64,000 bases of DNA from the NCBI GenBank assembly GCA_977017645.1, contig OZ360230.1, positions 73,842,001 to 73,906,000 of the forward strand, read 5' to 3'. The notes below the pieces were generated by a model. The model saw only the letters and a program-made list of their open reading frames with translations. It did not search any database and was not told the origin of the DNA. This document shows, piece by piece, positions 1 through 64,000 of this stretch; the first letter of the stretch is position 1, and every line of letters starts with the position of its first letter. Made by a program: the position numbers and the translations under genes. The stretch comes from Torpedo marmorata. Taxonomy: Eukaryota.

Positions 1-125
1 ATGCAGGGTCTCGACCCGAAATGTCCACTACCCTTTTGCCCCGAAAAATGCTGCCTGATCTGCTAATTTTCTCCAATAGTTTGTTGTTTGCTCCAGATCA
101 GAGCAACTGCAATCTCTTCTTTCTT
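1..125 (+). mobile_element. Penelope-type 3' terminus fragment (runs off the window start)
   Basis: agggtctcgacccgaaatgtc...gctgcctgatctgctaattttctcca matches the tail of the GIY-YIG-bearing copies elsewhere in the window. Confidence 0.6.
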
Positions 126-947
126 TGCATCCTTCTGTTCCTTGCCTGTTCGCGTCTGGCGAAATAACATTGTGATGATGTCTGATTCCACTATCTCAGC
201 TGTCAATGTATTCCGGATATAAACCAATTTCTGTGGGATAAAAAAAAAACTTTCCCCTTCGATAACTTTGAAACTCCCTTCTATCCTCTTAAACTTGTTT
301 TTGATACCCCTACCATGGGAGAAAAAGATTTTGACTGTCCATTCTGTGCATACCCTTATAATTTATATATCTCTATCAGGTCACCCCTCAATCCTTCATT
401 CTGGGAAAACAAGCCCAGCCTATTCAATCACTCCCGATTATGAATACCTTGTAATCCTGGCAATGTCCTGGTGAATCTCCTCTGCACTCACTCCAGTGCA
501 ACCACATTCTTCCTGTAGTCTGGTGATCGGAACTGCACGCAATACTCCCAAGTGCTGTCTAACCAGTGTTTTGTGAAGTTGCAGCATACCCTCTCAACTT
601 TTAGATTCAATGCCCGGAACTATAAAGTTGTATGATCAGCCATGATCATATTGAATGGTGATGAAGGCTTGAAGGGCCAAATAGTCTACTCCTGCACCTG
701 TTTTCTATGATTTCTGTGATTCTACAAAGTCAAGAATACTATAAGCCGCCTTCACCATCCTGTCTACCTGTATTCCTACGTTCAGTGAACTATAGACTTG
801 AATCCCTGTTCATCAATGACCCTTAGTGCCCTGCCCTTTGCTGTAAAGGTCCCACCCCACTTGACTTCCCAAAATGCATCATGTCATAATTGTTGGGATT
901 AAATTTCATCTGCCAATGCTCTGCCCAAATTTCCATTAGGTCTATAT

Positions 948-1980
948 CCTCAAGATTGAGGATTCCTTTATTATCATGTAATAAAACAGGTGTAATATTA
1001 CTCAAAATTTGATTTAGTCTGCAGTAAGGCACACAGATTTGCCATCAGCAGAAATTGCCGGGCACCTCTTACAGTCAGAGAAAGAGAAGCAATGGAGAGA
1101 CCCCCCCCCCAGTCAATGAATGTCCATGGATTCGCCTCCAGCGCTCCCGCAGCCACGCAGACCAGTCCAAACCCGGCTCCAGATCCAAACCTCCGACTTG
1201 GTCAGAAAGCCTTCAGCGCCCTCGGCACCCTCTCGCATCCCGGTTCCAATACCTGGTACCTCCTTCAGCCAGTCTCGAGCCAGAGATGTGAGTCCAACAG
1301 CACAAATAGCCTGAATACGACTGGGATTGTCTGATCTCAGAAGCTAAGCAGGCACAGGACTGGTCAGTACTTGGAGGGGAGACTGCCAAGGAACACCAGG
1401 TGCTGTAGGTTTCTGTGAGGGGCGCTGGACAAAGTAGCAACCCTCTGTCTGCCTTACGGTAGACAAAAATTAAAGAATTTCATGTATGTTACATTCCAAA
1501 ATGTAGTATTACATGACAATAATGGAACCTTTACCTTTACCTTTGACTGCAGTCACCAGCAGCCCGCAGCCTGCATGGGTTCCTCGCCTCAAGTCATCAA
1601 CAGCCCGCCGCTTGTGTATTTTCAGCCGCAGAGCCCCTCACTGGTCCACCGCCATGGTCACTGTCTCGTAGGGTCGTCTCCTCTGCTTCTTCTTAAACAG
1701 GGGTGTGTTCTCCCGTTTTCTGGTGCCCTGCACCAGTCCTCTGCTTCCCCTGAGTCTGCAACCCCTCGAGGCCGCTGCCAACGCAGGTGGCGCCATCTTG
1801 GGTCCAGACCCCGTGGTTGCAGGATTTTAAAATAAACCACTGTCGGCTCCTTTAACAGGCCGTTTAAAGCCTGTACAAAGCCTTCGGTAGTTGGACTAGG
1901 TGATAGAACCCAGCGGAGGAGCGCTGTGTCTCCACTCTCCACAGGTCTGCAGCAGTGCTGCTGATATAGCAGCGCCATCA
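948..1980 (-). mobile_element. GC-rich non-autonomous retroelement, copy B (interrupted by 5S-SINE at 1292-1544)
   Basis: Reverse complement matches 15518-16327 and 59691-60368 (ggagccgacagtggtttat, caagatggcgcc, tail catgataataaaggaatcctcaatcttg). Confidence 0.75.
1292..1544 (+). mobile_element. 5S rRNA-derived SINE (SINE3-like) with Rex1/Babar-type 3' tail
   Basis: 1292-1412 resembles vertebrate 5S rRNA (gtctgatctcagaagctaagcagg...ctggtcagtacttgga.gggagactgcc..ggaacaccaggtgctgtaggttt), followed by a tail ending catgacaataatggaa(ccttta)n. Confidence 0.8.
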
Positions 1981-2127
1981 TTTTTTTTGCTGCTGTCGAC
2001 TTCGACAACTCCTGGCTACTCTCAACACAACCAAATTTCATGTCATCTACAAACTTTGCAATTATACCTGGTATATTCACATTCAAATTGTTTATGTATA
2101 TTTCAAACAGCAAGGGCCCTAATACCT

Positions 2128-3268
2128 CAGAATTTATTGTCATGAACATGTCACAAAAGTTGTTGCTTTGCGGCAGCATAGCAGGTGCAAAATTGCTATA
2201 ACTTACATTTAAAAAAATAAATAAATTAGTGCAAAAGAAGTGAAAAAGTGAGGTAGTGTCTGTGGTTCAAAAATCTGACGGCAGAGGGGAAGAAGCTGTT
2301 TTTGTACCGTTGGGTGTTCGTCTTCATGCTCCTGCACCTCCTTCCTGATGGAAGCAGTGAGAAGAGGGCATAGTCTGGGTGGAGAGGATCCTTGATGATG
2401 GAGGCTGCTTTCTTGAGACACTGCCTCTTGTAGATGTCCCTAATGGAGTAGAGACTAATGCCCTAGATGTTGCTGGCTGAGTTCACAATTCTCTGTAGTC
2501 TTTTCCTGTCCTGTGCATTGGCACCTCCGTACCAGACTGATGCATCCAGTCAGAATGCTCTCCATGGTGCACCTGTAGAAATTTGCAAGAGTCTATGGTG
2601 ACATACCAAATCTCCTCAAACTCCTCACAAAGTATTGCCATTGGCAAGCCTTCGTGATTGCATCAACATGGATGCCATGGGATAGATCTTCAGAGATGTT
2701 GACACCCAGGAATTTGAAGTTCTTTACTCTCCACTGCTGCCTGGTTTGTGTTCTCCTGATTTCCCCCTCCTGAAGTCCACAATCAGTTTCTTAGTTTTGC
2801 TAACGTTGAGTGCAAGGTTGTAACACCACTCAACCAGCTGATCTATCTTACTCCTGTAAGCTTCCTCGTTGCCGTCTGTGATTCTGGCGATGACTGTGGT
2901 GTCATCAACAAATTAGTAGATGGGATTTGAATTGTGCCTAGCCGCACAGTCATTGCCGTAGAGAGAATAGAACAGTAGGCTAAGCACACATCCTTTAGGT
3001 GTGCTTGTGTTTATTGTCAGTGAGGAGGAGACGTTGTTTCCTATTTGTACTGACTGTGGTCTTCCAATGAGGAAGTCAAGGATCCAGTTGCAGAGGGAGG
3101 TGCAGAGGCCCAGGTTTTGAAGCTTGCTGGCCAGTTCTGAGGGTATGATATTGTTAAAGCTGAGCTGTAGTCAATGAAAAGCAGCCTGATGTACATGTTG
3201 CTGTTGTCTAGGTTATCCAGGGCTGAGTGGAGAGCCAGTGAGATTGCATCTGCTGTGAAGCGATTGTG
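2128..3268 (-). mobile_element. 5'-truncated Rex1/Babar LINE
   Basis: [36 protein letters not shown] peptide; 3' tail catgacaataaattctga. Confidence 0.85.
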
Positions 3269-3329
3269 ACTATCCCTGATCTGCCTCTGTTTTTCCAAAT
3301 GTATATACTCTTCCCTCACAATTTTCTTT

Positions 3330-3625
3330 GGGAGTAAACCCCAAGGAAAAATCCGGAGTTGAAGTCCCGAAGGCGGCTGACTTTTGTGCCCAGCACCGGC
3401 ACGACAACTCCTGCGATGCTGCTGGCATCAAAATGTATCGACTTTCAACATTCCTTTGGACGTCATTAGCATGGAGAGGGGGGTCCCACTGCAAGGGCAA
3501 CAGACGGATCTCCATATCAATTCTGCCCTGGCTTGCGCCCTGGAGAAGCCACTCCAGCTACCAGAGGCGCAGTACCCATGGTCGACCACGACTGACGGAC
3601 GCCACAAGATGTAAGGCTCACAGGC
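3330..3625 (+). mobile_element. Unclassified ~300-bp insertion (possibly RTE-related, non-autonomous) within the CR1
   Basis: GC-rich block that interrupts colinear CR1 RT coding sequence; the family assignment is from recollection only. Confidence 0.4.
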
Positions 3626-5149
3626 CTGCAGGTAACTGGCTTATCCTTACTGCCCTTCTTGAATAAAGGAGCAATATAGCTGTCCCAGTCTTTTGGTACC
3701 TCCTCTGTGGCTATCAAAGATACAAAAATCTCCCTCAGGGCCCCAGCTTGCAATCCAGAGCAACCTGAGATAGATCTCATTCGGCCCTGGGAATTAATCA
3801 ATCCTTGCACGTATAAAATGTACGGTAATACAACAATAGATTTGTGTTGTCTTTATTCTCCGTACCAAGCATAGAATAGTTTTTGACAATATATCAATAT
3901 GGGATCAGTTTTTTAGTCCCAAATGCTCATCAGCCATAAAGTTATTACACAATTCTTGGCCTCTCCAGTGGCAGGAAGATCCTATACCCAAAGAGCCTTT
4001 GAGGTGGTTGCACCAAGTTATAGTGTGTGCCTCTACACATTATCCTGCAGCTCGAGTATGCCTGTCTGCAGCATTCATTTGGAATACCAGCAAGTTTTGG
4101 GCAGATTAAAGTTTTTGCCTTCCTGTGATTTCATCACTCATTTGGTGTTTGTGGTGACATCTGGAACCCAGCAGCTGATAGCAGAGCTGTCATTCGCCAG
4201 AATGAAGTTGAAGATTGAGAATTTTAAAAATACTGAAACGGTCTGTATTTTCCAAAGAGGTATTCAGTAGGTTGTCTTTTAATTCTAACTTGTTACTACG
4301 GATGGTTAAAGAACTGATTCTTACAATCTGGTGATATAAAAATGCATTTGGAGGCAGATGGCCTTAGAATGGTACTATTTCTGCTGAGTATTATGATCTT
4401 GTACGCCATCAAGTTTTCAGAGGTCAGCTTTGTAACCCAATATTTTTAATCTACCATTCTGCGGTCAACTTCTAGCCTTGTAATTAAAAATGTGAACAGT
4501 TGCCAACCTATGCAATAAATGCTCGAACCTCAGGTTCAGAACTGAGTCTTTGACAGTTTAGGCTGCCAAAGTTTACCTTTCTTTTGACTGTGCAGGTGGG
4601 GTAGATGTCATCATTCAATCTTAGTAGTATTCAGTGACTTGTTGGAAAGTGTTCTCCTGTTCTCACCAGGAAGATCTCAGGATTGACCTTGGTTGCAAAT
4701 TGCTTTGGAATCATAAAGACTTGACACCTTCCTTTGTCTGGGTTGAAGTTGAAATGTTAGCAGCTGAGGGTTTAGGTGAAATGTACGGTTGTACCCTTGC
4801 AAGAACAGCAGATGACTTCAGGAGGGGAGAAAGATGGAAACAATGCAAAAGTTTTTTTCCTAGAGAAGCAAGTACAGGTTAAATCTCTTTTTCTGAGGCA
4901 TGAAAAAAACTTGCAGTGTTTATATCGTATTAAATAAATGGCAAGACGGTTAACATGATTTGCATTCTGTTTATAAGCTAAATAGTTCATTCGTTACCTT
5001 TTCTTTGAGATGCCATGAATTGTTTTTATCATAATTTAATGTAAATTAATCGCAAAATTGGTGGAAATGTCAACAGAAAATAGCTCCTTCATCTTATGCA
5101 GGTGAGATTTTTGAAGAATGCAGAATTTTCTGTCCTTTAGATTTAATTA

Positions 5150-5796
5150 CAGGTAGTCCCCGACTTGCGACCTATGCGACTTACGTCCATCCGCACATAC
5201 GACCGAAAATTAAAAAAATATATAAAGAAAAAATATTTGACAAACTATAACAGGGATACAGGGCATGTAAGAGCCAAAATGTGCGTACTTACCTTGTTAG
5301 TCGGCGTCCCGAAGTCCGTAGGCTGGGCGCGGCCATCTTGATTCCTGTGCGCATGCGCGAGTGTTTGGTTGGCGCATGCGCGGTGGGTTCGCGTATTAGA
5401 GTTCGGTTGGCGCATGCGCAAGAGTTAAGGGCGCAAATTCAATATCGTTAGGGTGCATGCGCCAACCGAACTCCAATACGCCAACCCACCGCGCATGCGC
5501 CAACCGAAGACTCGCACATGCACATAGGAATCAAGATGGCCGCACCCAGCCTACGGATCCCAGGATGCCGACTAACAAGGTAAGCATGGACCAGAATGTG
5601 GAAAGATTCGCCAAGGTTGATCGACAAATTCAGGAAGCTTTAAGTTGTTATCGTCAAATCTACGATGAAAAAAAGATTTGATTTAAAAAGTTTGCTTTAA
5701 GACTCCACGCGTGTGGGCAAAATTTCGACTTACGTCCATTTTGAGATACGACCGATCCTTCGATCCCAATTACGGTCGTAAGTCGGGGAGTACCTG
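5150..5796 (+). mobile_element. Non-autonomous Tigger/pogo DNA transposon with internal ~300-bp palindrome
   Basis: TA|CAGGTAGTCCCCGACTTGCGACC ... GGTCGTAAGTCGGGGAGTACCTG|TA (TIRs and TA TSD); Tigger-transposase C-terminal remnant MDQNVERFAKVDRQIQEALSCYRQIYDEKK at 5586-5681. Confidence 0.88.
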
Positions 5797-6144
5797 TAAT
5801 TAATACCAGTTTCCCTAAGCATAAAAAAGACAGTCCTGTGAAATTACATGATAAACATCTGTGCTGCTCCTGGCGTTCAATCAGCATCAGAAACAGCACT
5901 CACTGAATGTTTGAAGAGTACATTCTTTTTTCCTTGGACATAGACAGTCGAAATTTTACTTTCAAATCAAAATGGGCAATTTTTTGTTTACATAACAGTT
6001 TTTAATGCAATATGAGGTCAAATAGGATGTTTAAAGTAGATGATATATTTTGCAAATATTTCACTTTACAATATTTGAGGATAATTTCAGGCATTTAATT
6101 TGGTGGTTTTCTGCAATGTCTAACTTGATTACTTTGTTTTACAG

Positions 6145-6200
6145 CTGATGAAGAATTTGATGAACTATGTTTTGAATTTGGTCTGGAATTGGATGAAGTG
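6145..6200 (+). CDS. FARSB: FARSB exon 2 (56 nt)
   Basis: ttttacag|CT GAT GAA...GAA GTG|gtacag; [18 protein letters not shown]. Confidence 0.95.
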
Positions 6201-9200
6201 GTACAGTATTAAACTGCAGCTTCTAAATTTTATATATACGCACACATATATGCATACATACACATATGTATATAGTGAATGTGAAATCTAGCTGTTGAAA
6301 TTTGTTTAGTCAGGAAACTGAGGTATGTCGGTAAAAAGAAAAACATGGAGGCCTTCTGCTGCCAAGTTTCTTTCCTCAAGATGTTCACTGCTGATTGTAT
6401 AGGGTTTGGTGGTTGCATCTACCCTGCATGGCCTTCTCTAATGATCATTCTTTGCATTTTAATAATTTCCATGATGTATGATGAACTTAACCTAATGTAC
6501 AAATGTACATTTTTTAACCACAGTTCATGGATGGCGGGGGGTAAGTTGGCACCAATGATGTGGCCTGCCTCTCCCCCAATTATCTTGTGCATGTTAAGTA
6601 CAAATGTTGGCAAATATGTGATCAAAAATGGGCAAATTTAAATTGATGTGATTTCCCCACTTGGATGGAGAGGAGGGAAGTAAATTGGGGCTTATTTCGC
6701 TGTATTTAATAGCAGCTCAGAGCTGCTGAAGCCTAGATTGGCATTTACGCTGCACATGGCTGAAATCGAAAGTATGGGATCAAAGCTTAGTTTGTGGTCT
6801 GTATTATATTTCATTTGCATTCGTTTTTTTTTTTACCCCCTTCGTCTAATGGGAGGGCTACATTATGGGATATCTTTTATAATCCAAATGTAACATTGCA
6901 CAACTGTTAAAACATTGATGTAACTGAATATCCTTATTTGCAGACATCTGAAAGGGAAATTCTAAATAGAGAGCAAGGTGATGGAAAAGCAGACAGTGCA
7001 TCAGAGGTAGTACTATATAAAATTGATGTACCTGCGAATCGCTATGACCTCTTGTGCTTGGAAGGATTGACCCGGGGATTGCAGGTCTTCAAGAACAGGT
7101 AATATTTCTAATTTTTCTTACTCTGTATTGAATTAATTGCCTTAATTCTATTTGGTTTGTTATGAAACCATTAATGCTCCAAAATATCCAGTGCTTCAGC
7201 AGTACAGTGGTGGTTATAGTCTTATTTTCATGTTTCAAAACAGAATTGTAGCTCCGAGGTACACAAGAGTGGGACCACTAAAGGGAGACATGCAGAAATT
7301 AGTAATCACCAAAGAGGTAAGAAAAACTGAAGTGCAAGATGCATAATCATGAACAGCCTCATGTGTTTCTTTATCGGTTGTGTCACAACTACAGGTACTT
7401 CCAACAATCCAGTGAAATATCTGTTTATATATTTAAAATTACATTTGCTCAAGGTGACATGTGTCAATCATGCATTGTGTGTCTGTTCATGGAGTTTGTG
7501 TCCAGTAAAACAGATGTATGGGTAAAGTTCCTGAGACTTCACCCAGCACTATTTTTACACAATAGTTTGACATCCGTGCTTCTATGAACTGCAGAATTCC
7601 AAAGATTCACATGTCATAACTTGCTACAAAACCAAATCCGGTGCAGTAGCAGATGACAAAGCTTCACTCCCAGAGGAACTCAATGCCTTCTACGCCTGAT
7701 TTGACGACAGTAATAGCGAAGAACCACCCCTCTGCACCCCCACGTCCCCTGATGATCCATCCTGCCTGTATCTGAGGATAATGTGCGTGCTGCCTTCAAG
7801 AGAGTGAATCCAAGGAAAGCATCCAGTCCGGACAGAGTACCTAGCCGAGTATTAAAAATCTGTGCTGACCAACTTACCAACGTATTCAAGGATATCTTCA
7901 ACATCTCACTCCGGCAGGGCTTGGTACCCACTTGTTTCAAACAGGCATCAATCATACCGGTGCCCAAGAAGAGCGTAGTAACCTGCCTTAATGACTATCG
8001 ACTAGTAGCACTTACATCAACAATGATGAAGTGTTTTGAAAGGCTGGGTGTTGAAGCATATCAGCTCCTGTCTGAGCAGCAACATGGATCCGATCCAGTT
8101 CGCCTATCGTAGTAACAGATCTATGGCAGATGCCATATCACTGGCTCTACACAAAGCCCTGGAACATCTGGACAGCGAAGATGCATTCATCAGGATGCTC
8201 TTTATCGACTACAGTTCGGCATTTAAAATGTCATCCCCTCAAAAGTGATCAGCAAATTCCAAGACCTGGGGCTCAACACCCCACTGTGTAATTAGATCAT
8301 GGATTTCCTCACCTCCAGACCACAGTGAGGATTTATAAGAACATCTCCATCAGTACCGGAGCACCACAGGGCTGCGTTCATAGCCCACTGCTCTTTAGTA
8401 CAGTTTTTGCACTACTGATAAGCAGAAATTCTGCCTGACCTGCAGGAAAAAACTCGCAGGGTTGTATATGATGTCATGTAGGTACTCTGAGAATAAATTT
8501 GAACTTTGAAGTTTAAAAAAAAAATCTTGCCATCTCAATCCCAATGGGATGACTCCTCATTTTGAGACTATATCCTGTTCTTGGCACTTCAGCCAGGTAA
8601 GGAGCATCAGCCTCATTAACGTCTTCCAGAATCGCTTGTTTTAATAGGATCAGCTCTCATTCTCTTAACCTTTAGAAACCAAGGCCTCGTACAACTTAAT
8701 CTCTCCTTATAGGACAACCCTATCCAGAGAACATTTCCATATTGCCTAAAAACTAGGTGTTTGTTCTCCAAAGCTGTTTTAGTTCTGAAGACCAAAAATG
8801 CATGCTGTTTCAGATGTGGTCTTAGTAAAGCTCTATAATTGCACTAAGACTTTATCTGATGTCCTTGGAATAAAAATCAGCATACTACTTCTTAGTGTCT
8901 TGCTTTACTGTGGTATTAAATTTGTTTGTGTATAAAGGCAATTCATGCCTTGAGATTGCTAAAAGTTTTATCCATCAACTGACTTTATGATTTCTACCTG
9001 GGTAGAGTTCCAAGGCTCTGATTATTCACTAATCATACATTCACTATCTGACACTGGACAGTATCAGAAATGGAAATCATGATGGGCCAAGAGCATTAAA
9101 GAATTTTCAAAAACAGCAAACAAGGAAATAGAAATTGTAACCTTCAGATGAAATTTTAAGCATTGGGTCTATCAAATGGCTGATTTCCTTTGATTAAAAT

Positions 9201-12200
9201 GGAGAAGGATGCAGTGTAAGAAGCACTGACAACAATGCTGGATTGTTGCATTAAATTACCAACACAAATTATGAAGTTGTTATTCATTTTAATGAAATGA
9301 TAGCAATCTCTAATATAACTGCAAAGTCTGAACCATTCTAACATACTACACTGATGTTCCATATTCTGATTATTACTATGTGTAACATCCAGTTTTGTGA
9401 AGATTTTCTTCCTTTTGTAGACAGTGCAGGTTCGTCCACATGCTGTAGCAGCTGTTCTTCGCAATATAATGTTTACCAAGGATTGTTACGATAGTTTCAT
9501 TGAGTTGCAAGAAAAACTACATCAGAACATCTGCAGGTGAGATCTTGGTCTTTGTCTCAGAATCAGAATTTATTGTCATGAACGTGTCACGAAATTTGTT
9601 GTCTTGCAGCAGCGTTACAATGCAAATATTGCTATAAATTACATTTCAAAAATAAATAAACAGTGCAAGAAAATAGGAGAAAGTGAGGTGGTGTCTGTGG
9701 TTCATTGTCTTTTCAAAAATCTGATGGCAGAAGGGAAGAAGCTGTCCTTGTGCTGCTGGGTGCTTGTCTTTGTCAGTCTAAAGGTAAAGTAAAAACTAAA
9801 TTTTATTGTTTAGTTTTGAGATATGCCTGATGTATTTCAGACATCAAAGTTCCTGGAAATACAAAAAAAATAGAAAATGCTAGATATGCTCAACAGATGG
9901 AGAAACAGTTAATATTTCAAGTTGATAGAATTCCTTATGTTTTGTTCTCCACAGATATGCTAAGTAATTTTAGTAAATCATCTCAACTTCCTCCACGTGA
10001 CCCCTTTATTCTCTTGTTGCTCTCTCTCTTGGTCTGGCACCTGCCAATCATCTGCCCCTGTCCAGTAACCTTCACTGCTCCATGGCTCACCAATCTCCTA
10101 CTAGCAATTCTACCAACACAGTTCTCATTACACTGGCTATATCTCCTCTGTACTTTCAGTCTGGATGAAGGGTTCTGACCCAAAATGTCAACAATTTTAT
10201 TTCTTCTATATATGCTGCTTGACTCGCTGTTCGTCCAGAAGGTTGTTTTCTAATTTCAGCTTTTTTTTAATATATGCACGATTGACTATCTGCTGTACTT
10301 TCCTGCTTTTATGTTGTGTTTTGCAGTGTTCTAATTCTAATACTGAATGGTTAGGTCCGAAATAAATTTTGAGAATAATTTGCAAATACATATTTCTCCA
10401 GGAAGCGAGCTCTTGTTGCCATTGGAACCCATGATCTGGATACAATATCAGGACCCTTCAGTTATACAGCACAACCACCCTCTGAAATTAAGTTCAAACC
10501 TTTAAACCAGTCAAAGGAATACACTGCACCTGAACTTATGGATCTTTATAGGGTAAGAAACACATGCAACACTACAATCACAGCATTTGCAGTATTGCAT
10601 TACAATCACAGTGTCTACAATATTGCACTGCAACTATTATGTTTTATTTACATGTTATGAATTCTGTGAGAATATGGTCAAATTTTAACATCCATGATCT
10701 CAACTCCATCTTCTTTTGCTGAGGCTCTGGCAGTATTTTCTCTGGTAAAGACTGATATAAAGGGTGATATCCTCTGGATCTTGACCCATGCTCGTATATT
10801 TGATATATAAAGATCATAGTGCCTCATCTGTCTCCATGAATGTTTCTTTTTACATAGAACATGGAACAGTACAGCACAGGAACAGTCCATCAGCCCAAGA
10901 AGTCTGCATGGAACATGATGCTCAAATTAATCTAAATCTCCACTTCTTGTGCATGATATGTATTCCTCTATCCCTTTTTTTCATGTTATATGTTAATGAC
11001 TTGGATGACATATTGTGTTGGAATACAATTCTACTGGTGCTAGCGGGTCACACCTTGAAACCTGGTTTTGAGTTGATGGAGCCACAAGAAAGTGCAGATG
11101 CTGGAATCTTGAGCAAGAAGAACAAAGACTCAATGGAGGGTGCCAACCCGAAAAGTTCACTGTCCATGTCTCATAATGGATGTAGCTTGTGTCCCGCTGA
11201 GTCCTTCCAGCTTCTCTGTTTGCCTTGAGTTGGTATTTGTTTTGAATCCAAGTCATTTAGTGTGCTGATAATATCATACTGAAATGAAGAGTGTGAAGAC
11301 AGAACTTTGTTTGCACAGAGACAGTGCTGTGGTCGCCCTTACTAATACTATTAGACGCATTGATGTGGACGAGGGTAAATAGATTGTTTCCTCCTGTTGG
11401 TATGTGCGACTTGCCACAGACCTCATCCAGCCGTTCTTCTTTAGGCCAGAAGTAGTGATAGTGAACCATAGTGAGTTATGACGACATACAATGAAGTTCT
11501 CTAGCCAAGGACATTCTGTGGACTTGGTACTTCTTCCACATGGTCAAAATAGAGAACTACTGATCCCTGAACTATATAAGATGGTAATCAGAATAAGGTT
11601 TTGGGCCCACCTTTGATCTGATGACATGAAACTTTGAGGACATCCAAGATGAAGCGGTATGTTGTCTATCACCATTGACAAGACAAATGCATCAGGAGTG
11701 TTGCAGCTGTCTAGTTTTCTATCACTGAAGATGACTGCAAGAATGTTACTTGACTCCACTTTATGCACAAGCACTGGATATTAGTGAAATTACCTTGTTG
11801 AGTTAGGTGGGTTGTTCTTTTGTAGTGATCCATTCCTGCGCCTAAGTTGAAGATGTTGGTCCATCCAGTTTTAATTCTTCAGGTGCTTTTTGCAGTAGTT
11901 TGATAAAGCTGATTGGCTTTCTAGATTATTTGAGAAGGCACTGAAGAGTCAACCACAATACTGTGGGCCAGAAGTGGCACTGAGAGCAAAAGATAGCACA
12001 TTTTCTTCACTGTAGGACATTGTAAATCTGATTGCTATTTCAGAATTAACATCAAATGTAATCATCTCATAGGAAATGGGATTCATAAGACTTCATAGGA
12101 AAGGGCTTTGAGGAATGTGCTATATTCATCAGTACAGAAGGGTTGTGTCCCTAAAAAGCCATTGTTAGCGTGGTTTTCTGTAACAAACCCCCTTTTCGCA

Positions 12201-15200
12201 TGATTTAGTGTTTTAATCTAAGATATTTTTATAAATTTGCTGGAGCATTGCTAAATTTAAAATAAATGATAGAAACAAGAATATATAGTGACATATCTGA
12301 CCAAAGATACTGGTTTTGAAAATGATTATTTTGATTTGGTTTCAGACAGATAGTCACCTTCGCCATTATTTGCACATTATTGAAGACAAACAAGTTTACC
12401 CTATTATCTATGACAGCAATGGCATCGTTCTTTCTATGCCCCCTATCATAAATGGTGAGTACAGTAATATATGAGACTAGTTTTGAAGTGTGTCCTCATT
12501 TATGCTTTTAATGATACAGCTTTTTCACTTATGCTTGTGCCTGCTGAAAATCACTTTTCCATTTTTCTCCACATTTCCTTTCCAAACTTGATCTGTTTTC
12601 AAAATTTCAATTATTTTGGCAATGCAGCAACTTTGGGATAGTTTTCCACAGCTCTTTGTTATAGAGTTATACACTATAGAAACATGCAATTTGGCCTAAC
12701 ATCTGTGCTGACCAAGGTGCCTTCCTGAGTTAGTCCCATTTACCTGCAGTTGGTCTATATCCCTCTATCCATGAAAAGGCCTCTTCCAGATATCATTTTT
12801 AACTGACCTCGTTGTGTCGTTGTGGCTCCATCTTATGGAATCTCCCGTATCTGTTTCTCCCCATTGAATCTCATATCACTAAACATTTTGATGTATCACC
12901 CTTTTGCCCATTCAGAACTCAAGGACTTTTACAGAGTTTCAACATGGCATTGCTTTGCTTTTCCAATAAGAACTAAACTGTGCTTTTCAGTTGCTATTCT
13001 AAGGCTTTGTGTTATTGTCCAGCATTATGGATGTCCATGGTATTTTTTTTTTAACTGGAGCATTAATCTGTGAAATAATTGCAATATGAAAGAACATTCC
13101 AGCCATTTCTTCCTTCGTAGACTGTGAATTGCATAGTTGTATTATTTTATCACAACATATTCATATTTTAGTATTCATGTAAAATAATTTGCTTCACGCT
13201 TTTAATTATTTTTACTTGTTTGAGCATTGTGCTGCATTTTGTTGAGTAAATGTCAACTGTTCCGAAGTTTCTTTCTCCTGCTATTTCCCTGTACTTTAAG
13301 CTTTTTGTGTACTTCTTAATTATTTATTCACGCCCTTTTGAAAACCAATTAAATTCTGTTCCATCACTTGGTATTTTCATATTTGTTGTCCCAGTTACAA
13401 TTTACATTTAAAATAAATCCTATCTTTTCCCTGTGTTCTTTTGCTTGTGGTCTTAAATTTTTGCCCTCCAGCTACTCATTTACCAACCCATTGAAATGGT
13501 ATTTCAATAAGGTTAACAGAAAAACCTTAAATGACGTATACACTCCCATTGGATTTCCTAACTTAATGCTGCATTTTTATCATCGAATGTGCAAATTATA
13601 GTTCTGGTGATTGTCCTTTTTAACGTCTTTGATTTGCTAGGAGATCACAGTAAAATTACACTCAACACACGGAATATTTTTATTGAATGCACAGCAACTG
13701 ATCGTACTAAAGTAAGTAGATCAATGTAAGTTAGAGTTTTGTACAATTTTAGATTGATTTTTCAATGTCAATCTTGAATTAAATGTTTGATTATTTTTTT
13801 ATAACAGGCAAAAATAGTGCTTGATACAATTGTCACAATGTTCAGTGAATATTGCAAGAAACCATTCACGTAAGTACATGGAAAAGTATTCGGTTTCTTA
13901 GCATCTTGTTTGATGAAATAATTAAATTGGAAGAAGAGAAATAAAATAATATTCAGACATATTAAGAAATTGGGTTGAGGGTAACAAAAGTATTTAGATT
14001 TATGTTAAAATGATTGCTATTTGAATCTTGGAGTGGGGTAAATGCATTTTAATAATACCTCTAACATGATCTACTTAGTAAATGCAACTGACATTGGAAT
14101 CTGAATCTATCTTAGAGTTGAGGCGGCACAAGTGATTTATCCTAATGAAGAAATGTACATTTACCCAGTGAGTATAATCAGGTATCATTTTTCATTTTGT
14201 AACAAGTGTTCTTTTAGTGCCTATGATGGAATTGAACAATATCAAGGCTAGAAGTAACTACCTGGGGAATATTTACAGCTTTAGAAATGTAAATGAAGCT
14301 GTTGAGGAAATGGATAATTGTTACTGTTTCATTTTTCATCGCAGGAGGTAGATTATGGTTTTATGCTGTTTTTTTCACCTGATTGGTCCAGTGTTAATAA
14401 TATTCAAGACACTGGAAATATAAGCCTGCATTGAAAGTACGTTTTTTTTCTGTTATGCTTGTTATTGAAGGAAGAAAACAGCATAAATTAATGAAGAGCA
14501 AAAAAGAAAAAGCAGTCCCTTTTAAGGAAACTCCTCTCCTATGTTATTAATGGGATTTCAGGAAACCGTAAACGTCAATATCAGTAGAAGACTTCTTTGT
14601 GCACCAAATGAAAATGATTCAGCTGCGCAATAGTACAGTAAAACCCCTGGTATCCAGAATTCAAGCAACCAGCAGCCTCAAGCAACCGGCCAAAAATTCG
14701 AGGAAAATAAATAAAGAAAATTTTTAAAATTAAGAATAAAGTAATAGCTAAAAATATGTAAGATTAAAATTGTAAAAGTACAAATATTCTCCAAAGTAAT
14801 ACATAAACCTTTAGTGAAGATGGGAGCAAATATTCAGCCAGCGGAGTGCCTTGGTCGTGCTTTGCTCATAGCAGCTGTTTGAATAAAATTGTGTGAAACA
14901 GCAAAGGCGTCCCCCAAGATGAAGAGCTGGCTGATGCCGCTTGCTGTTGGGGTGACTCTCTTAAAGTGTCTCCTTATCCCTGCTTAGTAAGAGTCGCCCT
15001 GGTCAGAGGCTTTATCTGTAAACTTGCGGGGGGTGGTGGTGGCGGCTAATTATCTATAATGCTATTGTTTGCCTTTCGGGCAGCTCTGTGAAGGGTCGTG
15101 GATTTGTGGAATTCGTTGCCACATACAGCTTTGGAGGCCCGATCCTTGGGGGATTTTAAGGAGGAGATTGATAAATATCTGATTGGTCAGGGTATCAAGG

Positions 15201-18200
15201 GATATGGGGAAAAGGCCGGAAATTGGAATTAGAAGTGAGATCAGTTTAGCTCAGGGTGGAGTTGCGGAGCAGACTCGATGGGCCGAATGGCCTACTTCTG
15301 TTCCTTTATCTTGTGAAGCTGCAGATGCAGCAATGGTTAAAGGTTTTCAAAGAATGTGACTGAAAATAAAGTAAAATGCTTTAAGGTTTATATACTCATG
15401 CAAGTGAAGTTTGTTCAGTGTAAGTATAGTATTTTTGTCTTTAAACTGTTTGTTCTTAATGCAGGTGTATTAGTTAGGCATTGTAAGAGTAAGTATCAAG
15501 CAACCGGAAAATATACTTATGCGGCGCTGCCGCTGGTGCGGACCCACGGGGAGCGTGGGAGCGGAGATACAGCGCTCCCGCAGGTTGCAGCCGCCCAGTC
15601 GACTGCAGTCGGTTCCGCACGGGCTTTGAACGGCCCGTTAAGGAGCCGACGGTGGTTTTATTTAAGATCCCACGACCACAGGGTCTGCGCCCAAGATGGC
15701 AGCGCCTTTTAACCGGCAGTAGCCACGAGGGGCTGCAGATTCCGGGGAAGCGGAGGACTGGAGCAGGGCACCAGAGGACGGGAAGATCACCCCCCGTCTG
15801 AGAAGGAGAAGCGGAGGAGACGACCCACGGGACGGTGACCACGGCGGTGGACCGGTGAGGGGCTCTGAGGCTGAAGGACCAGTGCATGCGGCGGGCTGCT
15901 GGCGACTCGAGGCGAGGAACCTGCGGAGGCTGTGGGCTGCTGGAGACTGCTGTCGGGGGACTCACGCCAGGCTGCAGACTGCTGGAGGCTGGCTCGAACT
16001 GGCTGGAGGAATACCAGGTATCGGAACCGGGATGTGAGGAGTGCCGAGGGTGACCTGACCGTGTTGGAGGTTCGGATCTGGAGCTCGGGTTGCCGATGGT
16101 TTGGATCGGACTCTGTGTGGCTGCGGAAGCGCTGGAGGCGAATCTATGGACACTTGGTGACTCTGGGGGGACTCTCTTTTGCTTCTCTTTCTCTGACTGT
16201 AAGGAATGTTAGAGGCGCTTAGGTAATTTCTGCCGGTGGCGAATCTGTCTGCCTTGCAGCAGGCAAAAAGAAATTTCATGGAATATGACACTGTCTTATT
16301 ACTATGACAATAAATTGAATCTTGAATCTACCAATCCCCATAGGTGCCAGGTACCAGTGGTTTAACTGTACATCTTTCCCATTCGAGTTTGAAGTGTGCA
16401 TTTTGAGTAACTTGGATGCAATATATTTTCAGTAGTGATAGTCCAGATTGAAGGACAATTTCTGTCCTGCCTTTATAAGACTTGAATGAACCTACACCAA
16501 TAAATCGATGTTATGTTTGCTCTATATTAACTGATCACAAAACTAAATTTCTCACGTGCCTATAAACTTGAATTTAACGAGAGATGGGAATAGTTTGAAA
16601 TGATGACATTTGGAACAATAAGTAAATTTAGCAATAAATATGTTATGACTTTTTTCTTTATTTTATGACACAGCACTGTTATAAATTTCAAAAAATCACT
16701 ATAATTTTTCTGTTGAATTTCTTTCAAATGCAATTTGTATTTTAAAATATTTAATCTCCAATATAATGATTAAAAAATACTTGAATTATTGCATATACAC
16801 TATGTTGAATGAGTTGTACATCCTTGTGTGAATGTGAATTAATGTAAATGCACTTGGACTGAATCTGTGGTTGTGCATTATTTTCCTTTGAATTTGTGAA
16901 TGATCAGTTATTGCCTAAGCCCAGTTTTTTTAGCCCAGGTTGTTGATGTGCAAAATTATTTGCTAAGTGTTGGATATGGAAAATATTTCTGGGTCTAGAT
17001 ATGCTGTTACATGAGATGTCAATCCCAGCACTAGTCAATATATTTTTGTGCTGGAATATAATGTGATATCCATCTTGTAAATTGATAGGGTGGGTCTTAG
17101 CCAGCTTCAGAGTTCTTAACGTAAATGCGACAAAACCCATTGAGCCATTTTTCTAAGTCCACATCTTCAGGGGAGGGCGAGATGAAAAAAATTGAAGGGG
17201 ACATTTATATATATATATATATAAAAAGTTTCTTTAAAATAGCTTTATTAGTTTCACAGCAAATATTTATTTTGCAGGAGATGGGGTACAGAAAAGAAAT
17301 TCTGAGTACAGACTTTATTAACAAAAGAGTTGGAATCAAGTAAGTTATTCAAATTAATGATTTAATCAACTTGTTTGATTTGAACGAATAGCATATATTT
17401 GTATTGTCATTTTACCTTTTAGTGAAACACCAGATTCTCTTGCAAAGTTGCTGACACGGATGCACTTAACATCCAAGGTGATGGAGAATGGAACACAAAT
17501 AGAAATTGAAATCCCCCCTACAAGAGCAGACATCATCCATCCTTGTGATATTGTAGAAGATGCAGCAATAGCCTATGGTTACAACAATATAAAGATGACT
17601 GTTCCCAATGCTTATACTGTGGCTAATCAGGTGAGAGCGTAATGTCACATTTCAGAGGTTAGTATTATTGTGTTATCAGCACATCTGTAATAATTGTTGA
17701 AATGATGTCCCTGTTCTTCTTTAAAAAAAACAAAAAAAGACACAGCTTGGCTCCTGAAATACCGACAAATAACTGAATGTTTCATCTTCGATCTTAAATG
17801 TTGTTTAAGAGATGTATGTTTGTTAGGATACTCAAAGCTTCTGTCTGTCAAATATTTCCTTGGAATCTTTTATATCAGGTTGCGGAGACTGGTGAGCCAT
17901 GGTTTTATTTTGAATCTGACAATGTTGCTAGCCTAAATTATGTAGACTGATTATTGAAGTAGGCTGTCTTTAACCCAACAATCTTCCATTGGAATAGCAA
18001 GTCTACTTGAGAATTAAACTGAAGAAACTTGTGCAGGAAATTGGAATGATACGGTATAGATAAGAGACGATGCAATGTAATTGGCTCATCAACCATAAAC
18101 AGTAAAACTCCGATAATCTGTTCTCTGCTTGTTCAGAAATTCCGATGATTTAGCATCTGACTCACTGGGTCCTCTGCTCCAAACATACGGGGCTCCTGCT

Positions 18201-21200
18201 ATCTATTCTCATGTTCCCTCCAATACATCAAACCCTGATTCCCAAGCTCCTAACACATTGGGGCTCTGGTTCCCACTATCCCTCTATTACACCAGTGGTC
18301 TGTTTATTGTTTTGTCTTTAACACACTGCCTCAGTTTCCACACTCCCTTTCACTCAGTGAGGTACCGGATCCCTTCCTTTACTGGTGCTCTGTTTCCTGT
18401 GCTGTTCCCTTGGAACTCACCAAAGCCCTGGTGCATGGGCTCCCCTTAAACTCAATGAGGCACTGGTTCCTTGAAACTTACTGGATTCAATGGAAGACTG
18501 AATGTAATGTGTAACTTTTAAAAAGTGAATTAAAAGTGTGTTTGAGTATTAATTGGAAAAACATTTATTTGGGAGATCTGCCGGTTCAGCAAGCACCACT
18601 GAAGTCCCGAGTGTGCCAGGTAAATGGAGTCTTACGGTATTTCCAACCATCACACATCACCTGTCATAACTCCAAATGACCACATTTTCTTAATTTTGGG
18701 ACTCTGATAAATTCTTTGAGAAGTGTTTCATATTTCAGATTTCCAATGCTCTTACTGTGATAAATAATTAAATTGGCTTGTGCATTTTTGGTAGACCTGA
18801 ACTGATTAAGGTGATAATTCAATGCCTCTAGATTGTGATAGAAAAACTGCACTATTTATAGTGGTCAACAAGATGCTAATAAAGATGCTAATCCAGACAT
18901 AAAATTATCTTCTTCGGTGGTTCCTTGGGCTCGGTGATTCCATTTCAGTTGGGTTCTGAAGTGGATCTGCAGGCTTCAAATGGATTATGTAGTTGGTACT
19001 TGATATGATAGGTGGGTTTGCTTTTTATGGTATGTGGTCACAGCTTTGCTGTCTGTTAAAGCTATCAGAGATTTTAAAATATTTCTGAAATGCTTCAATC
19101 TAACCAAAAATGTAATTTACCAAAAACTCAAGAACACTTTCATCATAGATTAAACAGAAGAAAAAAGCTTTCCTTCTTCTTGCCTCTCTTCCTGGCAGTA
19201 CTCCAATTCCTGTTGAAATCTGTGTTACAGGTCCTGCATGAGATTCATCCTGGCACTGGATCTAAAAGTATTTTTTATAGGGGTAGGTAGAGGGAGAATA
19301 ATATTCTGTTGTTTTCTCTGCTGCTAGAATCTAGGATCCAAACTGCCAGATTTGACTTTTTCGTAACAATTCACACTACTTGTGTAGAAGTCTGTGACTG
19401 GCTTCACTTTCAACTGCATGAACACCAAGATTCAATTTGCTCACTATATATGGCAAGGTCCAGCTTGTTGATGGCTAAATGGTCTTATTGCACTGCCACA
19501 TGCCCTGTTTCCATAAATTGACATTGAGATAGAATCTTTAATTTCCATGATGGCCAATAGAATGGGTGAGTCAGTTCTCGTGTTTCTTTATGATATAGAA
19601 AGGGGACATTTGACCCATCAAGATCACAAGATATTGGAGCAGAAGTAGGGCCATCGAGTCAGCTCCGCCATTCTATCAAGTCCATTTTAGCTCTGAGTAA
19701 TGCCATCATTTTCATTTCTCCACTTCAAAAGCAGCAGAAAAAATATGGCTGTAGTTTCAATTAATTCAAATGATTTCAAAAGCAAACAAGTACTCAAAAA
19801 TATATTGTGTGAAGGGAGCTTTGTCCTTTAAAGTTAATTTATGTAAAATTAGTATAGCAACAATCAGAAAATTGCAGGCAGCAAGTTGCCTATTGGCTGC
19901 AAGAGCCGAGGGCCACAAATTCCAAATAAATTGTAGCCTGTATATTGCATAACATGGTTGCTCTTTTTTTTAGGAAAAAAGCAGCTTAGATGTTACATGA
20001 ATAGATATCAGCATTGAAGCAGTATCCAGCTGGTCATGATGTGATTTTATTTCATTTCTTTAGTTACCATTGAACAAATTATCTGAGTTGCTAAGGCAGG
20101 ACATGGCAGCTGGGGGTTTCACAGAGGCTTTGACCTTTGCGCTGGTGAGTTCTTTTTTTAAAATATTTTATTTTAAATTTTCAAATTTTTCACAATAATA
20201 CAAAATATATAGTAAACATTAATAAATCCAATACAAACAAAATTTGTATTACCATGGTTCTAACCCCATCTCAACCCACCCTCACTAAAACAACCCACCC
20301 TCCACCCTTCCCATCCCTTACTCCCTCCCCTTACTAAAAATAAAGAAAAGAGAAAAGAAGAAAGAGGAGAAGACATTGATATTTATCGAAAACATCTGTA
20401 TGGGTCCACGGCTCGGTGCGAGACATTCAACAGTATTTGTTCTTTAAATTTAAGAGAGTCAGCAGGGTCTACGATGTAGAGCAACACATTTAAATATTCA
20501 TACCTAATAATTGGATGAATGGACGCCAAATTTGCAAAAATACCCCATACCTCATATTATATGTTATTCTTTCCAATGGAATACAACTCCGCATCTCTGA
20601 GTTCCATCTGTCCATACTTACCGTAAATTTGTATCCGATTTCCAAGTTACTGCTATACATTTCTCTGGTGAGTTCTTGATGTACAAGTTATTTAACAATA
20701 TTCATAAGATTATTTGCAAAAACAATTGCTTTGCCCATTTTTTTAATAAATGAAGTTCCTTTATGTTGTGTTTAGTTGCAGTTGAACTTTTTTTTTCCAA
20801 TTTTTAATTGAGTGGCTGGATTTCCTTCTGAAAGTTCAAAACAAATTACCGTGATGTGATATTGGACTGGATCACTTTGGGCGATCCACTGTATGGGCTG
20901 GGGTGATCTGTTTACACGTTCCAGATGTTGAATATCACGTGCGCCAATCCTCCATCCTCTGTGGTGCTTCATGAACTGGATGCGGCTCTGAGGGGTTAGT
21001 TTCCCCCAGGTAGATTATCGCTGAGGTCCTTACCCCCCCAACCCCGACAGCCTTTGACAGCCTGCTGATGTCAAGGGGTTTGAAACCATTTGTAAATGTC
21101 TAACCATCAGAAACATTTAGAAACTTTTCAAATTGATTTAAGTAATTTTAAAAAAATATTTAAAACTTTAGAAATATAAGTGTAAGTACAACTCCAGAAC

Positions 21201-24200
21201 ATACTAACATACTGGTAATTAAAATGAGTGGAATAATTCAACCATTTCCCTGCACTCTTCCTCTGGTGACCCAGTGAAAAGAACGTTGTCACCATTTGTA
21301 CACCAACCCTGTTGTAAAAGTGAGGAGCAGGATGTGAAATGTGTCCAGCACTCCGCTTCCACACACCAGCAGTGAGGTAAAGAGATCCAATTAATTGTTA
21401 ATTCTCCAGTTTCAAATAATCTGCTCCCCCTCTGTCCCTTTCTCTCTCCTTCTGATCTTCCCAGATCTTTTCTCACGCACCCTTCTTTCCAACGGACAGT
21501 CCTCCCCCCAGCCCCTGTAACCCAGTTCCTTTCCCCTCCCACTTCATCTGCCCATCACCCACACACTCCTCCCACTGGGTCGCCAATTCCCTCTTGCCAC
21601 TGATCCCATCTGCCCACCATCCCTCCCTTATTTAGTTCCACTCATCGCTTTTATTCATTATCAGGTTCCATAATTTGCTGCCCTTTGTTGCCCCCACTTA
21701 ACACCTCCCAGCCTCTATAACTATCTCCACTCTTACCTCCCCTACTTGACTGTATCTGCCAATCCACCCCTCCTCGCCTGGATTCACATTGCTTGCCAGC
21801 TCTTGCCTAACCCCCTTGCGGTCACCTCTATATACTGGCTATTAGCCTTTTACTTTCTCAGTCCAGAAGAAAGGTCTCAATGCAAAACGTCAGTTTGTCC
21901 ATTTCCCTCTGCAGATGCTGCCTCACTCACTGTTCATCCAGCAGCTTGTTTTTTGTTCTAGATTCTAGCATCTGCAGTCTCTTGTGTGTTCATGAATTAT
22001 CTCAAGATGCCTCCATTGGCTGATTAGACTTCTAGTGATTAATGGCATAATTTTTTTTAAATAATTTCGAACGAGTCATTTGGATTATGCAAAATATTCA
22101 TATATCAAATGTTTGTAAATCATGGAATCTATATAATGAGTATCAAAGAATTTGGCTCAAAAAAAGTGAAAATTAAAAGTGAAGAGTCTTGTTCTTGCTA
22201 TCAGCAAATTGTTATTGAAGACTATTAAAATACAGTAAATCCCCATTATCTAGAATTCAAGCAACCGGCAAAAACATTGCAGGAAATAACTACCGGTAGG
22301 TTTAAAAAAAAACGAAAGTTTAAATTTGGTGCACCCTAGCGGTCAGTTCGCCAATCCACGCAGCACACAATCTCAAGCAACCGGCAAATTCACTTATCCG
22401 GCATCTGCCAATCCCTATCGGTGCCTGATACCAGGGGTTTTACTGTACCATATTTCATATTTGTATGTACTTTTAAATCTTTTAATCTATTTTCCTTTCC
22501 CTCCTAATTTTTCTTTGTGCACTGATTTGACATTAAATTCGTCCACACAAATTTACCACTCTTCTTAGTGCTATTTTTACTTAGTCATGAAATCTCGTTA
22601 GTTTGGGAGATATATTGTTGGTCTGGTCTCTTGGCTGGTCTGCTGTCATCTCTGCACTGCTATTAGCTTGTCTATCCAGTAACCTTGTTGCAAAAGTACT
22701 TGAGCAGAAGGGTGCCAGAAAAAGCTTGTTTTCTTCAAAATGTCCTATATCCAACAAGTTCTACCTCTCTGAACATTTTGCATAATATCTTTGGTTTGAG
22801 AAGAAACAGAGAAAATGTTATGGTCAATTTGATTTTATACTCTGCTGACATGACCTATATAAAAAAGTATTTTTAAAAATTATTTCAGTGTTCTCGGGAT
22901 GATATTGCTGATAAACTGGGCAAGGATCTGGCAAAAACAAGAGCGGTACATATAGCCAATCCCAAAACAGCTGAATTTCAGGTAAGAACCAAGAATACAT
23001 TTTCATTGAGGTAATGATAGATGTACATGCTCTTGTTGACCATATTTGGGGAAGATTTATTTTGTCTGTAAATAAGCTTAGTTAAATTATAAAATATAGA
23101 TTTAAAATACAGCTGATCTGCAACTTCCCCATCTGAATTTCTGACAAATTTGATATGATTATTATGGATTATTAACAATATTACCAGTGCAGTTTGCATA
23201 TTTTCTTTCAGACATATCTGGAATATGATTTATTATTCAGTCAATGCATTGAACGTGCTCATTTATGAATTCAGTAGATTTGTACTTTAACTGATATAAA
23301 TCTGATTTCATGGATCTTTGATGTGTATCTTGAGTTTCAAATTTGCATTGTATTGGCAGTGAAATCATGAATTAATCATGAAGAAAATTATTTACATTGC
23401 GACAAAGAAATATATTCATCTTCTCCTTCCTCCTCCCTTGTTTTCTCACTGCCATTTCTTCTTTTTCTCTAGTCCTTCTCAATCATTTTTTTGCAACACT
23501 CTTGTCTTTCTTTTCCCTCTCCACCCCACTTTTATTTCTCGTATGTTTTGCATTTGACAGCTGCACAAGAAAGTAAATGGGAAGACTGCAACAAAAATAA
23601 CGATTGCTGATTTAATTTCCTTTATACACTATTTTTAGTGCACTATTATTGGATTCACATCTGATTTGCATTTCTGGATTCAATAAAAGCAATAACCTAT
23701 TGAAAATAAAATCTTTGGAAAGCCAAATCACAGAAATCTAAGGCAAAGATACAAACAATTCCATTTCCATTACACTCACGGTTTGTTGTTGGTACAGACA
23801 TCTGTAGAGTCGGAGTTGTTTAACTAACATGATCCAATATATAATCCATGTTCAGTGTTTTGGTGTTCAAAATATGAAACACATTTGATGGGTTAGGAAA
23901 ACCTGTTTTCTCAGCAATAATCAGGGATTTGGAGATCATTTTCTTATAATTTGAGGTGTAGCATGTAAAATACCGAAACTCTTCTGAGAAATGCAGAATT
24001 CCTTCTTCCCTATCCTGTTCTCCCTGTCAAAAAACAACCTGAATATTGGGAATTTGAGTTTCTAAGTTGGGTGGAGGCATCAAGAGAATTGGAGAAAAGA
24101 TGAGAATGGAAGTTTAGATATGCCTGTCACCTTACTGAATGCTGGATGGCCTACTCTTGACCTAGTTGTTCCTAAAGGATTCACCCATTTCAATTCCCCG

Positions 24201-24458
24201 TCCCATTTCCTTACTGAGATCTCCCAGTGGCCACCCATTTCAATTCCCCATCCCATTCCCTTGCTGACATGTCTGTCCATGGTCTCATGCACTGCCAGAC
24301 TGAGACCACCCGCAAATTGGAAGAGCAACACCTCGTCTTCCGTCTGGGCCTCCTCCAACCGGATGCATTAACCTAAACTTTTCTGGTTTTTGTTAACCCC
24401 ACCCCCCCTTTTCCTGCTGTCGCTTTCCCCCAGTTCCTTTTCTTTCTCTCTCTCTTTT

Positions 24459-24489
<31 letters not shown>

Positions 24490-27400
24490 TTCCCTCTGTC
24501 TCCTTTCACAGAGCTAAAATCAATTCTCACCTTCCCTCTTATCATATTCAATTAACACCTTTTGGCTGTTGGTCTGGACTCTTCCCACTGCCATTCTTCA
24601 GTCTTTAATGAGATGTCTTGTTTTTTGCTCATACCTTGAAGAATGGCTCAGGCCCGAAACGTCGGTAATATATCTTTACGTCCTATGGATGCTGCAAAAC
24701 CAGTTGAGTTTCTCCAGCATTTCTGTGTGTATTTATTAAAGTATTCAGCATTATATTTAAATTTTGGAGGGTCAATTGTACTTCTGAATTCAAATTATTG
24801 CGTAATGTTTTGTGGGAGAGAGCATTGGAAGCGACCCTCTCTATCATTGGCCGATGAGAAACTTTCTCCTTTCTCAGTTGTTGAGTCTCTGCTTGGTCAG
24901 AGAGATGATGATAAGTGAGACTGCAGAAAGCTCTGTGCCGAACCATTTTTTATTTTTTTTGCCTCGTCCCACTGTCCTGCACCCAGTCCATAGCCCTCCA
25001 TACCTCTCCCATCCATGTACCTGTCCAAATTCTTCTTAAATGTTAAAATTGAGCCCACATTCACCATTTCAGCTGGCAGCTCGTTCCACACTCCCACCAC
25101 TCTCTGTGTGAAGAAGTTCCCCCCAAAACTTTTCCCCTTTCACCCTTAACCCATGTCCTCTGGTTTGTATCTCACCTACCCTCAGTGGAAAAAGCCTATC
25201 TACATTTACTCTGTCTATCCCCCTCATAATTTTAAATACCTCTATCAAATCTCCCCTCATTCTTCTACGCTCCAGGGAATAAAGTGCTAACCTGTTTAAT
25301 CTTTCCCTGTAACTCAGTTCCTGAAGTCTGGGCAACATCGTAGTAAATCGTCTCTGAACTCTTTCTATCTTATTGATATCTTTCCTGTAGTTAGGTGACC
25401 AAAACTGCACACAATACTCCAAATATGGCCTCACCAATGTCTTGTACAACTTTACCACAATAACATCACAACTCCTGTACTCAATACTTTGATTTATGAA
25501 GGCCAATATGCCAAAAGCTCTCTTTACAACCCTATCTACCTGTGATGCCACATTCAGGGAATTATGTATCTGTATTCCCAGATCCCTCTGTTCTTCCGCA
25601 CTCCTCAGTGCCCTTCCATTTACTGTGTATGTCCTTTCTTGGTTTGTCCTTCCAAAATGCAACATCTCACACTTGTCTGCATTAAATTCCATCTGCCATT
25701 TTTCATCCCATTTTTCCAGCTGGTCCAGATCCCTCTGCAAGCTTTGAAAACCTTCTTCGCTGTCCACAACGCCTCCAATCTTAGTGTCATCTGCAAACTT
25801 GCTCATCCAATTTACCACATTATCATCCAGATCATTGATATAGATGACAAACAACAATGGTCCCAGCACAGATCGCTGAGGCACACCACTAGTCGCAGGC
25901 CTCCAATCTGAGAGGCAATTATCCACTATGACTCTGGCTTCTCCCGTCCAGCCATTGTCAAATCCAGTTCACTACTTCACCATGAATACCTAGCGTCTGA
26001 ACCTTCCTGACTAACTTCCCATGCGGGACCTTGTCAAAGGCCTTACTAAAGTCCATGTAGATAACATCCACAGCTTTTCCTTCGTCAACTCTCCTGGTAA
26101 CCTCCTCAAAAAACTCTATAAGCTTGGTTAAACATGACCTACCACGCACAAAGCCATGTTGACTATATCTAATTAGTCCATGGCTATCCAAATAATTGTA
26201 TATCCGATCTCTTAGAACACCTTCCAATAATTTACCTACTACTGACGTCAGGCTCACCGGCCATTAATTTCCAGGGTTACTTTTGGAGCCTTTTTTAAAC
26301 AACAGAACAACATGAGCTACCCTCCAATCCTCCAGCACCACATCCGTGGCTAAGGACATTTTAAATATTTCTGCCAGAGCCCCTGCAATTTCTATACTAG
26401 CCTCCCTCAAGGTCCGAGGGAATATTTTGTCAGGCCCTGGGGATTTATTGAACCTCATTTGCTTTAAAACAGCAAGCACTTCCTCCTCTTTAATCTGCAT
26501 AGGTTCCATGACCTCTCTGCTTGTTTTCCTTATTTCCCACGACTCTGCCTGTTTCCTGAGTGAATACTAATTAAAAAAAAAAACATTTAAGATATCCCTA
26601 TCTCTTTTGGCTACATAAAAAGCTGACCTCTCTGACCTTGAAGGGGACCAATTTTGCCCCTTAATAACCTTTTGCTCTTAATATACCTGTAGAAATCCTT
26701 TGGATTTTCCTTCACATTGTCTGCCAAAGCAACCTCGTCTTTTAGCCTTCCTGATTTCTTGAGGTTTTTCTTGCATTTTTCATACTTCTCAAGTACCTCA
26801 TTTGCTCCATGTTGCCTATACCTGCTGTACACGTCTCTCTTCTTCCGAACCAGATCCCCAATATCCCTCGAAAACCAAGGTTCCCTATGCCTGCTAACCT
26901 TGCCTTTATTCCTGACAGGAACATACAAACACTGTACTCTCAAAATTTCACCTTTGAAGGTTCTCCACTTACCTCGCACATCCTTGCCTGAAAACAACTT
27001 GTTCCAATCCACGCATTCTAGATCCTTTCTCATTTCCTCAAAATTGGCCTTTCTCCAATTTAGAACCTCAACCCGAGGCCCAGACCTATTCTCCATAATA
27101 ACTTGAAACTAATGGCATTATGATCACTGGACCCAAAATGCTCCCCTACACATACTTCTGTCACCTGTCCTGTCTTGTTCCCTAATAGCAGATCCAGTAT
27201 TGCACTCTCTCTAGTCGGTACGTCTATATATTGATTTAGAAAACTTTCCTGAACACATTTACCAAACCCTAAGCCATCCAGCCCTTTTAAAGTATGGGAG
27301 TCCCAATCAATATGTGGAAAATTAAAATCTCCTACTATCACAACCTTGTGTTTCCTGCAGCTGTATGCTATCTCTCTTCAGATTTGCTCCTCCAATTCTC

Positions 27401-30400
27401 GTTGACCATTGGGCGGTCTATGAGTGTGGTCATACCTTTCCCGTTCCTCAGCTCCACCCATATAGCCTCTTGTCTGTCCTACCTGAACACAGCTGTGATA
27501 TTTTCCCTGACGAGCAATGTCACTCCTCCCACTTTCAGCAACCCCCGTTCTATCGTGTCTAAAGCAATGGAAGCCCGGAGCATTGAGCTGCCAGTCCTGC
27601 CCCTCATGCAACCAATGGCCACAATGTTTGCAGATAATACGACAGTAGTCTGCCTCATCAACAACAATGGTGAGTTGCACTACATAGAAGAGGTGGAAAA
27701 TCCCATGAAATGGTACGAGAATAACATCCTGAGTCTCAATGTGGACAAGACAAAGGAGATGATTGTGGACTTCAGGAGGACCAGGGACCGACCACCCTCC
27801 ACTACACATTAATAACTCGGTAGTGGAGAGAGTAGAGAGCACCAAGTTCCTCAGAGTCCACTTAAGAAGTGACCTATCCTGGACACACAACATTTTCTAA
27901 CTTGTCAGGAAGGTGCAACAGTGACTGTACTTCCTGAGAAGACTGAGGCGGGTAAGGCTACCGGCCACCATTTTGTCAACTTTCTACAGGAGCTCTATCG
28001 AGAACATCCTGCCCGCCTGCATCACAGTGTGGTAGGGTTGCTGTAGAGCATTGGATTGGAGATCAATCCACAGGACCATAAGAGCGGCAGAGAGGATCAC
28101 TGGGGTCCCCATTCCCCCTCCCCCCCACCTGTACCCTCATTGAGGTGATCCACCGGGATGGTTGTTTGAAGAGGGCTCGCAAATTATTGAAGACGCCTTA
28201 CCACCCCGCACACAGCTACTCGCGTTGGAAAAGAAATACAGGAATGTCGGATCCAGAACCACCAGGCTGAGAAACAGCTTCTTCCCATGAAACTGCTGAA
28301 TGAACTGTTCATGCAAGCCCTCCTCTCCGAGACTCTGCTATTTATTTTTTAAAAAACGTATTTATTTTTATATGTAAATACATACTGCATATGAATCATT
28401 TGTCTATATGTGTGTTATGTCTATATGTGTGTTTGCATGTTTTTGCACAGAGGACCGGAGAACGCTGTTTAGTCGGGTTATACTTGTACAATTGGATTAA
28501 TATAAACTTGAACTTTTAACATTGAGATGCTGTTTCTTCTGTCATGATGTTGTAATTCAGAAGGCCACAAGGTGGCGACATTATTCTAGTTTTCCTAATT
28601 CTTTTTCTGTGGTGAGATTTCGGTTGATAAAGTTTTGCTGATCTTGTGATTCTTAAGCTGAACTAGTAGTTCTGCAATGTACAAGATAACCTGGTTTTTT
28701 TTAAGCAGCATTTTTCTTTAAAAATGAGTGTTAAGCAAATTTATTTTCTTGGAAACGATTGCTTGTGTACATTATGAATCTTGTGTACATTGAGCCATGT
28801 TGATAATGTGAAAACAGCATACTTATTGTATCTGCCTTTTAATTTTATTCAGGTTGCTCGCACGACTCTTCTCTCTGGTCTGCTGAAGACAATTGCAGCC
28901 AATAGAAAAATGCCTCTACCTTTGAAATTGTTTGAAATTTCAGATGTTGTTCTGCAAGATTCTTCTTCAGGTACTTGCACTTAATTTAAAGAAAACATGT
29001 TTATTTTATCATCGGTTGCTTTCTAACTCTTTAATCTATGCACATTAGCGCTCAAAGCAGTGATGATTTTTAAGTGATATTTTACACATGTATGAAGACT
29101 GCGAGTTTTGAACAATAATTTAGAATATTAAAATATGGTTGATTAGAATCATATTAAAAGGCTAACAACAGAACTGGACAATGAAGATCAGAAGATTTCA
29201 GGGTCAGTGTTAGGTACTTTTGTGCTAGTTCATGGACCTCAGCCATAGAAGTTGTAAAAGCTCAATGAAATGCCTAGGGTCATCACTCCTGGCTGGTATC
29301 TTTCTAGCCTCTATCTTTCTGGGGCCAAGGGGGGATAGTTTTGTCAGCTTCACTTCTGTGCCAACTATTTTAGCACTTCTTGAGAATCAATCTCAGCAAG
29401 TTATTGGTCTGTGTTTCAGCAGCTTGCTGGAAAATCTTGCTGACCCGTTTTGGGAGGCTTTTAAACATGGTTCAGTGAACTCTGATTTGTATTTTTTTAT
29501 TGTACTTTGCCACATTCACGATGTTCACTTGTAATGATGAACCAGATCTTATTGACCAAAGTGCCTGTCATAAGTACTTGCTGTCTGGCCTCCTAATCCA
29601 GAAGTGGTCTTGGTGGTCCAATGCTTCTCAGACTCCATCAGTGTGACCTGAGCAATGACAGAGCTTTAAACTGTACACTGGAGCAATGTTGCGTCTGAAG
29701 TTCCACTCACGGTGTGACCAGCTGGAAGAGCTCAGTGTCATCTTTGAAAGCTGTCAGGTGTTTAATGAAATAATTATATAATAGTAGGAGGAGGCCATCT
29801 GTTGCTAATGGCCAGTCCACTACTCAGTAAAATCATGGACGATCTGTCAGTTAACCATCATTTTCCTTTGATTGCCAAATATATTTTTGTTACCTTAATA
29901 TCCAAAAATCTATCAGTGTCTGCCTTGAATTCTGAAGATTCACTACCCCCTAGGTGATCAAAATTTATTTTCACCTCAGTCCTGAATGGCCAGCATGTCG
30001 TGCACTCTGCCCCCATTCAATGCACCCAGCCAAGATTAAAATCAAACCTGGACCTACCTGTTCAAGCCCCATTCGAAAAGTAGAAAAGTATAGCAGAGGA
30101 ACAGACCCTTCGTCCCCTCCATGTTTGCCTCAACCATGATGGCAAATTAAACTGATCCCAACTGAGTGCATGTGGCCATAGCCCTCTATTGCCTGCCTAC
30201 ACGTGTTCTTTAAATGATGCTGTCATATGTGCTTCTACTATTTCCCCTTGCAGTATATTCCAGTCACCTCCCTCTCTGTGTAAAAAGAAACGCCTTGCAA
30301 ATCTTCTTTTAAATTTCTGCCCTCTCACCGTAAACCTATGCACTCTAGCCTTTGACATTTCCACTCTGGGAGAACAAAAACTCTTGACTCTCTATCAGGT

Positions 30401-33400
30401 CTACCCTCTGATGCCCCAGAGAAAACAATCCAAGCTTGTTCAACCTCGCCTTGTCGTTAATGTTCCTTAATCCAGGCAACATCCTGGTGAAGAGAAACAT
30501 AAAAGCTGCAGATACGAGAATGTTGAGCAGACAAAGAACTGCTAGAGGAACTCAGCATGTCAGACAGCATCCATGGGTAGAAACGGTCGGTCAACATTTC
30601 GGATCTGAAGCCTTTGTCAAGATTAAGATAGAATTGGTGAAAGTACATATATAAAGGGAGAAAGAAGCTGGTGAGGTGCCAGAGGTAATAATGTATAGGC
30701 AGAAGGTGTGGGAGGTGGAGAGACAGGTAGGAGAAATCATTTGGAAAAGGGGTGGGGAAAGAAAGGTTAGAGAGAAAAAAATCACAGGAGTAGGTAAAGA
30801 AGGAAATAGTTGAATCAGATGGCTGTGGAGGTTACCTAAAATTAGAAAAATCAATGTTCATGCCATTAGATTTCAGGCTGTTCAGGAGAAATATGATGTG
30901 TTGTTCCTGACAATGGAAGAGGCCAAGGACCGACATGTCACTGTAGGAATGGTTGGGGGAGTTAAAATTATTGGCTACAGAAAGCTTGGGTTTAGACCCA
31001 CGGAGTGTAGGAGTTCGGTGAAGCGGTCACCCAATCTGTGTTTGGTCTCAGCAATGCCGAGGAGGCTACAACGAGTACATCTAATGCAGTAGAGACCGCT
31101 CTTCCCTCCCCACCCAACCTTCCACCCCATGAGGCACTTCCCACTGTAATTGCAGAAAATGCAAAACTTGTCCCGACATCTCCCCCCTTACCTCGATCCA
31201 GGGCCACATCAGACCTTCCAGGCGAGGCAGAGCTTTACATGCACATCATCCGACCTAATCCACTATGTTCGTTGTTACCCAGTGCGGCCTCCTCTACATC
31301 TAGCGCAGTTGGTCATGTCAACCTGCACATGATTTGACTCAGCTGATGTTCGCACACATGTGCTTCCAAAAATAGTAATGGGGACAACAGATGATCTTTC
31401 CCTCCCCTGGGCAGTTGTACTGTTTTGTTGCTTTGAAATAAAGCAGCTAATTCTACAAAGACACAAAATTGAGACTGGAACCTTTGTGGTCTACATGGCA
31501 TAACTACTTCATGAATAATTTCTCTTGAGCTGTCTGGAAAATCCATATAAAATGCTTCTGTAATTTTGTTAACCAAAACACTCATAATAAATGGAAGAAT
31601 ATAAGCCTGCTTTACCTTGTATCAAATTTCATGCAAGGTAATTCACTGCTTTATACCATAAAACTGGTCTGTCTCTTTTAAATAGCTAAAGTGCTTATAC
31701 ATATAAATGAATCATTTTTGTGCATTGCCTTATATGCGGTAAAAAAGTGATTGCAAACAGATTATGAAAAATGTTGTGGTTCAGTAATAACATGAAATCA
31801 GTTCTGTTAGCAGACCTTAGTTAAACCCCGCTTGGAATATTTTGTTCAGTTCTGGTCATCTCACTACAGGAAGGTTATGGATGCTATAGAGAACGTGCAG
31901 AGGAGATTTACAAGGATGCTGCCTGGATTGGAGAGCATACCTTATGAGGATAGATGGAGTGAACTTGGTCTTTTCTCCTTGGTGGATGACCTGATAGAGG
32001 TATATAAGATGATGAGAGGCATTGATCGTGTGGATGGTCTGAGGCTTTTTCCCAGAGCGAAAATAGCTAACATCAGGGGGCATAGATTTAAGGTGCTTGG
32101 GAGTAAGTACAGGGGGGATGTAAAAGGTGTTTTTCCACACAGAGGGTAGTAGTGCATGGAAGGTGCTGCTAGCAATGGTAATGGAGCCAGGTACAATAGG
32201 ATCTTATAAGAGTATATAAGATAGGTACATGGAACTGAGAAAAATGGAGGGTTATGTAGTAAGGAAATTCTAGGCAGATGTTAGAGTAGGTTATTAGGTT
32301 GGCACAACACTGTGGGCCAAAGGGCCTGTAGTGTGCTGTAGATTTCTATGTTCTAAAACAAAACCTTTTTTATAATTTAATTAAACCTCGTATTTTTGAT
32401 GGACACAATTGTCCACCTTAGGATCTTTTTATATCGGCACACAAATTGTCCTGATACATGGATAGGATGGGTTAGAGGGACATAGACCAAATGCAGGTAG
32501 GTGAGAATAGTGTGGGTAAGACATTTTGGTTGGTGTGCGCAAGTTGGGCTGAAGCCCCTGTTCCCATGCTGTGTGACTCCATGACTCTGTCTTTGATATT
32601 GTGTCTGGTGATTTAATTTTTTTTCCAGATTTTTACTATTTATGATAAAAGGTGTCCCAATTAATTTGAACAACTACTTTTGGAACACGTGGTAAAGATG
32701 TCATAAAAAATACATTTGCCTAGTGCTGAGTAACTGAAAAACAATTCGTTCTTATGCTTGTATGTGAACTGAAGAGAAGTGCTAATTGAACTACATACCA
32801 GCAACCACATCATTGACAGGGATCGCCCAGTGACCAACCATATCAATTCTGTGCCCCACTACTGCACCGACACATCTGTCCATGGCCTCATGCACTGCCA
32901 AACCAGGGCCACCCCTAAATTGGAAGAGCAACACCTAATATTCCATATGGGCACTCTCCAACCGGATGGCATTAACTCGGTTTCAGCGAGACCACTCCTT
33001 GTTCTCCCTTTCTTCCCTATCCCTCTGTCTCCTTTCCTCCAGCTCTCCACCCCTTCCCTCTCCATGCATAGAGCTATCCCCCCTCCCCCTGTTTTCTCTT
33101 GTGCCCTCCCTCCCTTATCCACCTATTACCTTTTGCCTGTGGACCTGTGCTCCTGCCCCTTCCTCCCACCATTTTACTCAGGCACCTGCCTACATCCTGC
33201 TCGTACCTTGATGAAGGGCTCATGCCCGAAACGTTGGTTATGCATCTTTATCTTTGCTATATAAAGTATGCTGTGTGACCTGCTGAGTTTCTCCAGCGTT
33301 GTGTTTTTACTACAATCACTGTGTCTGCAGACTTTTGTGTTTCACACCAGCAAAAGGAGTCAGTGAACTTTTGCAGGGAATAAAAACTTGTTAGGAAAAA

Positions 33401-36400
33401 TTATACCAAGTTTTCCACAAAACAATTTCAGCGTGCATGTCATGTGTAATTGACAGACATTTTTGTTCATTCTGAGTTGGCAATCTCCTGTGGCAAGAAA
33501 TTATGTTGAGTCCCTGTTGTGTATATATACTCAACGCAGTGGCTGGTGCTGAACAAGCAAAAAGGCTAAAATGTCTTAATCAGAGGACTGGAGCAAAAGG
33601 TAAATTCAAAGCATGCCACATTACAGTCTCATATCCTGCATGTGTCAGAGTTCAAAAATGGAACAGGATTCCTGTGTGGTGGAAATTCAGTTAGTCGTGC
33701 AGCCAGTGATCTGCTTAAAATCTTAAGTAAACATGATTTACTCATTATAAACTGCAGTGAAATTGTTTCATGAAAGTGAAACAATATTTTTGTTTAATTA
33801 CTTGAAACTACAAGAATATGAAGTAAGTATTTTATCTGATGTCAGATCCTTTATATTGATACAAAAACAAGGATTTATTTTGTACTCAATAATTCCACGC
33901 TCTTATTAGCTGAAATGACTATTGTTCTTGAAAGCAGAATCAGATTATATTCTACATGGCAGGGCAAAGTTTCTGAATCTGAGGGAAGTTGTTTTGTACA
34001 GAGGAAGAATTTGGGGATTAAAAAATACTCGTGGATTCTATTGCACCAAATGATTGATGCAGATCTATAGAAGAGATGCAGAAGTATGAAATGAAGAAAA
34101 GAAAATACTGTACAACTTGTCAAGTTTGTATTTTAGAGCCAATCATTTTCTATTTTTACCCTGTCCCAAACTTATAAATGTTGAATATTTAATTGATTTA
34201 GTTCTCTGTTGAAGTTTAACTAACTTGATGTTTTCTGCATTGCAGAAATCTATTGGGTCCTGTAAATTTGTCTGATGGCTTTGTTAGCTTAAGTATGTAC
34301 TTTGTGCCTATTGTCTGTTAAATTTAATATTGCTATGTTTTTGGACGAGCATTGATGGAATGAAACACAGTTGAGCCTAATCCTGTTTAGGACACTGGAT
34401 AGTGATCAAGTGGAAGAATCCTGGATAGTTAGGATAGTTTCAAGGATACAGTCTGTGTTGTAATCAAAAATATAATTTTAACTCTATTGATTGGAATCCA
34501 ATTCTTAAAATAAAATCAGAGCATAGATCTTCAAGCAGTCAAAAGTTAGGTATGGAGAATATTTGTGGTTGAAATTAATTTAGGTGTGGAGAATATTTGT
34601 GGTTGAAAATGTGGAAAGCCATAAAAAGCCAAGGTTAGTGGGTGAGGGAGGTCAAGAAATATCTGTCTCCAGTGGCTGAAGACAATAATCCACATAATAG
34701 GGAATGAAAGTGGAAAGCAACATTGGAATCGCAAGTACCATACATTAGCTACCTCAAACCATTACATCTAACAATTCAGCTGCTAATTTTTGGCCTGGTT
34801 TGTAGTCACAATATTTGGGTATGGCTGTGATCAGTAGTGATGATCCCTCAACATCAGATTGGAAATAGTTTGGTTGACAAGGAAATAGACATCAACAGTG
34901 GTTCGCTGAGTTTTAAATCTGGTTTGGAACTATGTTATCCTTCTACACTATTTCCACGTTTCTGAAAGTTGCATTGTCTTCTGGTGAAAGAAGATAGTAG
35001 AAATATTTTAATCTTTTTTTTTTTGCAATACAGATGTTGGTGCGAAAAATGAAAGACACCTCTGTGCTTTGTACTACAACAAGAATCCAGGCTTTGAGGT
35101 GATTCATGGCTTGCTGGATCGTGTAATGCAACTTCTTGACCTGAAACCGGGAAACAATAATGGATACTACATACAGGCTGCAGATGGTGAGCAATATTTT
35201 ACTTGGTCACATGGGTGTATGTGGGTAACACAAACTCGTGGGCTGGAAAGGCCCATTACCGTGCTGTATCTCTAAATTAAAATTAAATTATACTTTGTAT
35301 TCCACTTAAATTCAGTGACACAATGTAACACAGAAATGCATGTAAAGTCAATGTAAAGGAGCAGTTAGTCCACAGTATGATGTGTGAAGAATGAAGAACT
35401 GATATTTTCATTTTGTTCCATGGCGACCTCAAGAAGTTGGGTTCAAAATCCAGAGCCCCTTGTGACTACTGACAACCATTCAGAACATGTACATGTAGCT
35501 ACCAACTCTGAGATTTTTCATGAAATCTTCGGTAATTAAAGTTCCACTCCAGCACCATTTTCTCGAGAGCAGATCTATCCTAAGTAAATGGGGAAACAAA
35601 AATCATTCCTTAATTAGATGTGACAAATTCTTTGAGCATCATTCTAAAACAGGTAATGTTTCATTCAGAATAGAAAGCAACAAAGGCAGCAAGTAAATTA
35701 GGAACATGAAAATATATATATATACCTATTTTTGATCTGATTTAATTTTCACTGATATGAAGGTTGATTGACAGTCACTAATAAAATCATACCATTGAAA
35801 ATCCTCTTGTAGCACAGTGGACTTTTTTATGGTATGTTCAGTGTGTGTCCAGTCACAGGGTACAGCAGGTTTGTGTGTTCCATGTGTTTCAGTCTCAGCA
35901 AACACTATTACACCAGAATAAAACACGAAAGTCTGCAGACGCTGTGATTGTAGTAAAAACACACCGAAATGCTGGAGGAACTCAGCCGGTCTTTTCAGCA
36001 TCTATAGGAGATAGAGATATATTGCTGACGTTTCGGGCCTGAGCCCTTCTTCAAGGAATAAGCCAGAAGCAGGAAATCTCAAAGTCTCAGAATTCAGACA
36101 GTGCAGGCTGGGGGAGGAATCCAGTCCAACAAAAGGACTTAATTGGATATGATAAGGGACGAGGTAAGAATTTATCATGTGTGTGCGAAAGGAGATGGAA
36201 TGGAGATTCAGAGATAGGGAAAGGCATCAAGGGAAGAAGGGGTGGGTGTTTAACGAAAGCCAGAGAAATCGATATTAATGCCATCCGGTTGGAGGGTGCC
36301 CAGTCGGAAGATGAGGTGTTGTTCCTTCAATTTGTGGGTGGTCTCTGTCTGGCAGTGCATGAGACCATGGGCAGACATGTCAGCAAGCGAATGGGATGGC

Positions 36401-39400
36401 AAATTGAAATGGGTGGGCACTGGGAGATCCACGCTATTGCAGTGGACAGAGCCGAGGTGCTCAACAAAGTGATTTCCCAGTCTGTATCCAGTCTCTCCGA
36501 TGTAGAGGAGACCACAACGGGAGCACCGGATGCAGTAGATGACCCCTGCAGATTCACAAGTGAAGTGTTGCTTCACTTAGAAGGACTGTTTGGGGCCCCG
36601 AATGGTGCTGAGGGAGGAGGTGTGGGTGCAAGTGGAGCATCTCCTGACGATTGGTGGGGAGGGAGGAGTGGACAAGGGATTCACGGAGGGAGTGGTCCCT
36701 GCAGAAGGCAGAGAGGGGAGGAGGGGGCACACGCAACAAGGACAGGATTCCTCTTGTCCTCACCTACCACCCCACCAGCCTCCGCATCCAACACATCCTC
36801 CACCTACTACGTGATCCCACTACCCGACACATATTCCCCTGTCGCCTTTCCCTATCTCTGTCTCTCCATTCCATCTCCTTTCGTACAAATATGATAAATT
36901 CTTACCTCGTCCCTTATATCCAATTAACACCTTTTGTTGGTCTGGATTCCTCCCCCAGCCAGCATTGTCTGAATTCTGAGATTTCCTGCTTCTGGCTTAT
37001 TCCTTGAAGAAGGGCTGAGGCCTGAAACGTCAGCAATATATCTTTGTTTCCTATAGATGCTGAAAAGACCGGCTGAGTTCCTCCAGTATTTCAGTGTGTT
37101 TTTACTATTACAGCAGAGCTTGAGGAACAGTGTGGAATTTCTGTATCCTGAATTTCACGTATGACTGCGCTTGAAGGAAGTTGCTTTTTGATTTACTGAT
37201 GGTGCATCCTGCAAATTTCTTGGCTACAACATCCAGTTCTGTCTCGTATGGAATGCAACATCACTGACAATGTATTTCCTCGGTGCTATAATCGCAATGT
37301 CAGCCAGGATCAGGTGCTCAAGTCCTGAAGTTGCAGTTATTTAAATGGGAAGCAACAGTGCTCCTACATACCGAGCTTGTGTCCTTTCCACTGTGTTATC
37401 TTGAGATTTGGATCAGTTCATGTTTCACTATTCCTATCGGGTACCTACTCGCTGATAGAGAGCCATTTGATTTGTTCATTTTGTTTTGTGTTGTTCAATG
37501 ATTTTCATGTCACAATGCGAACGTTAATTTATTTTCTTAGTTTTACATATTTGCACATTCCATAAACTAATTCAGAGGATAATTAACCTAGCCACAATTC
37601 TAGCCAGCTCTTCCAGTATAGTTACAATACTATAATCTATATACCTGATAATTACCCAGGCTTGTCCTATTCACAAAAAACAGGGCAAGTCTAGTCTGCA
37701 TAATTAACACTCAATCATCTACTCACAATCATCAGCATAGAACTGGATTGGGTCTTTGGCAGTGCTATTAAATGACACTTGCCATTAGCCTCCTCAGAGT
37801 TGCCCATTTTGAGTTTTTGGACCATTTGGCTGCAGACCTCATCATAGCCTTCGTCCAGAAATGAATTCTAAATGTGAGGTAAGAATTGCCCATCAGAGTG
37901 GAGGAAAGGATCCTTGGTAAAACTGGTGAGTAGGCACCAAGGGGAATAACATTGCTCTGATTAGAATATGTTTGCACAAAAATGCTGGAGAAACTTAGCA
38001 AGTCACGCAGCGTTCATTCTTTATGTAGTAAAGACAAAGGTATATAACCAATGTTTCGGGCTGGAGCCCAACAAGGTATGAGCAAAATGCAGGCAGGTGG
38101 CTGAATAAAATGGTGGGGAGTAGGGCAGGGCAGAGGCAAGAGGTCATAGGTGGATATGGGTGTGAGGAACAAGGGAAAAAAGCTGAGAAGTGATTGGAGG
38201 AGGGGATAGATCTGAATGGAGAGGGAAGTGGGTGGAGAGCTGGAGAAAAGGAGACAGAGGGATGGGCAAGAAAGGGAGACAGGTGAGTGGAAACTGGAGA
38301 AGTCGATGTTAAGGCCATCCGGTTGGACAGTGCCCAGACGGAATATTAGGTGTTGATCCAATTTACGGATGGCCTTGGTTTGGCAGTGCATGAGGCCATG
38401 GAACGACATGTCAGTGCGGGAGTGAGGCGTGGAATTGAAATGGTTGGCTACTGAGAGATTCCCCCCATTGCTGTGGACAGAGCAAAGGAGCTGAGTGAAA
38501 TGATCTCCCAGTCTGTGTGCAGTCTCTCTGATGTAGAGAAGGCCACAACAGGAGCACCGGATGCTGTAGGTGACCCCCGCAGATTCACAAGTGGAGTGTT
38601 GCTTCATTTGGAAGGACTGTTCAGAGCCCCGATTTGTGATGAGGGAGGAGGTTTGGGCATCACAAAGCCTTTTCATCATCTACAAGGCACAGGCAGAATT
38701 GTGGTAAAGGGCTCTCTGCTCCTTGGAAGAGTGTAGCTGCAATGGCATTCCAAAGGTTTTCCACTCTCCACACAGAGAAGCCTGTTTGATTGATATCTCG
38801 TCCACTCCCCCAAACATTAATTCCCTCCGCCACTGGTACACAGTGACTCCTGCGTGTGCTGTCTACAAACGACACTGTAGTTAATTTATCAGGCTACTCT
38901 ACCACCAAGAAGGACAAGGGTGGCAAGTGCATAGGATTACCATGACCTGCAGATCTCCTCCAATGCACATGTACTGTTTCTTCATTGCCTCAACTCTGGG
39001 ACATCCTATTCAATAGCACTGTGAGGAGTACCCTATAAGAGGGGCTGCAGCAGTTGTAGAAAGTGGCTCATCACCACCTTTTCATGGGCAGTTAGGAATG
39101 GACTTGTCAGTTCTATTAAAAAAATCAATTAAAAAGGCAAACAATAGTATAGTTATAATCCAGAAGTTATTACAGATGCAACTTACCTAATATTAAGTAA
39201 TTTGCCATCAACAAGTTTGGTAGTGCAATTGTGCATTCATTTGTGCAATGCTTGCATAAGGCTTCTTTAATCCTAATGAAATTACCAAAAATTAAACCCC
39301 ATCCTCTGGGAGTGTATACTGTACTTCACTTGTTAAACTAAATGTGGTGTGAAATGTAATGAAACTTGCTGCATAACTGGAATGTTCCCCACTGCCAACA

Positions 39401-42400
39401 TATGATTTCATCTCTATGATGTGGGGTGCCTGATTGTTTCCTATCCACCCAATTTCCAATGAAGTCATTTTCAATTTTTTGTTACTATAAGTAGTACTTG
39501 TCACGCATTTCATCCTCAGTGTGTTGATTGAAATAATATAAAATTATCGACAACTTGGTTAGTGAATATTTTTCTCTTCCTTAAAACAAAAATTAAAAAT
39601 GGAGATATGGCTGGAACATCAATTTTGCATGTAGAGATTACTGAAAACCTTTTACACAGGATGCACTTTGTTGAAAGTATGCTGTGACATGCGCCATTGT
39701 AAAAATAGGAAAGCATAAATTGCAAGACGTAAATGAAAAAGACCTTTCATGTTTTCACTAAGCAGTCACATAGCTAATTAAATAAAGCTAAGAAATCATC
39801 TTCTGATCATCAGATGATGTGAATGAACATGCAGAAGTATGAGTCAGTCTCACAAGACTGCATGCTGTTTACATGCCTTTAAAGCAGTGTCTGGATCTTA
39901 GGAATTACTTATTATGCAAGGCACATAGAAATGTAATAAGTGGATGTATAAATGAAAGTTCATTTGCTTGTTCTTTCAGCTAAATGAATTGTTGAGGTCT
40001 CTGGCAGTAAAGTATATTTTTTAATTCCTTTTTGTAAGTTTCAAGTAGGATCTGGAGTGACACAATGAGTTTTAAGTAAAAATTAGCTGTGCCCTGCTCT
40101 GTTATATTGATTTTTCAGGCTGATGCATTTGTCTGTGAAATGTCCTATGCAGATCAACAAATGTAAGATATTAGATTGCACCGCTTCAGAACTTTCATCT
40201 GTTTACATTGACTTTGTTTTCCAAAAACGCAAAACAGCTGGCTAGTCCTCGCACTGATTATTTTGCATGGGAAGAAAGAGAGGAGGAAATTGCACTGTTC
40301 CCTAGAGAAATGCTGGCTGATTGCAATGCGCATGTTGGTGTTTTTGCAATGCACCTGCACATTGCAACAAGGGAGCAGTGAAAATGCTGGAGGTCGAATA
40401 GAGGCACATCTGGCCCACTATGCTGTCCTTCGACTCCCCTCTGAAACCAGAGTCATTCCGCAATGTACTTTGAATCTGGCCCCTCTGCTTGATGCCTCTG
40501 TTTGTTGGTGTGATTAGGACAGCCAATTCATTTAAATTGTGTCACCTATATTTGTGATAATAAGTGTTTTTTTGTTTGAAAACATAATAGGAATTAAAGT
40601 GCACACATGTTGAATATATATTTTTACATTTTTTTTAGCATTTAAAAAAAATTTAACTTCCTGTGTTTCTAAATAGCTAAGATCATCAGAGACATTTAGC
40701 GAGAATGTCTTTGCAGTGCTTCTCAATAGGCCATTGGAATAGCCTGTCGATGGAGTGTCTGCAGTGCCTGAGTCCTCACCACTTGGGGCCACTCTGTCTC
40801 TTGAAATGACTGTAGCAGTGACTCCCTGGAAGTCGGGATCACATAACCTCAGAAGTTAAATGTGATGTGCAGGCTTCCAGTCCATCATGCAACATTTTTT
40901 TGCATCCTCTGAACGCCTTGGAGTGTTTTGACAACCCAAGAGTTATTTTTTTTAAAGCACAAGCACTTTGGATGCATGGCTAAGCAATTCAGCCAGCGTG
41001 TGTGCAGAGAATTCCATAATCAGCAGTTTAGTGAATTAATTGGGGTTTGGGCTATATTGTTGGAGCGAGATTTGTTTACCAGGGCACTTGGATAATGGCC
41101 TTTGTATGAGTACATGGACCTGTTTAAAACATGGGAGTAAAATCAATGCAGAAATCTTATGATCCTCTCCTAACTTCGGCAAAGACCTTGGAAATCTTTC
41201 TCTAGGTCCACACACTGAAATGCATCGCATTCTTGATTTACCTGGGTAAACGTTGAATGCTTAGTGTAAATCTTGCAGCTGATGATGGTATTTTCATGTT
41301 ACCTCTTTGGATGACAATTAGTATCTGATGAAAGAATAAATTATTGAACACTTTGCAGACATTTATTCACTTGAGTACTCATGACTCTTTTTATTTAATT
41401 TTTGTAACTTAAGGTTGGCTCTTTTATGGGAAATAGATCCTTTCACAGATCACAAACTATTTCTGCAAATATCTGAATATGTACCTAATTGTAAACAAAT
41501 ATATACTGTATTCATTTTTCATGTGTGGTGTGTGCATTAATGTTGGGTATAAAACTGAGGGCATAAAAGTCTCTGATAAATCAAACCTTTTCTTTGGAAG
41601 GAAGAAGATTTTTTTTCTGTTAAATGCTTCTTTCCACATCCTTCCCATTATCTCACTCAGTGCAAACCTTCTATATCTGAGCAGCTCATGGCAGTGTTCC
41701 ACAAGATCACCATTGACAAATTCTTGTGTTATCCAGGGTTACACTTTTTTAACTGTTATGATGCCCTTTGTAGGCAATTTGTTTTTCCATTTATGACACG
41801 AGTCCTTAAGCCATTTGTGCCAAGAGCAACTAATTTAGCACAACATCAAGAGACAAAATATGTAGCCTGTATTTTATGTGTGAGCCAGTTCCACATTGAT
41901 TCCACACTGGACCCAAAACACCAATGGCATCGTGAAGAAAGCACGTCAGTGCCTCTACTTCCTCAGGAGTTTGCAGAGGTTTGGTATGACACCAGAAACC
42001 CTGGCAAATTTCTACAGAGGTGGGGTGGAAAGTGTGCTGACCAGTTGCATCATGGTTTGGTATGGGAACACCAATACTCCTGAGCGTAAAGCCCTCCAAA
42101 AGGTAGTGGACACAGCCCAGGATATCACAGGCAAAACCCTCCCCACTATTGAGTACATCTACAGGGAACGCTGCCGTCGGAGGGCAGCAGCAATCATCAA
42201 AGACCCACACTACCCAGCACATACTCTGTTCTCGCTGCTGCCATCAGGAAAGAGGTATAGGTGCCACAAGACTCGCACCACCAGGTTCAGGAACAGCTGC
42301 TACCCCTCCACCATCAGAATGCTCAATAACAAAGTCAGAGACTCATTTAAGGACTCCTGTGCACTTTATTGATTTTCTTTTGTTCTCTCTGTATTGCACA

Positions 42401-45400
42401 GTCAGTTTGTTTACATTCGTTATCTGTTTACAGTTCTTTTATTTGTTTACATGTTTACGCTGTGAACAGTTTATTTTTTGCACTACCAATTAGTGGTAAT
42501 TCTGCCGTGCCCGCAAGAAAAAGGAATCTCAGGGTTGTATGTGATGTCATGTATGTACTCTGACAATAAATCTGAAATCTGAACACCTGAGCTATATGGG
42601 ATTAGCTGTTCTAAATTTCATTATCTATGCCTTCTTTTACGCATACTAAAATCCATCAAATTGAGAATTTATTAAAGAGGAACCAAACCAATCTAGGTGA
42701 ACGTCAGTCAAAATGGCATTCAAGTTTGTTTTGCAGTTACCGGTACTTAGAATAGTTTCATTTGCAGCAGATTTTTCTCTTGACATTTTCAGAACCATTT
42801 TAATAGGGTCAACAATTGGTCAGAAATAAAATGAGTTCTGGCAATGAATGCAGACTGACAAGAAGTTTAAACAGAAACCAAAGAAGTGAAAATTGAAAGA
42901 CATTAGACTTGTTGCTAATGGGCAATTGGGGTTTTGAGAAAGAAAAACATACTGACCCATTACAGATCACTGATTAGTGAGAATTATGGATGATTTTAGG
43001 CACTACAAGATATAAAGAAAAATGCAAGAGGTTTATCAGAATGTAACCACAAATTAACAGTTTCAGTTGAAGAGAAATTTTGGAAAAGTTGAGACTGTTC
43101 TTCCTGCAACAGAAGTGATCGAACAGTTTCCAAAGTTTTTGGGAGAGGAAGCAGAGGGAAAAGCTGCCGACAGTGAGTGAGCCAGTTACTCTGGGCTCTA
43201 GATTTAAAGTCTTTGGCAAACTAGAGAGAAGTGAGACGAGGAGAATTGTTTTCATTCTTTGTGTTGGAGTCTGGGACGTTCTGGGTGCAAGGGAGCTGAT
43301 GTTGGGGTCTGGGACGTTCTGGGTGAAAGGGAGCTGATGTTGGGGTCTGGGACGTTCTGGGTGAAAGGTGCTGATGTTGGGGTCTGGGACGTTCTGGGTG
43401 AAAGGGAGCTGATGTTGGGGTCTGGGACGTTCTGGGTGAAAGGGTGCTGATGTTGGAGTCTGGGACGTTCTGGGTGAAAGGGAGCTGATGTTGGGGTCTG
43501 GGACGTTCTGGGTGAAAGGGTGCTGATGTTGGGGTCTGGGACACTGGGTGAAAGGGTGCTGATGTTGGGGTCTGGGACGTTCTGGGTGAAAGGGTGCTGA
43601 TGTTGGGGTCTGGGACACTGGGTGAAAGGGTGCTGATGTTGGGGTCTGGGACGTTCTGGGTGAAAGGGTGCTGATGTTGGGGTCTGGGACGTTCTGGGTG
43701 AAAGGGTGCTGATGTTGGGGTCTCGGACGTTCTGGGTGAAAGGGTGCTGATGGATGATTCCATAATTTTAAAGGCATGTTGAACAAGTTGTTGACGAGGA
43801 TCGTTAACAAGGTTATGGATAACAAGCAAGATTATAGAACAACAGTGAATCAGCACAGGCACAGAAAGATTGATCTCCTCCTGGGCTGTAGGTTTCTGTA
43901 ATTGTATGATTAGTTTTTCCAAATAGTACCTGAGTAAATGTTATTTGATTTCCATTGCTTAGGAGAAATGTTACTGCTTAATAAATTTTCCAAACTAGTT
44001 GAAACATTCTCACATTTGCCACAAAAAATTATGCTTATAGATTTTGATTCAAATAATTTTAGGTTGAATAAAATCATTTCATTGAAGGCTGTCTTTAAGT
44101 TGCCACATTATTTAATTAACCATCTGTCTTACTATTTTGTTGAACAAGAATTGCAACCTTTATGGTTGTAAAACACATTTACTGACCTTCTGTAGCCCTC
44201 TTAGAAACACCTGTTCATGGACATAGATTATGGGAAATAAGGATGAAATTGCTGAGTGCCATGTGCCTTTCTGAGGATAGTGTGTGAAAAATGATCCTTG
44301 CTCAGGCTATTGAAAATGGAGCAGAGATACTGTAGGTGGTCATTCAGAGTAATGTGTATCATCAGGAGATTTAGTGATCCTGTTAAAGCTTTGATACGGA
44401 ACAGCAGCATTAGTAAATAGGCGTAGCAAAGCAGACTTTCTTGAGTCAGAAGTCTGGTTCAGTTACTATCTCCTGGGACGAGTGGTGAGGCTGTCCATTA
44501 TATGTAGAGCAGAGAGGTGTAATGGTATTACAAATATACTAAGCATTCATGCTATAAAATCACTGAGCTTTTCCTTTGGTATATAGAATTTGCATTTATA
44601 ATCTAGGTAATTAGTGCCATGGGGTGCTATTAAATGATTACGTGATTAACTGGATTATTTTAGGTTATTTTGGTCAGAGGTTATTGAAAATAAAGTTAAT
44701 TTTTCATATTTTATGAATTGCTTGTGAACTGGTGCTATTTACCTAATCATTTATTTTGGGTAAAGCCAAGTTCCAGAACATAAAGCTACCTCAAGACTAG
44801 ATTATGCAAATCATCCTACTCTTGTGATTGGTTTTCTTTGCAGAATTTATATTTGTGATTTGAGAAAGGTTTACTTTCTGTATTTTGTCAAAGTTAACTT
44901 GGTTTCATTGGGTATATCTTCAATAGTGCAGCATGATGTTGGATTCTACCAGGGAGATTTAAGCCTCCTTTGCAGACTTGGTTGAAGAGTTCACTCTTGT
45001 TTTAAGGAGAACAGCAAAAGTTGAATGGTTTGACGGAGAGAGTGAGTGTCACATGGTGTCTGGCTATAACTGTTCATAATACAAATAGCAAAATTCTGGG
45101 GATACATAGGTACAGAGGTAAAAATTTTATTTGAAATTTATTTTAAAATATGCGTGAGCTTTTATTGTTCATGTATGGGATTTGGATGTTATTTTTAAGA
45201 CCATTGTTTAATGTCTGTCTCTCATTGAGTTTCTTTCTTGAACCAGTGCAGTCACAGTGTTGTTGCAGAGAGTTTCGAATTTTTTTATCCAGTGATTAAG
45301 GGGGAATTACGATATATTCCCAATTCGGGGTCTTGTGTGACACAGAGGGGTGGTTGATGGTTTTCCCTTTACCATTTTGCCTTGTTCTTCCATTGGTACA

Positions 45401-48400
45401 GGTTGCAGTTTGTAAAGGTGCTGGCAAAGAAATGTTGATGAGTTCTTGCAGTTGACTTTGAAGGTGGCACATATTGCAGCAAGTGTGCATCAAGTGACGA
45501 AGATATTAAATGTTTTTTGTGAGGGTGACATGCCAATTAGTTAGGCTGCTTTGCTCTGATGGCTCTGTTTTTGAATTTTGCTAGAACGAGCCATGTTCAG
45601 GCAAGAAGAGAACTTTTCCCCATGTTCATTCATATGGATGATGAAAAGGCTTGGGAACTTGGGAGCTGAGATACATGATGGCAGAAAATGCAGCCTTTGA
45701 CGTAGTCTGGCTACCGAGGACTTTTTGTGGATTGCCCAGTTATAGTTATGCTCTGCAATAATCTCCAGAATGTTGATACTAGGGCACTTAGTGATGGTAT
45801 ATATATTGCAAATGAATGCCGTGGTTATGAGTAATTGGAGATGAAGTGGACATTATCTGCTACTTACCATTTCCAACCTGAATATTGTTGTGATCTTGTC
45901 TGTTACAATTCCTGAAGAGCTGCCAATGAGACTGAATGCAGCAATCATTGGTGAACATCTCCAATTCTGGAAAAGCAAAACAATGCAGATGCAGGAATTC
46001 TGAACTAAAACTGCAAAATGCTGGAAATAGCATGGTTTCCTTCTGGGGAGAGCTTGCCTGACAAATCTTTTGGAATTCTTTGAGGAAGTAAAGAGCAGGG
46101 CAGACAGTCAACAGATGTTGTTTACTTGGATTTTCAGAAGGGCTTTAACAAGGTGCCGCACATGAGGTTGCTAAACAAAATGCGTCCCTGTGGAGGGTTT
46201 GAGAAAGTGGCAGTGCTGTCGGAGCTGCTATAATGGCAGCGCTGCCGCTGGTGCGGACCTGGGAGAGCGGGAAGCTGACACTCACACAGGCAGTTGGCTT
46301 CTGGAGACTGGCGGCCGAAGGACTCGCACAGGCTGTGCACTACTGGAGACTGGCTCGTGGGAACCAGATATCGGGACTGGTATTTGAGAGGGTGCAGAAG
46401 GCAAGAAAGGGCTCCTGAAGAGCTGCAGCTGCTGAAAGCTTCCTGATTGCATTGGAAGTTCGAATCTGGGAGCTCAGTTTTGCCAATGGATCAGACAGGA
46501 AACCGTGTGGCTGCAAAGGCTGCGAGAGTGCTGGAGGCCAATCCACGGACATTTTGTGTCTCTGAAGGGTCTCTCTTTTGCTGCTCTTTCGATTATTGTT
46601 GGGAGCGCCATGTTATGCTAGTGGTGCCTCTTTATGTGTCTTCACAGCAAGCAAAAGTTGACAAATTTTGTGTACTTTTGCATGACAATAAAGTAATCTT
46701 GAATCATGAAGATACTATCATGGAGAGAAGATTGGCTAACTGGCAGAAGGCAAAGAATGGGATTGAAAGGGGCCTTTTCCAGCTGGATGCCAGTGACTAG
46801 TGGTGTTGCACGGGGGTTGGTGTTGGGTCCACTTCTTTTCACATTGTATGTTAATAATTTAGATGACAGAAATGTAGCCAATAACTTTGTAGCCAAGTTT
46901 GCAGATGATACCAAGAAACATGGAGGGGCGGATAGATTTGAGGAATCAGGAATTCTGCAGAGGGACTTGGACAGGTAGGGAGAAAGGCTGAAGAAGTGGC
47001 AGATCGAATACAGCAGAGGGGGAACTGTGTAATCATGCACTTTGGTAGAAGGAATAAAGGCATAGACTATTTTCTAAACAGGGAGAGAATTCAAAAATTG
47101 GAGGTCCAAAGGGACTTGGGAGTCCTAGTACAGAGAATTCCCTAAAGGTTAACTTGTAGGTTGAGTCGGTAGTAAGGAAGGTAAATGCAATGTTGGCATT
47201 CATTTTGAGAGGACCAGAATATAAAAGCAAAGATGTAATGCTGAGGCTTTATAAGGCATTGGCCAGACCACATTTGGAGTATTGTGATCAGTTTGGGCCC
47301 CATATCTAAGGAAGGATGTGCTGGCATTGGAGAGGGTCCAGAGGAGATTTACGAGAATGATCCCAGGGATGAGAGGGTTAACATACGAGGACTGTTTGAT
47401 GGCTCTGGGCCTGTACTTGCTAGAGTTTAGAAGGATAAGGGGGGTCTCATTGAAACCTACTGAATATTGAAAGCTGGATAGAGTGAATGTGGAGAAAATG
47501 TTTCCAGTAGTGGGAAAGTCAAGGACCAGAGGGCACAGGCACAGCATAAAGGGCCATCCCTTTAGCGTAGAGATGTGGCGAAATTTCTTCAGTCAGAGGG
47601 TTGTGAAGCTGTGGAATTCATTGCCACAGATGTCTGTGGAGGCCGTCTTTGGGTGTATAGATTGAGGTTGATAGATTCTTGATTAGTAAGGGTATCAAAG
47701 GTTATGGGGAGAAGACTGGAGAATGGGTTGAGAGAAAAAATCCATCAGCCATGATTTGAATGACAGAGCAGATTCGATTGGCCAAAAAGCCTAATTCTGC
47801 TCCCATGTCTTTAGGTCTTATAAATTCTGTGAGTTCAAATTTTATAACTTAACTCAAATTTTGAGGTAGTGATTCTGTAAGGCTGATTTTTCTTAACCCA
47901 ATTGGCCTTAGCAATGGGGGAGGGGTCACCCATATAAAGGATATTTGAATATTGTTTATGTATTTGTTCATGGTATTTCAATTCCCACCTTATTCTTGGT
48001 GATTTCCCAATCTTGGTTTAAAATGTTTTCTTGGTTTATTCTGTGAATTCTTCAAACTGCTTGGAATGTCAGCCAACTTAATGACATCATTGTAGCTTTA
48101 GAACTGAAGTCCACTTGAACTGACAGCAACCAGTTTTGACAAGGGGATGTCTCCTCAAAAAGATACGCAGGTGTCAGCAAAATCAGGTCTATCATCTGAA
48201 CCTTCAGTGTTGTGTTATGAAGATATACAGTAAAATTTATTTTTCAGGAAGTTGCATAAGGACTTTCTGCCAATGCATTTTCAGCACAAATTAGCCAAAT
48301 CAATCCACAAAATTGATTAAAATGAGGTCTAATTTTGCACATTTGCTTAGTATTTTTATATTTTTTTAAAAAATCTGATATGGAACAACTAACACGATGT

Positions 48401-51400
48401 ATTGAGAGATGCAAGGTCCAGAAATAAAATACATTTAAGCCATTCTACATTTCACTCATGTGTACAACAGTACAGTAAGACCCCTGTTGTCTGGAATTCA
48501 AGCAACCATCAGCCTCAAGCAAATTAATTTATTTGCAGATGATGTGCTGTTGTATTTGACAGACACTGCCGAGTCCTTGGCCAGGTTGCAGACCACACTG
48601 GAAGATTACGGCATGATTTTGAGTTACAAAATCAATTTAGAAAAAAGTGAGATCATGCCGTTGACAAAATTTGATTACAGGGAATATCAACAAAGGAGTA
48701 GTTTTAAATGGCAAGCAAACAGTATTAAATATTTAGGAATAATGATTGATAATAATTTGCAGAATTTGTATGGACTTAACTACCTCCCTATGCTTGGAAA
48801 GATTGAAGACGATTTACTTAGGTGGAGGAACCTGCCCATTACTCTAGTGGGCAGGGTGAACTGCATTAAAATGAAGGTGATGCCGAGACTGCAATACCTC
48901 TTTCAGTCCTTGCCAATCCCATTGCAGCGGGTCTTTTTTAAAACACTTAACGGATAAGTAAGGCAATTTATCTGGAGTGGTATGGTCTCCAGAGTTTCCA
49001 TGGAGAAGCTGCCATGGGATTACAATTTGGGGGGTTTGCGATTACCAGATTTTAAGAAATATTATTTAGCAGCCCAGTCGAGGTTTCTTTCATCCTTTTT
49101 CGAGGGGGACGATCCCCCCCCTCGTGGGTCCAAATTGGACTACACACCATAGGAGAGAAAATAGCGAAGGATTTTATTTACAAATGGAACACCAAATTAA
49201 TATCTGGAAGAACAGACAACCCCATTCTAAAACACATAATTAAGATTTGGCAGGAAATCAATGAATGTACTGGAGGGAAGGTGGAAATATAACCAAAGGC
49301 ACCTTTGATCCAAAATGAAACTATACCCATGGCTTTGGGTAACAAAATCTTAAACATTTGGCACCAGAAGGGACTCTGGTATATTGAAGATTGTTATGAG
49401 AAAGGACAACTTATGTCTTTTGAGCAATTGAAGAGTAAATATGATTTGTCTAATGGAACCTTCTACTGTTTTCTTCAACTAAGGTCCTTCTTGAGGGATA
49501 GATGGGGTCCTACAATGACCCCACCTAGGTGTAATGAAATGGAAAAGTTGCTTCGATTGGGAAATGCACCTAAATTCATATCTAGAATGTATTTCGTACT
49601 CCAAAGCGAAAGCCCTAAGCCGGGCCTACAAAGATCGAGAGAGAGGTGGGAGTCGGACTTGGGCATAACAATTCACGAACGATGCTGGTCAGACTGGTGT
49701 TTAGACAGCATGACAGCAGTCATTAATGCTAGATATAGGCTGGTTCAATATAATTTCCTACACCAATTGTATCTCACACCACAAAAACTACACAAGTCAA
49801 AATCAGAAATGTGTTTCAGGTGTGGGATAGAAATTGGATCCTTTTTACACTCCACTTGGTCATGTGCAAAGGTAAGGCCCTTTTGGCATGATTTAGCTAA
49901 CGCACTAACTAGGATCACGGGAGTAGCCTTTCCACTAGTCCCGGAGTTGTATCTTTTAGGAAACCTCGTGGACATAAGCAACAGATTATCTAAATTCCAA
50001 ATTCAATTTGTAAAAGTTGCTCTGTCCGTAGCAAAAAAAATGCATCACAGTTACTTGAAGTCCGACTCCCCCCTTCTCATCACTCGATGGTCTACGGCAG
50101 CGTTTCCCAAACTGGGTTCCGCGAAGAGGCGCAGGGGTCCCGCAAAAGAAATAACTAAAACTTTTAATAATTTTTTTAATTTAAATTACTTTTTAACCTG
50201 TGTGTTGAAATCGCTGCATTTCTGCGACGGCAGCAAGCTGTTGCCCCGACGCTAACAAAACAAAAATGTCGTCTTGATGCCTGACGTCAGCAGCGCAGAC
50301 GAGGGTCCGCGGCAGGGAGTGAGGGGCAGCGAGGAGTGAGGGGCGACCCGGGTCGCGGTGGGGAGCGAGGGGCGGTGGGGGTAGCCAGGCCTGTGGCGGG
50401 GAGCGAGGGGCCGCGGCGGGGGTAGCCAGGCCTGTGGCGGGGAGCGAGGGGCCGTGGCGGGGGTAGCCAGGCCTGTGGTGGGGAGCGAGGGGTGGCGGGG
50501 GTAGCCAGGCTTGTGGCGGGGAGCGAGGGGCCGCGGCGGGGGTAGCCAGGCCTGTGGCGGGGAGCGAGGGGCCACGGCGGGGAATGAGGGGCCGTGGCAG
50601 GGGTAGCCAGGCCTGTGGCGGGGAGCAAGGGGCGGCGGCAGGGGCGGCCCGGACCGCGGTTGGGAACGGGCGGGGTGGCCCGGACCGCGGTGGGGAGCGA
50701 GGGGCGGCGGGGGTAGTCAGGCCTGTGGCGGGGAGCGAGGGGCGGCGGAGGCGACCTGGGTTTTAAACTGTAAATGACGATTGGGGTTCCGCGATTTCCA
50801 AGTGCTCCCCAAAAGTTAAAAAGTTTGGGAAGCCCTGGTCTACGGAAATGTACAGCTGTATCCCCATGGAAAAAATTACATATAGTTTTAGAAATAAATA
50901 TGATAACTTTGTCAAAGTGTGGCATCCGTACTTGGAGCACATTGGTGCTCAGTTGTAATCAAACCCTTGAGGTATGGTATACTGTAAGGTATAATTATTT
51001 TAAGAGTGTGGCATCCCAAATACTTGGACAAAAGTTGTAAGCACTGACGGTACGTTTAGTTTTCTTTTCTTTTTCTTTTTCTTTCTCTTTTGTCTCGGTT
51101 TTATTCTTTTTGGGTGGGGAAGGAAGGGTTAAGGGGTGTAATGTATTCTGTACTTGATACGTTTGAAATTTATGTATATTCATGATTGTTTATTAATGTT
51201 TTGTGAAAATTTCTGAAAATGAAAAATAAAATATTTTTTTTAAAAACCATCAGCCTTAAGCAACTGGAAAAAAAAATTGCAGAAAATAAATAGGTAAAAA
51301 TAAATATGAAAGTTTAAAATTGGCGTGCCTTGCCGTTAGTTCGCTAATCAAGCAACCGGAATATTCACTTATCCGGTATTTATCAATCCTCATAGGTGCT

Positions 51401-54400
51401 GGGTAACAGGGGTTTTACTCTATGTAAAAGATGTCTGTCACATTATTCTAATGTGAAATCTCACAAATAATGTGTTCTCTTTAAACCATTTGTTAATGAG
51501 ATAATTAGAAGTTTTAAGTAGTGTATAATAATGCACTGTATTCTTTTATGGTCAGTCTAGCGTTGTTGCAGGCTTTGTGAATGCTACTTAAACTAATACA
51601 GGATGTGGGTTTAGATGGGGATATTGTGTCTATTCTCTTGTAGAAAAGAAAGTGTTCCAGTAATTGGAAATTAACATCAACTCCCTATTAAAAGAATCAT
51701 GGAACTTGTATCAGCCATTATTTATATGTTGTCTGACTCATAAAAATGAATATAAATATATATATATATATTCAATGATAAACTGAATAAAGTGCTACTG
51801 ATGTGAGATTTTCACAGGAAATTATTGTAATAATAGAATTGCAACATTTTAGTCGGTGCATTATGGTGAGTATTTTGAATATAAAAGGAAACCAGTTTTA
51901 AAATGTGGACATTTCAAAATAGACTTACCATGAAATAGAATGTGGGCTTTTTTCTTTTATGTTTTGCATTGCCTTGAACAGAATTGAGGCAAATTCTCAG
52001 AAATCTCGGATTTCAGCAAATAAATTGATACATTCCGATCATGGCTGGTTAGGAGATGTCTGGATAAACCAAATAGTCTTTGTGTTATAAATGTGATGCA
52101 ACTCTTGGCTGTAGAAAAGCAGGAAGCAGGGGGACAGCATGTATTTATTAATGGCACAAATGAAATAATTCACATTACATAGAGATAACAGCACTATCTG
52201 TGCAGATTCAGCAGTACAAAAATTGAGAAAATAGTGAAGTTCCGTACAGGTTTTAAGCATCTGGATTCTGTCCCTGGATCTATCATTGGGATCTTTTGTT
52301 GATGTGTTCTTTGATGTGTAGAAATGGTGCTTAACTTAAAAGGATTAGGCATACCAACTGAGAGGCCTTACACCTGTGCAATTCAGACACGAAGGAAATT
52401 TCTGCCTGCCTCACTGGGAAAGGCTTTTAATAAGTACTTGAGTCCATTGAAAAGTCAAAGTGCAGTTAGAACATTCAGAAATCTTGTGAGATACACTCAG
52501 TCGAACTTTTCATTGTGGTTTTCCTTCTACAGTAATGGGGTGTTCCATTTTATTACTTCTATATGTAAAGTTGGACCAGTTTTCTGTTCAGTAATATTTA
52601 ATTTTGCAACATTCAAAATATGAAAAGGCACACAGTATGATTTGATGTTTTTCATTGAACTTTAAATGTACTGTTAAGTATGCTTGAATCCGATTGCTTT
52701 AGTAGGAAATGTAAACTATCTATTGTGAACTGTATATTAAATGTTAGAAAAATTGTTTCTTGCTGTTTACAAATGAAACACATTGTTGAGTTGGCATGTC
52801 AAATCATGCTGTCACTTGTGAATTGATTGGCATTTTTGGATTTCACCAATGACTTGGGCTGTCAGTTAGTGTGGTTGTTACTTGCCAAATGTGAAGTACT
52901 GCCAAGAAAATGTTGCTTATTGGTTATACCGTGTCGTAAGGAGTCCATCTGATGACTGACTCTGGGAGAAACTATTGAGTGAATGCTGAACGATCATGCA
53001 TCTAAACGTTGTAGCTGGATTCTATTTGAGAAACCTGGAGAAATTATTTCAGTGCAAATGAAAATCGCATGGATTCTGAAGTAGCCAGGTGATCAGTTAT
53101 GTCAGTGCACCACCCAAATGTCAATGAAAATAACTTGCTGGGTGGGTGTTTCACATGAAAGTTAGTAAAGTGAGAACCTGGGTGATTTGGGGTGAAAAAG
53201 AAAAGTTCTCAAAGTTGTGTTGAAACAAAGACCAATCTGTATGTTGGTTCTTCCTCCAGTCCCAATGCAAGTGAATTGCTAATCAGGTCTCAAGTAGTTC
53301 AGTCTGTTTTACTGTTGATGACCTTTATTGCTAGCCAAGCTATTAAATACTTCAGCTATCATTTTTCTCAGGCTGGATAGGTCTGATACAGCAGAGTTAT
53401 CAAACAATCTTTCTCATTGATTGCAAAAGAATATTAAATGTAATTAAATGTGTCTAAACATAGTTAAAAGTGGCTGCTGTGATTCTAATTAAAAAGAGAA
53501 AACCACCCCAACCCCTTTCCATTAATATGGGTAATACAGTATTACAATCTTCACCATGAATAGTGATTTTCTTTGTTACAAAGTATTACAGCTATGGCAG
53601 GGAGTGCAGGCCATTACAGCCTACAAAGCGAGGGCGAACACTATAGACGGCTGTGATGCTTCACTACCCGATGAGCTGAACACCTTCTATGCCCGCTTTG
53701 AGAAGAAGAACCAAACAGTGCCTACTAGAATCCCTGAAAAGGCTGAGGACCCTGTGATATCTGTCTCTGAGGGCGATGTCAGAACATCATTCAAGAGGGT
53801 GAACCCTCGCAAGGCATCAGGCACTGACGGCGTACCTGGCAGGGTACTGAAAATCTGCGCCAACCAACTAGCCGGAGTGTTCACGGACATTTTCAACCTA
53901 TCATTGCGGCAGTCAGAGGTTCCCACCTGCTTCAAAAGGGCATCAATCATCCCGGTACTCAAGAAGAGTAGTGTGAGCTGCCTCAACGACTACCACCCAG
54001 TAGCACTAACTTCTACTGTGAGGAAATGCTTTGAGAGCCTGGTCATGGCCAGAATTAACACGTACCTAAGCAAAGATCTGGACCCACTGCAATTCACCTA
54101 TCGTCACAATCGCTCCACAGCAGATGCAATATCGCTCGCTCTCCACTCAGCTCTGGATCACCTCGAAAACAGCAATTCATACATACGGCTGCTCTTCATC
54201 GACTACAGCTCAGCCTTCAATACCATTATTCCCTCAGTGCTGGTCAAGAAGCTACAAACTCTAGGCCTCTGTACCCCCCTCTGCAACTGGATCCTTGACT
54301 TTCTCATCGGAAGACCACAGTCAGTACGAATTGGAAACAACGTCTCCTCCTCACTGATTATCAACACAGGCGCACCCCAAGGATGCGTGCTTAGCCCACT

Positions 54401-57400
54401 GCTCTACTCGTTATATACCCATGACTGTGTGGCCAGGCACAATTCCAATGCCATCTACAAGTTTGCCGATGACACCACAGTTGTCGGCAGAATCACAAAC
54501 GGTAATGAGGAAGTGTACAGGAGGGAGATAGATCAGCTCGTTGAATGGTGTAACGACAACAACCTTGCGCTCAACGTCAGCAAAACCAAGGAGATGATTG
54601 TGGACTTCAGGAGGAAGTCAGGGGAACACGACCCAGTCCTCATCGAGGGCTCAGTAGTAGAGAGGGTCAAGAACTTCAAATTCCTGGGTGTCAACATCTC
54701 CGAGGATCTGTCCTGGAGCCTCCACGTTGATGCAATCACAAAGAAGGCTCGTCAGCGGCTATACTTTGTGAGGTGTATGATGAGATTCGGTATGTCACCG
54801 AAGACTCTCGTAAACTTCTACAAGTGTACGGTGGAGAGCATTCTGGCTGGTTGCATCACTGCCTGATATGGAGGCGCCAACTCTCAGGACAAGAATAAAC
54901 TCCATAGGGTTGTTAACTCGGCCTGTGACATCACAGGCACCAGACTTCACTCCATCGAGGACATCTACACAAGGTGGTGTGTTAAAAAAGCAGCCTCTGT
55001 CCTCAAAGACCCCCACCACCCAGGCCATGCCCTCTTCACTCTGCTACCATCGGGAAAAGGTACAGGAACCTAAAGACAAGCACTCAACGGCACAAGGACA
55101 GCTTCTTCCCCGCTGCCATCAGATTCCTGAATAATCAATGAACCAAAGCCACTGCCTTACTTTTCGTGCACTATTATTTATATATATTTTTTTATAGTAA
55201 TGTCGTAAGATGGTTATAATATGAATGTTTGCACTATGATGCTGCCGCAAAACACCGAATTTCATGACTTGTTCATGAAAATAAATTCTGATTGTCAGTT
55301 TGATTTCCCAGCTTTGGGAAAGGCAAGTTCTTTTTAAATGAATCAATTTCCTGAATTCTGCCAAAAAGACATTAATCCAATATAAAATGATTTATCATTT
55401 GAATCGAACATTCAACATGTAATTTGCATTAAACTGTGGATTATTAACCAGCCAAGAGCAAGGAACTCTAATGTATATCCAAACAGTTTTGGACGTTTTT
55501 GATTTCCAGAGATCTTCAAATACGAAAATGGATATTTCTTGCATTTTGATCTCATCCTGACTTCTCCAAGGCTTATTTCATACTGGAGAAAATAAATTTG
55601 AACCTATTTAAAGATCAATTTAAATATGCAAATTGGAGATGTTTAAAAGAAAGTCGAGTAGAGTTCTGCTGATCTCAACATTTACTCATGTGGATTGATG
55701 AACAACTTCCCACCATTTCCCTAAAAGAAACCAGACGTGGGGAAAATTGGATCTTCCCTCAGTGTGGGCAAGAATAAATCCCCATGACAAAACTTAAAAT
55801 AAGTAAATACAGCATTAGTGTCAAAATTGGTCAAAGTAAATGTGAGGCTAATTGCACTTGCAGCTAAAGAGATGAGGTGCGTCATTCGACTGCTAACTTC
55901 AAAAATAACAGCTCATTGTACATTGAGTGGTACTTATGTTCATTATTGCTAATAATTTTCTCTGCCACTGAAAATCGATTATTATTGGTGTGCGTAGTCC
56001 TTTAGGTTTTAGTTATTGGAGATCCTTTAAAAAATTCAAAATTCAATCATTATTTCCACCTATTTACTACTTATTCTGTGTCTGGCTTGACATGAAAGTA
56101 ACTACTATTAACATAAATTTCCTCATTCAGACTTTGTACCATTAAATTCATAATCTTTCAGTCTGAATTGTTAAGGTGATACACAGTTGCTTGACAATTT
56201 GCAAATATCCCAGATGCACTGTAACAGATACCATGCCATATCCACCTTGCACTTTGTATCACTGACATTCAATAGATTTGAGCAAATGTAATAAAAAGCA
56301 GGTGATCTGGCATAGCAATTTTTGGGCCTTTGTTTTAGAATCTAAATTTTGCAGACCTATTGAATTTTTCAAATACTTGCATGAGTGAAATATGTAAAAC
56401 TGGTACACTGATTTTTTTTTTAGTAAATAAGAGATCAACAATTTTCAGTAAAATCTGAATATTCAAATAATAATTTGTTTATTAATGATTCTAAATTACT
56501 GTGAAACATTTGTTACTACATTAGTTAATATATTTTGCAAAGGAAAGGTTTTGAGATCTTGCTAATATTACAAGAAAAGGATTTGGGAGATAATTCAAAA
56601 ATCAAATTAAACTTGTTTAATATTATCCATAATTTGTGCTTATTAGTGCTTGCAGAGCCAGTATATGCTGCAGCAGAAGATGAATCTTGAATGATTTTTT
56701 AAATTCTTCAGACTTGAAAATATTCTTGATAAACAAAAAGTCAGAGTGATCTTCTTTGTACACTTGATAGCTGTGATTTGAACAGACTAAAAACTTGGCT
56801 TTGATTCTTTTTAACTAATTTACAGTTTTAATGTAAATATAAAAATGTGAAAACATTGGGTTGCAAAATACAAAAAAATTGTTTCTGTAGATCCAGTTCT
56901 GGAAAACAGGAGGGGGAATGTACAGAAAGGGAAAATACCTGGAATGTGGGGATTTCAGTCGAGAAAAATGACCCATGACTTTATAAAAACAGTCAACTGC
57001 TTAATGATCAGTTGCAAAAAGATGTTTTCTGATACAGAAGAGAGACAAAATAGAAGGAAGCAACACTCTTTAGTAATTTTTTTTAAACCAGAAAACTATG
57101 GTTGAATTTTTAAAAAATATGTTAAGTCAGCTGTACATTTTAAATTATTTATTAATGCAAATGTTGCTTGGTTCTTTGGTGAAGAGCATTTTGCGCCTTT
57201 GATGGTTAATTATCTAGAAAACGTGCTAAAGACTAGTTATTCATTTGGATTCTGAAAAAAGCAGGGTTTTGGCCACCATCATCAAAGCGTAGCTTACTTC
57301 TGACCTGCGGAAGACAATTATGAATTTTAATTTAAAGCTGTTCAAGATTTAATTAAAGCTGTTATCAGTTATCAGCTGCGGGGCAGTGTGAGAGAAGTGA

Positions 57401-57620
57401 ATTGCATCTGCTGGTTATCGAAGGTGGAGATAAACTGATGGTTTTTGTTCTGTTTCTTCCTTTCATAGATTCCACTTTCTTCCCGGGTCGTTGTGCAGAG
57501 ATCTTTGCTAAAGGTCAGAGCATAGGCAAGCTGGGAGTTCTGCACCCTGATGTTATCACCAAATTTGAACTGACCATGCCCTGCTCTGCGCTCGAGATTG
57601 ATATTGAGCCCTTTCTTTGA
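6145..57620 (+). CDS. FARSB: Phenylalanine--tRNA ligase beta subunit, spliced gene, exons 2-17 (exon 1 not in window). join(6145..6200,6944..7098,7244..7316,9421..9536,10402..10552,12346..12454,13641..13711,13808..13869,14116..14167,17278..17339,17423..17630,20064..20144,22889..22981,28853..28970,35034..35186,57469..57620)
   Basis: Manual translation gives colinear FARSB peptides ([109 protein letters not shown]...EPFL*). All introns are GT-AG with matching phases; coding exons total 1712 nt. Confidence 0.97.
6944..7098 (+). CDS. FARSB: FARSB exon 3 (155 nt)
   Basis: ttgcag|ACA TCT...AAC AG|gtaata; [51 protein letters not shown]. Confidence 0.96.
7244..7316 (+). CDS. FARSB: FARSB exon 4 (73 nt)
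   Basis: aaacag|A ATT...AAA GAG|gtaaga; [24 protein letters not shown]. Confidence 0.94.
7625..8510 (+). mobile_element. Rex1/Babar LINE fragment with internal deletion
   Basis: [49 protein letters not shown]; tail gagaataaatttgaactttgaa. Confidence 0.85.
9421..9536 (+). CDS. FARSB: FARSB exon 5 (116 nt)
   Basis: ttgtag|ACA GTG...TGC AG|gtgaga; [38 protein letters not shown]. Confidence 0.96.
9559..9775 (-). mobile_element. Rex1/Babar 3' tail fragment, about 20 nt downstream of exon 5
   Basis: agaatcagaatttattgtcatgaac... closely similar to 2128-2330. Confidence 0.75.
9980..10260 (+). mobile_element. Degraded Penelope 3' terminus
   Basis: Pyrimidine-rich block followed by gtctggatgaagggttctgacccaaaatgtc...tgctgcttgactcgctg. 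Confidence 0.55.
10402..10552 (+). CDS. FARSB: FARSB exon 6 (151 nt)
   Basis: ctccag|G AAG...TAT AGG|gtaaga; [50 protein letters not shown]. Confidence 0.96.
12346..12454 (+). CDS. FARSB: FARSB exon 7 (109 nt)
   Basis: tttcag|ACA GAT...AAT G|gtgagt; [36 protein letters not shown]. Confidence 0.96.
13641..13711 (+). CDS. FARSB: FARSB exon 8 (71 nt)
   Basis: tgctag|GA GAT...ACT AAA|gtaagt; [23 protein letters not shown]. Confidence 0.95.
13808..13869 (+). CDS. FARSB: FARSB exon 9 (62 nt)
   Basis: taacag|GCA AAA...TTC AC|gtaagt; [20 protein letters not shown]. Confidence 0.95.
14116..14167 (+). CDS. FARSB: FARSB exon 10 (52 nt)
   Basis: tcttag|A GTT...TAC CCA|gtgagt; [17 protein letters not shown]. 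Confidence 0.93.
15083..15316 (+). mobile_element. CR1-clade LINE/SINE 3' end nested in the MITE
   Basis: gtggaattcgttgcc...gatgggccgaatggcctacttctg: typical chondrichthyan CR1 (HER1-like) tail, similar to 47600-47820. Confidence 0.7.
15518..16327 (+). mobile_element. GC-rich non-autonomous retroelement, copy A
   Basis: 5' gcggcgctgccgctggtgcggacc, internal caagatggcagcgcc, 3' tatgacaataaattgaatcttgaatct; no protein-coding capacity recognised. Confidence 0.78.
17278..17339 (+). CDS. FARSB: FARSB exon 11 (62 nt)
   Basis: ttgcag|GAG ATG...ATC AA|gtaagt; [20 protein letters not shown]. Confidence 0.94.
17423..17630 (+). CDS. FARSB: FARSB exon 12 (208 nt)
   Basis: ttttag|T GAA...AAT CAG|gtgaga; [15 protein letters not shown]...[26 protein letters not shown]...ANQ (B5 domain). 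Confidence 0.97.
18100..18637 (+). mobile_element. Old Tigger-like MITE
   Basis: Imperfect TIRs cagtaaaactcc... / ...ggagtcttacgg|ta. Confidence 0.45.
20064..20144 (+). CDS. FARSB: FARSB exon 13 (81 nt)
   Basis: ctttag|TTA CCA...GCG CTG|gtgagt; [27 protein letters not shown]. Confidence 0.95.
20155..20664 (-). mobile_element. 5'-truncated L1 (ORF2 C-terminus plus 3'UTR), antisense, with 13-bp TSD
   Basis: Minus strand [35 protein letters not shown]; T-rich tail at 20155; TSD CTGGTGAGTTCTT at 20142-20154 and 20665-20677. Confidence 0.88.
21230..21990 (+). mobile_element. Degraded Penelope fragment and terminus
   Basis: CT-rich 3' region ending ccagaagaaaggtctcaatgcaaaacgtcag...gcagatgctgcc...gcatctgcagtctc. 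Confidence 0.55.
22233..22445 (+). mobile_element. Tigger-like MITE (short, uninterrupted copy)
   Basis: TA|CAGTAAATCCCC ... GGGGTTTTACTG|TA. Confidence 0.8.
22889..22981 (+). CDS. FARSB: FARSB exon 14 (93 nt)
   Basis: tttcag|TGT TCT...TTT CAG|gtaaga; [31 protein letters not shown]. Confidence 0.96.
24181..24735 (+). mobile_element. Penelope-like element 3' part (GIY-YIG C-terminus plus terminus), containing a (TC)n tract
   Basis: [38 protein letters not shown]; hammerhead-like motif at 24632-24667. Confidence 0.85.
24925..27618 (-). mobile_element. CR1-clade LINE, 2.7-kb 5'-truncated ORF2 (endonuclease C-terminus plus RT, frameshifted)
   Basis: [18 protein letters not shown]; [11 protein letters not shown]; [23 protein letters not shown]; [33 protein letters not shown]. 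Confidence 0.93.
27627..28515 (+). mobile_element. Rex1/Babar LINE 3' portion
   Basis: [26 protein letters not shown]; tail taaacttgaactt. Confidence 0.85.
28853..28970 (+). CDS. FARSB: FARSB exon 15 (118 nt)
   Basis: attcag|GTT GCT...TCA G|gtactt; [39 protein letters not shown]. Confidence 0.96.
30070..30492 (-). mobile_element. Degraded CR1 3' fragment
   Basis: Similar to the reverse complement of the CR1 tail (aaatttctgccctctcaccgtaaacctatg; ccaggcaacatcctggtga). Confidence 0.55.
30495..31300 (-). mobile_element. Penelope fragment with inverted 5' part (31095-31300 on + strand)
   Basis: Minus: [21 protein letters not shown] plus terminus. Plus: [32 protein letters not shown]. Confidence 0.7.
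31811..32356 (+). mobile_element. CR1 LINE 3' end
   Basis: [42 protein letters not shown]; tail atttctatgttcta. Confidence 0.88.
32811..33345 (+). mobile_element. Penelope-like element 3' part
   Basis: [45 protein letters not shown]; hammerhead-like motif at 33204-33239. Confidence 0.85.
34546..34608. repeat. Short tandem duplication, 34-bp unit x ~1.9
   Basis: ttaggt(a/g)tggagaatatttgtggttgaaa occurs twice in tandem. Confidence 0.8.
35034..35186 (+). CDS. FARSB: FARSB exon 16 (153 nt)
   Basis: atacag|AT GTT...GAT G|gtgagc; [50 protein letters not shown]. Confidence 0.96.
35917..37107. mobile_element. Penelope insertion with inverted terminal (pseudo-LTR) arrangement
   Basis: Minus-strand GIY-YIG peptide [54 protein letters not shown]; 35952-36180 is the reverse complement of 36891-37107. 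Confidence 0.9.
37975..38650 (-). mobile_element. Penelope-like element 3' part, inserted into an older LINE remnant (~37590-37960 and ~38650-39110)
   Basis: [61 protein letters not shown]. Confidence 0.85.
41905..42583 (+). mobile_element. Rex1/Babar LINE 3' end
   Basis: [53 protein letters not shown]; tail gacaataaatctgaaatctgaa. Confidence 0.9.
43262..43750 (+). repeat. Minisatellite, 13 copies of a 36-38-bp unit TGTTGGGGTCTGGGACGTTCTGGGTGAAAGGG(T/A)GCTGA
   Basis: Units counted directly: ten of 38 bp, one of 37 bp, two of 36 bp. Confidence 0.97.
46045..47820 (+). mobile_element. CR1 LINE RT-3' fragment interrupted by the GC-rich element
   Basis: [42 protein letters not shown]; CR1 3' tail to ~47820. 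Confidence 0.88.
46205..46706 (+). mobile_element. GC-rich non-autonomous retroelement, copy C (internally deleted)
   Basis: atggcagcgctgccgctggtgcggacc head; tail catgacaataaagtaatcttgaatc. Confidence 0.7.
50098..50837 (+). mobile_element. hAT (Charlie-like) MITE inserted in the L1
   Basis: TIRs CAGCGTTTCCCAAACT / AGTTTGGGAAGCCCTG; perfect 8-bp TSD GTCTACGG (50090-50097, 50838-50845); L1 coding sequence resumes after it. Confidence 0.9.
50356..50746 (+). repeat. GC-rich minisatellite, ~38-41-bp unit GGGGGTAGCCAGGCCTGTGGCGGGGAGCGAGGGGCCGCGGC
   Basis: About 7 near-complete units plus partial and variant units inside the hAT MITE. Confidence 0.9.
53584..55293 (+). mobile_element. Young 5'-truncated Rex1/Babar LINE with long RT ORF (53556-54866), inactivated
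   Basis: [63 protein letters not shown]; premature TGA at the conserved W of CITAWYG; no endonuclease domain. Confidence 0.95.
57469..57620 (+). CDS. FARSB: FARSB exon 17, coding part with TGA stop
   Basis: tcatag|AT TCC...; [49 protein letters not shown]. Confidence 0.97.
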
Positions 57621-57880
57621 AGGATGAGACTGCTTAGTTCTTAGCACATTTTGTCGTTCAGCCATTCTTTACAAAAAGCAGCTAGTGACACTGTTCAAGT
57701 GTTAAGATTAATATTTAATAAGGCAAAGGATCCTATGTCTGCTTTGTGGTTAAATATGTTTTCCACGCTGTAATTTTATCTGTTTGCTTGGAACATTATA
57801 GTATATTCTTTTGCATAAATACTAAAACTATAAATGTATGAAACAACAATCCAATGCAACGTAAATGTAACATGAGAATT

Positions 57881-57886
57881 AATAAA
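57881..57886 (+). terminator. Candidate FARSB polyadenylation signal AATAAA (3'UTR ~280 nt)
   Basis: First canonical AATAAA after the stop codon, in AT-rich context; no transcript evidence. Confidence 0.55.
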
Positions 57887-59690
57887 TTAATTAACATTGA
57901 AATATTTGATGCACAGATGTTTGATGCTCAGATCTGTAACATTCTAACTCAGTGACATCATATGGATTTTTCTCCAGCAGCAAACACAATTGTGGAAGAA
58001 AAGCAATGATAGCTGATAGAATAGTTTTATTAAGTACCATAAAGTCGTACTGAGGGTTCCCCATGATTACTGCAGAGGGTACAGAAAGTGTCAGCTGCCT
58101 TTATATATTTTGTGCTCCAAATGGAAGAACGGCCCAATTAGATTAATGTTTAAGTAATATTTGCATGTCCACAAAGTTTTGCCTACAAGGATATACCGGT
58201 AACTGGATTTACTCAGTTGAAAATGGGTGTTGATGCTACATTACTTTAAAGAGGGAGTTGTAATTAGTGTTGATTGGGCTTTATGCAGAGGGAATGTGAA
58301 ACCAAAGCTTTTCTCCAAGTGATAGAAGTGTACCTCCCAGTTGTCAAGCAAAGATGAGAACTTTGCTGCATTATTTTACAGATGGATTCTTCATGGAGAG
58401 GGAAATTTGTTTTGGATTGTTGAACAACATTCAGCTGAAGACTGACCTGTTATGTAATTCTGTTATAAAATTACAAATTTAATATATAAAATGTTAAACT
58501 TTTTGACTTATGATTTTTAAGCTTTAAAAATCATTGTTTAGGTGTGTGATTAGTCTTGCAAATTATTATCAATCTTCTCCTTTTAGCCCCTCTCACTTCA
58601 GCTTCCTTCATTACATTTGAAGTTGATGTTCTGTCAATCAGTTGTAGGAAGCAGCTGTATTGTTTTTGTCTCTTAGTTGAATGGCCAAATGTGTCCTGGT
58701 TTGAACTAATGAGACCCACTGTCATGCCTTTGGGCATCTATAAACTTTGAAATCATTGTAGTTTATTTTTTGGTGCTCGGAAATTTTGACTACTACATAC
58801 TTTCTCTCTTGATTTGGAGTGTAATTTGTGCAGGTAGTAAATTTAAAGCATAAGAGTTTTGACTAAATTGTTAACACACCAACAATCAAAAAGTCTGGGA
58901 TTGTTTGTTGTGTTAAGTAAAGCAGTAGTCATTAACCAACCTTCTAAAAGATATTGAAGAAAATTTGCAAGTGGAATCTTTTACAATTAACTTCACCTAT
59001 ACTGGCATTCCAGATGAAACAGCAAGTGGTTCCATGGGGTTAATCGGGTATATAATTGTAGAAGTTCCCAGTTTTAATCCTAGTTTTCAATAGTTGGCTG
59101 ATTTTATTGGGATTGTGTTACTCTGTGATTGGTTTCCTGTTGCTTTGACTTAAAAAAAATTTTTTTAAATGGCTTGACTTCATTCTCCATTCTTCATCCA
59201 AGGCCTGCTGGATATACATATGAAATGGTTTTCTAGATTTCAAACATAAGTGAGAATGTTTGTATTGTTCTGTCTAGTACTCCAGAAGATCTTAATTTCA
59301 CAAATTGATATTTGATCTGTTATAAGGCTATGGCGTATGTCAAAGAGAAATTAATCTTGCTGATGTACTTCTTGCTACCAGTCAACTGCATAAGACTTGG
59401 GAGCAGAAATAGGCTATTCAGCCCATTGAGTCTGCCCCGAAAGTATAAATATCCCTTAAAATAAGTCTTATATGAAGAGTACAGTAATTACCAAAAGTGA
59501 CTTATTTGACTGCAGATATTGGCTCCTCGTGTTTAATGTGAAGTTTTATCTGTAACTCAGGTGCTCCCATCCAGTTTATTATCAGATCAGCCAAAAACTT
59601 GTTTAAAAACAACTTACTTTCATGTCACTTTGAAACACCATTTCTGAAAATGTGGATAACTGTTGCCCTCTTTCATGAGAGGAAAATCAA

Positions 59691-60368
59691 AAATGGCGGT
59701 GCTGCCGCTGGTGTGGGCCCAGGAGAACGGAGACACTGCATCCTAACACCAGCGGCTCTGTATAGGCATTAAATGGCCTGTTATAGGAGCCGACGATGTT
59801 TTTAAACTAAATTCTTGCAACCACAGGTCTGTGCCCAAGATGACGGCAACTGTGCTCGGCAGTGGCCACGAGGGGTTGCATACTCCAGGGAGTAGCGGAT
59901 CGGCACAGGGCACCTGAAACGGGGAGAACACCCCCCTTTGAAAAGGAGAGGACCCTACTGGATGGTGACCACAGGGGCAGATCAGCAAGGGGCTTAGCGG
60001 TCGGGGGACCCCTGCAGGCTGCTGGAGGGAACCAGGTATCGGAGCCGGGATTCAAGAGTGTGCTGAGGGCAAGAAGGGCGACCAAAGGGCCTTGGGTGCT
60101 AAAGCCTTCCAGATTGTGTTGGAGATTTGGATCTGGAGCTTGGGTTGTCGATGGATCGAACAGGAGTCTTTGCAGCTGCAGAGGCTACGGGAGAGCTGGA
60201 GGTGAATCCACAGACACTCAGTGATCCTGAAGGGACTCTTGCTTCTCTTTGTCATACTGTAAGGGGCGCCGGGCGACACTAATGACGACTCTTACAGCAG
60301 TCAGAAGGCAATTTTGTTTAATATTACATGTTCTGTACTATTACATAATAAAGGAATCTCATATCTCG
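59691..60368 (+). mobile_element. GC-rich non-autonomous retroelement, copy D
   Basis: aaatggcggtgctgccgctggtg head, ggagccgacgatg, cccaagatgacggc, tail cataataaaggaatctc. Confidence 0.72.
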
Positions 60369-61974
60369 AAGAGTTTCACATTTAGTTGAATGTAGGTAGT
60401 TGTGGGGTAAGAATCACTTTGGTCTCAGCATTCTTCCCCAATGCGTCCCTATAGCCATAGAAATTTCCTTTCAGATGTTTTATCTTGCTTCCTTTTGAAT
60501 GCTATTATTCAATTTCCATACTTTGCTGCTGCCGGTAGTACACTTCAAATCCTAACTGCTCACTGTCTTTAACAAAAAAAAAACATTTCCTGTGTCACTT
60601 TTTGCCAATCATCTTTATTCTGTGTTCCCTGGTTTTTCACCCTTCCACTGATGGAATCTGTTTCTGTGTGCATAACTTTTCATGATTTTAAATATCTCTG
60701 CTACATCCCCTCGCAACATCCTCTACTCCAAAGCCCAGCTTTTCTAATGTATCTCTCTCATCTCTGGATTAATTTCAGTAAAATTCTCCTATAATCTTTC
60801 CGAAGCGTTTTCATCTTCGAAAGTGTGGCTCCCAGAATGGGACACAAAATTTCAAGTGTCTGAACCAATGTTTTCCCTTCTGACTTCTGTCCTGTCGTTT
60901 ATAAAGGCCAAGATCACTTATCAACATTCTTCGCCTTTTTCAATCTGCTCAACATGGAACTAACCAAGAAACAATTTTTGCATTACAGTTTTATTTTGCT
61001 GATAGAACTAATTCACTGATAGGTGCCATTTTTAATTGATTCTAATTCTTGTCTGTCTAAGCTTCCCACTTTTTGGTTGATGTGTACTGACATCTAAGAT
61101 TGTACCTTCAGAGAATGATAATTTTACACAATCTGAAAATGTTGTCCTATTATGTCCTAGTCCTTTTGTAAATTATTGTGCATTTTTGTAAATTCGACAC
61201 ATCATTGCTAAGGTGTCCAAGAGTGTAACCAGTGTTCCATATGTTCTTTATTTTTCTTCTTCATAGGTTTTTGACAGGTTAGTATTTATTACCCTACTTA
61301 ATTTTCACTAGGAAAGTACTGTTGAATATTAGCAGTTACAGGTATATTAATTAACATTTCCTTGGCTTTTTGATTTACTTTTATATTTTGATGACCATGT
61401 GCATGAACTCCTGAATCACTTGCAATCACCATTTTTCATAGCTTCCAGCAATCCGTATCAGAGACAGATGTGAATGATCTGGTGTGAGTCAATAAAAGGC
61501 AGCAGAGCTGTGTAATCACCCCTTCCTCTCCTATCCCTTTTAGGTGAAATTGAGATGGCAGAACTGCTGCACCTGACTTCTGCTGAGGTAGGAGATTCAA
61601 TTACATAAGACTTCTAAGGAAAAAGGTCTCCCATATTCTCCCCTCCTGTGCTAACAGCTGCCCACTAATCATTTGATCCCCATATACTCCTTCTCTCGTC
61701 CCAACACTACACTTCACCAAACTACAATGAAACACATCCAAAGTAGCTAAAAGTTGGGGGGAAAAAAACAGTCACAACCGTTAAAAGACCTTTCACACTC
61801 ACCAGCAGCTAATCGGTGGTATGCCCAAGTACAGCCTTGGATTTACTTGCATATCATTGATACATTCTGTTTAGCTCCTGTGGGCACCATTAATTACCAG
61901 GCAAGGTTAGAATTCCATCCACCTGGTGATCCACAGCCTATTTTGCTCATTTATAAAAATGGGAAGGAAATTTT

Positions 61975-62440
61975 ATAGATTCTCACAGCACAGAAACAGG
62001 TTCTTTGGCCTAATTTATCTATGCCTGCTTGCATATCTACTCTACTCCCATTTGCCTACATTTGGTCTGTATTCCTCTACATCTTTCCTATTCATGTACC
62101 AGTCCAAATCTCCCAAATGTTATTAATGCATCTGCCTCTACCACCTCTTTCAACTTGCTCCATCTAACCACCACCTTCTATGTGGAAAAAACTGTCCTCA
62201 GATCCCCTTTAAATCTTTCCCTTCTCACTTTAAACCCATGCCCTCTAGTTGTAGCCTCCCCTACCCTGAGAAAAATATTGTGACTACTCTATCATTTGAT
62301 AAACCTCAATTATGGTCACTCCACAGTTTCCTTCGCTCCAAGGAAAACATTCCCAGCTTATCCAATTGCTCCTTTTAACTCAAGCCCTTCAGTCAAGTCA
62401 ACACTCTTGCAAATCTTTTCTGTACCACCTCAAGCTTAAT
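61975..62440 (-). mobile_element. Degraded CR1 3' fragment
   Basis: taaatctttcccttctcactttaaacccatgccctctagt matches the CR1 tail at 25130-25170. Confidence 0.6.
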
Positions 62441-64000
62441 CACATAATCACTTTTCTACAAAAAAAAAATTCCCGACAATGTTAATCATGGCCCCCAGAT
62501 AGGCAGATTGCTGACTTTCATCTTAACACTATTTCTCTTCTTAATTTATTAAATTGTTTTAGAATGGTTCACCACTTTTATTGGTTAAAAATGGACCAAT
62601 GTAGTGAGAAAGACTTTTAAAAAAATAATGTCAATGTAATTAATTTGTGAAAAGATATGATCAGGCTTAGTCTTGCAGTGAGTTGCTTGGATATTCAGTG
62701 CAGCTTTAATTATAAACAAGAAATGCAATTTTTTTTAAAAGTGCAGATGTATCATCTTTGAACATTTTACATTATTGGAAGGTACAAATGTCATTATTCA
62801 AATACAATTCAAAGACTGCAACAATTCAGTTTAAAAAGTCACTTTATCCATGGAGCAGAAATTTTGAAACTCACCAAGGAGGTAATCCACTGAAGAACTT
62901 CTTTAGATTAGTTCCATGCATTCTGTACAGTCCATTTTAAGATTATTCAAAGCCATTGCTAATAATGATCATTTTGCAATATTTCCATTTCAAATGGGCA
63001 TGTCTATTTAAGAGATTTGTCTTTTACGAGAACAAAATGCATAACTTTAGTTAATACAGTTTGCATAGTTACACCTGATTATTAATAAATGATGGCTGTC
63101 ACTGTCTTTCCATTACACATCTCAATGTCCTTTTGCTCTGAAGAAGTGTGGGCTATTTTTATGTTAAGTGTACTATACAAATGCAAGCATTTGTTTTGTG
63201 ACTTAATTTTCAGTACAAAACAATATCCAAATATAAAATTAATAATCTGTGGAATGCATGGGGTAATATTTCTCTGATAACTCAATATTTCATTATTGAA
63301 AAAGGTTGTCATGATCCAGCTGGGGCTATGATTCCCAAAACTTGGCATTTTGAAAGAGCTTTGTTAGCTGTATGCAATATAAGATAAACAGCTGTGTTAC
63401 TATATTGTTTCTGATGGAAACACAAACGTCATATTTAGATCAATAAATTGATTAAATGGGTCGACTTGGAAGATGATGTTTTTTTTTAAACCTATGGATA
63501 TGGTTGTTCAAAAAGACTTGCACTTTTCAAAACAAATACTTGCATTTTTACAACCAATGGTGCATTTGAAATGTAGCTACTGTTGTAAACTGCATTGCTT
63601 TTCAATTACAAATTGACAAAGTATTTTCAAAGTTCTTTATCTCCCAATGCAAAGTTATATGGCTGTTTGATGAATTAAAGTAACAGTATATACCAGCAAA
63701 GAGTGATAGGATGTGGGTCATTTCTATAGCCTCCCATCTTAAACATCTCTGTTGAATGAGTTGGTGGAATGCAGGTCTCTTGTGCACAATGATTAGTTCA
63801 TCATATAACTTGCACATGTCCTGGACCAAGCTGTTTTGAAGATTAATAATTCAACTGAATTGAAGAAAGGATTTTGTATCCTCCAACAATGTTTAAAAAA
63901 AGTTAAACACTAATAGTATTTGCAAGAAATTTCTTTACAGTATGTCTTCATCAACACATGAAATGCATCTCAGACTATTTTCAGAACTCAATCATCACTA

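Follow-up and report, generated by a model that had tools for sequence, protein, structure and literature searches.

The window analysed here, 64,000 nucleotides of the Torpedo marmorata genome, carries exons of FARSB on its + strand at 22889..22981, 28853..28970 (PF17759 positions 73-109) and 35034..35186, with the last coding exon at 57469..57620 (PF17759 positions 171-214). We refer to them as exons 14 to 17, a numbering that presumes the 17-exon layout of vertebrates. These exons agree with the intron placement given in a preliminary description of this DNA, which had reported hammerhead-like ribozyme motifs in introns 14, 15 and 16.

Minimal hammerheads in truncated Penelope-like elements

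The four well-preserved motifs of that description lie where it had put them, and we name each copy by its core position 3: 24636 (24630..24670, +, intron 14), 33208 (33202..33242, +, intron 15), 37004 (36998..37038, +, intron 16) and 36054 (36020..36060, -). A relaxed motif search found these four matches in the window, compared with a mean of 0.18 (maximum 2) in 100 first-order Markov resamples. Comparison with hammerhead models, a check that the description had suggested, gave no such backing: an Rfam scan of the window matched no hammerhead model, even at E<=10. All four copies retain U4 G5 A6 N7 G8 A9, G12 A13 A14, A15.1-U16.1 and H17, and all four carry U3 together with G8, as had been claimed. 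The minimal type I topology with a palindromic ACGU was likewise borne out, and the cut sites proposed at 24663 and 37031 are correct as coordinates of position 17; the third sense site, a GUU, is at 33235.

The statement that stem II pairing is kept did not hold. The 24636 copy has a U10.1·C11.1 mismatch and the 37004 copy a G·U there, so that both lack the G10.1-C11.1 feature that is present at the family level. In addition, C·A replaces C-G at 2.1-1.1, adjoining the cut site, in both the 37004 and 36054 copies. Among the sense copies, only 33208 has all of stems I, II and III intact.

Each motif lies within a truncated Penelope-like element (PLE), as the description had proposed. The 24636 copy belongs to a 5'-truncated Neptune-like PLE consisting of the endonuclease C-terminus and pLTR (24218..24727, +; ~79% identity to the best sampled relative), and the 33208 copy to a 5'-truncated element with pLTR and 3' tail (32805..33352, +). 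The 37004 copy and its antisense twin share one truncated insertion with an inverted pLTR (35915..37107, body on the - strand and inverted piece on the + strand), whose 131-nt arms at 35951-36081 and 36977-37107 are 95% identical; in FARSB pre-mRNA the 36054 twin reads as the complement of 37004. A further truncated PLE (37974..38676, -) retains the GIY-YIG C-terminus and pLTR and has a deletion in the hammerhead core. A profile search recovered all six degraded copies noted earlier: one within this last element (at 38118, -), an older one at 30529..30626 (-), and old ones on the + strand at 1..92, clipped by the window start, 10158..10248, 11133..11221 and 21851..21955.

At the family level, the motifs are situated in the non-coding pLTR, ~190 nt downstream of the stop codon of the RT–GIY-YIG frame. 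A single 404-aa frame spans the RT and GIY-YIG regions in genomic copy L001, and its translation contains a CX2-5CxxC linker and CCHH-type endonuclease cysteines. Matches to RVT_1 (E 2e-6, copy L144) and GIY-YIG (E 5e-4, copy L001) both fall slightly short of the curated cut-off. We call the element a Neptune-like EN+ PLE, a name that is based on these motifs rather than on an RT tree.

The U3·G8 core as family norm

The description had suggested determining U3 frequency across the family: the genome contains 87,612 exact copies with U3 and 1,252 with C3 (98.6% U3). All 20 fully intact motifs in randomly placed stretches totalling 980 kb carry U3, as do 15/15 unbiased copies of the youngest subfamily. 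Four successive subfamilies share it, with divergences from their majority lines of ~17%, 11.5%, 11% and 3%; assignment to subfamilies followed flank rules made by hand, which left 32 of 165 copies unassigned. In the youngest, stem I is closed by U·G in addition to the U3·G8 wobble. Exact copies with U3-A8 number 1,133, near the lethal-mutant controls G5A (920) and U4C (742), from which we conclude that pair-restoring variants failed to expand. A Watson-Crick pair at 3-8, whether C3-G8 or U3-A8, is not the family state.

U3·G8 is therefore inherited. That U3 arose by C-to-T decay after insertion, or that the motif is conserved as protein-coding sequence, is extremely improbable. A few copies with a mutated stop codon do read through the core as an open peptide, but in most copies the frame stops upstream of the motif, at a distance that varies over all three phases, which rules out coding constraint. 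Decay is refuted by the same counts of U3, and position 3 lies outside any CpG. We also rejected a shift of register, with the C before U as the true C3 and the U inserted, since stem I runs in the same register in both the C3 and the U3 subfamilies, and position 2.1 of the youngest subfamily is U rather than C. In a ladder-like tree of 59 endonuclease-end sequences, the C3 rows were few, had for the most part been chosen by a C3 pattern, and sat on long or weak branches. Of 11 runs, all consisting of contigs and filed under six organism labels, six were compared with the motif: one comparison listed 40 of its 75 variant rows, none of them at position 3, and the other listed no variants.

Conservation extends beyond position 3. 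Across six subfamily majority lines, catalytic positions were invariant in 10/10 cases and flanking positions in 10/27 (Fisher p 0.0006); among the U3 subfamilies alone the figures were 10/10 and 15/33. The description had made conservation of the core beyond its flanks one half of a refutation test, and this conservation was found. All majority lines have the ACGU palindrome with a loop-less stem III, and the extra base after A9 is, like G10.1-C11.1, a family-level feature. A hairpin downstream of the core is equally conserved (20/22), so conservation by itself is no proof of catalysis. A pseudoknot between loop II and this hairpin, considered by eye, was dropped; it is not conserved in the older subfamily. 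Catalytic G12 has become A in 11/67 copies, decaying much as the other CpG sites, 16.2 (11) and 1.1 (12), do. Covariation, another suggested check, gave a divided answer among 165 copies: stems I and II covary (pair 2.2-1.2, CG 98 and TA 29; pair 10.4-11.4, CG 119 and TA 26), while pair 3-8 does not (TG 113, CG 35, TA 6).

Possible cleavage in FARSB and in source elements

The preliminary description had proposed that the sense copies of introns 14, 15 and 16 could pair with one another in a FARSB pre-mRNA and cleave it co-transcriptionally; in the form weighed here, pairing is through ACGU and splicing or output would be affected. One transcript does hold three sense copies, the stem I strands of 24636 and 33208 are cross-compatible (-3.0 and -2.5 kcal/mol), and stem II of the 33208 copy forms at probability 0.77 in its local context. 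An active dimer of these two copies can be drawn at -17.5 kcal/mol, against -23.6 kcal/mol for the best fold. However, the two members of this sole plausible pair are separated by 8.6 kb and sit in introns on either side of an exon, and a dimer of lower energy exists. Of the three sense copies, two have lost key pairs; the 37004 copy is predicted to be fully duplexed with, and so sequestered by, its antisense twin, and its dimers reach only -3 to -7 kcal/mol.

Nor is the number of copies unusual. Seven sense copies of any quality lie in 57 kb where ~4 are expected (p 0.12), which makes seven unremarkable. Intronic copies in nine myosin genes (570 kb) comprised 41 sense and 42 antisense, with no strand bias and no depletion of sense copies; intact copies alone, a small sample, were 4 and 6. 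The proposal thus finds no support, and we regard it as very unlikely. Nothing special is indicated for FARSB itself: its copies are mostly damaged, and judging from their sequences they likely do not cut FARSB RNA.

We consider it probable that these are pLTR hammerheads of truncated Neptune-like PLEs, with U3·G8 as the family norm and a predicted weaker activity, and that the FARSB copies are inert relics. PLE minimal hammerheads are described as weak even as dimers (PMC4209133), and the U3·G8 core would be predicted to weaken an already slow dimer-type ribozyme further. In active source elements selection would still act on the fold, which would most likely serve as a slow ribozyme that depends on dimers and on help from protein and for which a wobble at 3-8 suffices; each copy would be free to mutate once inserted. 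Dependence on the element's protein has been reported for an anole PLE hammerhead (PMC11167929).

Alternatively, the U3·G8 motif may be catalytically dead in these lineages and retained merely as a structural or sequence signal for protein binding, RNA dimerisation or promoter function. In a type III hammerhead, single mutants of this region, those of the C3U type among them, showed little activity (PMC9901934), and the U·G closing pair of the youngest subfamily points the same way. Furthermore, hammerhead mutants of the anole element are reported to be unimpaired in insertion in vitro (PMC11167929). A search for 5' junctions gave 47 hits at the cut site (~250 when corrected for pattern capture), against 98 (~230) for a control position that lies 5 nt further downstream. 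Viewing was confined to 30 of the 47 cut-site hits; by eye, ~11 appeared to be true flank junctions and the rest inversions or small indels. With no excess at the cut site, the junctions give no support for a cleavage role, even in source elements. Against a dead core stand the constancy of G5, A6, G8, A9, G12, A13, A14, A15.1, U16.1 and ACGU throughout the four U3 subfamilies, whose flanks vary, the restriction of position 17 to C or U in majority lines, and a compensatory exchange in stem I within the U3 group (AT 85, TA 9 of 109). We therefore think it unlikely that the core is dead.

A more specific form of the preferred explanation, in which the source elements still cleave, is tentative and less likely than not. 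In the dominant lineage, the U3·G8 core could have stayed catalytic but tuned down through four subfamilies. Slow, protein-gated cleavage might then leave uncut the 3' pLTR on which reverse transcription depends. It might also keep the ~127,000 intact genomic copies from harming host pre-mRNAs, and the family may have been able to amplify to this extent as a result.

Relation to known hammerheads and Penelope-like elements

According to the text of Cervera and De la Peña (2014; PMC4209133), metazoan PLE minimal hammerheads share with ours the type I form without loop III, the palindromic 15.2-16.2, the extra base after A9, G10.1-C11.1, a short stem I, the pLTR location and the occurrence mostly as lone truncated copies. 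Their Acropora Neptune row has a stem II nearly equal to that of the Torpedo copies, and ACGU too. The consensus there is C3, and the variant that we found discussed is U3-A8, in contrast to the U3·G8 dominant here. However, the Saccoglossus (1) row of their Fig. S3, which is PLE-associated, has U3 with G8. As the one such member in the alignment it makes the published set itself include an exception, and the description had overstated the novelty of this core. The text of Fig. S3 yielded no cartilaginous fish row. The 87,612 exact U3·G8 copies compare with ~9,000 minimal hammerheads in Xenopus tropicalis, the highest figure for a vertebrate that we noted there.

In open-access text we found no account of C3U or UUGAUGA hammerheads, or of elasmobranch Penelope hammerheads, like these. 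The survey of Lünse, Weinberg and Breaker (2017) is said to be the largest of dimeric variants, and U3·G8 or families from sharks and rays may already be recorded in it.

With Neptune EN+ PLEs as described by Craig et al. (2021; PMC8557442) the element shares an RT followed by a C-terminal GIY-YIG with two cysteines inside, the CX2-5CxxC linker, 5' truncation, the inverted pLTR and a 30-40 bp tail. PAc, a Poseidon element from the green anole (Frangieh et al., 2024; PMC11167929), also has a PLE hammerhead that is weak alone, as ours is predicted to be. No read ends are reported there at its cut site, similar to the lack of a junction excess here. PAc differs in having C3-G8 and a frame that starts at hammerhead stem II, whereas our motif has U3·G8 and is non-coding. 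Natural changes at position 3 include U3-A8 as well as the combination of U3 with G8 in a halophile variant (Perreault et al., 2011, PMC3088659; PMC7151607); the latter differs in its 2-nt insertion and is not described as a retrotransposon motif.

On the question of whether PLEs need hammerhead cutting, this genome offers a natural series that runs from older C3 subfamilies through U3 to the youngest, with U3·G8 and a U·G closing pair, while the other catalytic bases have not moved. RECK-type amniote hammerheads (PMC6155905), like the FARSB copies, are type I and lie inside introns, and a role in mRNA biogenesis is proposed for them. They are ultraconserved single loci, whereas the copies in FARSB belong to a huge repeat family and have been damaged, and this damage argues against a domesticated intronic hammerhead. 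Altogether, we judge the motifs to be of a known kind, inert in FARSB, and a good natural test of whether PLEs must cut.

Hammerhead motifs in the FARSB introns and their carrier

All four well-preserved motifs of the preliminary description were recovered, with core position 3 at 24636 (+), 33208 (+), 37004 (+) and 36054 (-, the antisense twin of 37004), as were the six degraded copies in a profile search. A relaxed hammerhead motif matched the window 4 times against 0.18 expected, and an Rfam search of the window gave no hammerhead match, as expected for a motif that has no loop III. The + strand positions of the FARSB exons at 22889-22981, 28853-28970, 35034-35186 (153 nt, one codon shorter than its 156-nt human counterpart) and 57469-57620 place the sense copies in the last three introns. 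Stem II pairing, described as kept, fails in some copies: positions 10.1-11.1 form U·C in 24636 and G·U in 37004, which also carries C·A at 2.1-1.1, and all stems are kept only in 33208.

Each well-preserved copy terminates an element that is truncated at its 5' end and retains, upstream of the motif, the C-terminal part of a GIY-YIG endonuclease. The frame stops ~190 nt upstream of the core in most copies, and the motif is therefore non-coding. The unit at 35915-37107 is the usual insertion with inverted pLTRs, the terminal repeats of Penelope-like elements (PLEs). Young relatives have long frames matching RT and GIY-YIG, a CX2-5CxxC linker, inverted pLTRs and a short tail; in these features, to the extent set out in PMC8557442, the family resembles Neptune-type Penelope elements. 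One young element elsewhere in the genome (L144:3233-6900) is near full-length, with a 980-aa stop-to-stop frame, a frame shift near the endonuclease, an inverted 5' pLTR and a 3' pLTR with tail. Another sampled locus (L141, - strand) has a 418-aa frame similar to LTR-retrotransposon pol.

The window also contains a degenerate 5S rRNA copy in a FARSB intron (1293-1411, +); its Rfam score of 48.7 bits exceeds the gathering threshold, and it is probably the head of a SINE or a pseudogene. A MITE-like, long near-perfect inverted repeat lies at 5281-5591 (137-nt arms, 88%, spacing 37 nt). Minisatellites with periods of ~38 and ~41 nt lie in the last intron (43205-43828 and 50299-50791), and FARSB introns hold several kinds of LINE-type reverse transcriptase remnant, at 53535-54866 (+), 25069-25968 (-) and 48439-50255 (-).

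Inheritance of U3 and conservation of the family

U3 in these elements is inherited. Exact copies with the same stem II number 87,612 in the genome for U3·G8 and 1,252 for C3-G8. There are 1,133 U3-A8 copies, and the comparison mutants G5A and U4C number 920 and 742 (position 7 was limited to A or T in the A8 and G5A patterns); thus the variants that restore a Watson-Crick pair only slightly exceed lethal point changes and have not expanded. An older stem II type gave 105 U3 and 29 C3. A search of 980 kb in randomly placed stretches, with the downstream tail as anchor, returned 113 matches, 110 with flank and 67 spanning the core; position 3 was U in 55 of these, C in 10, A in 1 and a gap in 1. 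Every fully intact motif there (20/20) had U3, projecting to ~127,000 intact motifs genome-wide.

Flank rules sorted 165 copies, a set containing pattern-picked loci, into six subfamilies (A-F), with 32 unassigned. At unbiased loci, U3 was present in 49 of 50 copies of A-D and C3 in 5/5 of E, while F was mixed. The core is conserved beyond the flanks, as the preliminary description required: the ten other catalytic positions are all invariant across the majority lines (versus 10 of 27 flank columns) and within A-D (versus 15 of 33). Of the covariation it called for, stem I and stem II pairs covary and the 3-8 pair does not. The general base G12, which lies in a CpG, is A in 11/67 copies, similar to other CpG sites. 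These patterns indicate that selection works on source elements and not on individual copies, which decay.

A second hairpin-forming motif, located ~45 nt downstream from the cut site, equals the core in conservation (20/22 columns invariant across the six subfamilies), so core conservation alone is no proof of catalysis. It lies at 33270-33300 and at the same position in all pLTR copies. Insertions terminate directly after it or ~35 nt beyond, in the tail, and it may signal where reverse transcription starts.

Possible cleavage in the element and in FARSB pre-mRNA

For a type III hammerhead, a full mutational scan is described as giving low activity for every single mutant in this core region (PMC9901934). 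PLE minimal hammerheads are described as weak, dimers included (PMC4209133), and an account of the anole PLE reports hammerhead cleavage only with the element's protein and in vitro insertion that did not require cleavage (PMC11167929). Were the 5' end of the template RNA produced by cleavage, copies would be expected to begin at position 1.1. No excess of 5' junctions was found at the cut site, with 47 matches (~250 after correction for pattern capture) versus 98 (~230) at a control site 5 nt downstream, and only ~11 of 30 cut-site matches viewed were judged by eye to be true flank junctions. Since the well-preserved copies continue past the cut site on the 3' side, cleavage had not occurred at the 3' motif of their template RNA, which would fit a slow core.

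The preliminary description proposed that sense copies dimerise within FARSB pre-mRNA and cut it co-transcriptionally, which we consider highly improbable. Since dimer stem I forms between partners, both must fit. In a predicted fold of 35900-37150 (-727.5 kcal/mol), 40 of 41 bases of the 37004 motif pair with its antisense twin, and modelled active dimers with 37004 reach -3 to -7 kcal/mol. An active dimer of 24636 and 33208 can be drawn at -17.5 kcal/mol, but this lies above the best predicted fold (-23.6 kcal/mol), and in local context stem II is predicted to form in 33208 but not in 24636; the two also lie in different introns, 8.6 kb apart. Sense copies that cut pre-mRNAs should be purged from introns, yet nine myosin genes (570 kb) contain 41 sense and 42 antisense copies (4 and 6 among intact copies, numbers too small to decide). 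FARSB itself has 7 sense and 3 antisense copies, with ~4 sense expected. Its hammerhead copies are most likely inert.

Two tandem arrangements were seen elsewhere in the genome. At L146 (G000:C1:5814639-5814711), a direct tandem of two young U3 motifs at a distance of 46 nt amounts to a natural dimer construct. A retrozyme-like array (L027-L030; G000:C25:171643333-171643599 and around; period ~48 nt) has C3 minimal hammerhead units with intact stems and is more promising than the FARSB copies as a candidate for cleaving as a dimer.

Relation to known minimal hammerheads

Searches of open-access text turned up no description of U3·G8 becoming fixed across a genome. The main value of the case is that the subfamily series allows the need for cleavage by Penelope hammerheads to be tested directly. 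The motif is real and of a kind already known, a family-level core variant with printed precedent: Fig. S3 in Cervera and De la Peña (2014; PMC4209133) already contains a Saccoglossus motif, associated with a PLE, that has U3 and G8, and the passages of that paper considered here discuss U3-A8 alone. PMC7151607 cites a further variant with U3 and G8, from a halophile. Compared with the minimal hammerhead as described by Cervera and De la Peña, the family shares all tested features but one, the 3-8 Watson-Crick pair, which it lacks.
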